Positions 1 to 64,000 of a stretch of DNA of 64,000 nt are shown piece after piece. This DNA is from Hypanus sabinus. Taxonomy: Eukaryota. Below the pieces are notes generated by a model, which was not told where the DNA came from, made no database searches, and worked only from the letters and a program-made list of their open reading frames with translations. Position 1 is the stretch's first letter. Each line of letters opens with the position of its first letter. The position numbers and the translations under genes are program-made. The DNA is taken from NCBI RefSeq assembly GCF_030144855.1, contig NC_082717.1, positions 5,146,001-5,210,000 of the forward strand. Direction: 5' to 3'.

Positions 1-1000
1 ACCACTTCTTTTTATGCTGTACATAAATAATTTAGATGATAGAATAGACGGCTTTGTTCGCCAGTTTTCAGAAGATACAAAGATTGGTGGAGGGGCAGGC
101 AGTGTTGAGGAAACAGGTATCATAAGGAAGGACAGACAGATTAGGAGAATGAGCAAGAAAGTGGCAAATAAAACACAATGTTGGAAAGTGCATGGTCATT
201 CACTTTGGCAGTAGGAATAAACATGCAGAGTCTTTTCTAAACGGGGAGAAAATCCAGGAATTTGAGATGCAGAGGGACTGAGGAGTCCTTGAACAGAACA
301 CCCTGAAGGTTAACTTGCAGGGTGACTCCATGCTGAGGAAGGAAAATGGCATTTTAGTATTCATTTCAAGAGGTCTAGAATACAAGAGCAAGGATATGAT
401 GCTGAGGATTTATAAGGCACCAGTGAGGCCTCACCTTGAGTATTGTGAACAGTTTTGATCCCTCATCTAGGAAAATATGTGCTTGCATTGGAGAGGGCCT
501 GGAGTAGGATTCCAGGATTCAGAGGCATTCCAGGAATGATTCCAGGAGTGAAAGAGTTATCACATGAGGAACATTTGATGGCTCTGGGTCTGTCCTCACT
601 GGAATTCAGAAGAATGAGGGGGATCTCATTCAAACCTTTCGAATGTTGAGAGGGCTAGACAGAGCAGATGTGCTAAGGATGTTTCCCATGGTGGGAAAGT
701 CTAGGACAAGAGGACACAGCCTCAGGATAGAAGGGTGCCCTTTCAAAACAGAGATGCTGAGAAATTTCTTCAGCCAAAGGGTGGTGATTTTCTGGAATTT
801 GTTGCCACATCCAGCTGCGGAGTCCAGGTCATGGGGTGTATCTAAGGCAGAGATTGATAACATCAAACGTTACGGGAGAAGGCCCGGAACTGGAGTTGAG
901 GAGTAGATACAAAAAAGGATCAGCTATGATTCTATGGCAGAGCAGACCTGATGTGCCAAATGGCCTCATTCTGCTCCTTTGTCTTCTGGTCTTAATGGTA
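1..1000 (+). mobile_element. CR1 LINE, 3' part (RT C-terminus and 3' UTR), degraded
   Basis: LYINNLDD..TKIGG, then YKALVRPHLEYC-like and SRTRGHSLRIEG..FFSQRVV motifs across frameshifts, followed by a CR1-type 3' UTR. Confidence 0.9.
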
Positions 1001-1085
1001 TTGAATAGCAAAATCGAAACAACAGGTTTGATTGGTCAGATAATTTGAAGTGACTACATTTTAATGTTTGCAGTATTATGGGTAG

Positions 1086-1828
1086 AAACATGGAAACATG
1101 GAAAACATACAGCAGCATACAGGCCCTTCAGCCCTCAATGCTGTGCTGAACATGTCCTTACCTTAGAATACCTGGGCTTTATTCGTAGCCGTCTATTTTT
1201 CTAAGCTGCATGTAGCCTTCCAGGAGTCTCTTAAAAAGATTCTATCGTTTTTGCCTCCATCACTGCCGCCTGTAGCCCAATCCACGCACTCACCACTGTC
1301 TGTGTAAGGTACTTACCCCTAATATCTCCTCTGTACCTACTTCCAAGCACCTTCAAACTATACCCTCTTGTGCTAGCCATTTCAGCCCTGGGGCAAAGCG
1401 TCTGACTATCCACACAATCAAGTCACCTCTCATCACCCCAAGGAGAAAAGACCGAGTTCCCTCAACCTATTCTCATGAGCTGTGCTCCCCAATCTAGGCA
1501 ACATCCTTGTAAATCTCCTCTGCATCCTTTCTATGGTTTCCACATCTTTCCTATAGTGAGGTGACCAGAATTGATCACAATACCCCAAGTGTGGTCTGAC
1601 CAGGTTCCTATATAGCTGCAGCATTACCTATCAGCTCCTAAACTCAATCCAACGATTGATGAAGGCCAATGCACCGGATGTCCTCTTAAACACAGAGTCA
1701 ACCTGCATAGCAACTTTGAGTATCCTATGTCCTGTGACCCCAAGATCTCTCTGATCCTCCACACTGCCAAGAGTCTTATCATTAATGCTATGTTCTACCA
1801 TCATACTTGACCTACCAAAGTGATCCAC
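1086..1828 (-). mobile_element. CR1 3' fragment with (CATGTTTC)-like tail
   Basis: ORFs 1231-1413 and 1433-1624 (LVRPHLGYCDQFWSPHYRKD); gaaacatg repeats at 1086-1105. Confidence 0.9.
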
Positions 1829-1834
1829 GGTGAA

Positions 1835-4650
1835 AAAGATGAGCTCAGAGCACGGATCAGTGCATGGAACTACAATATTGTAGTCATTACTGACACTTGG
1901 TCAAGAGAGGAGTAGAAATGGGTGCTCAATGCGCTAGATTTTTGAAGTTTTAGGAAAGATTGAGTAGGAGGGAAAGGAATAGGGTGGAGTGTGTGTAGCA
2001 CTACTAATCAGGGACCAAACGTTCACTGTGTCCATTTGGGTGGAACTCAGGAATAGGAAGGGTGTGATCACACTGATGGGATTGTTCAACAAATCCCCCT
2101 AATATTCACTGGATATTGAGCAGCCAAAATCCAATCAGATTCAGGAAATATTTAAAAATAATAAGGTTGTTCTCTTGGGGATTACAACTTCCCTAATAAA
2201 AACTGAGACCTTCTTGCTGCAAGGGGTGTTGATGCAGCAGAATCTGTTAACCATATCCAAGAAGGTTTCTTAAATCAGAATGTGGATGGTCGGAAGAGAG
2301 AAGGGGTTGTACTGGACCTGGTGTTGGGTAATGAACCTGGCCAGGTGACTGACCTTTCAGTGGGTGAGCAGTAAGGGAATGGTGATCAGAAATCCTTAAC
2401 TTTCAGGATAGTAATTGAGAAGGGTAAGGATTGGAGTAGGGCAAATTATAAGTGCATTAGGCAGGAACTAAAAAGCATTAACTGGGAACGTATCTGACAT
2501 GTGGAGGGAGTTTAAAGAACAATTGCACACAGTACAGGAATGGTATGCTCCTGTTATAAGGTTGGATAGGGATTTAGAGATAAGAGAACCTTGGATGCCC
2601 TGGGAAGTGATGAATTTAGTCATGAAGTAAAAGAAAAAGTATGTATCACTTTGGAAGCTAGGATCAAGGGAAGCACAGGAGGAATATAAAGAATCCAGAA
2701 AAGAACTACAGAAGGGAATTAGGAAGCCCAGGAGGGGACATGAAAAGTCCTTGGCAAACAGGATTAAGGTGAAACCCAGGCATTCTAGAACAAGAGGATA
2801 ACTAGGGAGAGGGTGGGACCACTCAAAGATAAAGCGGGGTGGGGGAGACATTTGCTTGGATGTAGGGAATGAATGAAGTACTTAATGAGTACCTTGCTTC
2901 AATATTTACCAAGGAAAAGAATATGGAGGATTGATAGATCTGTGCTGAGTGTATACATGCATTATGGTGTTTAGAAGTCAAGGAGGAGGAAGTCTTGGGC
3001 CTCCTAAGGAGTATTAAGATGAATAAATCTCTAGGGTCTGATGGGATTTACCCGAGGTTATTAAAGGAGGCAAGAGAAAAGATTTCTGGGCCCTTGAACA
3101 GTATCTTCATGTCCTTATTTGCCACCGGCAAGATCCCGGTGGACTGTCATGTGGCTAATGGTGTACCTATATTTAAGAAGGGAACAAAGGAAAATCCTGG
3201 GAACTATAGACCAGTGAGTCTCAGGTCACCTGTAGGGAAAATGCTGGAGAAAATTCCGAGAGAGAGGATATATGAGCATTTGGAGGCCCATGACCTAATT
3301 AAGCAGACCCTGCTTGGCTTTGTGCAAAATAGGTTGTGCCTGATGAATTTGACAGAGTTTTTTTACAAGGTGACAAGAGGGATTGATGAGGGTAGGGCAG
3401 GGGATGTTGTACGCATGGATTTTAACCATACAACCATACAACAATTACAACATGGAAACAGGTAATCTCGGCCTTTAGTCTGTGCCAAACGCTTACTCTC
3501 ACCTAGTCGCACCAACCTGCACTCAGCCCATAACCCTCCATTCCTTTCCTGTCCATGTACCTATACAATTTTACTTTAACTGACAATATCAAACCTGCCT
3601 CTACCACTACTACTGGAAGCTCATTCCACACAGCTACAACACTCTGAGTAAAGAAGTTCCCCATTGTGTTACCCCTAAACTTTTGGCCCTTAACTCTCAA
3701 CTCATGTCCTCTTGTTTGAATCTCCCCTACCCTCAATGGAAAAAAGCCTATCCATGTGAATTCTATCTATCCCCCTCATAATTTTCAATACCTCTATCAA
3801 GTCACCCCTTAACCTTCTATGCTCCAAAGAATAAAGACCTAACTTGTTCAACCTTTCTCTGTAACTTAGGTGCTGAAACCCAGGTAACATTCTAGTAAAT
3901 CTCCTCTGTACTCTCTCTACTTTGTTGACATCTTTCCCATAATTTGGTGACCAGAACTGTACACAATACTCCAAAGTATTGTATTTGAGTAAGGTATTTG
4001 ACAAAGTCCCTCATAGGAGGTTAATTCAGAAGATTCAGTTACATGGAGGCTGCGGCAAATTGATTGTTCGGTTTCAGAACTGGCTTGTGCATGCAAAACA
4101 GAGGGTTACAGTTGAAGAGACTTATTCAAGCTGGAGACTTTGTGTTCTGCAGGATCTGTGCTGCGATCTCTGCTATTTGTGATGTATATAAATGACTGGG
4201 ATGAAAATGTAGATGTGTGGGATAGTAAGCTTGCAGATGATACCAAGATTGGTGGGGTTGTGGATCGTGTGAAAGTCTGGCATATAATATAGTGCAATAT
4301 AGATCAATTGCAGATATGCACTGAGAAATGGCAGATGGAGTTTAACACAGATAAATGTGAAGTGTTGCACCTTAGTAGGTCAAATGCAAGGAGGCAATAC
4401 ACAGGAGACAGGGAGTGTCTGTTTTCTAGAGTTGAAATATCTAATAAAAGAGGGTGAGATGAGGTAGGTTCAAGGGTGATGTGAGGGATCAATTTTTTAC
4501 TCAGAGAGTGGTGAGTGTCTGGAATGTACTGCCTGGTATGGTGGAAGAGGCAAATACATTAGAGGCTTTTAAGAGACTTTTGGATAAGCAGATGGATGTC
4601 AGGAAAATGGAGGGATATTGACATTGTGTCAGCAAAATGGATTAGTGTTT
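1835..4650 (+). mobile_element. CR1 ORF2 fragment (endonuclease to RT to 3' end), split by a younger CR1 3' fragment
   Basis: DELRARISAWNYNIVVITDTW at the start; GNYRPVSL in ORF 2995-3465; reading MDF at 3416-3423 resumes as SKVFDKVPH at about 3988. Confidence 0.88.
3424..3975 (-). mobile_element. CR1 3' fragment nested in the previous CR1
   Basis: ORFs 3503-3736 and 3702-4004 ([22 protein letters not shown]); aaccatac tail repeats. Confidence 0.9.
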
Positions 4651-4654
4651 GGTT

Positions 4655-5000
4655 TTTTTGATTTGCTTTTTAGCTGGTTCAGTGCAACATTGTGGGCTGA
4701 ATGGCCTTCTCCTGCACTGTGCTGTTTTTTGTTCTATCTTTCTCACCACTGATGTGAGGCTCACCAGCCAGTGATTTCCTGGTTTATTCTTAGAGCATTT
4801 CTTGTACAGTGGTACCTCACCTGTAGCTAAGGATGATTTAAATACATTGGCTAGGGACCCTGCAATTTCTGCACTTCCCTCCACAGGGTCTGTGGGTACG
4901 CCATGTCGGTCCCTGGGGATCTGTCCACCCTAACTTGCCCCAAGACAGCAAACATGTCCTCCCCTGTAATCTGTATATTGCCCATGACCTCGCTGCTGCC
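4655..5000 (-). mobile_element. CR1 ORF2 internal fragment
   Basis: EIAGSLANVFKSSLATGEVP..PGN..VSLTSVV. Confidence 0.8.
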
Positions 5001-5284
5001 CCATACAGATTACAGAGGGAGTGTTTATGCTCCTGTTCTCTGTGACTGTACTTGAATATTCTGTGATTGCACTTGGTTACAATGAGTAGGTCTCAGCCGA
5101 CCCTCATTCTGTTGTGGAGACATGGAATGGTCACATTTTGCAGGAGAGTGCTGCATCTTCTGAAGACCATGGCTGGTCAGCTGGACTGACAAAATCTTGT
5201 GCTCAGACAAGTTAAGAGAAGAAATGAAGATTCATTAACAAAATTGAGTGACACATGCAAGTTTCATAACAGATATTGGATTCA

Positions 5285-5380
5285 GACTTCAATTATTTAC
5301 ATTGGAGATACACGACTACAGATTCTGGAATGTCGAGCAACAAACAATCTGGGAGGAACTCAGTGAGTCGAGCAGTCTCT
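5285..5380 (-). repeat. Short Penelope-associated terminal repeat fragment
   Basis: Reverse complement resembles the gatgctgcctggcctgctgagttcctcca motif at 58106-58134 and 61125-61165. Confidence 0.5.
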
Positions 5381-5924
5381 GTGGAGGGTGGAGGGGAGAT
5401 AGAATCGTTCTTGTTAACAATTGTTGCTTCCCCACCAGTTGTTAGAAGACTGAGGAGATAATGAAGAACTAGAATGTTGGTGGGACTGGAGCCCTACAGC
5501 AAAACTTGCTGTGAGGAAGGAAGTTTGGTAAGTGCTTACAGATACTGTGCAAGCTAAAGGGAGTTTGTCTGACAGTAATGCAGAGATGTGGTCAAGCAAG
5601 AGGAAAGCAAATGAGAACATGATGACTCTACACATTGCTTTGCAGTAAAATTGGGAAATTGAAGGCGAAAGGGTTTTGCAAATACATTGTGAAGAACATA
5701 GTGATAACCTCCTGTGTGAGTCCTGGACACACAGTAAAGCAAAGGGTTACAGAGCTGGCCTTTCAACCATCTTGTACATCCTGACCACATTGCCAATCTA
5801 CACCAATCACATTTCCATGCATTGGATCCCTATCCTTTAGCATCTTTCTTATCCAAGCACCTGTTCAAATGTCTTAAATGTTATAATTCTACATTCTGCA
5901 CCATCTCCGGTGGCAGCTTGTTCA

Positions 5925-6100
5925 AGTTTACGTTTATTGACATCTGACTATACAGGTATACAACTAAATGAAACAATGTTCCTCTGGACCATGGTGCATT
6001 CACAAAACACATATCGCACACAGCAAATAAACCACAATGTTAGCATCAATACATTAATAAAATATCATTCAGAATGCATGTAGAGTACAGCACAGGGAAG
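5925..6100 (-). mobile_element. Rex1/Babar-type LINE 3' tail
   Basis: Similar to the 3' tail of the Rex copy at 48057-48200 (tttattg..aaacaatgtt..ggaccatggt). Confidence 0.55.
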
Positions 6101-6104
6101 AACA

Positions 6105-6820
6105 TATGAATGTAGGATATATGAGCAGGACTAGACATCCGGCCCATTGACCCTGCCCCGCCATTTAATAAGATCACGGCTGATCTATCCGTAAACTCAG
6201 CTCCATCTACTTGCCTTTTCCCTGTATCCCTTAATTCCCTTACTATGTAAAAACCTATCTAACTTTTTCTTAAATATATTGAGTGAAGAAGCCTCAACTG
6301 CTTCCCTGAGCAGAAAATTCAACAGATTCACCACTCTCTGGGAAAAACAGTTTCCCCTCATCTCCATCCTAAATATTCTTCCCTGAATCTTGAGGCAATG
6401 TCCCCTAGTTCTAGTCTCACCAGCCAATGGAAACAACTTTCCTACTTCTGTCCTATCTATTCCTTTCAAAATGTTGTATGTTTCTATAAGATCCCCTCTC
6501 ATTCTTCTGAACTCCAGGGAGTATAGTCACAGGAAACTCAATCTCTCCTCATAGGTTAACCCCTTCATCCCTGGAATCAATCTGGTGAATCTTCTCTGCA
6601 CTGCCTCCAAAGCCAATATATCCTTCCTCAAGTATGGAGACCAGAACTGCACACAGTACTCCAGGAGTGGCCTCACCAGTCCCCTGTATAGTTGCAGCAT
6701 GACCTCCCTGCTCTTGAATTCAATCCCTCGAGCAATGAAGGCCAATAATCCATTTGCCTTCTTGATAACCTGTTGTACCTACAGTTTAACTTTTTGTGAT
6801 CTAACTTATTGTACCTGTTA
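6105..6820 (-). mobile_element. CR1 3' fragment
   Basis: ORFs 6197-6502 and 6527-6745 (MAFIARGIEFKSREVMLQLYRGLVRPLLEYC). Confidence 0.92.
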
Positions 6821-8740
6821 GCCAACTTATTGAGATTGTAAACAATAAACAGTCCACTGTCCTAGTGATGAGACATCGGGGTGACACATCAGTAGTCTCA
6901 CAACCTGAGGGAAGAAGCTGTTACCCAGTCTGACGGTCCTAGTCCTGATGCTCCTGTACATCCTTCCTGATGGCAGTGAGTCAGAGATTGTGGGTTGGGT
7001 GGTGGAGTCCCTTAATGGTGCTTCAGGTCTTTTGTCCACAATGCTCTTGTTAAATATGCAAGCAGAGCAGTGTGATATGTAGAGCAAGCTGCTGCACGTG
7101 TATCAGTCTCCCCATCTCCACATCGTATGTACACGATGTATAGAATGCCTTGGGTTTCCCTTTAATCTTCCTTGTCAAAGACTTTTCATGGCCCTTTATG
7201 GCTCTCCTCATCCTCTTCTTGAATTCTTCTCCACGTTCTTTATAATTGTCAAGGTTTTTGTTTGATGTTAGTTCCTTACCCATGATGTACTGGGCCGATC
7301 CATTACCATTTGTAGGATTTATCTTTCAAAGGCATTCGTGTTTCCATACCAGACTGTGATATAGCCTGTAATCAATATACTGTCCACTACACATCTGTAG
7401 AAGTTTGCCAAGTTTTTGATGTTATGTCGAATTTCTGTAGATTCCTAACGAAGTAGAGGTTCAGCCTTGCTCTCCTCACAAATACACTTAATGTGATGGG
7501 TCCAGGAGAGGTCCTCTGAAATGATAACACTAAGGGGTTTAAAGCTGCTAACCATCTCCACCTCTGATTGTCCAGTGAGGACTGGTTCATGGACTTCTGG
7601 TTTCCCTCTCCTGAAGGCTACACTCAGTTCTTTGGTCTTGTTAACATTGAGTGAGAGGTTGTTGCTATGACACCACTTAGCCAGATTGTCAGTCTCCCTC
7701 CTGCACGCTGGTTCGTTTGGTACAGCCCACAAGAATGATGTCATCAGCAGAATTAAATATGGCTCTGCAGCTGTTCTTAACCACACAGTCATAGGTGTAA
7801 AGCAAGCAGAACCGGTGACTACACACTCTCATGGAGGAGATGTTTTTGCCAATCTGAACTGATTGGGGTCTAGAAATGGGGAAATCTAATTGCAAAAGCT
7901 GGTTGTGAGGCCAAGGATTGCAGCTTATTGATTACTTTTGAGGGCATGGTGGTATTAAATGCTGAGCTGTAATTGAGAAAGGTCATACTGATGTATGCAT
8001 CTTTGCTGTCCAAATGTTCCAGGGTTGTGTGAAGAGCCAATGAGACAGCATCTGCTCTGGACATGTTGCTCCTCTCAAAACACTTCATCACTGCGGATGT
8101 AAATGTATCTAAGTGGTAGTTACTGAGACAGGTCAGCACTCTCTTCTTGGGCACTGATATAATTGAAGCCTGCTTGAAGCAGGTGGATGCCACATGCTGC
8201 TGAAGCGAGAGGTTAAAGAGATCGGTGAACACACCAGCCAGCTGGTCACACAGGTTGTCAGTACATGACCAGGTACCCCGTCCATTCCAGATGTTTATTT
8301 GGATTTACTCTCCTGAAGGCTGCCTGCACATCAGCTGCAGATACTGAAATCAAAGGATCATCAGGAGCTGTGGGGGCTCGCATGTACTGATGGCCAAAGT
8401 GGGCACAAAGAGTTTGAGCTCCTCTGGAAGTGATGCCCCACTGTACCCGACCTTGCTTCGTTTAACTTTGTAGGAAGTTATAGCATTCACACCCTGTCAA
8501 GCATCCCTCGATGATCTCTGTTTGCTCTAGAATTTTGTTTTGCCTGTGAGATCACTTTCCAGAGATCATACCTGCTCCTCTTCTAGCTTCCCTGGTCTCC
8601 AGACCTAAATGCATCTAATCTGGCCGTCATCAAATTTCAGATTTCATGGTTCACCCAGAGCTTCTGATTGGGGAAGACTGAACTATTGAAACCCTGCTGG
8701 TTTCCTTGGCTGTGTAAGTCCAGGGAAGACACACTCCAGT
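6820..8740 (-). mobile_element. Rex1/Babar LINE fragments, with a small CR1 piece at about 7110-7300
   Basis: RTRTVRLGNSFFPQVVRLL, WCHSNNLSLNVNKTKEL, CFKQASIISVPKK..CLSNY, FPNQK.WVNHEI motifs. Confidence 0.82.
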
Positions 8741-8869
8741 CCTGCTAAACCTGTGAGACTGAGACAGCTCTCCCACCCCAAACCCCGGTTTTTGTGGATG
8801 CTGTGTAATTTTCTACCCTGTTACAGGTCAGTGCCAAGAAACAACAGACAGCACACTGCAAACAATTAA

Positions 8870-9045
8870 GAACATAAAAACATAAGAAATATGAGCAGGT
8901 GTAGGCCATCCGGACCTTCGAGCCTGCCCTGCCATTCAATAAGATCATGGCTGATCTGTCCGTAAACTCAAATCCATCTGCCTGCCTTTTCCCCATAACC
9001 CTTAATTCCCTACTATGTAAAAATCTATCTAACTGTTTCTTAAAT
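8870..9045 (-). mobile_element. CR1 3' end
   Basis: KKQLDRFLHS..; aagaacataa tail repeats. Confidence 0.85.
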
Positions 9046-9877
9046 TTATTTACTATATACTTTGTATAAGTATCTAAAATATACTTTGTTCTATACAATC
9101 AAACGAGGGTATTAATATCTGAAAGTAGCAAGGAAGCGAATGTTCAAATATAAGAATGCTTGTGCATTCACATAAATAAAATGTGTTCACGAGAAACAAG
9201 CACTGATTGCAAGAAAACAAGTCATTTATCTTGACTAAAAAGGTAATTCGAACACTTGAAACCAGTCAAAAAAAAAGATGAAAGCAACTGTGAATGCAAG
9301 GAATCTTGCAAACATGAAATAAATTAGACATGGGACTGTTCTTCACTGGAGTTTTTGTCAGAAGATGAAACAGCACATTATATCTGCTACTGAAGAAAGA
9401 GGAAAAACAGGTTTCGGGCAGAGTACAGCCAAAAGATTTTTTATGTAAGAAGAATTTTCAAAGTGATACAGTGTATCTCATTATTTGTGCGTGATGTTTC
9501 AAGTTGTGGCTTTCGGAGCTATAAAGAGTAATATAGAGTAAAGAGCAAGGGACAATGTTCAGGCAGACCAATTGCTTTTGCTCTGTGAAAGAAATTAGGC
9601 TCAAATGGAGAAAGAAATAATTTGAATGGAGTTATCTTTTGAATGAAAAGTTTCAGAATTTCCTATTTGGAAGACATTTCCCTAGGCCAGATGCTAGACA
9701 TCTGAGTTGGCAATTTTTAGTTCTATATCTGCAAAATGACAATGAAAGCATCCCTAATTTATTAGAAGCTTAAGGAGATTCAACATGTCATTCAAGACTC
9801 TGACAAGCTTTTACGGAACTGATATGAAGGACCCTAATCCTAGCTCAGACTATATTTTCCTCAGCTTGCACAGATGT

Positions 9878-10265
9878 TGTTACAACACACACATAATTAA
9901 AGGAATTATATTTATGAAACTTATTTAAGAGGATAGTAAAGAAAATAAAGGAAAAAGGAACAAAAAGGGCCCATTGTAATTAAACAGTTGAACGTGAACC
10001 AGTTGGAGCTCATTTCACCAGTCCTCAGTCAATCTCGACGTCTGGCTCCATCGAGTCACAATCTCCACAACAAATCATATCCTAGGACAGTTCTCTCCAG
10101 TGTCTTCTCTGTTCATCTCCCACTGAACAGAGAACCCAGGTCATATTCCAAAGCACCCGTTATCTCTCACCATAACCCAACCACTGCTTCTACAGAAAGG
10201 CCATTACAATAGGCTATTTACTGAGGACACACCCATCTTCAGCTATTTTAATGAAGTCTGTCACA
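9878..10265. mobile_element. Putative solo LTR
   Basis: TGTTA...TCACA termini; shares an A-rich block and gttggagctca with the LTR at 58412-59030; no clean TSD. Confidence 0.45.
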
Positions 10266-10444
10266 ATCCTGGTGTATTCTCTCCAAACAACAGTTGAGTG
10301 CCTGAACACTTATAAAGCCCTTCCAAGCAATGAGCACATCTGCTGTATATGAAAGCAACATCCATCATCAGACTTAGATATACAAAATTTAAATTCCCAA
10401 TTCAAAGTTCATTCGTCCATTGTTGTTAATGCTCTTCACACAAA

Positions 10445-10950
10445 CCATAAGACCGTAAAACACAGAAGAATTAGGCCACTGAGCCCCTCTTGTCTGCTCT
10501 GCCATTCCATCATGGCTAATCCCAGACCCCAGTAAAGCCCCAGACACCTGCCTTCTCGCTATATCCTTTGATGCCCTGACCTATCAGGAAATCATCAACT
10601 TCCGCCTTAAATATACCCATGGACTTGGTGCTACCACAGACTGTGGCAGAGCAATCCACGGATGCAATTCTCTGGCGAAGAAAATTCCTCTTTACCTCTG
10701 TGCTAAATGGTTGCCCCTAAATTTTGAGGCTGTGCCCTCTAGTTTTGTATACCAGCACCATAGGAAACATCCTCACCCCATCCACCCATGTTGTCCGTTC
10801 AGCATTCGGAAGGTTTCAATGAGATTCGTCCCCACATTTTTCTAAATTCCACTGAGTATAGGCACAAAACAGCCACACCTCCTCATATGTAACACCTTCA
10901 TTCAAGGAATCATCCTTGTGAACCTCCTCTGGAGTCTGTTCAATAACAAA
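10445..10950 (-). mobile_element. CR1 3' fragment
   Basis: accataagacc tail and antisense RGHSLKI motif. Confidence 0.85.
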
Positions 10951-10959
10951 ACATATTTT

Positions 10960-11868
10960 ATAGACAATAGACAATAGGTGCAGAAGTAGACCATTCGGCC
11001 CTTCGAGCCTGCACTGCCATTCTGAGATCATGGCTGATCATCTACTATCAATACCCGGTTCCTGCCTTGTCTCCGTATCCCTTGATACCCCTATCCATCA
11101 GATACCTATCTAGCTCCTTCTTGAAAGCATCCAGAGAATTGGCCTCCACTGCCTTCCAAGGCAGTGCATTCCAGACCCCCACTACTCTCTGGGAGAAGAA
11201 GTTTTTCCTTAACTCTGTCCTAAATGACCTACCCCTTTTTCTCAAACCATGCCCTCTGGTACTGGACTCTCCCAGCATCTGGAACATATTTCCTTTCTCT
11301 ATCTTGTCCACTCCCTTAATAATCTTATATGTTGCCATCAGATCCCCTCTCAATCTCCTTAATTCCAGCGTGTACAAGCCCAGTCTCTCTAACCTCTCTG
11401 CATAAGACAGTCCGGACATCCCAGGATTTAACCTTGTGAATCTACGCTGCACTTCCTCTACAGCCAGGATGTCCTTCTGTAACCCTGGAGACCAAAACTA
11501 TACACAATACTCCAGGTGTGGTCTCACCAGGGCCCTGTACAAATCAAAAGGATTTCCTTGCTCTTGTACTCAATTCCCTTGTAATAAAGGCCAACATTCC
11601 ATTAGCCTTCTTCACTGCCTGCTGCACTTGCTCATTCACCTTTGGTGACTGATGAACAAAGACTCCTAGATCTCACTGTATTTTTCCCTTATCTAACTCT
11701 ACACCGTTCAGATAATAATCTGCCTTCCTGTTCTTACTCCCAAAGTGGGTAACCTCACACTTATTCACATTAAACGTCATCTGCCAAGTATCTGCCCATT
11801 CACTCAGCCTATCCAAGTCACCCTGAATTCTCCTAACATCCTCATCACATGTCACACTTTTCTGAGTT
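10960..11868 (-). mobile_element. CR1 3' fragment
   Basis: ORF 11048-11452 (RRFTRLNPGM..RRLRGDL..FFSQRVV); tagacaa tail. Confidence 0.92.
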
Positions 11869-12122
11869 TTGGGGATGAAAATTGTTGAAGTACTGCAAGT
11901 GTGACCTGACTAGTGTCTTATTAAGGCTCAACTTTATCTCCTTGCTTTTATATTTTATTCCCCTTGTCCACAATATTGTTCCTTTTACCAAAACGCATTA
12001 TCATACATTTCCCAACACCATATTTCATCTGCCACTTTTTGCCCATACTTCCAATTTGTCTTCGTCTTTCTTAAATTGCATTGCTTCCTCAGCACTACTT
12101 ACCCCTACAACTATCTTTATAT

Positions 12123-12878
12123 TGTTATGTTCCAGCAGCAATACGCCACAAACTGAGTCAGGTTTCAATGTTAAACACCTATATTTTTATCATCTACACA
12201 AAATACAGAAAATTAAACAGGCTACTCTCCTAAACAGAAGTTAACAGCGTTATGTGTTTGTAGCTCCCAAACTGTCAAGCTTAGGAGCAGTTCTTCACAA
12301 ATATTACTCAACACAATCTTAGGATGGCAATCTAGAAATTTCCAATAATCCGTGGAATAGGTGAGGAGAGAAACTTGTAAATCCACATTAAAGTGCAACG
12401 AGGAGGCAATGACAAAGATTTCTGAAGGTTCTACGCTGGGAAAACAAGGTAACAGTCAGAGAAGATCTCAGCCGACGAGTAGGGACTCAAAATCCACTTA
12501 GAGATATCAGAAGGTGACAGTCAAGGAATATTCCTTAGCACAAATGGTCACCACATAACACGCCCAAATCCATGTAAGGGTTAACAAAAAGTGGTCGCCA
12601 CAGAATACTCCAGAAATCCATGTATGCATCATATGAAGTGACTGTATCCAATATGTACTGAGTGCTGCTAATTATCACAATCCTCTGGGCATGGGGAAGT
12701 GTTACACTTGCCCATTGCTGTAGCGAGTTCTCCCGCTGGTAACTTGCAGTCCGAGCTCTTAGCTCTCTGCTGAATATCCCAGCAACCTCTCAGCATTTTG
12801 TTAAACTGGCATTATCCACCTGCCTCGTGCAAGCATTTAAAGTGGTGCTCACAGAGAAAAAAACGTTGACCCATAACA
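12123..12878 (-). promoter_or_regulatory. 3' LTR of the Gmr1-like element
   Basis: TGTTA...TAACA termini; direct repeat of 21162-21921 (about 85-88% identical by eye); preceded on the minus strand by PPT GGGAGAGG (12879-12886). Confidence 0.93.
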
Positions 12879-13115
12879 CCTCTCCCAAATAGAGAAAACT
12901 TTGATCTGTAAAAGCAAAATCTCAACTACAAACTACAATATGTGAAGCAATACATACTGTATACAATTACCATATGGTGCACTACAGACTAATATTACAT
13001 GTTGCAGGAGTGTATACGAATATCAAATTCCATTGCACTATCGAAAGTACATTGCAAGCTGGAAAGACAGTCGGCAGTTATATTATCCCTGCCTTTAATG
13101 TGAGTTATCATGAGG

Positions 13116-14428
13116 TCATACTCTTGTAAAATCAAACTCCAACGTTCTATTTTTGTTTTTCACCTTACTCAAAAACACTAATGGATTATGAGCTGAACAA
13201 ACAATAAGTGGTGCCCGAACATCAAAATGCTGCAAAGCAAATATAAGTGATAATAATTCCTTCTCTATGGTGGAATAATTTATTTGATGCTTATTGAGTT
13301 TCTTTGAAAAGTAAGTCACAGGATGGTCAACATCATCATAGTCATCCCTTTGTAGTAACAATGCTCCTGCAACTTCGTCACTGGCATCCATGGCTATGGG
13401 AAATGGCTTTGCAAAGTCAGGTGACCTAAGCACAAGTAGATGACATAAGGTGGCCTTCATTTTCACAAATGCCTCCTGGTAAGGCTCTGTCCAAACAATT
13501 TTTTTACCCTTCTTCAGGATGTTAGTCAATGGGAGGGCAATATCAACATAGTTCTTACAGAATTTGCAATAATATCCGACTATTCCCAGGAATCTTCAAA
13601 GAGCCTTTTTACCGGTTGGAGTGGGAAACTCAAAAATGCCTGAACTTTTGCCTGAACAGGAGCCAATCTGCCATGACTGACAACATAGGTCACATAGGTC
13701 AAGATAGGTCACAGTGGCATGGCCAAATTCACCCTTAGCTAAGTTAACGGTAAGGTTGGCCTTTGAGAGTCTGACAAACAGCTTTTCCACTGCAGAGATA
13801 TGGGCTTCCCTTGTGTCATTTCCTGTGACCAAATCATCAATATAGGCATCTGTGTGTTTAAACCCTTGAATTACAGAATTAATCATTTTCTGGAATGTTC
13901 CCAGAGCATTTTTTCATTCCAAATGGCAGAACATTGTATTCATACAATCCAGAAGGCATTACATATGCAGAAATTACTCTACCCCTATCCGTAAAAGGAA
14001 CACGCCAATATCCTCTTAACAGATCAATTTTTGTAAGAAACTTAGCTTTTCCAACCTTGTCTACACAATCATCCACTCTAGGGATTGGATAAGCATCAGT
14101 TTTTGTTGTAGTATTCACCTTTCTGTAATCAGTGCAGAACCTGAAACTACCATCTGGTTTAGGTACCATAACACTAGATGAGCTCCAATATGAAGTAGAA
14201 TGCCTAATAATACCATTTTCTAACATATACTCAACTTCTTGATCAGCAAGTCTACATTTTTTAACATTCATGTGATACGGATGCTGTTTTATGGGTTCGG
14301 CATCACTAACGTCTGCATCATGTGAGGCCACTGGTGTTCTTTTTGGAACATCAGGGAACAAATCCGAATATTTCATCATCAACTTCTTCATTTGCTGCCA
14401 CTGCTGTAGTTGTAGCTGCAGTTTTTCA
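13116..14428 (-). pseudogene. Gmr1-like RT and RNase H (frameshifted)
   Basis: KPDGSFRFCTDYRKVN, YPIPRVDD, LPFGM, AYIDDL, FAKPFPIAMDASD, YSTIEKELL. Confidence 0.92.
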
Positions 14429-16045
14429 TCAAGAATGCCGCAAGGATTTAAACATTCACCACACGTTTTTAATCAGGTATTGAAGGCAGACCTAGAGGGT
14501 ATGCCATTGGAAAGTACATTGTTACAGTATGTGGATGACCTGTTGATTTGCTCCCACAGCAAGGAACAGTGTAAGCAGGACACTATAACTCTGTTAGAGA
14601 AACTAGCGCGCGGAGGACATAAAGCATCCAGAAAGAAACTGCAATTTTGCATGCAGCAAGTGGAATACTTAGGCAGGGTAACATCCAAGGGAGTGAAGGC
14701 AATAGCACCAGGTCAGATTGAGGCAATAACTAAGGCCCCCAAACCTCAGACTGTAGGGCAGATGATGATGTTTTTGGGAATGGCAGGATACAGTTCAGAT
14801 TGGATAGGAGAATATGCTGAGATTGTGGCACCTTTAAGAAAGATAATGAAAGAAGCAGGACATACAAATTTGAAAAACGGCTCACAGTGGAATGGAGAGG
14901 CGGAGACAGCTTTCAATACTATTAAGCAGGAATTGCAGTCAACACCAGCATTAGCTTTGCCTGACTACGAGAAGGTTTTTCATTTGTATGTGTCCAACCG
15001 ACAAGAGGGTTATGTTACAGCAATTCTAACACAAGAGACAGGCACAGGAAAAGCAAAGCAGCCAATAGCATACTACAGTACGAGACTAGATGAGGTGGCT
15101 CAGGGGTATCCACCCTGTTATCAGGGATTGGCGGCCCTGTACTATGCATATGAAAAGGCATCATCTGTAACCCTGGGCTATCCCGTGACTCTGTACACAC
15201 ACCACAAAGTAGCAGAGTTGCTGGAAAGAGGGAAATTTGTGTTGACGCCAGCTAGGATAGCAGCATATCAGATGCTATTGACATTTCCAGATATAACTAT
15301 ACAGAGATGCACTACCAGTAATATAGCCAATTATGTCCCTTTAGACTATGAAGGAGAACCCCATGATTGTGTAGGGAAGACAATAGCATTTGTCAAATTA
15401 AGAGCAGATTTACGGTCAGAACCACTAGAGGATGCAGATAAAAAGGTTCTGTTCGTAGATGGTTCTTGTTATAGGGACTATGATGGAAATCATGCAGGGT
15501 TCTCAGTCGTGCAGCAGGATCAGTCGAGCTATAAGATTATTAGGATGGAGTCCTGTTCCCAACCGTGTTCCACCCAACTAGCGGAAATCAAAGCCCTGAC
15601 AGCTGCGTGTGAAATGATGGAAGGTGAGAACGTAGACATCTATACTGATTCAGCATATGCTCATGGAGTATGCCATTTGTTCGGGGCAGTGTGGAAGCAG
15701 AGAGGTTTTCAAAAAAGTAATGGAGATCCCATACAACATTGTCAGCAAATTCTAGCCTTAATAAAAGCCATAATGAAACCTAAAGCACTGTCTATAATAA
15801 AATGCCAGGCACACAAAAAGGGAAATGATGTAATAACAAAGGGAAATCAAGCTGCGGACGAGGCAGCCAGAAAAGCGTCTGGGTGTACGTCAGCTGTCAT
15901 TGCCCCCCAGGTAAACCTAACTCCAGAACCTGAGGTAAAGGACCTAATTGAAATACAAGGTAAGGCAACTTTGGCAGAACAGACAATGTGGAGACAAAGC
16001 AGAACCCGGAAGGCTTATGGAGCACGGAAGACGGTTTGTTGGTAG
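14429..16045 (+). CDS. ERV pol fragment: RT C-half, connection domain, RNase H (about 538 uninterrupted codons)
   Basis: RMPQGFKHSPHVF, LQYVDDLL, FLGMAGY, LFVDGSC, LAEIKAL, YTDSAYA, KCQAH..GNQAADEAA; the first 46 codons of the track ORF are antisense Gmr1 sequence. Confidence 0.9.
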   Translation, partial: SRMPQGFKHSPHVFNQVLKADLEGMPLESTLLQYVDDLLICSHSKEQCKQDTITLLEKLARGGHKASRKKLQFCMQQVEYLGRVTSKGVKAIAPGQIEAITKAPKPQTVGQMMMFLGMAGYSSDWIGEYAEIVAPLRKIMKEAGHTNLKNGSQWNGEAETAFNTIKQELQSTPALALPDYEKVFHLYVSNRQEGYVTAILTQETGTGKAKQPIAYYSTRLDEVAQGYPPCYQGLAALYYAYEKASSVTLGYPVTLYTHHKVAELLERGKFVLTPARIAAYQMLLTFPDITIQRCTTSNIANYVPLDYEGEPHDCVGKTIAFVKLRADLRSEPLEDADKKVLFVDGSCYRDYDGNHAGFSVVQQDQSSYKIIRMESCSQPCSTQLAEIKALTAACEMMEGENVDIYTDSAYAHGVCHLFGAVWKQRGFQKSNGDPIQHCQQILALIKAIMKPKALSIIKCQAHKKGNDVITKGNQAADEAARKASGCTSAVIAPQVNLTPEPEVKDLIEIQGKATLAEQTMWRQSRTRKAYGARKTVCW

Positions 16046-16733
16046 CGCCCACCCCTCTCCTGACGATTCTGATTTCAGAAGCGCATGGGATGGACCATTG
16101 TGCAAGGGGGGAAGGGATAAAGAAAATAAAGAAAATAAAGAAGGATGGTTTTTGGTCACCTTATTTATAGGCTTCAGTGGACTTTGTCTTGTCACAGTGC
16201 GAGGTATGCACACAGAATAATGTTCGGAAGGGAATTACAACCCCAATAGGTCACATTCCTGTACCTGAAGGACCATTTAAACATCTGGTGATCGATTACG
16301 TAGACATGATAAAGACAGTGAGAGGGAAAAGATACATGTTGGTAGTAATTGATCGATTCAGCAGATGGGTGGAGGCGGTACCTTCAAAAGATCAAGGGGC
16401 AAAGACAGTGGTAAAATTTCTGACAAATGAAGTGATCCCAAGGTTTGGAATACCTACAGAAGTTAGCTCAGACAATGGTTCAGCTTTTATCCAGAAAGTG
16501 GTCAAACTGGTACTACAAGCGCTGAGGATAAAGCAAAGATTTGGATGTGTATACCACCCTCAGTCGCAGGGCATGGTAGAAAGAATTAATGGAACCCTGA
16601 AAGCCAAACTAAACAAAATTTGTGCAGACACTATATTTAATTGGGTCGATGCTTTACTGTTAGCATTGATGAGTTACCGCATGCATACTAATCGAATAAC
16701 ATGCCTGACACCACATGAGATGCTCACTGGGAA
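15990..16733 (+). pseudogene. ERV integrase (HHCC and DDE core), with a frameshift, one stop and a deleted C-terminus
   Basis: HGMDHC..CEVC, LVIDYVDM, VIDRFSRWVEA, SSDNGSAF, HPQSQGMVERIN; TAG at about 16168. Confidence 0.9.
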
Positions 16734-17354
16734 GCTATCATACCTGTGATAGGGGTAAGCAAAAATGTTGAATGGATAAACTATATATACTATAATCAGC
16801 AGACATTCATCAACTACACCGATGATGCACTGGAGGCCTTAGGGCAACAGCTAGATGCAAATAGCAGGATGTCATGGCAAAACAGGCAGGTACTGGATTG
16901 GCTTTTGGCAGAAAAAGGGGGTGTGTGTGTAATGTTTGGAGAACAATGCTGCACTTTCATACTGAACAATACTAGCCCAGAAGGATCATTTACTAAAGCA
17001 ATGAATAAATTAAAGAATCTGCAGACGGAGGTCAAACAGAATGCAGGATTTGAACATCAGTTTCTTGATTGGTTAGAAAGCAGACTTGGAGGATGGGGAG
17101 CATAGCTGACTAAAATAGCAATAACTGTCAGTATTGTATTGTTGAGCTGTGCGTTTGTGCTGTGCTGTTTTCTTCCTTGTCTCAAATCTCTTGTAGTGCG
17201 TGCTGCAACCAAACAAATTCCGATGCTCATGGCAATTACTGAAGCAAGCTTAGTGGAGAAAGAAACACCGAAAATGTATCGTTACAGCCTACAACACCTG
17301 CAGGATGAACAAGAGCAAAACAACAGTATGGGAGTAGATTGTAAGGGCTTATGA
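16733..17354 (+). pseudogene. ERV env transmembrane subunit (gamma-type); SU deleted; one stop before the membrane anchor
   Basis: AIIPVIGV, heptad region, immunosuppressive domain QNRQVLDWLLAEKGGVC, CX6CC (CVMFGEQCC), TAG at 17103-17105, then hydrophobic IAITVSIVLLSCAFVLCCFL. Confidence 0.9.
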
Positions 17355-17560
17355 GTCTTTTTCCCTGTCTCAGGTACAAAGGGACAGGTTTTTGGCTCAG
17401 CGGCCCAGGGTAGCAGGAAGAGAACACTTTGAGGTCTTGGCGCAGAAAATTATAGTTTACCCGAGATTTGGGAACAAATGCTTGAGCTTATTGGGGCTTT
17501 TGTGCGCGGACTCTTGGTCTTCTTTCTCTGTGTGAGCCCCTCTGGGTCTCAAAGGGGGGA

Positions 17561-18084
17561 TATATTGGAGTATAAAAGAGTATAAAAGTATAAATTTTAA
17601 CTATGAAGTCAGTTATTTGCTATGCATGTACTCAATTTAGTAGAATGACAATGGTATGTTAACGAGAGGTAGCTAAAGAGCTAAAGAAATGTAGATTAGA
17701 ACATTGCTCAGTTCTGAGTTTATTATTTGCTGTGCATGTAACCAATTTGGTAGGAGACTGAAGTCTTAAAAATGTAGAAGACAATGGTGTGTTAGTGAGA
17801 GGTAGCTAAGAAATGTAGATTAGAACATGATTAAGCCAATTGATAGGAACAATAGGGACATGGTGTACATTTAGTATATGTAATATGCAACTATAGATCG
17901 ATTACATATGCTAAGGCAACTGGACCAGGAAATTGCTATAAAAAATGCCGTGTCCGAGGATCGGTGGGCAATCAACGACTAGCTCAATGACTGTCTCAGC
18001 TTTGATTTGCAAATTAAAGTTTAACCTTTCTTGAAGAATCTTCTGTGTCTCCTGGTCATTTGTGAGGCACGAAAAGCCACAACA
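17561..18084 (+). promoter_or_regulatory. ERV 3' LTR
   Basis: PPT AAAGGGGGGA at 17551-17560; TATAAAA at 17937-17943; ATTAAA at 18013-18018; ends in CA at the junction with the Gmr1 integrase; starts TA rather than TG. Confidence 0.82.
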
Positions 18085-19400
18085 CTATCTGGTATTTTGA
18101 CTACATAATCCACATCATTGACCATAGACACAATTTCATAGGGACTACGAAACCTGGCCTACAGAGGATTTGGCAGCACAGGGAAAAGAACGAGTACCTT
18201 ATCTCCTGGCATAAATGACCTAACTCTGGCTTTCTTATCATACCAGGTTTTTATTTTATTATGAGCAGATTTTAAATTTTCACTCGCTAGGCTGCAAGCC
18301 CTTTTCAAACTGTCCTTGAATTTTAAAATATAGTCCAACAAATGTATATGCAGGTCATTGTTGGCCCACTGCTCTCTTAACAATGACAAAGGATCTCTGA
18401 CCTGGAGCCCAAACACAACTTCGAAAGGGCTGAAGCCTAGGGACTCTGACACAAACTCCCTTACTGCAAACAGAAGTAAGTGAACTCCCTCATCCCAATC
18501 CTTCTCATTTTCAAAACAGAATGTCCTAATCATGGTTTTGAATGTAAAATGGAATCTTTCTGAGGCCCCTTTGGATTCTGGATGATACGCAGATGACGTA
18601 ATCTGTTTGGATCCCAGTTCGTAAAGTACCTGCTCAGATAATCCTGACATAAAATTACTGCCTTGAGCAGATTGAATTTCTTTAGGCAGACCAAATAGGG
18701 TGAAAAATTTTATGAGAAGCTTCAACACAGTTGGAGCTTTGATATTCTTGAGTGGTATTGCTTCCAGGAATCTAGATGCTGTGCACATGATGGTTAGCAA
18801 ATACTGATGGCCAGCTCTATTCTTTGACAATGGGCCAGCACAATCCACAATAACTTTAGAAAAGGTTTCACCAAATGCAGGAATAGGCTATAGTGGAGCC
18901 ACTGGGGTGACCTGATTAGGTTTATCCACAACCTGACAAGTGTGACAAGTTCGGCAAAATGTCACAACATCTTTCCTCAAACCAGGCTAGAAGAATTGTT
19001 TCAAAACCTTGTCCAGAGTTTTATTCATACCAAGATGGCCACCCAAAGCATACTATGGGCCAAGGATAAAACCTCATTCCTGTAGACCTTAGGAACTACA
19101 ACTTGGTGAAAAATTGCCTATTCCTCACTTGCCAGCATATCAGGTGGTCTCCACTTCCTCATTAACACTCCATCCTTGAAATAATACCCAACTGGCACTT
19201 TCTCAATCTGATCACCTGAGAGAACTTTTTCTCTCAATGCAGCAATCTCAGGGTCTCTGGTCTGTTCCACTATAAACTCCTTCCTGGACAGAGACAAATC
19301 TTTATAGTCAGTCCTAATACAAGGATCTTGGACAAACAATGAAGGAAGGAAAGTCACTGACAGGTCACCAAACCTGAGTCTCCATTTGGGCTATCATAGG
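18085..19400 (-). pseudogene. Gmr1-like integrase
   Basis: GGHLGMNKT..CRTCHTCQ zinc motif, DCAGPL, YHPESKGASERFH, VLVLFP..PYEIV. Confidence 0.92.
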
Positions 19401-19499
19401 TAGTGGAACCATGCTGCACAGGGCCATATGCACTGGCAAGCTTCTTTGTTATAGCTCAAGTTACTGCGCGGGATGGATAAATGTTAGAATCCATCTCTG

Positions 19500-19885
19500 G
19501 ATCATCAGTGATAGGCTTAGTCATCAGCTGCACTGCAGGGACTACTTTTCCACCTGCTAGGTCATTCCCTAACAACAAATAAAGACCTTTCATCAGTAAA
19601 CTGGGCCATCGTCCCATCTTAACTGGTCCTGAAACTAACTATGACTTCAAAATTACCTTGTGCAGAGGTACAGAAACAATGTCACCCCCAATGCCTTGAA
19701 AGAGATTTACCTCACCAGTGTCAATCTCACCACAAAACTCTAGAACATTGTCTAACAAGAGTGATTGAGAAATCCCAGTATCTCGAAGAATTTTCACTGG
19801 CATCGATGGTGACTCTTTATTTACTGAAACAAATCCCTCTGACTCAAAAGGAATGAATTCTTTTCTAACCAGGTCAGACATCCTG
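19500..19885 (-). pseudogene. Gmr1-like aspartic protease
   Basis: GFVS..VKILRDTGISQSLLL (DTG motif). Confidence 0.85.
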
Positions 19886-21096
19886 ACAGAGCTTCATCAG
19901 AAAGTCCAGAACCCTGTGAGTTTATAGGTGTTTCAAATTGTTGAACACAGGCATCTAGAACTGCCTCCTTTTCCTTCTTCTTCCTCAGGAGGAAAGAATT
20001 AGACATAACATGACCAGATTTCTTGCAATAATGACAAGTACACCCATAATGTTTCTCCTTTAATTGCTTCCCTTCATCTGTACTGTTGTTGCTATTCCCA
20101 GATTTGATTTCTGGTTTACCCTGATTATCCATGTTATTCTTTTGCAGGGTCTTACCTGGTGTAAACTTAAACTTGTGGGTTAGAGCAAATTCATCTGCTA
20201 ACTTAGCCAATTTTTGCCAAGTGGCAATATCCTTCTCATATAAATATGTTTTTATGTCATTATGGATGCATCTTTTAAACGCTTCAATTAAAACCAACTC
20301 TTTCAATTTGTTGTAATCATCATTCACATTTTTAGATGTGTACTCTCGTTCAAAACAGATAGATTTCACATAAGCATATTCCACATGTGTCAGGCTCACA
20401 GATTTCCTCAAATTCCTAAACATTTGCCTATACGCCTCTGGAACCAGTTCATAGCCTTTAAGCAAAGCCTGCTTTACTGTCTCATAGTCAGCTGCACCTT
20501 CAATGCAGTGCAGAATAAGCCTGCTGAGCCTTACCTTTAATTACACTCTGCAACAGGAGAAGCCAACATACTCTTGGTCATTGTAGGCTCTAAGCAACAT
20601 TTTCAAAATGCTGGAAGTAATAATCAACCTCAACCTCATCAAATGGAGGGACCAATTTAACTTCTCGACTGGCAGCAAACTTACCACTAGAGCCAGAAGT
20701 TTGACTCATGAGCTTTAGCTTCTCTATCTCAAACAGACTTAGTTTTTTCTCTTTCTGCAGCTTCCAGCCGTCTTTGTCATTCCCAAACTCAAATCTAAGT
20801 TTCTCTAACTTTAGTTGTTCCATCCATAACTAGAGCTCAGGGTCATCTGATTTACTTTCAGGAAACAGTTCTAACACCCCGGCTTTGAGCACATCCATAG
20901 ATATATAGTGCTCAACTATACTCCTCTGAAACTCTGCCTTTTTCATAGCCCGCATTATCGTAATAAGTTTCAACTTACCAGCAATGACCAAAAACTCTGC
21001 CTGCCTATAATACGTCAAAGGTTGATGATGCCAGGAGTCTATTAATATCCAATGCAGCAGGCTTCCACACACGTCAATCAAAAGGGAAGTAATCAA
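19885..21096 (-). pseudogene. Gmr1-like gag with SCAN-like capsid domain and zinc knuckle
   Basis: LVPPFDEVEVDYYFQHFE, YELVPEAYRQMFR..LKELVLIEAFK..LADEF, CHYCKKSGHVMSNS (last Cys lost). Confidence 0.88.
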
Positions 21097-21138
21097 TCAA
21101 ATTGAAATGAACCAATCAATAAGCTAAAATTTATTTAG

Positions 21139-21156
21139 ATCCCGGACAAGCCCCCA
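21139..21156 (-). promoter_or_regulatory. Primer-binding site, tRNA-Pro type
   Basis: TGGGGGCTTGTCCGGGAT, 17/18 match to the canonical Pro PBS TGGGGGCTCGTCCGGGAT, 5 nt after the 5' LTR. Confidence 0.88.
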
Positions 21157-21161
21157 ATTTA

Positions 21162-21921
21162 TGTTATGTGCCAGCAGCAATAGACCACACACTGAGTCAG
21201 GTTTTAATGTTGAACACCTATAATTTTGCATCTACACAAAATGCAGAAAATTAAACTGACTGCTCTCCTAAATAGAAGTTAACAGTTTTATGAATTTGTA
21301 GCTCCCAAACTGTCAAGCTTAGGAACAGTTCTTCACAAATCTTACTCAACATAGTTTTAGGATGGCAATCTAGAAAGTTCCAGTAATCCGCAGGATAGGT
21401 AAGGAGAGAAACTTGTAAATCTGCATTGAAATGTACCGATGAGGCGATCACGAAGAATTCCAAAGGTTCTACGCTGGGAAAACAAATTAACAGTCAGTGA
21501 AGATCTCAGCCAATGAAGAGGGATCCAAAATACACATAGAGATATCACAAGGTGACAGTCACGGAATATTCCTTAGCACAAGTAGTCACCACATAACACA
21601 CTCGAATCCCTGTAAGGGTTAACAAGAACCGCACACCACAGAATACTCCAGAAATCCACATTTGGATCATACGAAGTGACAACCACGCATCCAATTTGCA
21701 CTGAGTGCTGCTAATGATCACAATCCTCTGGGCATGGGGAAATATTACACTTGCCCATTGCTGTAGCCAGCTCTCCCGCTGGTAACTCACAGTCCAAGCT
21801 CTTAACTCTCTGCCAAATATCCCAGCAACCTCTCCGCATTTTGTTATACTGATATCATCCACCTGCCTCATGCAGGCGTTTGAAGTGATGCTCACAGAAA
21901 AAAAAACATTGACCCGTAACA
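21162..21921 (-). promoter_or_regulatory. 5' LTR of the Gmr1-like element
   Basis: TGTTA...TAACA termini; direct repeat of 12123-12878; followed by the PBS. Confidence 0.93.
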
Positions 21922-23183
21922 ATATCATCTGCAAACTTTGCCACAAAGGCATCAATTCCATTATCTAAATCATTGACAAGCATTGTGAAAAGTAATGGTT
22001 CCAATTCGGACCCTCTGAGGAACACCACCAGTCACTGATAGCCAACCAGAAAAGGCCACCTTTATTCCTAATTGCTGCCTCCTGACTGTCAGCCAATGTT
22101 CTATCCATGCAGTAACTTTCCTGTAATGCCATCGGATTTTATCTTGTTTAGCAGCTTCATGTGTGGCACCTTATCAAATGCCTTCTGAAAATCCAAGTAA
22201 ATGATAGCCACTGCCTCTCCTTTTTTCACACTGCTTGTTACTTCCTCAAAAAAACTGTAACAGATTTGTCAGGCAACATATCACTTCAAAGAAAATACTG
22301 ACTTGACTTCTTAATCATTAGGCGCCAAGTATCCCACAAGTTTATCGTTAATAATGGACTGTAGCACTTTCCCAACCACTCAGGATAGGCTAACTGGCCT
22401 ATTTTTTTTCTCTTACTCTCTTCATAAAGAGTAGAGTTACATTTGCAATTTTCCATTTCTTTAGAACCATGGCAGAATCAGGAGATTCTTGAAAGAAGGT
22501 AACCAATGCATCTGCTATCTCTTCAGCAGCTTCTTTCAGAAATCTGGCATATAGCCCACCTGGTCCAGGTGACTTATCCCCTTTAAGTCCTTTCAGTTTG
22601 CCTTGCATGTTTTCTTTTGTAATGGCAATGGCTCTCATACCTGCTCTGTGACACTCACAAACCTCAGACATACCACTAGTGTCTTTCAAAGTGAAGACAG
22701 ATACAAAGTACCCATTGAGGTCTTCTGCAATTTATTTGTCTCTGATTCCTACCACACCAGTATCATTTTCCAGTGGTCAAATATCAACAATCACCTTCCT
22801 TTTCCTCTTTATACTTCTGAAAAATCTTTTAGAATCCTGCTTTATTATTGGCTAGTTTGCCCACATATTTCATCTTTTCCCTTTTTATGTCTTTTTTTGG
22901 TTACCTTTTGTTGGATTTTAAAAGCTTCCCAGTCATTGAACTTTGCACATTTTTTAGCTACATTATATGCCATTGGCTGTTATGCAGTCCTTAACTTCCC
23001 TTGTCAGCCACGGTTGCTTACCTATGCCATTTGAGAAATTCTTCTTCTGTGGGATATGTCTATCCTGTGCCTTGAGATCTATTCCCAAAAACTCCAGCCG
23101 CTTTGGTCTCACATCTTCCCTGACAGTCTCCTCCTCCAATATATCTGGTCAAGCTGCTCACTCATGCCTCTGTAACTCTCTTT

Positions 23184-23520
23184 AGAAACATAGAACATAG
23201 AAAAAACTACAGCACAGTACAGGTCCCTTGGCCCACAATGCTGTGCCAAACATGTCCTTACCTTAGAAATTACCTCGGCTTACCCATTTTTCTAAGCTCC
23301 ATGTACTTGCCCAGGAGTCTCTTAAAAGACCTTATTGTTTACGCCTCCACCACCGCTGTCGGCAGCCCAACAACTTATCCCTGACATCTCCTCTATACCT
23401 ACTTCCAAGCACCTTAAAACTATGCCCTCTCATGCTAGGCATTTCAACCCTGGGAAAAAGCCTCTGACTATATGCACGAACAATGCCTCTCATTATCTTG
23501 TACACCTCTATCAGGTCACC
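23184..23520 (-). mobile_element. CR1 3' fragment nested in the host CR1
   Basis: tagaaacatagaacatag tail; same 3' end type as 1086-1430. Confidence 0.85.
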
Positions 23521-25099
23521 TCTCTTTTGCTTTTGGTTTTGCTTTGACTACCCTTGTAATCCACAGTTGTATTATATGACCATTTGTTATTGGAATACAT
23601 CTAACCTGCACCTTCCTCATTTTTTCCAGAAAATCTCACCATTGGTGTTCTGCTGGCATCCCTGCCAGCATCTCCCTCCAATTTACTTTAGCCAACTCTC
23701 ATCTCATACCACTGTAATTTCCTATACTCCTCTGAAATACTGCTATGTCAGACTACTTTCTCCCTATCTACTTTCAAGTTGAACTCAACATCTTATGATC
23801 ACTTCCTCCAAAGGTTTATTTTACCTTATGCTCCCTAATCACCTCTGGTTCATTACATAACACTCAATTCAGTATAGCTGATCCCCTAGAAGGCTCAATG
23901 ACAAACTGTTCTAAAAAGCTATCTCTTAGGCATTCAGCAAGTTCACCCTCTTGAGATCCATTACCAACCTAATTTTCCCAATTGAAATGCATGTTGAAGT
24001 CTCCCATGACTATCATACCATTGCCCTTTTGACACACTTTTTCTATTTCCCACTGTAATCTGCAGTCCACATCCCAGTTACTGTCTGAAGACCTGTATAT
24101 ATCAGGGTCCTTTTATCCTTGAAGTTTTTTAACTCAACTCACAAGGATTCAATATTTTCAATTCCAATGTCACATCTTTCTAATTATGTGATTTCAATAT
24201 TTACAAACAGAGTCACGCTACCCCCTTTGTCCAACTTCCTATCCCTCTGATAAAATGTGTAACTTTGGACATTCAACTTTCAATACAACCATCCTTCAGC
24301 CACAATTCATTGATGGCCACAACATCATACCTGACAATCTGTAATAGCACAAGATCATCTACCTTATTTCTTCATTGAGATTTAATATTTTGATACCCTT
24401 TTTGATACTGCATCCCTACTGCACTGATGCACACCCTGCTTGCTGCTATTTGGTCATATCATCTGCCTGCATGCTATCTTTGCTTTTTTTCACCATCCAT
24501 CCTATCCTGAGTCCTTTCACTTCAACTCCTGACCCCTGACAAATTAGGTTAAACCCTTCCCAACGGCTCTAACAAACCTGCCCACAAGAATATTGAGTCC
24601 CCTTGGGTTCATATGCAACCCATCTCCCCCAGAGGAGATCCCAATGATCAATGAACCTGAAGCCCTGCCCCTGTACCAGCTTCTCAGCTACACATTTATC
24701 TACCACATATTTCTGTTTCTACCCTCACAGGTGCGTGGCACAGGTAGCAAGACTGTCTTCTGAAGCCTTTAAAAAGTTCAAGAACACTGTCTCATCACCT
24801 TTCCTTGTTTAATTTTTCTTTTCTGACCACAAGACCTGCCATATTAATGTAGTTAATATTTTCATGTAATGAATATCTTGGTTTTGTCGGGTAACTCATA
24901 ATTTAACTTTCAACTTATTAATGACTTTGTATGAAAACCATGGAGCTAACTCACTGCACCAGAACCCCATTAAAAGATTTGTTCCTACAGTGACACGGCC
25001 TCTCAGAGCACAACAGGAAGACTGAATTCCCCTTTCCCACTGATAACCCCGTCACACAAAGCTCAAAGGTTGCCATCATTGAGTATCAGTGAAATACCT

Positions 25100-26470
25100 G
25101 CAACAAGATATGGGAACACAATTAGACCATTTGGCACATCCATTCTTCTCTGCCATTCAATTATGGCTGAATCTTTATAACACTATTCTGCCTGTAATCC
25201 TAAATCTTTTTACCAATCGGGAACCTATCAATCTCTGCCTCAAACAAAAATATGGCTTGGTCTCAGCAACCAGCAATGGCTCTGGCTGAAGAAATTCCAT
25301 TTATCTCTGTTCTAAAAGCACATCCTTTATACACAGTGTAATGATTTGATCTGTATAAAAAGTATGCAAGAACAGCTTTTCTCTGTACATGTGACATTAA
25401 AAACTGAAATACTCCTTTGTTCTGAGTCTGCACTGTCTGCTCTGAGACTCGCCCACTATTAGAAACATCCTCTCCGTGTACAGTGTGTCCAGGCCTTTCA
25501 GTATTAGATAGGATTCAATGTGTAACCAACCCCCCCACACGACATCCTTCTGAACTCCAAGTGAGTAGAGTCCCACAGATTCACCACCCACTGGCTAAAA
25601 GTAGTTCCTCCTCATCTCCATTGTAAATGGACATTCCTCTGTTCTGAGGCTATCCCCCCGCTCCTAGACTCCCCCACTGTAGGAAACTTTCTCTCTACAT
25701 CCGTCTATTTAGGTCTAGCAATATTTGATAGGTTTCAATGTGAACCCCCTCATTCTGCTAAATTCCAATGAGTGCAGGCCCAGAGTGATTAAATGCTCTT
25801 CATTTGATAACCATTTCATTGCTGGAATCACTTTCATGAAACCTCCTTTGATCACTCTCCAATGTCAGCACATCATTTCTCAGATGAGCCCAAAACTGCT
25901 CACAATACTCTTAGTGAGCCTTGACATTGCCTTATAAAGCCTGAGCATTACTTCCTTGTTCATCTATTCTAGTCCTCTTGAAATGAAGTCACACGACAGA
26001 CTCAACCTTCCCAATCTGTTAATCTTTCTGCTCTACTTACCCCTACACCAAACTGGCCAACCCTTCCCTTTCTTCTCCCTCCTTCCCATTTTGAAGAGTG
26101 GAGTTACTTTTGCAATTTTTCAGTCCTCCGAAACCATGCCAGAATTTAGCGATTCTTGACAGACAATTACAAGTGCTCACACAATCTTTCGATCCTATGT
26201 AACCTCCTTCAAATTATTTGATTTCAATGTTTACAAACAGAGTTACGCCACCCCCTCTGACTACCTGTCTGTCCTTTCAGTACAAAATGTATGTGTGGAC
26301 ATTAAGCTCCCAGTTATAATCATGTTTTAGCCATGAATCAGTGATGCGCTTTATGTCATACCTGCCAATCTCTAACTGTGCTACAAAATCATCCACATTA
26401 TCCCATATATTGTGTGCTTTCAAATACTAAACTTTCAGTCTTGTATTCATCACTCTTCTCCATTTTGTTT
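25100..26470 (-). mobile_element. Degraded CR1 fragments
   Basis: Antisense CR1 3' UTR, RT C-terminal and EN-region pieces. Confidence 0.7.
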
Positions 26471-26479
26471 ACCTGAATA

Positions 26480-27480
26480 ATCATAATAACCACAATAAGT
26501 CAATGGTAGATGCAATCTCAATGGCTCTTCACATGGCTTTAGACCTCCTGGGCAACATAAGCAGCTACTTCAGGATGCTGTTCATCCACCATAACTCAGC
26601 ATTTAATACCATCATTCCCACAATCCTGATTGAGAAGTTGCAGAACCTGGGCCTCTGTACCTTCCTTCTGCAATTGGATCCTTGACTTTCTAACTAGAAG
26701 ACCACAATCTGTGCGGATTGGTGATAACATATCCTCCTCGCTGACGATCAACTCTGGCACACCTCAGGGGTGTGTGCTTAGTCCACTGTTCTACTCTCTA
26801 TTTTCACATGACTGTGTGGCTAGGTATAGCTCAAGTACCATCTATAAATTTGCAGATGATACAGCCATTGTTGGTGGAATCTCAGGTGGTGACGAGAGGG
26901 CATACAGGAGTGAGATATGCCAACTGGTGGAGTGGTGCTGCAGCGTCAACCTGGCACTCAATGTCAGTAAGATGAAAAAGCTGATTGTAGACTTCAGGAA
27001 AGGTAAGATGAAGGAACACATACCAATCCTCATAGAAGGATCAGAAGTGGAGAGAGTGAGCAGTTTGAAGTTCCTGGGTGTCAAGATCGCTGAGAATCTA
27101 ACCTGGTCCCAGCATATCAATGTACTTATAAAGAAGGCAAGACAGCGGCAATACCTTATTAGGAGTTTGAAGAGATTTGGCATGACAACAAATACACTCA
27201 ATCTTCTCTAGTTGTACTGTGGAGAGCATTCTGACAAGCTGCATCATTGTCTGGTATGGAGAGGCTATTGCACAGGACCAAAAAAATCTGCCGAGGGTTA
27301 TAAATCTAGTCAGCTCCATCTTGGGTACTAGCCTATAAAGTACCCAGGGCATCTTCAGGGAGCGATGTCTCAGAAAGGCAGCGTCCATTAAGGACCTCCA
27401 GCACCCAGGGCATACCCTTTTCTCGCTATTATTATCATATTGATAATAAACTGGTGATAATAAACCTGATTCTGATTCTG
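26480..27480 (+). mobile_element. Rex1/Babar LINE, 5'-truncated
   Basis: [39 protein letters not shown]; ctgatt tail. Confidence 0.9.
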
Positions 27481-28319
27481 AACCTGCTCAAACACAAGTG
27501 TTTATCCCTCTCCTAAGATACTGCCTGACCTGTGGAGATCCCTTGATATTTTTGTGTGTTTCACAAGATTTCCGGCATCTGCAAACTCTCTTATGTCCCC
27601 AAATTCTTTCCTAAATCTGCATTTAAAATTTAATGAATAAATGAGGAGAGGCAGGGAAAGCTGTGCAGCGCTAAGGCTGTCCGACAGAGAGATCATGTCC
27701 CACTGAATGGTCTCTTCCTGTGCACTTTGTCTTGCACATAACCAATAGAGTCTGAATCATACAGCACAGAAACAGGCCCTTTGGCTCAACTGCTGCATGC
27801 TGTCCAAGATGCCCCATCCTAGCTAATCCCATTTGCTAGTGCCAGCCCCTTAACCTTTTAAACTTTTCAATCCAAGTGTCTTTCAAAAGTTGTTATTGTA
27901 CCTGTCTCAACCACTTTCTCTGACAACTCTGTACACATAGATACTAACTTATTTTGTAAGTAGGTTGCAACACAATTTTTTTTCATTTTACAATCTTTTA
28001 GCTAATTATTATTGAAGAATGGCAAAAAAGAGACATTAAGTCAATATGTCATTATGTGCAATAAGGAATTAGATTAGCAAATAACTGATTAACAAAGCTA
28101 AGCAATATATCAATAATAATAAAAAAGTAAAGTGTTAAGAATTTTGTTTGAAATAAAAAGAAGGAAAAAAGAAGAATCCCTACTAACTGAAAAAAAACAA
28201 AAAAAAAAACATTGGGAGCACAACCCCAGAGCTATACATCATACAAACTTCCATAGATAAAAACATCAATCTGCCAACTCAAATCTACTTAAAGAAAAAT
28301 CGAAAGGAAACCATATTAA

Positions 28320-31300
28320 TTAACTCATATCAGATGATAGTAGCAGGCGCATGAACCCCAACTTTTCTCAAAATCGAATCAAGGATCAAAAGTTCGACTT
28401 CTGATTTTCTCCAAACTAAGACATGACATCACTTGTGAAAACCATTTCATTAAAGTGGGAGCCGAAATATCTTTCCATTTCAACAAAATAAATCTTCTGG
28501 CCAATAATGTAATGAAAGCAATTACATGTTGGTCTAATGAAGAAATATATTGAGGGATCATACCAAATAAAACTGTCAATTTATTATTTTGTAAATTAAT
28601 TTTTAAAGCTTTAGAAATTGTAGAAAGAATAGTCTTCCAAAAATGTTTCAGTACAGAACACGGCCAAAACATATGTGTCAATGTGGCTGTCCATTTTACA
28701 TCTGTCACACTGACTATCAGTATTACGAAACATTTTAGACAGCCTCTCCTTTGTCAAATAGTAACAATGAATTGAATTAAAGTGTGATTGGCATGAGTCA
28801 AAAAAGAATTGACCAACTTCAAAATCCACAACCAATCTTCTGTTATCAAAGTCATGTTAAGTTCTCTCTCCCAATCTTGCTTAATCTTAGGTGAAGAGTA
28901 ATTGTGCTGCTGTAACAATAAATTATAAATTTTCCCAATAAAACCCTTCACTAAAGGATTTATTTTTAAAGAAATACCTGACAGGTCAGAATCTTGTATG
29001 TATGGAAAACTACTTCAATATTTTTGTAAGAAGTGTCTGACCTGATGATATTGCAGGAAATGTGAATATGAGAGAGTATTTAGTTACTAATTTTTCATAA
29101 GACATCAGTCGGCCATCTTGGAACAAATCTGTGAAGGAATAAACCCCTTTAGTCCTCGAAAGAAGAAAAGTAGGATCACTTACTGAAGGTTTAAATAAAT
29201 AATTTTGATAAATTAAACTAAAAAGTTTAAATTTTTAAAGATTAAAAAAATTATGAAACTGGAACCAAATTTGTAATGACTGCTTAATCACAGGATATAA
29301 ATTTAAATTAGTAATTTTGTACAGGCAGAGAAGCTCCTAATAATGAGGTTAAGTGAAACTTTCACAGCATTAAATACCAAATCAGCCCAAGATGGTCATT
29401 CATCTCTATCAGCCCAATATAACCAAAAGCATATATAACGTATATTAACAGCCCAATAATCCATTCTTAAATTAGGTAATGCAAGACCTCCATCTTTTTT
29501 TAACCATATAACAATCACAGCACAGAAACAAGCCATCTCGGCCCTCCTAGTCCGTGCTGAACTCTTAATCTCACCTAGTCCCACCTACCCGCACTCAGCC
29601 CATAACCCTCCACTTCTGTCCTGTCCATATACCTATCCAATTTTACCTTAAATGACACAACTGAACTGGCCTCTACTACTTCTACAGGAAGCTCATTCCA
29701 CACAGCTCACTCTCTGAGTAAAGAAATACCCCCTCATCTTTCCCTTAAACTTTTGTCCCCTAACTCTCAAATCATGTCCTCTCATTTGAATCACCCCTAC
29801 TCTCAATGGAAACAGCCTATTCACATTAACTCTATCTATCCCTCTCAAAATTTTAAATACCTCGATCAAATCCCCCTTCAACCTTCTATGCTCCAATGAA
29901 TAGAGAGCTAACTTGTTCAACCTTTTTCTGTAACTTAAGTGCTGAAACCCAGGTAACGTCCTAGTAAATCATCTCTGCACTCTCTCTAATTTATTGATAT
30001 CTTTCCTATAATTCAGTGACCAGAACTGTACACAATATTCCAAATTTGGCCTTACCAATGCCTTGTACAATTTTAACATTACATCTCAACTTCTGTACTC
30101 AATGCTCTGATTTATAAAGGCCAGTGTTCCAAAAGCCTTCTTCACCAGCCTATCTACATGAGACTCCACCTTCAGGGAACTATGCACTGTTATTCCTAGA
30201 TCTCTCTGTTCCACTGCATTCCTCAATGCCCTACCATTTACCCTGTATGTACTATTTGGATTATTCCTGCCAAAATGTAGAACCTCACACTTCTCAGCAT
30301 GAAACTCCATCTGCCAACGTTCAGCCCATTCTTCCAACTGGCATAAATCCCCCTGCAAGCTTTGAAAACCCACCTCATTATCCACAACACCTCCTACCTT
30401 AGTATCATTGACATACTTAATAATCCAATTTACCGCCCCATCATGCAGATCATTTATGTATATTACAAACAAGATTAGGCCCAAAACAGATCCCTGAGGC
30501 ACCCCGCTAGTCACCGACCTCCATCCCGATAAACAATTATCCACCACTACTCTCTGGCATCTCCCATCTAGCCACTGTTGAATCCATTTTATTACTCCAG
30601 CATTAATACCTAATGACTGAACCTTCTTAACTAACCTTCCATGTGGAACTTTGTCAAAGGCCTTGCTGAATTCCATATAGACTACATCCACTGCCTTATC
30701 CTTGTCAACATTCCTCGTAACTTCTTCAAAAAATTCAATAAGATTTGTCAAACATGACCTTCCACGCACAAATCCATGCTGGTTACTCCTAATCAGATCC
30801 TGTCTATCCATATAATTATAAATACTATTTCTAAGAATACTTTCCATTAATTTACCCACCACTGATGTCAAACTGACAGTTCTATAATTGCTAGGCTTAC
30901 TTCTAGAACCCTTTTTAAACAATGGAACCACATGAGCAATACGCCAATCCTCTGGCACAATCCCCGTTTCTAATGACATCCTAAAGATCTCTGTCAGAGC
31001 TCCTGCTACCTCTACACAAACTTCACTCAAGGTCCTGGGGAATATCCTGTCAGGACCCAGAGATTTATCCACTTGTAAACTTCTTAAAAGCGCCAGAGCT
31101 TCCATCTCTTTAATTGTCATAGGTTCCATAACTTCCTTACTTGTTTCCCACACCTTACATAATTCAATATCCTTCTCCTTAGTGAATACCAAAGAGAAGA
31201 AATCGTTCAAAATCTCTCCCATCTCCCTGGGCTACACACATAGCTGATCACCCTGATTCTCTGAGGGAACAATTTTATCCCTCACTATCCTCTTGCTGTT

Positions 31301-34300
31301 AATATAACTGTAGAAACCTTTCGGATTTACTTTCACCTTATTTGCCAAAGCAACCTCGTATCTTCTTTTAGCTTTTCTAATCTCTTTCTTAAGATTCCTT
31401 TTACATTCTTTATAATCCTCGAGCAATTCCTTTACTGCATGCTGCCTATATCTACTGTAGACATCCCTCTTTTTCCGAACCAAGTTTCTAATATCCCTTG
31501 AAAACCATGGTACTTTCAAACCTTTAACCTTTCCTTTCAACCTAACAGGAACATAAAGATTCTGTACCCTCATAATTTTACCCTTAAATAACCTCCATTT
31601 CTCTATTACATCCTTCCCATAAAACAACTTGACCCAATCCACTCTCTCTAAATCCCTTCGCATCTCCTCAAAGTTAACCTTTCTCCAATCAAAAATCTCA
31701 ACTCTAGGTCCTGTCCTGTCCTTCTCCATAATTATATTGAAGCTAATGCTATTGTGATCACTGGACCCGAAGTGCTCCCCAACACATACATCTGTCAGCT
31801 GACCTATCGTATTCCCTAGCAGGAGATCCAACACTGCCCCATCTCTAGTCGGTACTTCTATGTATTGTTGCAAAAAACTATCCTGCACACATTTCAAAAA
31901 CTCTAAACCATCCAGCCCTTTTACAGAATGAGCTTCCCAGTCTACGTGTGGAAAATTAAAATTTCCCTCAATCACCACCTTGTGTTTACTACAATATCTG
32001 CTATCTCCTTACACATTTGCTCTTCCAACTCACGCTCCCCATTAGGTGGCCTATAATACACTCATATCAGTGTTACTACACACTTCCCATTCCTCAATTC
32101 CACCCAAATAGTCTCCCTAGAGGAGCTCTCTAATCTGTCCTTCCAAAGCACCGCCATAAGATTTTCTCGGACAAGCAATGCAACACCTCCTCCTCTGGCC
32201 CCTCCTACTCTATCACACCTGAAGCAACTAAATCCAGGAATGTTTAGTTGCCAATCACTCCCTTCCTGCAACCATGTTTGCAACAACGTCATAATTCCAT
32301 GTATCAATCCACGCTTTAAGCTCATCCACCTTTCTTACAATGATATTTAGCAATTCTTGGTCTTTTATTATTCCAAACAGAAGATGAAATTATGGAGTCA
32401 ACCTGAACGAAGAATTTCTTAGTTTGAAAAAATAGGGATATTTTGAAGTACATTTAAAATTTTTTAGTAAAATTATCATTTTAACGCATGAATTCGACCG
32501 ATTAACAAAAGTGTAAGTGGATTCCATCTACAAAATAATTGCTTCATAAAATCCACTAAAGGAACCAAATTAGTTTTATAAAGGTCTTTACGATTTTTCG
32601 TGATAATAATGCCTAAATATTTAAATGAGTCCGTAACCCTAAAAAGAAAGTCATCATATATAGAAGCAGAATCAGGGAAAGGAATTTACTTTTATGAAGG
32701 TTGAGCTTATATCCCGAACACTTTCCAAAATCATTTAATAGTTTCAATAAACTAGGAATGGATTATTCAGGATTTGAAATATAAACTAAATGATCATCAG
32801 CATAAAGAGAGATCTTATGAACAGTCCCATTTATAAAAATTCTATGAATATCTTTCCCTTCACAAAGTGCAATAGCCAAGGGTTCCAGCACCAAATTAAA
32901 TAACAAATGACTTAAAGGACATCCTTGACTCGGTACCCCGTGAAAGCTGATAAAACGGAGATCTGCAATTGTTAGTAATAACAGTAGCAATTGAGCTTTT
33001 ATACATCATTCCAATCCACTTATTAAAATTAATACCAAAGCCGAATTTCTCTAAAACATTCAATGAGTATTTCCATTCAACTCTGTCAAATGTCTTTTCA
33101 TTAACAAAAGAGGCAACACATTGGAGAGCCTTAGAAAAGGATGAATATATAACATTTAACAGTCTCTGAACATTAGAAAAGGAGTAACGGTCCTTTACAA
33201 AATCTGTATGATCTTGAGAAATAATTTCAGCCAATAATTCTCCAGCCATTAAGCCATTATTTTGAGAGAATTTTAGCATCCACATTTAATAATTAAATAA
33301 CACTATATGAAGCACAGTCAGTAGAATCTTTATCTTTCTTAAGAATTAAAGAAATGGAAGCTTGATAAAATGTGGGAGATAACGGTCCTATCAAAAGAGA
33401 ATCTTTAAACGTTTCCAACATATATGAGGACAGCAACTTTTCAAACATTTTATAAAATCCTACATAATAACCATCAAGTCCAGTAGCTTTACCAGATTGC
33501 TTTGAAAAAATAACTTTCTGAATTTTGCTTTCAGTAATAGGAGTATCAAGTTTTTTGATCTTCAGCAGAAATTGGAGGAAAATCAATCTTTTGTAAAAAG
33601 GCATTCATTTTATAAGAATCAACCGAAAACTGAGATTTATAAAGTTCAATATAAAAGTCTTGAAAAATGTTATTAATATCTTCATAACTACATGCTAAAC
33701 TTCCATCTCACTTATGAAGTTATTTTTTTTTCTTTTTAGCTCTAGCTGCTTTTAATTGAGATGCTAATAGCTTATTACTTTTATCTCCAAACACATAAAA
33801 TTGACTTTTCAATTTAAGTAAATTTCTTTCAAAAGGATAAGTTAATAATAAATTATATTGTGATTGGAGTTGAACTCTTTGTTTAAATAAATCAAAGCTA
33901 GGAGAGTGCATAAATATTATCTAAGTCTTTAATTTGTTTGGAAATTTTATCTAATTCTATTTTTGTATGTTTCTTCAGCTTAGTTGAATCGGAAATTATC
34001 TGACCACGCAAATATGCTTTAAATGTATCCCATATAATCAACTTCGATACATCTCCCATATAGTTAAAAAGAAAAAAACTCTTTTATCTGAGTCTCAATA
34101 AATCTGACAAAGTCTGTAATAAATCTGTAATAAGTCTGTAATAAATTTTCTGTAAAAAGCCAAGGCAAATTTGCAATAGTGACTTCTTTCAGTTCAAAAG
34201 CTAAGCTTAAAGGTGCATGATCCAAAAGAACTATAGAATCATATTCACATTTCTGGACTTCGATGATTGACTATAAAGCAATCGGTTCTCAAATATTTTA

Positions 34301-34893
34301 TGTGAATGTGTGAAAAAAAGAATAATTTCTGTCATTAGAATGTCAATGTCTCCAAATTTCAACCAGGCCAAAATTAATTAGAAAAGTTAATAAGTGACGT
34401 AGAACAACTCGGAAGCCATTGAATAGTTGTACTCTTGTCAATCAAAGGGTTTAAACAACAGTTAAAATCACCACCCATTAGCAACATATATTCATTTAAG
34501 TCTAGCAATAAAGCGAAAACATTTTTAAAAAAAGAAGGATCATCTACTTTAGGTCCATATAGGTTAACCAGAACAATTTTTCTATTATAAATTGCTCCTT
34601 TAACAATCAAAAATCTACTATTAATATCTGACACAATATCCTCTTGGATAAATAAAATATTAGATATAATAAAAATAGATACTCTCTTTGTTTTATTTTG
34701 ACACGTAACGTGAAATTGAAGGCCCTTCCACGTTTAAAAAAATCTATTTTGATCGCCTGTTTTGATATGTGTTTCTTGAACAAAAATTATATCGGGTTGG
34801 AATCGATTAATGATTTTATGTCTTCTTTTGCTTAATAGGATGATTCCAACCATGTACATTCCAACTTATAACATTTATCTGTTTAATTGCCAT
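28320..34893 (-). pseudogene. L1 ORF2 (EN, RT, C-terminal Cys/His), many stops and frameshifts, CR1 insert excluded
   Basis: MAIKQINVISWNV..QETH, VNLYGP..MGGDFN, KQSGKATGLDG, EKTFDRVEW, QGCPLS, ISLYADD, GGLALPNL, CDRCK..HMFWPC. Confidence 0.88.
29499..32342 (-). mobile_element. Young CR1 (5'-truncated ORF2 to 3' tail) inserted in L1 ORF2
   Basis: ORFs 31232-31978 and 30086-31222; about 94% identical over a checked 80-nt stretch to the copy at 40870-43730. Confidence 0.95.
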
Positions 34894-36039
34894 AAAAATT
34901 TATTTTATTTAACACATAAATGTATGCATGCCAGTGCAGGCTAATCAAAACTGGTGATGAAAAGTACAACCATACACAAAATATGCACGCTCTGGAACTC
35001 TGTAATGGGAAACAAATACCAAAAGGAAAACTAAAATTAATCTTACAATTAATCCTGTAAATCAACACTAACCCCAATCCTCCCCCAACCCAAAAAGCCT
35101 GAAATTTGGCAAAAAAAAAGCCGAAATGCCTCCCCATAGAGAATAAAAAGAGAGAGCCTCCGCAAGCTGCCCATTTTATAATAGTGGTTTTAAAAAGCTT
35201 TCCTTACTTCCTCCCCCAGTTACAAAAAAGACAAGCACTGAAATAATGAACACTGGTAAGGCTAGGTAATCATTAAAACATGGAACAGATTCCCAGCTGA
35301 GATAATTAATACAAGAGGACACAAATTTATGGCGATCAGAAGGAAGTATAGGGATCTCAGGGATGTTTTTTTCCTAGACCAGTGGGTACGTGGAAAGATC
35401 TACCATGGGTAGAGGCAGACCCAACAAGGACATTTAAAAAACTCTTAAATAGGCTCATAGTGAAAGACGAATAGAATTCTCTACAGGACAGAAGCATTAA
35501 ATTAATCATAAAATAAATAGAAAGGTAAGCAGAACAATATGGACCAAAAGGCCAGCACTATTCCGTTTTTCTCTACAACATCTAGCTCCCCATGTCCAAC
35601 ATAAAAGTTCAGAGAAAAAAATGTTTATACTTAATCCTTAAAAACATGCTGGGGAATGCAAAACAATCTCCAAGGATGCCAAAATGATGAAGTTAAACAA
35701 AGATAGAAATACCTATGTAATCTAGTGAAGAAAAATCAGCACTATTTTCCATTTAACTGATACACCCAATGAAAAACTTTTTTTTTGAAAAAACTAATTA
35801 CCTATCAACTAAGCACTCCCAACTATATATAAAGAAAAAAAAACCTTATCAACTATGGAAATTATCACTTAATTAATGAAAAAAGGAGAATAAAACAAAT
35901 AATAAATCAGATAATCAAACAGTCTATCCATTGTCTTAATTCCCTTAATAGGCCAAACAGATTTCAAAAAGTCATTCATCATTCACATCGAAAGGTTCAC
36001 ATCTTCTTTAAATGGTCAATCAATCAAAGGACATCTTAA

Positions 36040-36906
36040 GCAAATCAAAACTATTCAAAGTTTATCTTCTTTCCGAAAGAATGGTTATTCGGCAGACCTA
36101 AAACTATTCAAACCTCGGCGACAGCCAGAATAGTGTTAACATAGTCCAATGCCTCTTTGGGATCCAGAAAAACATGTGGAGTTGAAGCTTTGGGAAATAA
36201 TTTTAATCGAGCTGGATATTGAAGTGATGGGAATAATCCCTTATTATAGGCTATCTTCATGGTTGGAACAAATTTAGACCGCAGAGCTATATCCTCCAGT
36301 AGATAATATTCATGAAAACGAAGCTCGTAACCTTTAAATTTAAAAACTTTTTGTTTCCTTGCATATTTTACGATTCAGTCTTTAACTTTAAAATGAAGAA
36401 AGGAGACCAAAACTGACCTTGGTCTATCTTGGTGAGATGCCATAGTAAAATTTCCATGTGCTCTTTCGACGTTGGGAGGTTGAGATAAAATATCCAGAAA
36501 CAGAGATTGAAACAGGTTAGCAAAGTAGTCTAATAAATCTCCAGTCTCAGATCCTTCCTTCAATCCAACAATTTGGATATTATTCCAATGAGATCTTGCT
36601 TCCAAATCAATAATCTTCTGCTGTGACTTCTCCAAATGTGCTGATATTTCCGCAATTTGCCGTTTCAGCTCTTTAAGTTCAAAATTCAGAAAAATAATGT
36701 TTTCCTGCACAAATTGAAAACTTTCATAATGACTTCATCTCAGAAGAGGTAGCATCAAGTTTTATTGTGCTGTTGTCCATCTTCTTATCAAGACCCATTA
36801 GCGAATTTTCTAAACGTTCAACCCAGGCTGGTGTTTCCTCAGACTTTTTCCCCTTTCTGTTGCTGGATTCAGGAAGCTGCTTTCCACTTCTTAAAGATTG
36901 TGACAT
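36040..36906 (-). pseudogene. L1 ORF1 (coiled coil and RRM/CTD-type)
   Basis: KIIDLEARSHWNNIQIVGLKEG..ERAH..RPRSVLVSFLHFKVKD. Confidence 0.87.
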
Positions 36907-37149
36907 AGTAACAACTATTCCCCTCTAAGATCAGACAAATAAAAGTTAAAAATTCAAAGTTTAAACTGGGGAAAAGGAAGAATTAATTGCAGCCACACAG
37001 ATCTGTGTGTCACTCCATTAGACAGTAGGCGGAGTCTCCCTGCAACACAAATTTTATTTAAATCTCTCCTCTCTCTCTCCTTAATTTACCATTTTGTAAT
37101 TCCACAGCTCTGGGAAAAAGACTGAGTGACTGAGGCTTTATAACGCATC

Positions 37150-37660
37150 GACCAGACCACACTTGGAGAATTGTAAGCAGTTCTGGGTCCCTTATCTAAG
37201 AAAAGATGTGCTGGAATTGTAAGGGTCCAGAGGAGATTCACAAGAATGATTCCGGGAGTGCTTGATGGTTTTGGTTCTGTAGCCACTGGAGTTTAGAAGA
37301 ATGAGCAGGGATCTCATTGAAACTTATCGGATATCGAAAGGCCCAGATAGAGTTGATGTGGAGAAGATGTTTCCAATAAAATGTGAGTCTTGGAGGAGGG
37401 AGCACAGCCTTAGAATAGTTTTATCTCTTTAGAACAAAAATGACAAGAAGTTTCTTTAGCCATTGGATGGCAAAATTGTGGAATTCATTGCCATAGATGG
37501 CCCTGACTCTAAGTCATTGGGTATATTTATAGTGGAGGTTGATAGGTTTTGATTAGTTTGGATGTTAAATGTTACACAGGGAAGGGAGAACAGGGCTGAG
37601 TGGGATTGTAAATCAGTCCTAATAAAGAAGCACATCTGACTGAATAGGCCAAGAGGCCCA
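37150..37660 (+). mobile_element. CR1 3' fragment
   Basis: RPHLENC..PYLRKDVL..RRFTRMIPG followed by a 3' UTR. Confidence 0.82.
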
Positions 37661-38151
37661 ATTCTGTTCCTATGGTTTTCTGTACCCACCCTATCCATGC
37701 TTCTCTTTCAGATCACCCTTCAGTTTCCTACGGTTTAATGAATAAAGTCCAACTTCTCTCTATACCTCAGTCCTTCAAGTACTGTCAGCAGTCTCTCATG
37801 GCTCCAAATGTGACAAAAATGCCTGAAGAATGTGCTCCCAAATTTTCGTGAGAGCAGAGCTCAGGTGATTAATCTTAATTCCCTCAAGAATTTTGGAATC
37901 CAGAGGGTTGTTATGCTGCTTAAAAAGTTGCAGGCTCTTGCTACTCTCTCTCACTCATTTCTAGGTGCATGGCACACTTTGCACTGAATATCTGGTAGAC
38001 CTGGAATTTCTAGACCTGACGCTGGAGAAGTTCAAAGTTCAAAGTTCGAAGATTTCTTTTCAGATGGAGAACAGCAGATATCCCAAAATTGCTGCAGATT
38101 CCATTTTCCCAATTTCACCTGATTTTTCCTCATTCTCCTTCACCCGTTCTG

Positions 38152-38277
38152 GTAAAATTAGCCTGGAAGTATGTTGCCATGGTGATTGACCAGCTCTTTC
38201 TCTGGATATTCATCATTGCTTGTCTGTAGGGAACTATTGGACTCTTCCTGCTCCTGTGGCTGGCTGGAATGATCTAA
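38152..38277 (+). pseudogene. CHRNA2/CHRNA4: Pseudogenised terminal (TM4) exon of a neuronal nicotinic acetylcholine receptor alpha2/alpha4-type subunit
   Basis: Translates [40 protein letters not shown]; the recalled alpha4 C-terminus [41 protein letters not shown] matches 31/41; upstream polypyrimidine tract with the acceptor AG replaced by TG; in-frame TAG at 38227-38229; AATAAA at 38406-38411. Confidence 0.9.
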
Positions 38278-38509
38278 AGGTAGGAGGACGATGGAGCTAG
38301 GATAACACACTCCATTAGGGTACCTGTGCCCCCACACACTGAACCCCAGGACCACTCTCTGCACCAAGCTGTTATCAGTGCTGCATTTGAATGAAATTAG
38401 ATATTAATAAAAATAATTTTAATATTTTGGATTTGTGGTGGTCCGGTAAATCTTTCATTATTGGGCTGATGTTTCTTCAATGAAATGGAATATTCCAGAA
38501 AATACTTGC

Positions 38510-39010
38510 ATCTCTTGCTCTTCATTAGTCAGAGGATTGAGTTGAAAGATGAAAGATAATATGGCAGCTCTATAAGACTCCAGTTGCACCACACTTGGAA
38601 CATTGTGTTCAGTTCGTCACACCATTATAGGAAGGATGTGGAAGCTTTTGAGAGGGTGCAGAGGAGATTTTCCAGGACACTGCCTCGATTAGAGAGAATA
38701 TCGTTTGAGGATAAGTTGAGCAAGCCTGGGATTGTTTCTCTGCAGAGAAGGAAGATGAGAGGTGTACAAGGTGATAAGTCATATATTGAATAGAGAGCCA
38801 GAAACTTCTTCCCAGGGTGCAAATGGCTAATAGAAAGGGGCATAATTTTAGGTTGATTGCAGGAATGTATGGGGGGGAGGGTGTCAGAGGTTTTTTTACT
38901 CAGAGAGTAGTGCGTGTGTGCAATGCTTTGCCTGGGGTGGTGGTAGAGGCAGAAACATTAGGGACCTTTTAGAGGAACATATATGATAGAACAATGGAGC
39001 GCAATGTGAG
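38510..39010 (+). mobile_element. CR1 3' fragment
   Basis: PHLEHCVQF..HYRKDVEAFERVQRRF. Confidence 0.82.
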
Positions 39011-39140
39011 AGAAAATGTTCAGATGGATCTTCATGTATCTAGAGATACAGAGTGGCTTTCTGTTGCCATCCCCCTCAACAACAGGTTATCAGTCTGCAT
39101 GCTGTTCAAGGGAGCGACCTAGCAGAGGAAAATCACACTG

Positions 39141-39335
39141 TTATGGTAAACTATGTATACCTGTCTGGATACGCCCCTCTGCTGACTGTTCCTGTGGCTC
39201 CTCCCACAAACTCCTGAATAAAGGCAATTGGAGGCACAGCTCCCCCCTCAGTCTCCGAGATGCCGTGCTCCGTTTTGCTGTTAATAAAAGCCTATTATTT
39301 GCTTCCTGTCTCCGAGAGTTATTGATGGTGCATCA
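39141..39335 (+). mobile_element. Short solo LTR (195 bp) with ACTG TSD
   Basis: TTATG...CATCA termini (TGATG with one change); ACTG at 39137-39140 and 39336-39339; two AATAAA; host CR1 continuous across it. Confidence 0.75.
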
Positions 39336-39693
39336 ACTGAGTTTGGCTCTGTGACTCAAAAGAGAAGTGATAAGAAGAGACAAGCTGTGGCAATAGGGGA
39401 TTGCCTCTTTTGGAAGAGGACAGCGAGGCTTTGAGAGGAAGTGCGGCGGCGGCCATTTCCAAATTGTCCAATTGCATCTCAGCTTGGAGTTCTGAGAGGC
39501 AGGTCTGCGCAGGCGCGTGAAGGAGGTCTGGGAAGGAGGGAAGATATAAAAAGAACGCAGCCTTAAGAAGCGGGCAGCTTCGTTTGCGGGCAGCGGAGTG
39601 CGCCGGGAGCAGAGTGTAGGGCTTGGGCTCAGGGAGCTTAGGCGGACGAGGGCACAGTAGGCTTATCTTTTAGTTCTTGTTATTGTCAGTTAT

Positions 39694-40633
39694 TTGGGAA
39701 GTATGAGTGTGAGGGCAGCTTGTTGTTCTCGGTGTCGGATGTGGGAGGTCCTGGAGTCTCCGAGCCTCCTGGACGTCCACATCTGCGCCAGGTGCACCGA
39801 ACTGCAGCTCCTGAAGGACCGAGTTAGGGAACTGGAGTTGCAGCTCGAAGACCTTCGCCTGGTCAGGGAGAGTGAGGAGGTGATAGAGAGGAGTTACAGG
39901 CAGGTGGTCACTCCGGGGCCACGGGAGGCAGATAGGTGGGTCACGGTCAGGAAGGAGAAGAGGCAGGTACTAGAGAGTAACCCGGTGGCTGTACCCCTTG
40001 ACAATAAGTACTCATGTTTAAGTATTGTTGGGGGGGACAGCCTTCATGGTGGAAGTGACAGTGGCCGGGCCTCCGGCATAGAGAACGGCCCTGTAGCTCA
40101 GAAGGGTAGGGATAGAAGAAAGAGGGCCATAGTAATAGGGGACTCGATAGTCAGGGGTTCAGACAGGTGGTTTTTATTGAGGTGATCGGGAGTCCCGGAT
40201 GGTAATTTGCCTCCTTGGTGCCAGGATTCGGGATGTTTCTGATCGTGTCCAAGATATCCTGAAGTGGGAGGGTGAGGAGCCAGAGGTCGTGGTACATGTA
40301 CGTACCAACGACATAGGTAGGAAAGGGGAAGAGGTCCTGAAACGAGAGTATAGGGAGTTAGGAAGGCAGTTAAGAAGAAGGACCGCAAAGGTAGTAATCT
40401 CGGGATTACTGCCTGTGCCACGCGACAGTGAGAGTAGGAATAGAATTAGGTGGAGGATGAATGCATGGCTGTGGGATTGGAGCAGGGGGCAGGGATTCAA
40501 GTTTCTGGATCATTGGGACCTCTTCTGGGGCAGGCGTGACCTGTTCAAGAAGGACGGGTTACACTTGAATCCTGGGGGGACCAATATCCTAGCAGGGAGG
40601 TTTGCTACGGCTACAGGGCAGACTTTAAACTAG
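39694..40633 (+). pseudogene. CR1 ORF1 (zinc finger, coiled coil, SGNH esterase), one frameshift
   Basis: CCSRCRMW..CARC, AIVIGDSIVRG, HVRTNDIG, DGLHLN. Confidence 0.9.
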
Positions 40634-40855
40634 TAAAATGGGGGGGGCGGGAATCAATTTGAGGAAACCATGGGAGAGGAGGTTAGTTCACCAGTCGAGC
40701 AAGTAAATAGCCAGTGTGTGAGGGAGGAAAGGCAGGTGCTGGAGAAGGGATGCGCTCAGCCTGAAGATGTATGGGAGAAGAAAGAAAAGGATAATAAATT
40801 TGAATGCATTGTTAGGGATGAAAAGAGAGGAGGGGGTGGAGAGTATCTTAAATGT

Positions 40856-43645
40856 ATCTATTTTAATGCTAGGAGCATTGTAAGAAAGGTGGATGAGCTT
40901 AAAGCGTGGATTGATATCTGGAATTATGACATTGTTGCAAACATGGTTGCAGGAAGGGTGTGATTGGCAACTAAATATTCCTGGATTTAGTTGCTTCAGC
41001 TGTGATAGAGTAGGAGGGGCCAGAGGAGGAGGTGTTGCATTGCTTGTCTGAGAAAATCTTATGGCGGTGCTTTGGAAGGATAGATTAGAGAGCTCCTCTA
41101 GGGAGGCTAGTTGGGTGGAATTGAGGAATGGGAAGGGTGTAGTAACACTGATAGGAGTGTATTATAGGCCACCTAATGGGGAGCGTGAGTTGGAAGAGCA
41201 AATATGTAAGGAGATAGCAGATATTTGTAGTAAACACAAGGTGGTGATTGAGGGAGATTTTAATTTTCCACACGTAGACTGGGAAGCTCATTCTGTAAAA
41301 GGGCTGGATGGTTTAGAGTTGTGAAATGTGTGCAGGATAGTTTTTTGAAACAGTACATAGAAGTACCGACTAGAGATGGGGCAGTATTGGATCTCCTGTT
41401 AGGGAATGCGATAGGTCAGCTGACAGATGTATGTGTTGGGGAGCACTTCGGGTCCAGTGATCACAATAGCATTAGCTTCAATATAATTATGGAGAAGGAC
41501 AGGACAGGACCTAGAGTTGAGATTTTTGATTGGAGAAAGGCTAACTTTGAGGAGATGCGAAGGGATTTAGAGAGAGTGGATTGGGTCAAGTTGTCTTATG
41601 GGAAGGATGTAATAGAGAAATGGAGGTCATTTAAGGGTGAAATTATGAGGGTACAGAATCTTTATGTTCCTGTTAGGTTGAAAGGAAAGGTTAAAGGTTT
41701 GAAAGCACCATGGCTTTCAAGGGATATTAGAAATTTGGTTCGGAAAAAGAGGGATGTCTACAATCGATATAGGCAGCATGGAGTAAAGGAATTGCTCGAG
41801 GAATATAAAGAATGTAAAAGGAATCTTAAGAAAGAGATTAGAAAAGCTAAAAGAAGATACGAGGTTGCTTTGGCAAGTAAGATGAAAATAAATCCAAAGG
41901 GTTTCTGCAGTTATATTAATAGCAAAAGGATAGTGAGGGATAAAATTGGCCCCTTAGAGAATCAGAGTGGTCAGCTATCTGTGGAGCCGAGGGAGATGGG
42001 AGAGATTTTGAATGATTTCTTCTCTTCGGTATTCACTAAGGAGAAGAATATTGAATTGTGTAAGGTGTGGGAAACAAGTAAGGAAGTTATGGAACCTATG
42101 ACAATTAAAGAGGTGGAAGTACTGGCACTTTTAAGAAATTTAAAACTGGATAAATCTCCGGATCCTGACAGGATATTCCCCAGGACCTTGAGGGAAGTTT
42201 GTGTAGAAATAGCAGGAGCTCTGACGGAGATCTTTAAGATGTCATTAGAAATGGGGATTGTGCCGGAGGATTGGCATATTGCTCATGTGGTTCCATTGTT
42301 TAAAAAGGGTTCTAGAAGTATGCCTAGCAATTATAGACCTGTCAGTTTGACATCAGTGGTGGGTAAATTAATGGAAAGTATTCTTAGAGATAATTTTAAT
42401 AATTATCTGGATAGACGAGATCTGATTAGGAGTAGCCAGCATGGATTTGTGTGTAGAAGGTCATGTTTGACAAACCTTATTGAATTTTTTGAAGAAGTTA
42501 TGAGGAATGTTGACGAGGGTAAGGCAGTGGATGTAGTCTATATGGACTTCAGCAAAGCCTTTGACAAAGTTCCACATGGAAGGTTAGTTAAGAAGGTTCA
42601 GTCATTAGGTATTAATGCTGGAGTAATAAAATGGATTCAACAGTGGCTGGATGGGAGATGCCAGAGAGTAGTGGTGGATAATTGTTTATCGGGATGGAGG
42701 CCGGTGACTAGAGGGGTGCCTCAGGGATCTGTTTTGGGCCCAATGTTGTTTGTAATATACATAAATGATCTGGATGATGGGGTGGTAAATTGGATTAGTA
42801 AGTATGCCGATGATACTAAGGTAGGAGGTGTTGTGGATAATGAGGTGGGTTTTCAAAGCTTGCAGGGAGATTTATGCCGGTTAGAAGAATGGGCTGAATG
42901 TTGGCAGATGGAGTTTAATGCTGAGAAGTGTGAGGTTCTACATTTTGGCAGGAATAATCCCAATAGAACATACAGGGTAAATGGTAGGGCATTGAGGAAT
43001 GCAGAGGAACAGAGAGATCGAGGAATAACAGTGCATAGTTCCCTGAAGGTGGAGTCTCATGTAGATAGGGTGGTGAAGAAGGCTTTTGGAACGCTGGCCT
43101 TTATAAATCAAAGCATTGAGTACAGAAGTTGGAATGTAATGTTAAAATTGTACAAGGCATTGGTAAGGCCAAATTTAGAATATTGTGTGCAGTTCTGGTC
43201 ACCGAATTATAGGAAAGATATCAATAAATTAGAGAGAGTGCAGAGAAGATTTATTAGGATGTTACCTGGGTTTCAGCACTTAAGTTACAGAGAAAGGTTG
43301 AACAAGTTAGGTCTCTATTCATTGGAGCGTAGAAGGTTGAGGGGGGATTTGATCGAGGTATTTAAAATTTTGAGAGGAATAGATAGAGTTGACGTGAATA
43401 GGCTGTTTCCATTGAGAGTAGGGGAGATTCAAATGAAAGGACATGATTTGAGAGTTAGGGGCCAGAAGTTTAAAGGAAACACGAGGGGGTATTTCTTTAC
43501 TCAAAGAGTGATAGCTGTGTGGAATGAGCTTCCTGTAGAAGTAGTAGAGGCCAGTTCAGTTGTGTCATTTAAGGAAAAATTGGATAGGTATATGGACAGG
43601 AAAGGAGTGGAGGGTTATGGGCTGAGTGCGGGTAGGTGGGACTAG
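40856..43645 (+). CDS. CR1 ORF2; EN part frameshifted, 774 codons open from 41321
   Basis: YFNARSI..WNYDIVA, YYRPP, GDFNFP, SNYRPVSLT, DFSKAFDKVPH, GVPQGSVLGP, SKYADD. Confidence 0.93.
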
Positions 43646-43981
43646 GTGAGATTAAGAGTTCGGCACGGACTAGGAGGGCTGAGATGGCCTGTTTCCATGC
43701 TGTGATTGTTATATGGTTATATGGTTATATGGGATTCATTAGAAAGAAGAATGGAAAGGAGGTTCTGTGGTTGAGAACGAGATTCCTGGATAATGTTTCC
43801 TCCCGGGTATCAGACTCCAGGACACCTCGTATTGAGTCCTCAGCTTTCTGAGGTGGCAGGGTGAAGAGTCTGAAGTCATGGTCCATAGAGTTGTCAATGA
43901 GATGGACAGGATGAGAGATGAGTTCCTGCAAAGGGAGTTCAGGTAGTTAGGTGCTAAGTTAAAGGGCAGGTTCCAAGGTTG

Positions 43982-46900
43982 ACATAGCCAGTGGTGGTAA
44001 TATGAATAAGCTCTCGCTATCTATAAAGTGCTTCCACATGGCTTGAGTCTCAAATAGCCTCTGTCAATCAAGTCCAGCTCCCAGCCTTCACATGGCGGAA
44101 CGGTTCCTACCAACGAGAGAAGGGGCAAAGGTGGGTCTCTGGCGCCTCAAAACCAGATGCTTCGGGCAGGCGGGGCTCGTTAGTCCTGGTCGACTGCTCA
44201 CCTAGGAGAAGGTCTACTCTGATTTTAAAAACTCTGCTGCCTTGCGACCACACTCAGTCATAGGAAAGGCTATGGAAGTAAACCCTGAGAAGAAATCTGG
44301 AGTCCCATAGGCAGTCAATAGGGAGGACTTCATCAATCTATTGTCAGGCAACTCCTGCAGCTGAAGAGCCAGCATGTGTAACGATCTTCGTGCCAGTGGA
44401 TCCTGACCTCCGAGGCCGAGAGAGTGGGACTGTCTCTGTGCTAAGGCTTTTTCACTATAATATCTTTCACCCACAGGTCCTTGTGTTGTGCATCTTCATC
44501 TTCTTTCTCTCTTCAAAAGTCCTACGGCGATGGGAGGGCAGCGAACCAATAGGTGGAGGTGACCACTGAGTTGCAGTTGCAAACCTGCTCGTAGGCGGCC
44601 CTTGGACAGATGGTCATTCTCCTCTGAACCCGGGGCAGAAGGGGAGTCCAGCAGCATCCATGGTGACTGGGCAGCCCTTTTTAGGATAGCGCTGCCCAAC
44701 CTGTAATCAGGGAAGGGCCTAGAAAAGGTGGCCTAAACATTGCTTGCCCTAGATCATCTGGCCAGTTAACCGTGACTGATGGATCACCTAATCATTGCAG
44801 TCGAAATCAAAATCAAAAGAAAAAGATTCTCCATCGAGGAGCATGGAACGTTCGCACCTTAATGGATAAGGAAAAAACTGCAAGATCTGAAAGGAGAACA
44901 GCTCTCATTGGTAAAGAACTTGCTCACTACAACATTGACATCACAACGCTGAGCGAAACCAGGGTTGCAGATGAGGGATCCATCACTGAACTTGCCATTG
45001 GCTACGACTTCTTCTGGAGAGGAAGGGCGCAGAACAAAGACAGGATCCACGGAGTGGGCTTCGCCATAAGGAGTACCCTGATGAAACAGCTCCCCGACCT
45101 GCCTGTTGGCATCAGCGAAAGATTGATGAAGCTACGTCTGCCCCTCAGTCAAAACTGACATGCAACTATCATTAATGCCTATGCCCCCACCCTGACCAGC
45201 CCTACTGAAACCATAGAGCAGTTTTACACCGACCTTGACTCCATCCTGTGCTCAGTGCCGGCCTGTGACAAGCTGATCTTCCCAGGAGATTTCAATGCCC
45301 GAGTCAGATAAGATCATGATCTGTGGAGTGGAGTGCTCGGTAGACACTGAGTCGGGAAGATGAACAGCAATGGCCTTCTGCTTCTTAGAAAATGTGAAGA
45401 GCATGACCTCACTCTCACGAACACACTTTTCAGAATGGCCAACAAATTCAAGACAACATGGATGCACCCTAGATCCAAACAAAAGCATCTGATCGATTAT
45501 GTCATTGTCCGTCAACATAACATCCGAGATGTAGTCATCACACGAGCCATGTGAGGAGCAGAGTGCGCGACGGACCACAGACTCCTCCACACCACCCTCA
45601 AACTACACATTGTTCAATCTCACAAAAAGCATCCAAAGGCAGTACGACCATCCTTTAACACCTCCAAACTTCAGCACCCTCCATGTCTATGTGAATTTCA
45701 AAATACTCTTAAATAGAAACTATCAACAAACCAGCCACTCACGGGTAACCCAATCCAGAAATGGAGCCACTTCAAAATTGCTATTTCTGAAACAGCAAAA
45801 TCAATCATAGTCCGTAGAAAGTGCACCCACCAGTATTGGTTTGATGAGAATAGCACAACCATTGATGACCTACTCTCCAAGAACAACAAGGCATTCAAAG
45901 AATGGCAGGATGACCCGAGCTCCACCTGCAAAAAGGACAGATTCAAGTCCTATCAGGCACTTGCTTAAAGGGAAATCCGTATAATGAGCAACACATGGTG
46001 GAATAACAAGGGAGATGAGGTTCAGCACTATGCTGACACAAACAACACCAAGCAGTTCTTCAACGCCATCAAGTCTGTCTTTGGTCCCTCAAAGTCAAGC
46101 TTGGCTCCTCTGCTTTCTGCAGATGGATCCTCGCTTATCAAGGACAAAATGGGTATCAACACCCGATGGAAGGAACACTTCAGTCAGCTCCTGAACCGCC
46201 CCTCCACTGTCGACCAGTCAGTACTCGACCAGATTCCCCAGAGCCCAGTCCATGAGCACCTCAACAACACCCCCTCCCTGACCGAGGTCAGCACAGCCAT
46301 CAAACAGATGAGCTGCAAAGCACCAGGCAAGGATGGCATTCCCGCAGAACTGTTCAAAGCCCTCAATCAGAAGCATTCCAGGACGTCCTGGTCAGTATCT
46401 GGGAAGAAGAAGTAATGCCACCCGACCTTCGGGATGCTGCAATAGTCGCCCTATACAAAAACAAAGGCCCACGCACAGACTGTGGGAACTTCCGGGGCAT
46501 CTCCCTACTTTCCATCGCCGGCAAAATCCTGGCTCGCATCATACTCAATAGGCTAATTTCAACAGTATCCAAAGGAAACCTCCCAGAATCGCAATGCGTG
46601 TTTTGGCCTAAACGCAGTACTGTGGATATGATCGTCACTGTTAGACAAATGCAGGAGAAATGCCTGGAGCAGAACATGAACTTGTACTTTGTCTTCATTG
46701 ATATGACTAAAGCGTTTAATATTGTCAACAGAGAAGCGTTGTGGATCATCCTCGGGAAACTTGGCTGCCCTCCAAAGTTTATCAACCTCATACGCCTCTT
46801 CCATGATAACATGACTGGAGAGATTCTCTCAGTTGATGAACCTAGCAAGAAATTTGATATCTCCAACTGCGTTAAGCAGGGCTGTGTGCTTGCACCAGTA

Positions 46901-48038
46901 CTTTTCAACCTTTTCTTCACTCAAGTACTAATGCATGCCGTCAAAGACCAAAACCTGGGCATTTATATCAAATACCACCTGGACGGGTCACTCTTTGACC
47001 TACATCACCTTGCAGCACACACAAAGACCCTCCAAAAGCTGTTCATGGAAGCACTCTTTGCAGATGATTGTGCACTCATGGTGCATCAAGAGGACCACCT
47101 ACAAATAGCGGTCAGGAGATTCTCCGCCACATCTAAATTGTTCGGCTTGACAATCAGCCTCGGTAAAACAGAGGTCCTCATGCAGCCTGCACCTAACAAC
47201 GCCCCGTCACAGCCATGCATCACCATCGATGACACACAATTACGGAATGTTGTCAACTTCAAATACCTGGGGAGTACCATCTCCAGCGACGGTGCCCTTG
47301 ATAAAGAAATCACGTCAAGGATCCAGAAAGCAAGCCAGGCACTTGGAAGGCTCCAAGTCAAAGTTCTGCAGCACAAAGACATTCCCCTCTCCACTAAACT
47401 AAAGGTTTACAATGCTGTTGTAATTTCATCACTTCTGTATGGCTGTGAAACCTGGACACTGTAACACAGACATGTCAAACAGCTTGAACAATTCCACAAT
47501 CGCGCTCTGCGATCAATCATGCAATTCCGCTGGCAAGACCGTATTTCCAGCCTAACAGTCCTGGACCGAGCCAATTCCACAAGCATTGAAGCCAAGGTTT
47601 TGAAGGCTCAGCTCAGGTGGACTGGCCATGTGATCCGCATGGATGAATCCAGAATGTTGCGTCAGTTGTTCTACGGAGAACTGGAGCAGGTCGCCCAAGG
47701 AAGAGGTACAAAGACAACCTCAAGTCAAACCTGAAGTGGGCCAAACTCCAGCCCCGCGATCTCGAACACACTGCTGCTGATCGGTCCAAGTGGCGCAATC
47801 TATGCTCCAAGGCAGCAAACAACTTCCAAGCCAACTGGCGCAAGCAGCTCCTCAAGGCGAGTCAAGAGAGACACAGGAAGGCGTCCGCTCCTGCCCCAAC
47901 AGGTGGTATTCCTTGCCCCATCTGCAACCGTATCTGTGCTTCAGACTTTGGCCTCAGAAGTCACATGCGTGCCCACAGACATTGACTGCGCAACACATTT
48001 GTCTTCCTCGGATTTCAAGAGACTACTGATACTACTAC
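43982..48038 (+). mobile_element. Near full-length RTE-clade LINE
   Basis: GAWNVRTL..ETR EN, GISLLSIAGKIL, KQGCVLAPVLF, ALFADD, C-terminal CPICNRICASDFGLRSHMRAH, (ACT)n tail; degenerate TSD at 43960-43981 and 48039-48058. Confidence 0.92.
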
Positions 48039-48056
48039 TAAAGTGCAGGACCTCCA

Positions 48057-50860
48057 AGTCAAGTCAAGTCAAGTCAACTTTTATTGTCATTTCAACCATA
48101 ACTGTTGGTACAGTGCATAGTAAAAATGAGACAACATTTTTCAGGACCATGGTTTACATGACACAGTACAAAAACTAGACTGAACTACGTAATAAAAAAA
48201 AACCCAGAGAAAGCTACACTAGACTACAGACCTACATTGGACTGCATAAAGTGCACAAAAAACAGTACTGGCACTACAATAAGTAATAAACAGGACAGCA
48301 GGCAAGGTGTCAGTCCAGGCTTCGGGTATTGAGGAGTCTGATAGCTTGGGGGAAGAAACTGTTACATAATCTGGTCGTGAGAGCCCGAATGCTTCAGAGC
48401 CTTTTCCCAGATGGCAGGAGGGAGAAGAGATTGTATGAGGGGTGCCTGGGGTCCTTCATAATGCTGTTTCCTTTTTGGATGCAGTATGTAGTGTAAATGT
48501 CTGTGATGGCGGGAAGAGAGACCCCGATGATCTTCTCAGCTGACCTCACTATCTAATGCAGGGTCTTGTGATCCGAGATGGTGCAATTCCCGAACCAGGC
48601 AGTGATGCAGTTGCTCAGGAGGCTCTCAATACAACCCCTGTAGAATGTGATGAGGATGGGGGGTGGGAGATGGACTTTCCTCAGCCTTCACAAAAAGTAG
48701 AGATGCTGCTGGGCTTTCTTTGCTATGGAGTTGGTGTTGAGGGACCAGGTGAGATTCTCCGTCAGGTGAACACCAAGAAATTTGGTGCTCTTTACAATCT
48801 CTACTGAGAAGCAGTCAATGTTCAGCGGGGAGTGGTTGCTCCATGCCCTCCTGAAGTCAACAACCATCTCTTTTATTTTGTACACAGTAAGAGACAGGTT
48901 ATTGGCTCTGCACCAGTCTGTTAGCCGCTGCACCTCCTCTCTGTAAGCTGACTCATCGTTCTTGCTGATGAGACCCACCACGGTCATGTCATCGGCGAAC
49001 TTGATGATGTGGTTCGAGCTGTGTGTTGCAGCACAGTCGTGGGTCAGCAGAGTGAACAGCAGTGGACTGAGCACACAGACATGGGGAGCCCCCGTGCTCA
49101 GTGTGATGGTGTTGGAGATGCTGCTCCCGATCCGGACTGACTGAGGTCTCCCAGTCAGGAAGTCTAGGATCCAGTTGCAGAGGGAGGTGTTCAGGCCCAA
49201 TAGGCTCAGCTTTCCAATCAGTTTCTGAGGGATGATTGTGCTGAATGCTGAACTAAAGTCTATAAACAGCATCCGAACGTTTGTGTCTTTTTTGTCCAGG
49301 TGGGTTAGGGGCAGGTGGACGGTGGTGGCAATGGCGTCATCTGTTGAGCGGATAGAACGGTACGCAAACTGTATTGGGTCCAGTGAGGGGGGCAGCAGAG
49401 TCTTGATATGCCTCATGACAAGCTTCTCGAAACACTTCATGATGATGGATGTAAGTGCAACGGGACGGTAGTCATTTAGGCAGGACACTGAAGACTTCAC
49501 AGGGACAATGGTGGCGGCTTTGAAGCACTTTGGAATGGTGGCGCTGCTCAGGGAGATGTTGAAGATGTCAGTGAGATCATCTGCTAGCTGGTCTGCACAT
49601 CCTCTGAGCACTCTACCAGGGATGTTGTCTGGTCCAGCAGCCTTCCGTGGGTTGACCCTGCACAGGGTTCTTCTCACGTCGGCCACGGAGAGACACAGCA
49701 CCTGGTCATTTGCAGGAGGGGTGGACTTCCTCACTGCCACGTCATTTTCCACTTCAAAATGGGCGTAGAAGTTATTCAGCGCATTTGGAAGGGTGGCATC
49801 ACCTGCACAGTCAGCAGCGCACGCACCTCTGCGGTCATCCACGGCTTCTGGTTGACACGTAGAGTGATGGTCTTGGACAGAGTAACATCATCAATGTACT
49901 TGCTGATGTAGCTGGTCACTGATGCTGTGTACTCTAAGCTGGTAGAGTCGCCATCGGTTGCAGCCTCCCTGAACATGTGCCAGTCAGTGTGCTCAAAGCA
50001 GTCTTGAAGAGCAGAGATGGCTCCTGCTAGCCAGGTTTTCACCTGCTTCAGAACTGGTCTGGAGTGCCTGACGAACGGTCTGTGTGCTGCAATTAGCATA
50101 AGAGAGATGTGGTCTGAGTATCTGAGGTGGGGGCAGGGCTCTGCTCGGTATGTGTCGGGAATGTTTGTGTAAACCAGATCCAATGCGTTCTCCCCCCTCG
50201 TTGCAAAGCCCACATACTGATGGAATTTGGGGAGCACTGACTTAAGGTTCACATGGTTAAAATCACCAGCAACAATAAACAGTCCATCAGGATGTGCATT
50301 CTGCAGTTCGCCAATAGCCCCATACAGTTCACAGAGCGCCTCCTTAGCATTAGTGCTGGGGGGAATATAGGCTCCGAATATAAGGACAGAGGTGAATTCC
50401 CGTGGCAAATAAAATGGTCTGCATCGAACTGTCACAAACTCCACCTATGATGAGCAGTATCTGGAAACCAGCACAGAGTTCTTACACCATTCCGTGTTGA
50501 TGTAAACGCAGACACTGCCACGACGGACCTTACCGGAGACAGCTGCATCTCTGTCTGAACGAAACAAAGCTCGCCCATCTAGCTGGATGGCAGCATCTGA
50601 AATCCCATCAGAGAGCCACGTCTCTGTGAAGACATACACGGAGCAAACTCTGTACTCCCACCGAGTATTACGTTGGAGTTGGATGTAGTCCATTTTATTG
50701 TCCAGGGAGTGGACATTGGAGAGCAGAATGGATGGGAGAGCCGGCTGGCTAGGGTTTGCTTTAAGCCTGGCATGGACCCCTGCCCGTTTACCTCGCTTCT
50801 GCTTCCTCGCACATCACTTTCGACGTCTCCATCTCCATCTCTGGCTCCCAACATCAGGCT
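48057..50860 (-). mobile_element. Rex1/Babar LINE, near full length
   Basis: (GACTT)n tail; ORFs 50445-50693, 49776-50444, 48688-49842 ([44 protein letters not shown]). Confidence 0.93.
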
Positions 50861-53800
50861 AATTTTATTAGCAGCAATTTTAAAACATAGTGAGCATTTT
50901 ACGACCAGACATATTGGATCTCGACCCTCAATCCCAGGAAGCCGGCGATGCTTTCGAACTCTGCCTAGCATGCTTGGATCATACCTGGAGGTGATTCATG
51001 TGACCGACCCTGCCACAAAGCACAGGGTTCTCCTCTCCAGTGTCAGAGCAAGGGTCTACTCCATGATCAGAGACCAAACGGACTACCAGGGTGCGATGGA
51101 TGCCCTCAAAAGACAATACTGGCGGCTGGTGAACACCATCTACGCAAGACATCACTTAGCGACACGGCAGCAGCGGGCCGGAGAGTCGAGTACTGAGTTT
51201 GACTGGGCCCTACAGACACTCGTGCAGGCCTGCGACTGCAAGGGAGTGATGGCGGAACAGCATGCGGAGCTCCTGGTACGAGACACCTTCGTTACGGGGA
51301 TCAGGTCAGCGTACGTGCGCCAGCGGCTGCTGGAACACGCCGATCTTACCTTACATTCAGCGATCGAGCTGGCCGACACGCTGGAGGCCGCTCTGCACAA
51401 TGCTGATGCTGCCAGTCGCGAGTCCGTGAAGTCCCCACAACCCGCCGGTGAATCGACCTTGGCTGCTGCCAGTCGCGAGTCTGTGAGTTCCCTACAACCC
51501 GCCGGTGAGTTAACCACGGCTGCTGCCAGTCACAAGTCTGCGCAGTGTTACATCTGCGGACTCGAAAAGCACCCCCGAAAATGCTGCCCAGCTCGAGAAG
51601 CTACCTGCTCCAGCTGCAGAAAGAAGGGCCACTTCGCCAAGGCCTGTAAGTCTAAACCACGAGTGGGGTCGAGCTGCGCCGCGTGCGAGGCATGGGGGTC
51701 ACCACCTTGGTCACCGCCATCTTGCCTGCCCGCCGCATGCGAGGCATGGGGGCGGCCATCTTTGTTAGCTCCACTTGCCCCGCCCCCAACCCACTGGTGC
51801 TTACCGGGCACCAAAACAGCAATGCAACTCTGGCCTCCGTGACCCTCGACAAAAGCGCTCCACACCAGCTCGCAAGGTCAATGATGGACATCCTGGTGGA
51901 GGGGCACAGGACTAGCTGCCTGTTTGACATGGACAGCACTGAGAGTTTTATTCACCCAGACACAGTGCAACACTGTGGACTCGTGACACGGCCGGTAAGC
52001 CAGAGGGTCACCATGGCTTCTGGATCGCATTCCACAGACATCTGGGGGGGGGGGGGGGGCTTGTGTAGCGACATTGGTGGTGCAGGGCACAGAATATCAG
52101 AACTTTGCGTTACTGGTCTTGCCTCAACTGTGTGCCCCTGTGCTATTGGGACTCAACTTCCAGAGCCACCTGAAAAGTGTGACAATGGAGTATGATGGGC
52201 CCCTCTCACCAATCACTGTCAGAAATCCTCAGTTTTGTGGGACTTTGTCATATACCCCACTACTGCCCACACACACACACACCGACACGTGCATCCCACC
52301 CAACACCATACCAACAGCCATGTTACTGACACCACTTGCAGCCTCTCTGCCCTCAAGATCCCTCCCCCCACTGCTGTTCGCCAACCTGACCCCCGACTGT
52401 AAACCTGTGGCAACTAAAAGCAGGAGGTACAGTGCGGGGAACAGGGCCTTCATTCAGTTGGAGGTGCTGCAGCTGCTCAGGGAGGGGATCATTGAGCCAA
52501 GCACAAGTCCTTGGAGGGCCCAGGTGGTTGTTGTTCGGACTGGGCAAAAAAATAGGATGGTCGTAGACTATAGCCAGACCATCAATAGGTTCACACAGCT
52601 TGACGCGTACCCCCTACCCCGCATCGCGGATATGGTCAACCAGATAGCTCAGTACAAGGTGTACTCGACCATAGACCTGAAATCCGCTCACCATCAGCTC
52701 CCCACCCACCCGGAGGACCGCCCCTACACCGCCTTCGAGGCGGGCGGCAGGCTCTATCACTTCCTGCGCATCCCCTTCGGTGTCACGAATGGTGTCTCTG
52801 TCTTCCAGAGGGAAATGGACCGGATGGTGGACCAGTGCCAACTGAAGGCCACATTTCCATATCTGGATAACATCAACATCTGCGGTTACGACTGGCAGGA
52901 TCACAACACCAACCTCCAATGATTTTTCCAAGCCGCCAAAGCTCTTAACCTCACCTATAACAGGGACAAGTGCGTGTTCAGAACCACCCGACTTGCTAAC
53001 CTTGGGTATGTCGTGGAGAACAGGGTCATTTGCCCTGACCCCGACCGTATGCACCCCCTGTTAGAACTCCCTCTTCCCACCACCCTCAGAGCCCTCAAAT
53101 GGTGCCTGGGCTTATTTTCCTATTACGCCCAATGGGTCCCTCATTACATGGACAAGGCCCGCCCCCTGATCAAGTCCACCACATTTCCCCTCTCAGCTGA
53201 GGCCGGCGTAACCTTCAGCTGCATTAAACGGGACATTGCCAAAGCAACGATGCATGCGGTGTACGAGACCATTCCCTTCCAAGTAGAGAGTGACGCTTCT
53301 GACTTCACACTGGCTTCTACCCTCAATCAGGCAGGAAGGCCGGTAGCATTCTTCTCTCGTACCCTTCAAGGCCCTGAAATTCGGCACTCCGCAGTGGAGA
53401 AAGAACCCCAGGCCATAGTGGAAACTATTAGGCACTGGAGGCACTATCTTGCCGGCAAAAGGTTCACTTTGCTGACTGACCAGCGCTCAGTTGCGTTCAT
53501 GTTTGGCAACTAACAGCAGGGCAAAATCAAAAAAGATAAAATTTTGAGGTGGAGAATAGAACTCTCCACCTACAACTATGACATCATGTACAGGCCTGGG
53601 AAGCTCAATGAGCCCTCCGATGCCCTATCCCGGGGAGCGTGTGCCAGCGTGCAACTCGACCGGCTATACGCCCTCCATGCAGATCTTTGCCACCTGGGGG
53701 TCACCCGACTTTACCATTTCGTGAAAGCCCGGAAACTGCCTTACTCCCTTGAGGAAATCAGGACAATGACCAGGGACTGCCAAGTCTGCGCTGAGTGCAA

Positions 53801-54694
53801 ACCGCACTTCTACCGTCCTGAACAGGCACAACTTATCAAGGTCACCCGCCCCTTTGAGCGACTGAGTGTCGACTTTAAGGGCCCCCTTCCCTCCACCGAC
53901 CACAATGTGTACTTTCTCAACATAATCGACGAGTACTCGTGGTTCCTCTTTGCCATCCCCTGCCCCGATACCACTGCCACGTCCGTCATAAAGGCCCTGC
54001 GCCAGCTCTTCACTCTGTTCGGATATCCCAGCTATATCCACAGTGATAGAGGGTCCTCGTTTATGAGTGACGACTTGCGTCAGTACCTGCTGGCTAGGGG
54101 CATTGCTACTAGTAGGACCATGAGCTATAATCCCCGGGGGAATGGGCAGGTGGAGAGGGAGAATGCCACGGTATGGAAGGCCACACTCTTAGCCCTTAGG
54201 TCAAAGGGATTGCCGGTCTCTCGCTGGCAGGAGGTCCTCCCCAAGGCACTCAACTCCATCCACTCCCTGTTATGCACGTCCACCAATGCCACCCCTCATG
54301 AGCGACTCTTTTCTTTTCCCAGGAAGTCTGCCACTGGGACCACCCTACCAGCTTGGCTGACGTCCCCAGGGCCTGTGCTGCTCCGGAAACATGTGAGGAG
54401 CAATAAATACTCCCCAGTGGTCGAGAGGGTTCACCTACTTCATGCGAACCCCCAGTATGCCTGCGTGATCTTACCTGATGGGCGGGAGGACACGGTCTCC
54501 ATCCGCGACCTGGCGCCCGCAGCAGCACCAGATCCCTACCTGGAACACTCCACGGTGACTCTGAACCCTGTACCCACCGATGTATATACCCACGAGATAC
54601 CGCACACACCAAGCCCTGCACAGACTCCTCACGACACTCTCATACCGGGCACATGCATGAGGGATTACTGATGCCTAACGGGCTGGCACCTCAA
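50861..54694 (+). mobile_element. Ty3/Gypsy internal region (gag-PR-RT-RH-INT) with no flanking LTRs
   Basis: Gag with CYICGLEKH and CSSCRKKGHFAKAC knuckles; RT YPLPRI, PFGVTNG, YLDN; RH ESDASD; INT SVDFKG, HSDRG, GQVERE. Confidence 0.92.
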
Positions 54695-55559
54695 CTCCAG
54701 GGTTGTGATCTCAGGATTGTGCTAAGTGCTAAGTGCAAGTGAGGCCAGAACTAGGAAGATTATACAGTTTAACCCATGGCCAAAGATTCGATGTAGGAGG
54801 GAGGGCAAAAGATTTTTGGATTGTTGGGTGCTCCTCCAGGAAAGGAGGGTCCTGTACAGAAGAGACGATTGCACCTGAACTGAATGGGGACTAATAGCCT
54901 AGCGGGAAGGTTTGCTAATGCTGTACGGTGAGATTTAAGCTGGAACTGCATGCGTACCAGAGTGCCAGAAAAGTTAGTGGAGAATTTGTGGAGACAGATA
55001 TTAGGAGGACCTCAGTCAAGTCAGGAATCAAAAAGTTGAGCATGGTGAGACTAGTGTCCTGAACTGTGTATATTTCAAAGTGTGAAGTATTGTATGAAAG
55101 GTCAATTATGGATAAACACCTGGAATTATGACATTGTAGCCATTGGTGAGACTTGGTTGCAGGAGGAGCAGGATTGGCAGTTCAATATACTGGGGTTCTG
55201 TAGTTTTAGACATGACAGAATCGGCGGGAGTAAAGGACAGGTGGTGTTACAAGCCAGGGAAAATGTTTCAGCAGTGCCCAGTCAGGACAGATGGGGGAAC
55301 TCATCTAGTGAGGCATTATGGCTGGAAATGAGAAATAAAAAAGCTATGACATCATTAATGGGGCTATTTTATAGACCACCTGACAGTCAGAGGGATTTAG
55401 AGGAACAGATTTGTAGAGTTTGCAGATTGTTTCAATATAACTTTGTGATAGTAGGTGATCTTAGCATTCTTCATATTGACTGGGACACCCGTGCTGTAAA
55501 AGGACCAGATGCTATAGGGTTTGTCAAGTCTGTTTAGGAAAGTTTCCTGAACCAGCACG

Positions 55560-56440
55560 TAGGGGGAAGGGGACAGCCAGGGGTTGTGAAGCATATTGAC
55601 TTAATGATGGGCAGAAGAAGGGAAGAGGTTCAACACAGTAAGTATATAGAGCAAGGAAAGAGGCTGAAGAGAAGGACCTTCAAGGTTGTAATCTCTGGAT
55701 TACTCCCTGTGCCATGGGCTAGTGCAGGTACGAATGGTGGTAACGAGTGGCTGTGGAGATGGTGCAGGGGATAGAGTTTCAAGTTCTTGGATCATTGGAA
55801 TCTTTTCTGGGGAAGGGGTGACCTGTACAAAAGGGATGGGTTGCAGCTAAACTGTAGGGAAACAAATATCCTTCCTGGGAAGTTTGCTAATGCTGCTCTG
55901 GAGAGTTTGAACTAGTTTCGCTGGGGCTGGGAACTGGAGCCCCGGGTCACTAAGGGAAGGATTGGATCAGAAGGGAGGGAAGGCATTGAAAAGCAAAATC
56001 AAGATAACAGGTATGATAGGTCAGACAGTTTGAAGTGTGTATATTTTAATATTAGGGGTATTTTTGGTAAGGGCGATGAACTTGGAGCATGGATCAGGAC
56101 ATGGAACTACAATGTTGGAGTCATTACTGAAACTTGGTTGAGGAAAGAGCAGGAATGGGGGATTAATGTAGCAGGTTTTCAAAGTTTTAGAAACGATAGA
56201 GGAGGAGGTAAAAGAGAGTTTAGAATTACACAGCTAACCATGGACAATATCACAGCTGCACTCAGGGGAGACAGAATGGAGGGGTCAGGGACAGAGCCCA
56301 TGTGGGTAGAACTCAGAAATAGGAAGGGTGCAATCACACTGATGGGATTGTTCTACAGACCCCTAATAACTGGAGGACATTGAGGAACAGATATTTAATC
56401 AGATAGGGAAAGGTGTAAAGGTAAGTGGGTTGTGGTCATG
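55560..56440 (+). mobile_element. CR1 ORF1 end and EN fragment
   Basis: KVVISGLLPVP, DGLQLN, CVYFNIRG..WNYNVGVITETW, LFYRP. Confidence 0.85.
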
Positions 56441-56984
56441 GGGGGGATTTCCACCCATCAACACTGAGATGCAGGCCACGGTCTCAGTTCAGTGCAGAGA
56501 TTAGTAAACCTTGCAGGGCGGTAATCTGAACTGCCTTGTCCCTCGCCTCAGGCCCCAACACTCTGATCTTTTCAATCTGGCCAAGCACTTGAATTGAATT
56601 GTCCAAACCTCAGGTCATTCCTCCTACTTCGATATGCTCTTGGGCTGTTGCCCAACTGCCTGAATTCAGCCCGTACTCAACTTTTCCAATTCAGCTCCAT
56701 GTTTAAATTGATAAAACCTCAGGTTATTCTTCACTCTCGGGCCTGGGTCCTGTCCCAACTGCCTTGACTGTGCATCTCCCCCACCTGTCCCGCTTCGCTT
56801 CTGCCAAAGCGAGTTGTCTCCATGTCCGCACAACCAATAGCCATACACTGGCTCATTCTCGGCTCTCTCACCCAGACCCCACTGTCTCGATTCAGCCCGT
56901 ACTCACCAGGCCACTACCGTCCTACACCTTTGAGACTTCAGTTCCAACTGCTTTTTTTTTGTTTTATTTGCCACCAGCAATTTG

Positions 56985-58180
56985 TCACTGAGCTGCAACC
57001 AGAAAATAATTCTTGAATAAATTTTTGCATCTGTATTTAACCAGGAGCCGGACACAGAGTCTAGAGAAGTGAGGCAAAGCAGCATCAACTTCAGGGACCC
57101 TTACAGATTACAGAGGAGATGGTGTTTGCTCACCTGAGCCAAAAAGTGGCAATCTCTGGTTTATTACCTGAGCCACGTGCAAATTAGCACAGGGTGAAGA
57201 AGATTAGAGAGTTAAATGCATGACTAGGATTGGTGTAGGAGAAGTGGGTTTGAATTAATGGAGAACTGGCACCAGTACTGGGGAAGGAGGGAGCTGTTCC
57301 ATTGCAATGGGCTCCACCTGTACCATGAACAAAAGAAAACCTGCAGATGCTGTCATCTGGTTCGGACATGGCTCAAGTGCAAAGTGAGAGACACTGAAGC
57401 AAGTCAATAGTTCACAGACTTTAATGCAAACAGTGTTAAAGGGAAAGAAAGCAATAAACACTAGGCCAAACAGGGTCATTAACTAAAACTGTTTGTAGTT
57501 ACCTAATCATTATAAAAATAAGTCAATACAAATCAGGATAATGGTAATATAGCAATACTCCCACTAGGGGATGCTGTTTGTAAAGAGAGGCTGGTTCTGG
57601 GGTTGGAGGGGTTTCACTTCCACTTTCTTGTCCAGTGTGCATCTGTATAGCTTCTCTGCCATGCAGTATGGTTCAGTGAAAGCCTCTGTATATAAGTATC
57701 GGTTTTGCCATCCAGATAAAGTTGTTCCTTTGGGCACACAGTTGTCGAGTAGTCCTTTTTCGAAGTAGAAGTTACCACACTCTCAAATGGAAAGCAAAGT
57801 CTAAACTGCGGCTGAAAAGAACAACTAAGAATTAAATGAATACCGCTGGTCTTCAGAGACAGTTGACTCGAAAGTCCAGTTTCTCAGGCAAGGTGGAATG
57901 CAGATGACAAACCTTAGCTATGTTCAAGTCTCAACAAAAACTGCGACGGAATGAATGGAGCTAAATACTATCAAAATAAAATGATAATAAGCTGACACAT
58001 GCATCATTGCAAGCGCAATTTCCGAATCTGCTGTGCTGCCAAATCCGTGGTTGCGACAGAAGCTAGAAATCTGAGCCCAAAATGTTAACTGTGCTTTTAT
58101 CCACAGATGCTGCCTGGCCTGCTGAGTTCCTCCACCTGAACCGTGATGGGACCTGGATCTTCGCAAAGTGCATAACTAGG
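56985..58180 (+). mobile_element. Rearranged CR1 fragments (56985-57320 and 58130-58180) split by an insert flanked by CTCCACCTG
   Basis: FFASVF..QITEE piece, then LPEPRAN..WHQYWGRRELFHCNGLHL resuming as LHLNRDGT; CTCCACCTG at 57312-57320 and 58130-58138. Confidence 0.75.
57351..57997 (-). mobile_element. Putative solo LTR (647 bp)
   Basis: TGTCA...TGACA inverted termini; flanks GATGC/CATGC; ATTAAA on the minus strand near 57420. Confidence 0.55.
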
Positions 58181-58194
58181 GTTTGTTAGAAGTT

Positions 58195-58380
58195 TATTTG
58201 TTTATTTGCAGATACAGTGTGGAGTCGGCCCATCCATCCCATTGACCCGTCCTGACCAGCAAACACCAACAGCCCTGATTTAACCCTAACCTAATCACAG
58301 AACAATTTCCAATGACCAATCAACTTATCTGATACGTCTTTGGACTTTGGACTGTGGGTGGAAACCAAAGCACCCAGGGA
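58195..58380 (-). mobile_element. HE1/V-SINE-like fragment
   Basis: tgtgggtggaaaccaaagcacccaggga resembles the V-domain core; CR1-like tail. Confidence 0.65.
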
Positions 58381-58411
58381 ATGCTGCATCTGCATCCGCA
58401 AAGCAAACAGC

Positions 58412-59770
58412 TGTAACACATACCCAACAAGCTGGTATATGTCTAGAGGAAAAAGAGATCCAGCCACTCACCAACCCCACCTCCCGTACACGCAGGTGCT
58501 GTGGGAATCAAGTTAATGCCACGCGCACACACACAGTATCAAACACACACCAGATACCGTTATGGAATACACTTGAAAGATTTTACTAAAACTAAAAGAG
58601 TACTATGCAATACAATATATATGAAAGAAAAGAAAAAGTAAAAGGCGCCAACTTATCAAAGTTCAGTCAGTTTAGTGCACATCGTTGGAGCTCAACCATC
58701 GAACCATTCGACCTCTTGTCGCTTGCCTCCGACCTCCACATCCTCGCAACTGGGCCCACCCCCGGGCGGTAGACCGAGCAGTGCAGCGCACGTCCACCTT
58801 CCTTGGTGTCTCCTTCCCGACTCCCCTCAAAAGACCGCGAAACCACCCAAGCTCCCAGCCCCACAAGACAAAATAACATTCCCCATTGGTTAACAAGTGA
58901 ATACAATCCCCATATCAGCAAGTCTAAAGCTAAACAACTGCGAGAAAAAAACACTTATCAGACACAGAAGCATTCCTACTATTAACAAACCAAAGAAGCC
59001 ATTTTAGTAACGTACACAGTACATTGTACATTCTCCCCCCAACAGCAAATGTCATGCCCTCATGACATTACCAGAGTTCCCCAAGGCTTCTTGCAATGCA
59101 ACCTAGGTGCAGACAGCAGCAACATAACTACCCAGAGCAGTAGAAATCACACTCAGTTCTCCTGGTACCACATATGTCAACTGCTCTGGGGGGCACCTAA
59201 TCCTCTGAGATCTCCGTACCCCTTCTGCTGACCCTTCCGCCTCACTGGGCTCCCTCTTCACCTGCAAACCCTCTGCCTCGGACACCCCAGGTCTACCTGT
59301 CAGATCCTCACCCCCTCCCTCACGGGGTTCCCCCCCCTCACCTGAGAACTCCCTGGCTCATGTTCAGGTTCCACCCTCTGTCCCCCCAATGCTGGCTGCC
59401 TCTCCATCTGACCATCAACACCTTCCCTCCTCTCACCCAACTCAGTATGGGAAGGGCCAGGAGCCTCCTCTTCTGGTACTGAAACGCCAGCGAATGGGAG
59501 TAGTGGCCACTCATCTGAGTCGTCATGTTCTCCTCCTCCGAGCCTGGCCACTCCTCTAACATCAAGGACATATACTCAATCCAGGTCTCATAGTCCACCT
59601 CCCCATCCGGGGTAGGCTTGGCTCCGGAGAACACCCCCAGCTTCAGCCGTGGCCTCTCGGCCACTCCCACCAGGGAGTTAAGTGCGGCCGCCAGCTCCGA
59701 GGTTTCCACCCTCCGCTCACTACACAGGCATACTGCACCGGTACATCTTCCAACTCGCACCAGCTAACGA
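58412..59770 (-). mobile_element. Internally deleted Gypsy: PNMA-like gag piece fused to the pol 3' end, with PPT and 3' LTR
   Basis: LKLGVFSGAKPTPDGEVDYETWIEYMSLMLEEWP; VRRSQRIRCPPEQLTY; PPT GGGGGGAGAA at 59031-59040; LTR 58412-59030 TGTAC...TTACA. Confidence 0.85.
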
Positions 59771-59921
59771 TCTTATTATGAAGGACTCCACACACCCCTC
59801 TTCTCCCTCCTGTCATCTGGGAAAAGGCACTGAAGCATTCAGGCTCTCACAACCAGACTAGGTAACAGTTTCTTCCCCCAAGCTATCAGACTCCTCAATA
59901 CCCAGAGCCTGGACTGACACC

Positions 59922-61175
59922 AACTTATCTACTGATATCTACTGTAAACCTACAGACTCTCACAGCTACCTGGACTATTCCTCTTCCCACCCTGTCTCTT
60001 GCAAAAAGGCCATCCCCTTCTCACAATTCCTCCATCTCTGCCACATCTTCTCTCAGGATGAGGCTTTTCTTTCCAGGACAAAGGAGATGTCTTCCTTTTT
60101 TAAGCAAAGGGGCTTCCCTTCGTCCACCATTAACTCTGCTCTCAAACGCATCTCTCCCATTTCCCGCACATTTGCCCTCACCCCATCCACCCGCCACCCC
60201 ACTCGGGATAGGGTTCCGCTTGTCCTTACCTACCACCCCACCAGCCTCCAGGTCCAACATATAATTCTCCGTAACTTCCACCACCTCCAATGGGATCCCA
60301 CTACCAAGCACATTTTTCCCTCCCCCCCTTTCTGCTTTCTGCAGGGATCGCTCCCTACGCAACTCCCTTGTCCACTCGTCCCCCCCATCCCTTCCCACCG
60401 ATCTCCCTCCTGGCACTTATCCTTGTAAACGGAACAAGTGCTACACCTTCCCTTACACTTCCTCCCTCACCACCATTCAGGGCCCAGACAGTCCTTCCAG
60501 GTGAGGCGACACTTCACCTGTGAGTCGGCTGGTGTGGTATACTGCGTCCGGTGCTCCCGGTGTGGCCTTTTATATATTGGCGAGACCCAATACAGACTGG
60601 GAGACTGTTTTGTGGAACACCTATGTTCGGTCCACCAGAAATAGCAGGATCTTTTAATTCCACGTCCCATTCCCATTCTGATATGTCTATCCATGGCCTC
60701 CTCAATTGTCAAAATGAATTCAAACTCAGGTTGGAGGAACAACACCTTATATACCGGCTGGGTAGCCTCCAACCTAACGGCATGAACATTGACTTCTCTA
60801 ACTTCTGTTAATGCCCCTCCTTCCCTTTTTACCCCATCCCTGACATATTTAGTTGTTTGTCTGTTTTCCATCTCCCCCTGGTGCTCCCCCCCACTTTCTT
60901 TCTCCTGAGGCCTCCCGTCCCATGATCCTTTCCCTTCTCCAGCTCCGTATCACTTTCACCAATCACCTTTCCATCTCTTAGCTTCATCCCACCCCCTCCA
61001 GTCTTCTCCCATCATTTCACATTTCCCCCTCGCCCCTCTACTTTCAAATCTCTTACTATCTTTCCTTTCAGTTAGTCCTGACAAAGGGTCTCGGCCCAAA
61101 ATGTCGACATCGCTTCTCCCTATAGATGCTGCCTGGCCTGCTGTGTTCCACCGGCATTTTGTGTGTGTTGTTGTT
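59922..61175 (+). mobile_element. Penelope-like element, 3' part (RT thumb, GIY-YIG endonuclease, terminal repeat)
   Basis: DIYCKPTDSHSYLDYSSSHP, RGFP, VPLVLTYHP, VVYCVRCSRCGLLYIGET..RL..EHL. Confidence 0.9.
61075..61110 (+). ncRNA. Decayed hammerhead ribozyme motif in the Penelope terminal repeat
   Basis: CTGACAA-AGGG-TCTCGG-CCC-AAAAT versus the core CTGACGA-stem II-GAAAC; both conserved G lost at CpG sites. Confidence 0.6.
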
Positions 61176-61424
61176 TACTGCCCTATTGTCTTGTTTATTA
61201 CTTATTGTAATGTCTACACTGTTTGTGCACTTTATGCAGTCCTGGGTAGGTCTGTAGTCTAGTGCAGTTTCTTTCTGTGTTGTTTTTTCCATAGTTCAGC
61301 CTAGCTTTTGTACTGTTTCATGTGACACCATGGTCCTGAAAAATGTAGTCTTATTTTTGCTATGTACTGTACCAGCAGTTACGGTCGAAATGACAATAAA
61401 AAGTGACTTGACTTGACTTGACTT

Positions 61425-61548
61425 GAAAGCTCACATGTTCCACAGGGTGGACATACAAATCCCTGAGAGGATGATGGGATTGAACTCTGAACTCCAACGT
61501 CACAAGCTGAAATAGCATCACACTAACCATTATCCAACCATGGTGCCC
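61425..61548 (-). mobile_element. HE1/V-SINE-like tRNA-derived head fragment
   Basis: gggattgaactc B-box-like segment and cactaaccattat..ggtgccc 5' end. Confidence 0.55.
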
Positions 61549-61574
61549 AAATATATTAATACATATAATATTAT

Positions 61575-62070
61575 GTGGGGCACAGATAGATGCCAGTGTC
61601 TTTTTCCCACCGGTGAAATGTCTCATCCCAGAGGGCAGGCATTGAAAGTGAGAGAGGGTAATTTCAAAGGATAGATGAGGGGCAAGTTTCTGAAACAGAA
61701 AAGGGGGAGAGTCTGGAATTCACTGCCGGGGTGGTGGTGGTGGAGACAAATATGACAGAAATGTTCAAGAGGTCCTTGGATAGAGACATGAATTGGCAGG
61801 AAGTGGAAGGATATGGACATTGTGTGGGCTGAAATTACTAGTTTCACTGGTCATTTGATTGTGAATTTTAATTATTTTGACACATCAAGTCCAAAGGGTC
61901 TGTCCAGGGCAGTATTGTTCTGTGTCCAATGTTCAAAATGACATTGAAGGGAATGGAGGGATATGGATGATACACAGGAGGAGGACATTTAGTACAAATT
62001 GTCACCAAGATCAGCACAGCATTGTGGGCTGAATGGCCTGTCCAGTGATGAACTGTTCTATGTTCCAACA
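61575..62070 (+). mobile_element. CR1 3' ends, degraded
   Basis: ccagagggcaggcattgaaagtgagagagg and a 3' UTR. Confidence 0.75.
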
Positions 62071-62099
62071 ACTAGATCCTGATCACATTTCACACCCTC

Positions 62100-63080
62100 G
62101 ATCTCAACCGCCCACCAGGATTGGTTTCCCCTAGAAACATCCCAAATACTGTCTCTGGTGAAGTTCTTGTCTCACACGTCAAATGAGTAGAATGTCTGGG
62201 CCTTAAACTTTTCCACGTCTGATGAGTGTGTCTGTGCAGAAATCCATCCGGGGCTCCTCCCCCAGCGGTGGTCACACAGACGATTCTCACTGTGGTTCAG
62301 CTGGTAGACGGTGGTTTATTGTCAGCTGTAACAAAAACAAGTTGTGTGAGATGAGCCGGTGAAGAATGGGAGAGTTAAACTGAGTGGCAGACACTGTCTG
62401 AGTGATTTTCCTGAGTCTCTGACCATCGGGGATTTGGGGTCTCAGGTTTGAATCTCCTCTGCTGGCCCTGAGCGTGAACCTGTGGCCAGGGAAAATGAAT
62501 TGGACGGTACTGACCATCATCTCAGGTTACTGCTGGATGCAAGGTGCTGAGGGCAGAAGCACCCATGGGTGGGGAACTTGAGCAGCAACACAATGTTGCT
62601 GTTCTAATGCTGGACTCATATCAGGGGCCCTGAACAGACCATGCAAAGTGGATGTGGAGAACAGACCACTCAGTCCCTCCAATCTGTTCTGTCACTTCAT
62701 CAGATAGTGGCCGATGGGTTTTAGCTCTAATCAACTTTCTCAGTACAAAACCAGTAAATTCTAGTTGGTTCCAATCAGGAATTCCCACCTGTGCTGAGAG
62801 AGGGTTGCACATCTCCATGGCAACACCAGTGTGTTTCCAAAGCAGCTGGGCTATGGTGATGTTGTACAGTTGCCGCACATTCTGGATTCCCCATGAGAAC
62901 AAATGGTTTCTCTGCATCCATCAGAATGGACTCAATTGACATTGGCTAATCCTCTCGTATCACATTCTGGGTGGGATCTCCAGTACAGAGGAACACAAGG
63001 GGATCAATGAGGTCACACCTAGTTGTACCATTTTCTGGTGTGTGATCTCCAGTGTACAGGAACACAAGAGGCTACAGAGA
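62100..63080 (-). pseudogene. Possible heavily degraded C2H2 zinc-finger gene relic
   Basis: Finger-like traces: AEKPF, LETHWCCHGD, HWRSHT, YSFDV*DKNFTR; acceptor-like ttgtttttgttacag at about 62326-62340; no intact finger. Confidence 0.3.
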
Positions 63081-63099
63081 GAACAGGGCTCATCCAGTT

Positions 63100-63305
63100 T
63101 CATCATGAGTACAACTCTTCCCACCACTGAGAACATCTACAAGAGAAGATGTCTCAGGGAGGTGCCATCCATCAGAGAACCCCACCATCCGGCCGTATCT
63201 TCCACTTAATGCTGTCTTCAGGTAGTAGGCACAGGAGCCTGAAGTTACACACATCGAGGTGCAACAACAGCTTCTTCCCCACTGCCATCAGGGTCTTGAA
63301 CACAC
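63100..63305 (+). mobile_element. Rex1/Babar 3' fragment
   Basis: RSLKLHTSRCNNSFFPTAIRVLN. Confidence 0.8.
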
Positions 63306-64000
63306 CTGGTTGCGGTTACTCTCCGTGCCATGTGGCCCTTTTTGGTGGCAAGATAGCCATTTTGTTAACATTCATCTGTTTTTCATAGGTCGAGTTGTCA
63401 GCTCAACACTCCACTGAGCATGGATGGGAAGTGTGCAAGGAACAAGCCAGATTCAAACCTGGGACCAATTGATTGAAGTCTGGTGTTGATGCCACTACAC
63501 CATTGACCAGCATGAAGAAACTTGAACTTGAAAATTAACTCTTCTAAACTGTCTAAACTGAGAGCACTGCAATTCAATTGTGCAAATAGCTGGGAACATC
63601 GAACCCTGCCTCATCTCGCCAGTAGATCTGGTTCAGATGACACTGTGAGCGTGTTCAGGGATTGATGTCCTTTCCCTGAATTCTTCATGAGGAGTTACTG
63701 ATGGATCCTGAAGAGGATGGGGAGTGTGAGTGGGAGGTTTGCCTCGGTCATCACCTTCCAAATTCCAATAACTCCTGTAACAGATTCTTTTGAAAATATC
63801 AGGGACAACACTTGCTCAGCCTTGAAACCAATGGAGGTGATGAACAACACTGGATCTTTTAGATACTCAGTTTTGCCAGGACTGTGAGGATGTGTGTACA
63901 CGGCTGAGTGACCTGATTCAGTAAAAGGTGTGAATTCACACCCTGGTCCCATTGGTCATCAGACTGAGCACCCGCTGACCCATTACCTCACTGGGCTCAT

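What the first reader, a model, noticed from the sequence alone, without database searches (positions are those of the whole stretch)
14429..18084. Class I endogenous retrovirus inserted antisense inside a Gmr1 retrotransposon, forming a hybrid LTR unit
Seen: retroviral RT/RH/IN/env and a 3' LTR on the plus strand sit between the Gmr1 integrase and RT on the minus strand. The right junction is the exact LTR end (CA at 18084). The left junction starts mid-RT at RMPQG, and Gmr1 sequence between VKIPD and DEKL is missing. Inference: one later deletion removed the ERV 5' LTR, gag, pro and half of RT plus some host pol, possibly through TCAAG microhomology (14429-14433). About 538 stop-free pol codons suggest a fairly recent infection. 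Chondrichthyan ERV lineages are poorly sampled, and the result is env and retroviral pol bracketed by Gypsy LTRs, PBS and PPT.
Basis: partly seen in the sequence, partly recalled or inferred. Interest (0 to 1): 0.7.

Follow-up and report, generated by a model that had tools for sequence, protein, structure and literature searches.

The report
Broken retrovirus nested in older retrotransposon
The back half of a common endogenous retrovirus sits backwards inside an older, broken Gypsy retrotransposon at one place in what is likely a ray genome; this is likely an ordinary chance nesting, and the pair likely never moved as one unit.

Summary
The layout is real. The 3' part of a class I ERV (14432-18084, plus strand) lies antisense between integrase and RT of a Gmr1-type Gypsy (12123-21921, minus strand). 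Corrections: the left-junction overlap is 3 bp (AGA), not TCAAG; the host lost 192 bp; the LTR is 17563-18084; env is only a TM remnant, through a deletion shared by many family copies. The ERV pol groups with ray ERVs inside a fish/amphibian clade, apart from Gypsy and amniote gamma-like ERVs. It is not a mobile hybrid. Each junction occurs once in the 4-Gb assembly. The Gypsy LTRs differ by 0.146, whereas the ERV differs from its nearest copies by 0.034-0.056, so the host was last reverse-transcribed long before the ERV arrived. The ERV family has hundreds of copies, Gmr1 covered about 1% of a background sample, and a second, independent nesting exists, so chance explains it. Open: whether the 5' half was lost by later deletion or at integration. 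Most family LTRs start TA instead of TG. No reads were available to test the assembly. Low interest.

The parts
12119..12122 (.). Target-site duplication ATAT of the host Gypsy (left copy)
   Evidence: matches 21922-21925
12123..12878 (-). 3' LTR of the Gmr1-type Gypsy (TG...CA)
12879..12886 (-). Polypurine-tract-like site of the Gypsy
13116..14431 (-). Gypsy RT and RNase H, broken into three frames
14432..14434 (.). Left junction: 3-bp overlap AGA shared by Gypsy and ERV; 192 bp of host and about 4.9 kb of ERV 5' sequence are absent here
14432..16734 (+). ERV pol remnant: RT C-half, connection, RNase H, integrase core; frame change near 16000, one stop in the integrase frame, C-terminal part absent
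16727..16732 (+). Internal IN-to-env join shared by a subfamily; a 6-bp word common to both sides; about 1.5-1.9 kb absent against longer copies
16727..17228 (+). env TM remnant of gamma type (ISD-like stretch and CX6CC), one stop, no SU
17551..17559 (+). ERV polypurine tract
17563..18084 (+). ERV 3' LTR, TA...CA
18085..18887 (-). Gypsy integrase, upstream of RT (Gmr1 order)
19821..20540 (-). Gypsy gag fragment with a weak SCAN match (23.1 bits, below the cut-off of 27)
21139..21156 (-). Primer-binding-site-like sequence of the Gypsy (tRNA-Pro type from recall, not tested)
21162..21921 (-). 5' LTR of the Gypsy, K2P 0.146 from the 3' LTR
21922..21925 (.). Target-site duplication ATAT (right copy)

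Best explanation
The 3' half of a high-copy class I endogenous retrovirus lies antisense inside an older, broken Gmr1-type Gypsy element, each junction occurs once in the assembly, and the pair is likely a chance nested insertion that likely never moved as one unit. Steps: (1) the Gypsy integrated first (shown: TSD, LTRs 0.146 apart). (2) An ERV copy already carrying the subfamily's IN-to-env deletion integrated later, with integrase joining the U5 end (shown: exact CA end; order inferred from distances). (3) The 5' LTR, gag, pro and half of RT (about 4.9 kb) and 192 bp of host were lost, and the ends were joined at a 3-bp overlap, likely by host end-joining repair (overlap shown, repair route inferred). 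I put this loss after integration at about 55% and at integration at about 40%. Nothing here is predicted to make a working protein or particle.
For: Single copy: in 40 of 40 scored matches per junction only the window itself spans it; 29- and 30-base junction patterns with up to 3 mismatches each match once in 4.04 Gb. Ages: Gypsy LTR pair K2P 0.146 (0.119 without CpG) over 755 sites. The ERV differs from 11 near copies by 0.042-0.056 in pol and from 8 by 0.034-0.043 in env/3'UTR. ERV LTR pairs give median 0.028 (9 of 20 copies) and 0.042 (14 of 35), maximum 0.084. Reverse transcription makes both LTRs identical (established), so a moved hybrid could not have LTRs older than its cargo. Abundance: 2143 first-look candidates for the LTR and 562-728 for internal parts. 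This Gmr1 family covered 3,948 of 400,000 background bases; 0 of 69 LTR flanks and 0 of 35 further copies hit it. A second, independent nesting in a 66-75% alike Gmr1 element has its own TSD. Loss of either end is common: of 35 copies, 20 had both LTRs, 8 apparent 5' loss, 4 no 3' end, 3 unclear.
Against: The assembly at the junctions could not be checked with reads. The background figure rests on one 10-kb stretch of 40, and the 500-bp flank test missed the known second nesting, so it undercounts diverged Gmr1 elements. Both known nestings are antisense (2 of 2; too few to judge). Genome searches score only the best 40 candidates. Against 'later deletion': only 192 bp of a 5.1-kb loss is host, and one 5'-truncated sibling shows about 2 host bases missing. 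LTR starts were placed by a fallback in 6 of the 9 pairs. No substitution rate was measured, so ages are relative only.
Confidence: 0.85

Rival explanations
1. Same nesting, but the 5' half was lost at integration: integrase joined only the U5 end and host repair joined a truncated left end at the 3-bp overlap, trimming 192 bp of host. This is a variant of step 3, not of the overall reading; the confidence is for that step.
For: Perfect U5 end, abnormal left end, small host loss. A 5'-truncated sibling (L182/L057) sits in a repeat whose flanks are colinear with about 2 bases missing against 4 other copies. 40 of 41 LTR starts found read TA, not TG. One-ended integration with a truncated second end is described for ASLV and HIV (PMC5041404, passages).
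Against: 3 of 4 truncated copies and 8 of 8 gave no colinear-host test. 3' ends are also often missing (4 of 35 over about 1 kb against 8 of 35 over about 7 kb). TA-start LTRs usually have normal 4-bp TSDs. No step in copy number across the break point (609 against 562 candidates).
Confidence: 0.4
2. A mobile chimera: ERV pol and env packaged between Gypsy LTRs, PBS and PPT and copied as a unit, like recKoRV.
For: The host LTRs, PBS-like and PPT-like sites are all present; mobilised recombinants exist in koala (PMC6112702, abstract).
Against: One copy of each junction; host LTRs about 3.5 times more diverged than the cargo is from its siblings; cargo is antisense to the Gypsy transcript and env has no SU; host frames are broken throughout.
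Confidence: 0.02
3. Assembly artefact joining two repeats.
For: Both parts are high-copy repeats, and the junctions have no read support here.
Against: The right join falls exactly on the LTR's last base. Host sequence is colinear on both sides with only 192 bp missing. The overlap at the left join is only 3 bp, far too short to drive a misjoin (inference). The place is 5 Mb inside a 112-Mb contig.
Confidence: 0.05
4. This ERV family targets Gmr1 elements.
For: Two independent antisense nestings were seen.
Against: 0 of 69 flanks and 0 of 35 copies had Gmr1 hits, against about 1% background.
Confidence: 0.04

Closest known systems
Epsilon-related class I ERVs of fish and amphibians with gamma-type env (bioRxiv 10.1101/2021.11.23.469661, passages; clade Mu of PMC6001957, passages)
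   Same: MLV-like RT/RNase H, gamma-type TM with CX6CC, grouping with fish and amphibian ERVs; the preprint reports over 500 copies in 3 cartilaginous fish
   Different: This copy is 5'-truncated and lacks SU; its exact clade among the named ones was not tested because no named reference virus was in the tree
Unnamed ERV pol proteins of Mobula hypostoma and Hemitrygon akajei
   Same: 80-89% identical; 100/97 support as one group
   Different: They are database gene models named 'uncharacterized protein'; I found no family description
Gmr1-like Gypsy retrotransposons (PMC3587641, passages)
   Same: Integrase upstream of RT; LTRs, PBS-like and PPT-like sites
   Different: This copy is broken and interrupted; not placed against named Gmr1 references
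Nested ERV insertions, e.g. beta4 ERV inside VL30 at mouse nonagouti (PMC6677723, abstract)
   Same: A retrovirus integrated inside an older LTR element at a single locus
   Different: Here the host is a Gypsy element and no gene effect is known
recKoRV (PMC6112702, abstract)
   Same: Mosaic of a retrovirus and an older retroelement with disrupted frames
   Different: recKoRV1 has many genomic copies and arose by recombination; this one is single-copy, antisense and ends at an integration junction

Membership tests
Class I ERV (Retroviridae) | RT/RNase H closer to gamma/epsilon retroviruses than to Gypsy | tested here: met
   MLV-type RT E 3e-92, foamy 2e-18, Ty3 7e-15; Gypsy rows split off at 100/100
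Class I ERV (Retroviridae) | Connection domain plus second RNase H; integrase after RT | tested here: met
   RT_RNaseH then RNase_H, then rve
Class I ERV (Retroviridae) | env with gamma-type TM (ISD, CX6CC) | tested here: met
   TLV_coat E 2.6e-09; C-X6-CC seen in the translation; TM part only
Class I ERV (Retroviridae) | Two LTRs, PBS, gag-pro, TSD | tested here: not met
   Absent in this copy; present in siblings, e.g. two LTRs, PBS-like site and 4-bp TSD in L013
Epsilon-related (clade Mu) ERVs | RT groups with fish/amphibian ERVs apart from amniote gamma-like ERVs | tested here: met
   29-row fish/amphibian/turtle clade at 98/96, excluding 9 amniote Gag_p30-bearing rows (41 rows chosen by me from the 105 and 96 hits plus loci)
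Epsilon-related (clade Mu) ERVs | Grouping with named epsilonretroviruses (walleye viruses) | not tested
   No named reference came back
Gmr1-like Gypsy | Integrase upstream of RT | tested here: met
   Order gag, IN, RT, RNase H on the minus strand; uninterrupted in other copies
Gmr1-like Gypsy | RT groups with named Gmr1 elements | not tested
   No named references held
Mobilised chimeric LTR element (recKoRV-like) | Same junctions at several loci | tested here: not met
   One match each
Mobilised chimeric LTR element (recKoRV-like) | Flanking LTRs no older than the cargo | tested here: not met
   0.146 against 0.034-0.056

The most novel reading that the evidence does not exclude
A ray ERV family with hundreds of copies spread with LTRs that mostly begin TA instead of the canonical TG, and it sometimes integrated by one end only, with host repair joining a truncated left end. 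This locus and L182/L057 would then be natural germ-line fossils of the one-ended integration seen in cell culture with ASLV and HIV.
Probability: 0.25. Interest if true: 0.45.

Novelty: new member of a known kind. Interest (0 to 1): 0.2.

Why it matters
The locus itself matters little: nested and truncated retroelements are expected in a 4-Gb, repeat-rich genome. The family behind it is of modest use to paleovirologists. It is a large class I ERV expansion in a likely ray, with an env-deleted subfamily formed at two crossover points in one short patch of similarity, and with TA-start LTRs. If one-ended integration proved common in it, it would be a natural test of how strictly integrase needs the terminal CA at the U3 end.

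Tried and rejected
Reads: the look-up of sequencing runs listed 23 runs, none holding half the words (best 0.23); no RNA holder listed. Laying 4 runs on 13000-19500 and 4 on the left junction gave ERV-family and Gmr1-family pieces but no record bridging a junction; these runs were not shown to hold this locus, so this is no test of the assembly. TCAAG microhomology: rejected. LINE-type copying of an ERV transcript: rejected because the copy ends at U5 with no poly-A (inference). Template switch between ERV and Gypsy RNA: rejected by LTR ages. Break-point hotspot: one other copy (L180) breaks 13 bp away, but candidate counts show no step, and its flanks are not Gmr1; left as likely coincidence. 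Gmr1 targeting: not supported. 5' bias of losses: not supported. L175 gave no integrase match, so the internal deletion was sized in 2 of 3 long copies. One of 37 proteins picked for the tree was handled by the same length filter as the rest; none was reported dropped. Earlier scan notes: none matched. PMC2573277 was not held. Literature searches showed no description of this family or of an ERV-in-Gmr1 hybrid in the listings; subscription papers and preprint supplements were not seen and may hold it.

Full report
What is there. Between two 86-89% alike LTRs (12123-12878, 21162-21921) with a TSD ATAT, the minus strand carries broken gag, integrase, RT and RNase H in Gmr1 order, integrase before RT (definition from PMC3587641, passages). 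From 14432 to 18084 the plus strand carries a retroviral RT C-half, connection, RNase H, integrase core, an env TM remnant, a polypurine tract and one LTR, 17563-18084. The nearest named proteins are from Mobula and Hemitrygon at 80-89%, so the host is likely a ray (inference).

Junctions. The right junction is the LTR's last base, followed directly by host integrase sequence. At the left, 11 of 11 ERV copies diverge from the window before 14432, and Gmr1 copies match through 14434 in 8 of 14. The shared word is AGA, 3 bp, not TCAAG. In 9 of 14 Gmr1 copies the two flanks are colinear with 194-197 bp between them counted from 14431, so 192 bp of host are gone; 1 copy had a longer gap and 4 had no right flank in the stretch fetched. 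Against the sibling L013 the missing ERV part is about 4.9 kb.

What kind of virus. PDB sequence matches rank MLV-type RT (E 3e-92) far above foamy (2e-18) and Ty3 (7e-15). In a 41-row tree the copy groups with two ray proteins (100/97), inside a 29-row fish, amphibian and turtle clade (98/96) that excludes 9 amniote Gag_p30-bearing rows and 3 Gypsy rows. PMC6001957 (passages) says the gamma clade is confined to amniotes and the epsilon-containing clade Mu spans jawed vertebrates. bioRxiv 10.1101/2021.11.23.469661 (passages) describes epsilon-related ERVs with gamma-type env and over 500 copies in 3 cartilaginous fish. So this is class I and likely epsilon-related; no named epsilonretrovirus was in the tree. 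Shark ERVs are already on record (PMC4422223, abstract).

The family is large and the env loss is inherited. First-look candidates number 2143 for the LTR and 562-728 for internal parts; these are not exact copy numbers. All 40 scored matches to 16400-17100 run through the IN-to-env join. Of 29 copies picked on env, 17 share the deletion (14 with one crossover point, 3 with the window's), 11 have no integrase core within 1.5 kb upstream and 1 differs; a few are duplicates of each other. The part absent is about 1.5-1.9 kb in 2 of 3 long copies measured. The two crossover points lie in one short patch where integrase and env resemble each other, which fits template switching during reverse transcription (inference). 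So 'env bracketed by Gypsy LTRs' is a TM stub with a stop, without SU. The 537 stop-free codons end after a frame change near 16000.

Not a mobile hybrid. Only the window spans either junction among 40 scored matches each, and each junction pattern matches once in 4.04 Gb with up to 3 mismatches. The Gypsy LTRs differ by K2P 0.146 (0.119 without CpG). The ERV differs from its nearest copies by 0.042-0.056 in pol (11 copies) and 0.034-0.043 in env/3'UTR (8 copies). ERV LTR pairs give medians of 0.028 (9 of 20 copies; starts placed by fallback in 6) and 0.042 (14 of 35), never above 0.084. Reverse transcription resets both LTRs to identity (established knowledge), so the host was last copied well before the ERV arrived. 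Ages are relative; I measured no rate.

Chance is enough. This Gmr1 family covered 3,948 of 400,000 background bases, all in 1 of 40 stretches. Of 86 loci examined, 69 gave a flank and none hit Gmr1 within 500 bp; 8 were duplicates, 6 were 5' LTRs, 3 had no LTR end. 0 of 35 further copies had Gmr1 hits. About 1% of some 600-2100 insertions gives roughly 6-20 expected nestings (my arithmetic, loose). A second one was found: a two-LTR provirus with its own 4-bp TSD, antisense, in a Gmr1 element 66-75% like the window's. The flank test missed it, so that test undercounts.

When was the 5' half lost? End loss is common: of 35 copies picked on the middle, 20 had both LTRs, 8 apparent 5' loss (two complex, one likely a duplicate), 4 no 3' end, 3 unclear. 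Per kb there is no 5' bias, which favours ordinary later deletion. Against this, only 192 bp of the 5.1 kb lost is host, and 1 of 4 truncated copies tested earlier sits in a repeat with about 2 bases missing, which a later deletion would hardly give. 40 of 41 LTR starts found read TA rather than TG (the sample is biased to relatives of the window's LTR), though most still have 4-bp TSDs. PMC5041404 (passages) describes proviruses with one normal end and one truncated, host-joined end. I put later deletion at about 55% and loss at integration at about 40%.

Limits. No run was shown to hold this locus, so the assembly was not checked by reads. The exact LTR end and the colinear host make a misjoin unlikely (inference). 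Searches of the paper library (listings and abstract starts, plus passages of PMC11117352, PMC3670739 and PMC10435555, which added little) showed no description of this family. Nested ERV insertions (PMC6677723, abstract) and mobilised recombinants (PMC6112702, abstract) are known; this is the former.

Verdict. A real but ordinary nested, truncated ERV; new member of a known kind; interest 0.2. The TA-start LTRs and possible one-ended integration are the only leads worth a further look.

Noticed in passing
window 17563-17564; L002, L003, L009, L013 and others: Most LTRs of this ERV family begin TA, not TG (40 of 41 places), yet solo LTRs and proviruses have exact 4-bp TSDs. A tomato element with TA-start LTRs is on record (PMC3701649, search listing only).
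   Followed up: partly
L182/L057 (G000 C18 near 124.03 Mb): 5'-truncated family copy in a repeat whose flanks are colinear with about 2 bases missing, suggesting loss of the 5' end at integration.
   Followed up: partly
L180/L054 (G000 C39 near 38.06 Mb): Independent copy truncated 13 bp from the window's break point, not in Gmr1, no TSD; no family-wide step seen.
   Followed up: partly
L178, L013, L179 (G000 C75 near 3.76 Mb): Second, independent antisense nesting of this ERV family in a diverged Gmr1 element.
   Followed up: yes
window 16709-16732 and L056-L081: The IN-to-env deletion has two crossover points 4 bp apart in net length within one short patch of similarity, so it likely arose at least twice.
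   Followed up: partly
window 29707-32342 and 40876-43511: Two inverted copies of an RT-bearing LINE-like element, 95-96% alike, one with a 793-codon stop-free frame.
   Followed up: no
window 46256-52922: Further RT-bearing frames (Pfam RVT_1) and a 57-bp tandem repeat at 51407-51540; two frames of 222 and 413 codons have no Pfam match.
   Followed up: no
window 17613-17828: The ERV LTR holds an internal, about 80% alike duplication of roughly 110 bp, and LTR length varies among copies.
   Followed up: no

Follow-up and report, generated by a model that had tools for sequence, protein, structure and literature searches.

A decayed last exon of an alpha2/alpha4-type nicotinic acetylcholine receptor gene in a stingray genome, probably an unprocessed duplicate of a copy intact elsewhere

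A lone, broken exon lying among retroelement remains may be the last trace of a gene that a lineage has lost, or it may be a dead copy of a gene that the lineage still carries. Which of these two histories applies is the question raised by an exon relic of a neuronal nicotinic acetylcholine receptor (nAChR) subunit in a stingray genome. The window analyzed here is a continuous stretch of 64 kb with a vertebrate-like composition (43% G+C; CpG observed/expected ratio of 0.33), and the relic occupies positions 38152–38277 of its forward strand. Its translation consists of 25 codons of the fourth transmembrane helix (TM4), an in-frame TAG, and 15 further codons ending in Ala-Gly-Met-Ile, closed by TAA at 38275–38277; an AATAAA follows at 38406–38411, 128 nt downstream of the TAA. 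The original prediction, made from the sequence alone, had reported this translation, the internal TAG, a TG in place of the splice acceptor, and an AATAAA about 130 nt downstream, and every one of these readings was reproduced.

Sequence comparisons, with matches far above chance, confirm the proposed identity of 38152–38277: the interval derives from an alpha2/alpha4-type neuronal nAChR gene and corresponds to its last coding exon, with the TM4 helix and the C-terminal tail. The 25-residue first piece has human alpha-4 as its top match in the PDB (8ssz_A, residues 561–585; E = 3.6e-7), followed by beta-2, and its PDB matches are nicotinic receptor chains only. The end of the Pfam family PF02932 (Neur_chan_memb) aligns to the same piece with 27.8 bits (E = 3.6e-6), just below a cut-off of 28.1 bits that is set for whole proteins. 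Alpha-4 and alpha-2 tails used as tblastn queries against the window gave E values of 1.5e-16 to 4e-16, at no more than 78% identity over 41 amino acids. Positions 583–609 and 611–625 of an alpha-4 profile HMM align to the two pieces of the relic, from the exon boundary onward; in an unfiltered search of all six frames with this profile, the first piece was recovered with E = 4e-10, and the second piece was found as well. The relic has the tail type of alpha2/alpha4 subunits, Gly-Leu-Phe-Leu-Pro-Pro-(Trp/Phe/Tyr)-Leu-Ala-Gly-Met-Ile followed by a stop, with Leu-Leu for Pro-Pro. An exhaustive search of representative proteins with a 30-residue piece returned 29 short last-exon fragments (alpha-4, alpha-2, beta-2, and invertebrate-type) and no full-length protein. 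A word-indexed search with a read-through query (X at the stop) gave two candidates, neither of them close, though a length filter and the word index restrict a search of this kind.

The relic has neither the open frame nor the canonical AG acceptor of a functional gene: the TAG at 38227–38229 interrupts TM4, and TG stands at 38150–38151, the site of the expected acceptor AG. Additionally, the codons CTC CTG at 38251–38256 encode Leu-Leu at a position where the family has Pro-Pro. Both the stop and the lost acceptor recur in independent contigs, which supports the pseudogene status originally claimed for this exon. These contigs come from an alignment of contigs and reads of four runs to positions 37600–38900 at 80% likeness: two of organism A (X1, and X11, which consists of Hi-C raw reads and covers the region thinly), one of organism B (X6), and one of organism C (X9). 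A low-copy core at approximately 37820–38480 is covered by contigs belonging to the relic itself. A 558-nt contig from X1 (record 4; 37991–38548) has 14 differences from the window and keeps the TAG; a 207-nt contig from X6 (record 8; 38095–38301) has none, and so reproduces the TG and the TAG together; and a 151-nt contig from X9 (record 16; 38114–38264) has a single difference. An assembly error is thereby excluded.

In each of the data sets X1, X6, and X9, the relic is accompanied by a second copy of the exon. Contigs of this copy align to 38163–38696 in X1 (record 6; 602 nt, with 81 differences and 10 gap letters), to 38163–38346 in X6 (record 9), and to 38248–38394 in X9 (record 17). At position 38228, within the premature stop, these contigs have T, where the relic contigs of X1, X6, and X9 all have A. 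Depth over the exon in X1 (16.6) is the sum of the depths of the two contigs (9.19 + 7.4), and two copies are therefore present in the X1 genome at this level of similarity. In X6, the second-copy contig has a depth of 52 as compared with 2.6 for the relic contig, a 20-fold excess, whereas the ratio is approximately 1:1 in X1 and X9; this excess could stem from target capture, from RNA in the library, or from amplification in organism B.

Homology between the two copies extends from the exon into non-coding flanks, as contigs from X1, X6, and X9 attest. On the 3′ side it includes the former 3′ UTR with its AATAAA (38278–38567, forward strand), which second-copy contigs of all three runs place within the duplicated segment. 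On the 5′ side, records 3 and 5 of X1, two more contigs, match 37712–37846 and 37985–38144 with approximately 90% identity, and end about 18 nt beyond 38144, where the second-copy contig of X1 (record 6) starts. From this adjacency and from their similar depth, we infer that they represent the intron of the second copy; 37712–38144 (forward strand) would accordingly be intron-derived sequence 5′ of the relic exon and part of the same duplicated segment. The presence of two slightly different upstream contigs in X1 may reflect more than one extra copy.

Comparison of the two exons rests on nine listed differences across 27 codons, from codon 15 to the stop; differences within about 30 nt of contig ends, a zone that takes in the first 11 nt of the exon and the acceptor, are not listed in the contig comparison. 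Four of the nine are replacements, and five are silent: four codons that encode the same amino acid in both copies, and the terminal codon, TAA in the relic and TGA in the second copy. At the replacements the relic has Leu15, the TAG at codon 26, Leu34, and Leu35, where the second copy has Ile, Leu (TTG), Pro (CCC), and Pro (CCG), respectively; in 4/4 cases the residue of the second copy is that of the family consensus. The CCG in the intact-looking copy bears out the predicted CCG>CTG origin of the second Pro>Leu change; the first is CCC>CTC and involves no CpG. Over the stretch from codon 15 to its stop, the second copy encodes an intact alpha2/alpha4 tail and, judged from these 27 codons, probably belongs to a working gene.

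Relic and second copy differ by 7.8% in the exon and by 17.6% in the 3′ flank (0.08 vs. 0.20 after Jukes–Cantor correction). A lower divergence in the exon than in the flank is as expected if the exon of the second copy has been under purifying selection while the relic and the flanks have drifted. Among the three organisms the relic itself differs by only 0–2.5%, which suggests a duplication much older than their split, with the two copies separating long before organisms A, B, and C did. At the slow substitution rates of elasmobranchs, 0.17–0.20 substitutions per site would correspond to many tens of millions of years. Comparison with the wider family probably also places the changes Glu-Asp>Leu-Ala and Arg>Gln (the latter predicted as CGG>CAG) on the relic lineage, and would place the acceptor change AG>TG there as well. 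With these probable assignments, about 7 of 41 codons carry replacements on the relic side (Leu-Ala, Gln, Leu15, the stop, and Leu-Leu). By a rough reckoning this is close to what neutral drift would produce over half of the flank divergence, and it favours a copy that was never functional.

We consider it probable that the relic is a non-functional, unprocessed, DNA-level duplicate of an alpha2/alpha4-type last exon, the source or sister copy of which is intact elsewhere in the genome. A segmental duplication would have copied the exon together with its surroundings, taking in approximately 430 nt of intron on the 5′ side and, on the 3′ side, no less than some 300–400 nt of flank, possibly more; it appears that the 3′ end alone was copied, and that the copy was dead on arrival. 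Neutral drift after the duplication would have converted the acceptor from AG to TG, a Leu codon to TAG, Pro-Pro to Leu-Leu, and Ile to Leu, and probably also Glu-Asp to Leu-Ala and Arg to Gln, with the relic now stranded, without function, between the remains of LINE and LTR retroelements. Among the origins first suggested was a dead local duplicate. The second copy in three data sets upholds the duplicate; the word "local" lacks support, as the intact copy lies outside this 64 kb.

The surroundings agree with their initial description as a retroelement graveyard. All of the large ORFs scanned are retroelement-derived (reverse transcriptase, RNase H, integrase, a SCAN/gag-like domain, and aspartyl protease), and the relic sits between two inverted LINE copies, at approximately 29501–32342 (reverse strand) and 40876–43719 (forward strand). 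Other LINE pieces come closer, reaching up to about 37760 on the 5′ side of the relic and starting from about 38520–38570 on the 3′ side. The low-copy segment is bounded 5′ by a high-copy repeat fragment at 37644–37760, marked by contig depth (2268 at 37644–37687 vs. 10–40 over 37820–38480) and by the weak similarity of 37708–37755 to the LINE copies at approximately 43304–43352 and 29866–29905. At 38568–38975 (forward strand), a very high-copy LINE 3′ fragment adjoins the 3′ flank of the relic, and the first part of this fragment also aligns in a second-copy contig. A loose-end consensus at the fragment matches the C-terminal coding region of the LINE reverse transcriptase; a repeat within it (D7, 38892–38974) matches the LINE tail at 43493–43575; and the region also matches LINE pieces in the whale-shark alpha-4 locus.

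Three further observations concern these elements. The inverted LINE copies are approximately 8.5 kb apart and 95–99% identical over about 2.8 kb, and the forward copy holds an open reverse transcriptase ORF of 774 amino acids (41321–43645); a young inverted pair of this kind could mediate inversion or deletion. Approximately 90 nt at 38612–38699, within the sequence coding for the reverse transcriptase C-terminus, reaches summed depths of about 900,000 in X1, 51,000–85,000 in X6, and about 15,000 in X9, and many raw-read joints there go back 42–47 bases, which suggests that these genomes also carry this piece as a short tandem repeat or satellite-like array. An ORF at 19824–20465 (reverse strand), inside an LTR-element region, has a weak match to the SCAN domain (E = 5e-5, under the Pfam cut-off), and is probably a relative of retroviral gag capsid rather than a host SCAN zinc-finger gene.

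The relic could instead descend from a duplicate of the whole gene that died later, its exons 1–5 having been deleted, buried by retroelements, or left upstream of the window. The dimensions of the locus leave some room for such a history: intron 5 of whale-shark alpha-4 measures about 15 kb, and the 38 kb lying 5′ of the relic is mostly retroelement sequence, which could push exon 5 out of the window. Additionally, the 5′ limit of the duplicated segment is hidden, the contigs breaking at the high-copy repeat near 37650–37700. However, these 38 kb contain no trace of the highly conserved sequence coding for TM1–TM3 or the Cys-loop, even by unfiltered profile search, and the number of replacements in the exon, which roughly fits neutral decay since the duplication, argues against a long functional life. 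We regard a duplicate of the whole gene as unlikely, though a serious candidate.

The exon search behind this judgement spans 64 kb, and exons may exist past the 5′ start of the window. Motif scans of the window found no Cys-loop, TM1–TM3, or Cys-Cys pair motif. No second nAChR exon was found in it by tblastn with alpha-4 from lizard, shark, ray, bichir, gar, and primate, by tblastn with alpha-2 from mammal, bird, and teleost, or by the unfiltered alpha-4 HMM search in all six frames; the predicted isolation of the relic within the window is borne out by all of these methods. A TM4-like match at 12012–12098 (reverse strand) was rejected as due to chance: its E values range from 0.05 to 1.7, only Trp-Lys-Tyr is held in common, and it lies beside an LTR.

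Unitary loss, under which this lineage would have lost chrna2, chrna4, or an additional ohnolog and kept the relic as its final trace, is very improbable. In its favour, CHRNA2 and CHRNA4 were not identified in the Australian ghostshark (Pedersen et al., 2019; PMC6354393), and our protein searches returned no stingray alpha2/alpha4 protein. However, the second copy, with its intact exon reading and homologous flanks, occurs in the same runs as the relic, and full-length alpha-4 orthologs exist in sharks and in Mobula rays. The suggestions that the relic might record a lineage-specific loss of chrna2 or chrna4, or might be all that remains of an additional alpha2/alpha4 paralog, are both contradicted by this copy, which lies elsewhere in these genomes and in which the exon looks intact. 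The shark and ray proteins on record show that at least alpha-4 has been kept in elasmobranchs, and the ghostshark gap is probably one of assembly or annotation.

A processed origin, the relic being a 5′-truncated retrotransposed copy, would be suggested by a frame that stays open for 44 codons 5′ of the exon, into which weak tblastn alignments stretched, as well as by A/T-rich sequence after the AATAAA and by the abundance of LINEs. The upstream codons, however, do not match the end of exon 5, which in the alpha2/alpha4 family is as conserved as TM4: over the nearest 20–44 codons, about 3–4 chance identities occur in roughly 20 positions, and a gap is needed to obtain them. The relic exon, unlike these codons, is 68–78% identical to the family. 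Similarity starts at 38152, which is the position of the last intron of the family, right before Val-Lys-Glu-Asp-Trp. Just 5′ of this point, 25 of 30 nucleotides are pyrimidines (38122–38151, forward strand), a density matched by 0.46% of 30-nt windows in the 64-kb stretch; the tract ends in TG, a dead acceptor. The lizard alpha-4 locus (L001), whale-shark alpha-4 (L004), and contig L002 have a pyrimidine tract and CAG before the same Val-Lys codons, so that the tract of the relic lies exactly where the intron ends in these loci. Homology to the second copy, moreover, runs along both sides of the exon and continues past the AATAAA into the shared LINE fragment. As the start of similarity coincides with the conserved intron position and follows a pyrimidine tract, the relic was copied from genomic DNA and not from mRNA, which supports the unprocessed origin first proposed; a processed origin is exceedingly improbable.

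An assembly or sequencing artefact, or an alternative terminal exon still used by a live gene, has nothing beyond general possibility in its favour and is scarcely credible, because three runs, each of a different labelled organism and drawn from different studies, show the relic with its TAG and Leu-Leu, and because relic words are absent from runs guessed to be RNA, which are small and give weak negative evidence.

If the relic is a DNA-level duplicate, the identity of its parent gene becomes a question in its own right. Full-length proteins annotated as alpha-4 or alpha-4-like are on record for sharks and Mobula rays, with the protein of one Mobula species annotated as alpha-2-like. These elasmobranch sequences group together (SH-aLRT 99) in a maximum-likelihood tree of 43 proteins, and the group is placed with bony-vertebrate alpha-4 (SH-aLRT 96) and apart from alpha-2 (88); the shark and Mobula proteins are therefore chrna4 orthologs. 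Within this group, Mobula chrna4 (P0249, P0268, P0269; M. birostris and M. hypostoma) has a branch of 0.42 substitutions per site, as compared with less than 0.1 in sharks, and NCBI names the ortholog alpha-4-like in one of the two species and alpha-2-like in the other; the evolution of chrna4 may have accelerated in manta and devil rays.

Tails of the shark and Mobula chrna4 proteins read Gly-Thr-Leu-Gly…Trp-Met/Lys-Ala-Gly-Met-Leu. The relic and the second copy lack this elasmobranch tail and instead read Gly-Thr-Ile-Gly…Trp-Leu-Ala-Gly-Met-Ile, and their four conservative differences from the shark consensus would lower the odds of alpha-4 parentage. Identities do not separate alpha-2 from alpha-4, with 25/27 versus 24/27 over the tail and values of approximately 76–77% throughout for exon DNA. 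On balance we lean, with modest confidence, toward a parent other than the chrna4 ortholog, and most simply toward chrna2; if the elasmobranch alpha-4 ortholog is of the …Gly-Met-Leu type, alpha-2 would be the obvious candidate. The protein searches retrieved no elasmobranch alpha-2 sequence, and a literature search for chrna2 in elasmobranchs returned nothing relevant. There is a slim chance that the second copy is neither chrna4 nor chrna2 but a third alpha2/alpha4 gene kept in rays, whether as an extra ohnolog or as an old duplicate specific to rays, and that it gave rise to dead copies of its own. Were this the case, the 20-fold depth of the second copy in the runs of organism B would point to strong expression or amplification.

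Two contigs from other data sets contain damaged relatives of this gene family. Contig L003 (P0003; SRR23625891) was considered as an ortholog of the relic, with which it shares Ile-Ile-Ala-Cys-Leu, but was rejected: it is G+C-rich, its similarity of 75% is confined to coding sequence, and it has no flank homology. Its positions 160–282 contain an alpha-4-like last exon whose first codons are one base short relative to the family and whose Gly-Thr-x-Gly-Leu-Phe-Leu-Pro-Pro stretch is replaced by unrelated residues, and it looks like a frame-disrupted copy. Contig L002 (SRR10910720), from a G+C-rich genome, carries an alpha2/alpha4-like gene at 24–902 and 2605–2730. Its exon 5 has an in-frame stop at the Tyr of the family's Pro-Leu-Ile-Gly-Glu-Tyr, and several conserved positions are changed, with one Pro>Leu change in the tail, as in the relic; this gene may have become a pseudogene independently, in another lineage.

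Taken alone, the relic matters little: fossils of gene fragments are ordinary, and this one adds a further duplicated pseudogene fragment to a stingray genome rich in repeats. For annotation and for claims of gene loss, however, it advises caution, since a lone broken exon suggested the loss of a brain receptor where contigs show an intact copy. The relic also points to a stingray alpha2/alpha4-type gene with a C-terminal tail unlike that of annotated elasmobranch alpha-4, and so bears on which alpha2/alpha4 genes cartilaginous fishes keep, a question that the ghostshark study of Pedersen et al. (2019; PMC6354393) left standing.

Among known receptor genes, those for beta-2, alpha-3, alpha-6, and the invertebrate nAChRs have tails that are longer than that of the relic and different from it. 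CHRNA4 has its last intron at the same position before Val-Lys, and the relic also shares the Trp-Leu-Ala-Gly-Met-Ile tail; bony-vertebrate alpha-4 tails are 76–78% identical to the relic over 41 amino acids. The last exon of whale-shark alpha-4 has 71–75% DNA identity to the relic and no homology in the flanks. The relic is set apart from CHRNA4 by being broken and isolated. CHRNA2 has in common with the relic Gly-Thr-Ile-Gly-Leu-Phe and the Ala-Gly-Met-Ile end, and the intact second copy agrees at 24/27 positions with the alpha-2 tails of birds and crocodiles, as well as it does with most alpha-4 tails; mammalian alpha-2, in contrast, shows Phe in place of the Trp of the relic, and Cys-Phe-Leu in place of its Cys-Leu. 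As a kind of locus, the relic most resembles the duplicated (non-processed) pseudogenes that arise by segmental duplication, with which it shares a copied intron and 3′ flank, an intact counterpart, drift-like lesions, and a repeat-rich setting; in this company nothing about it is unusual.
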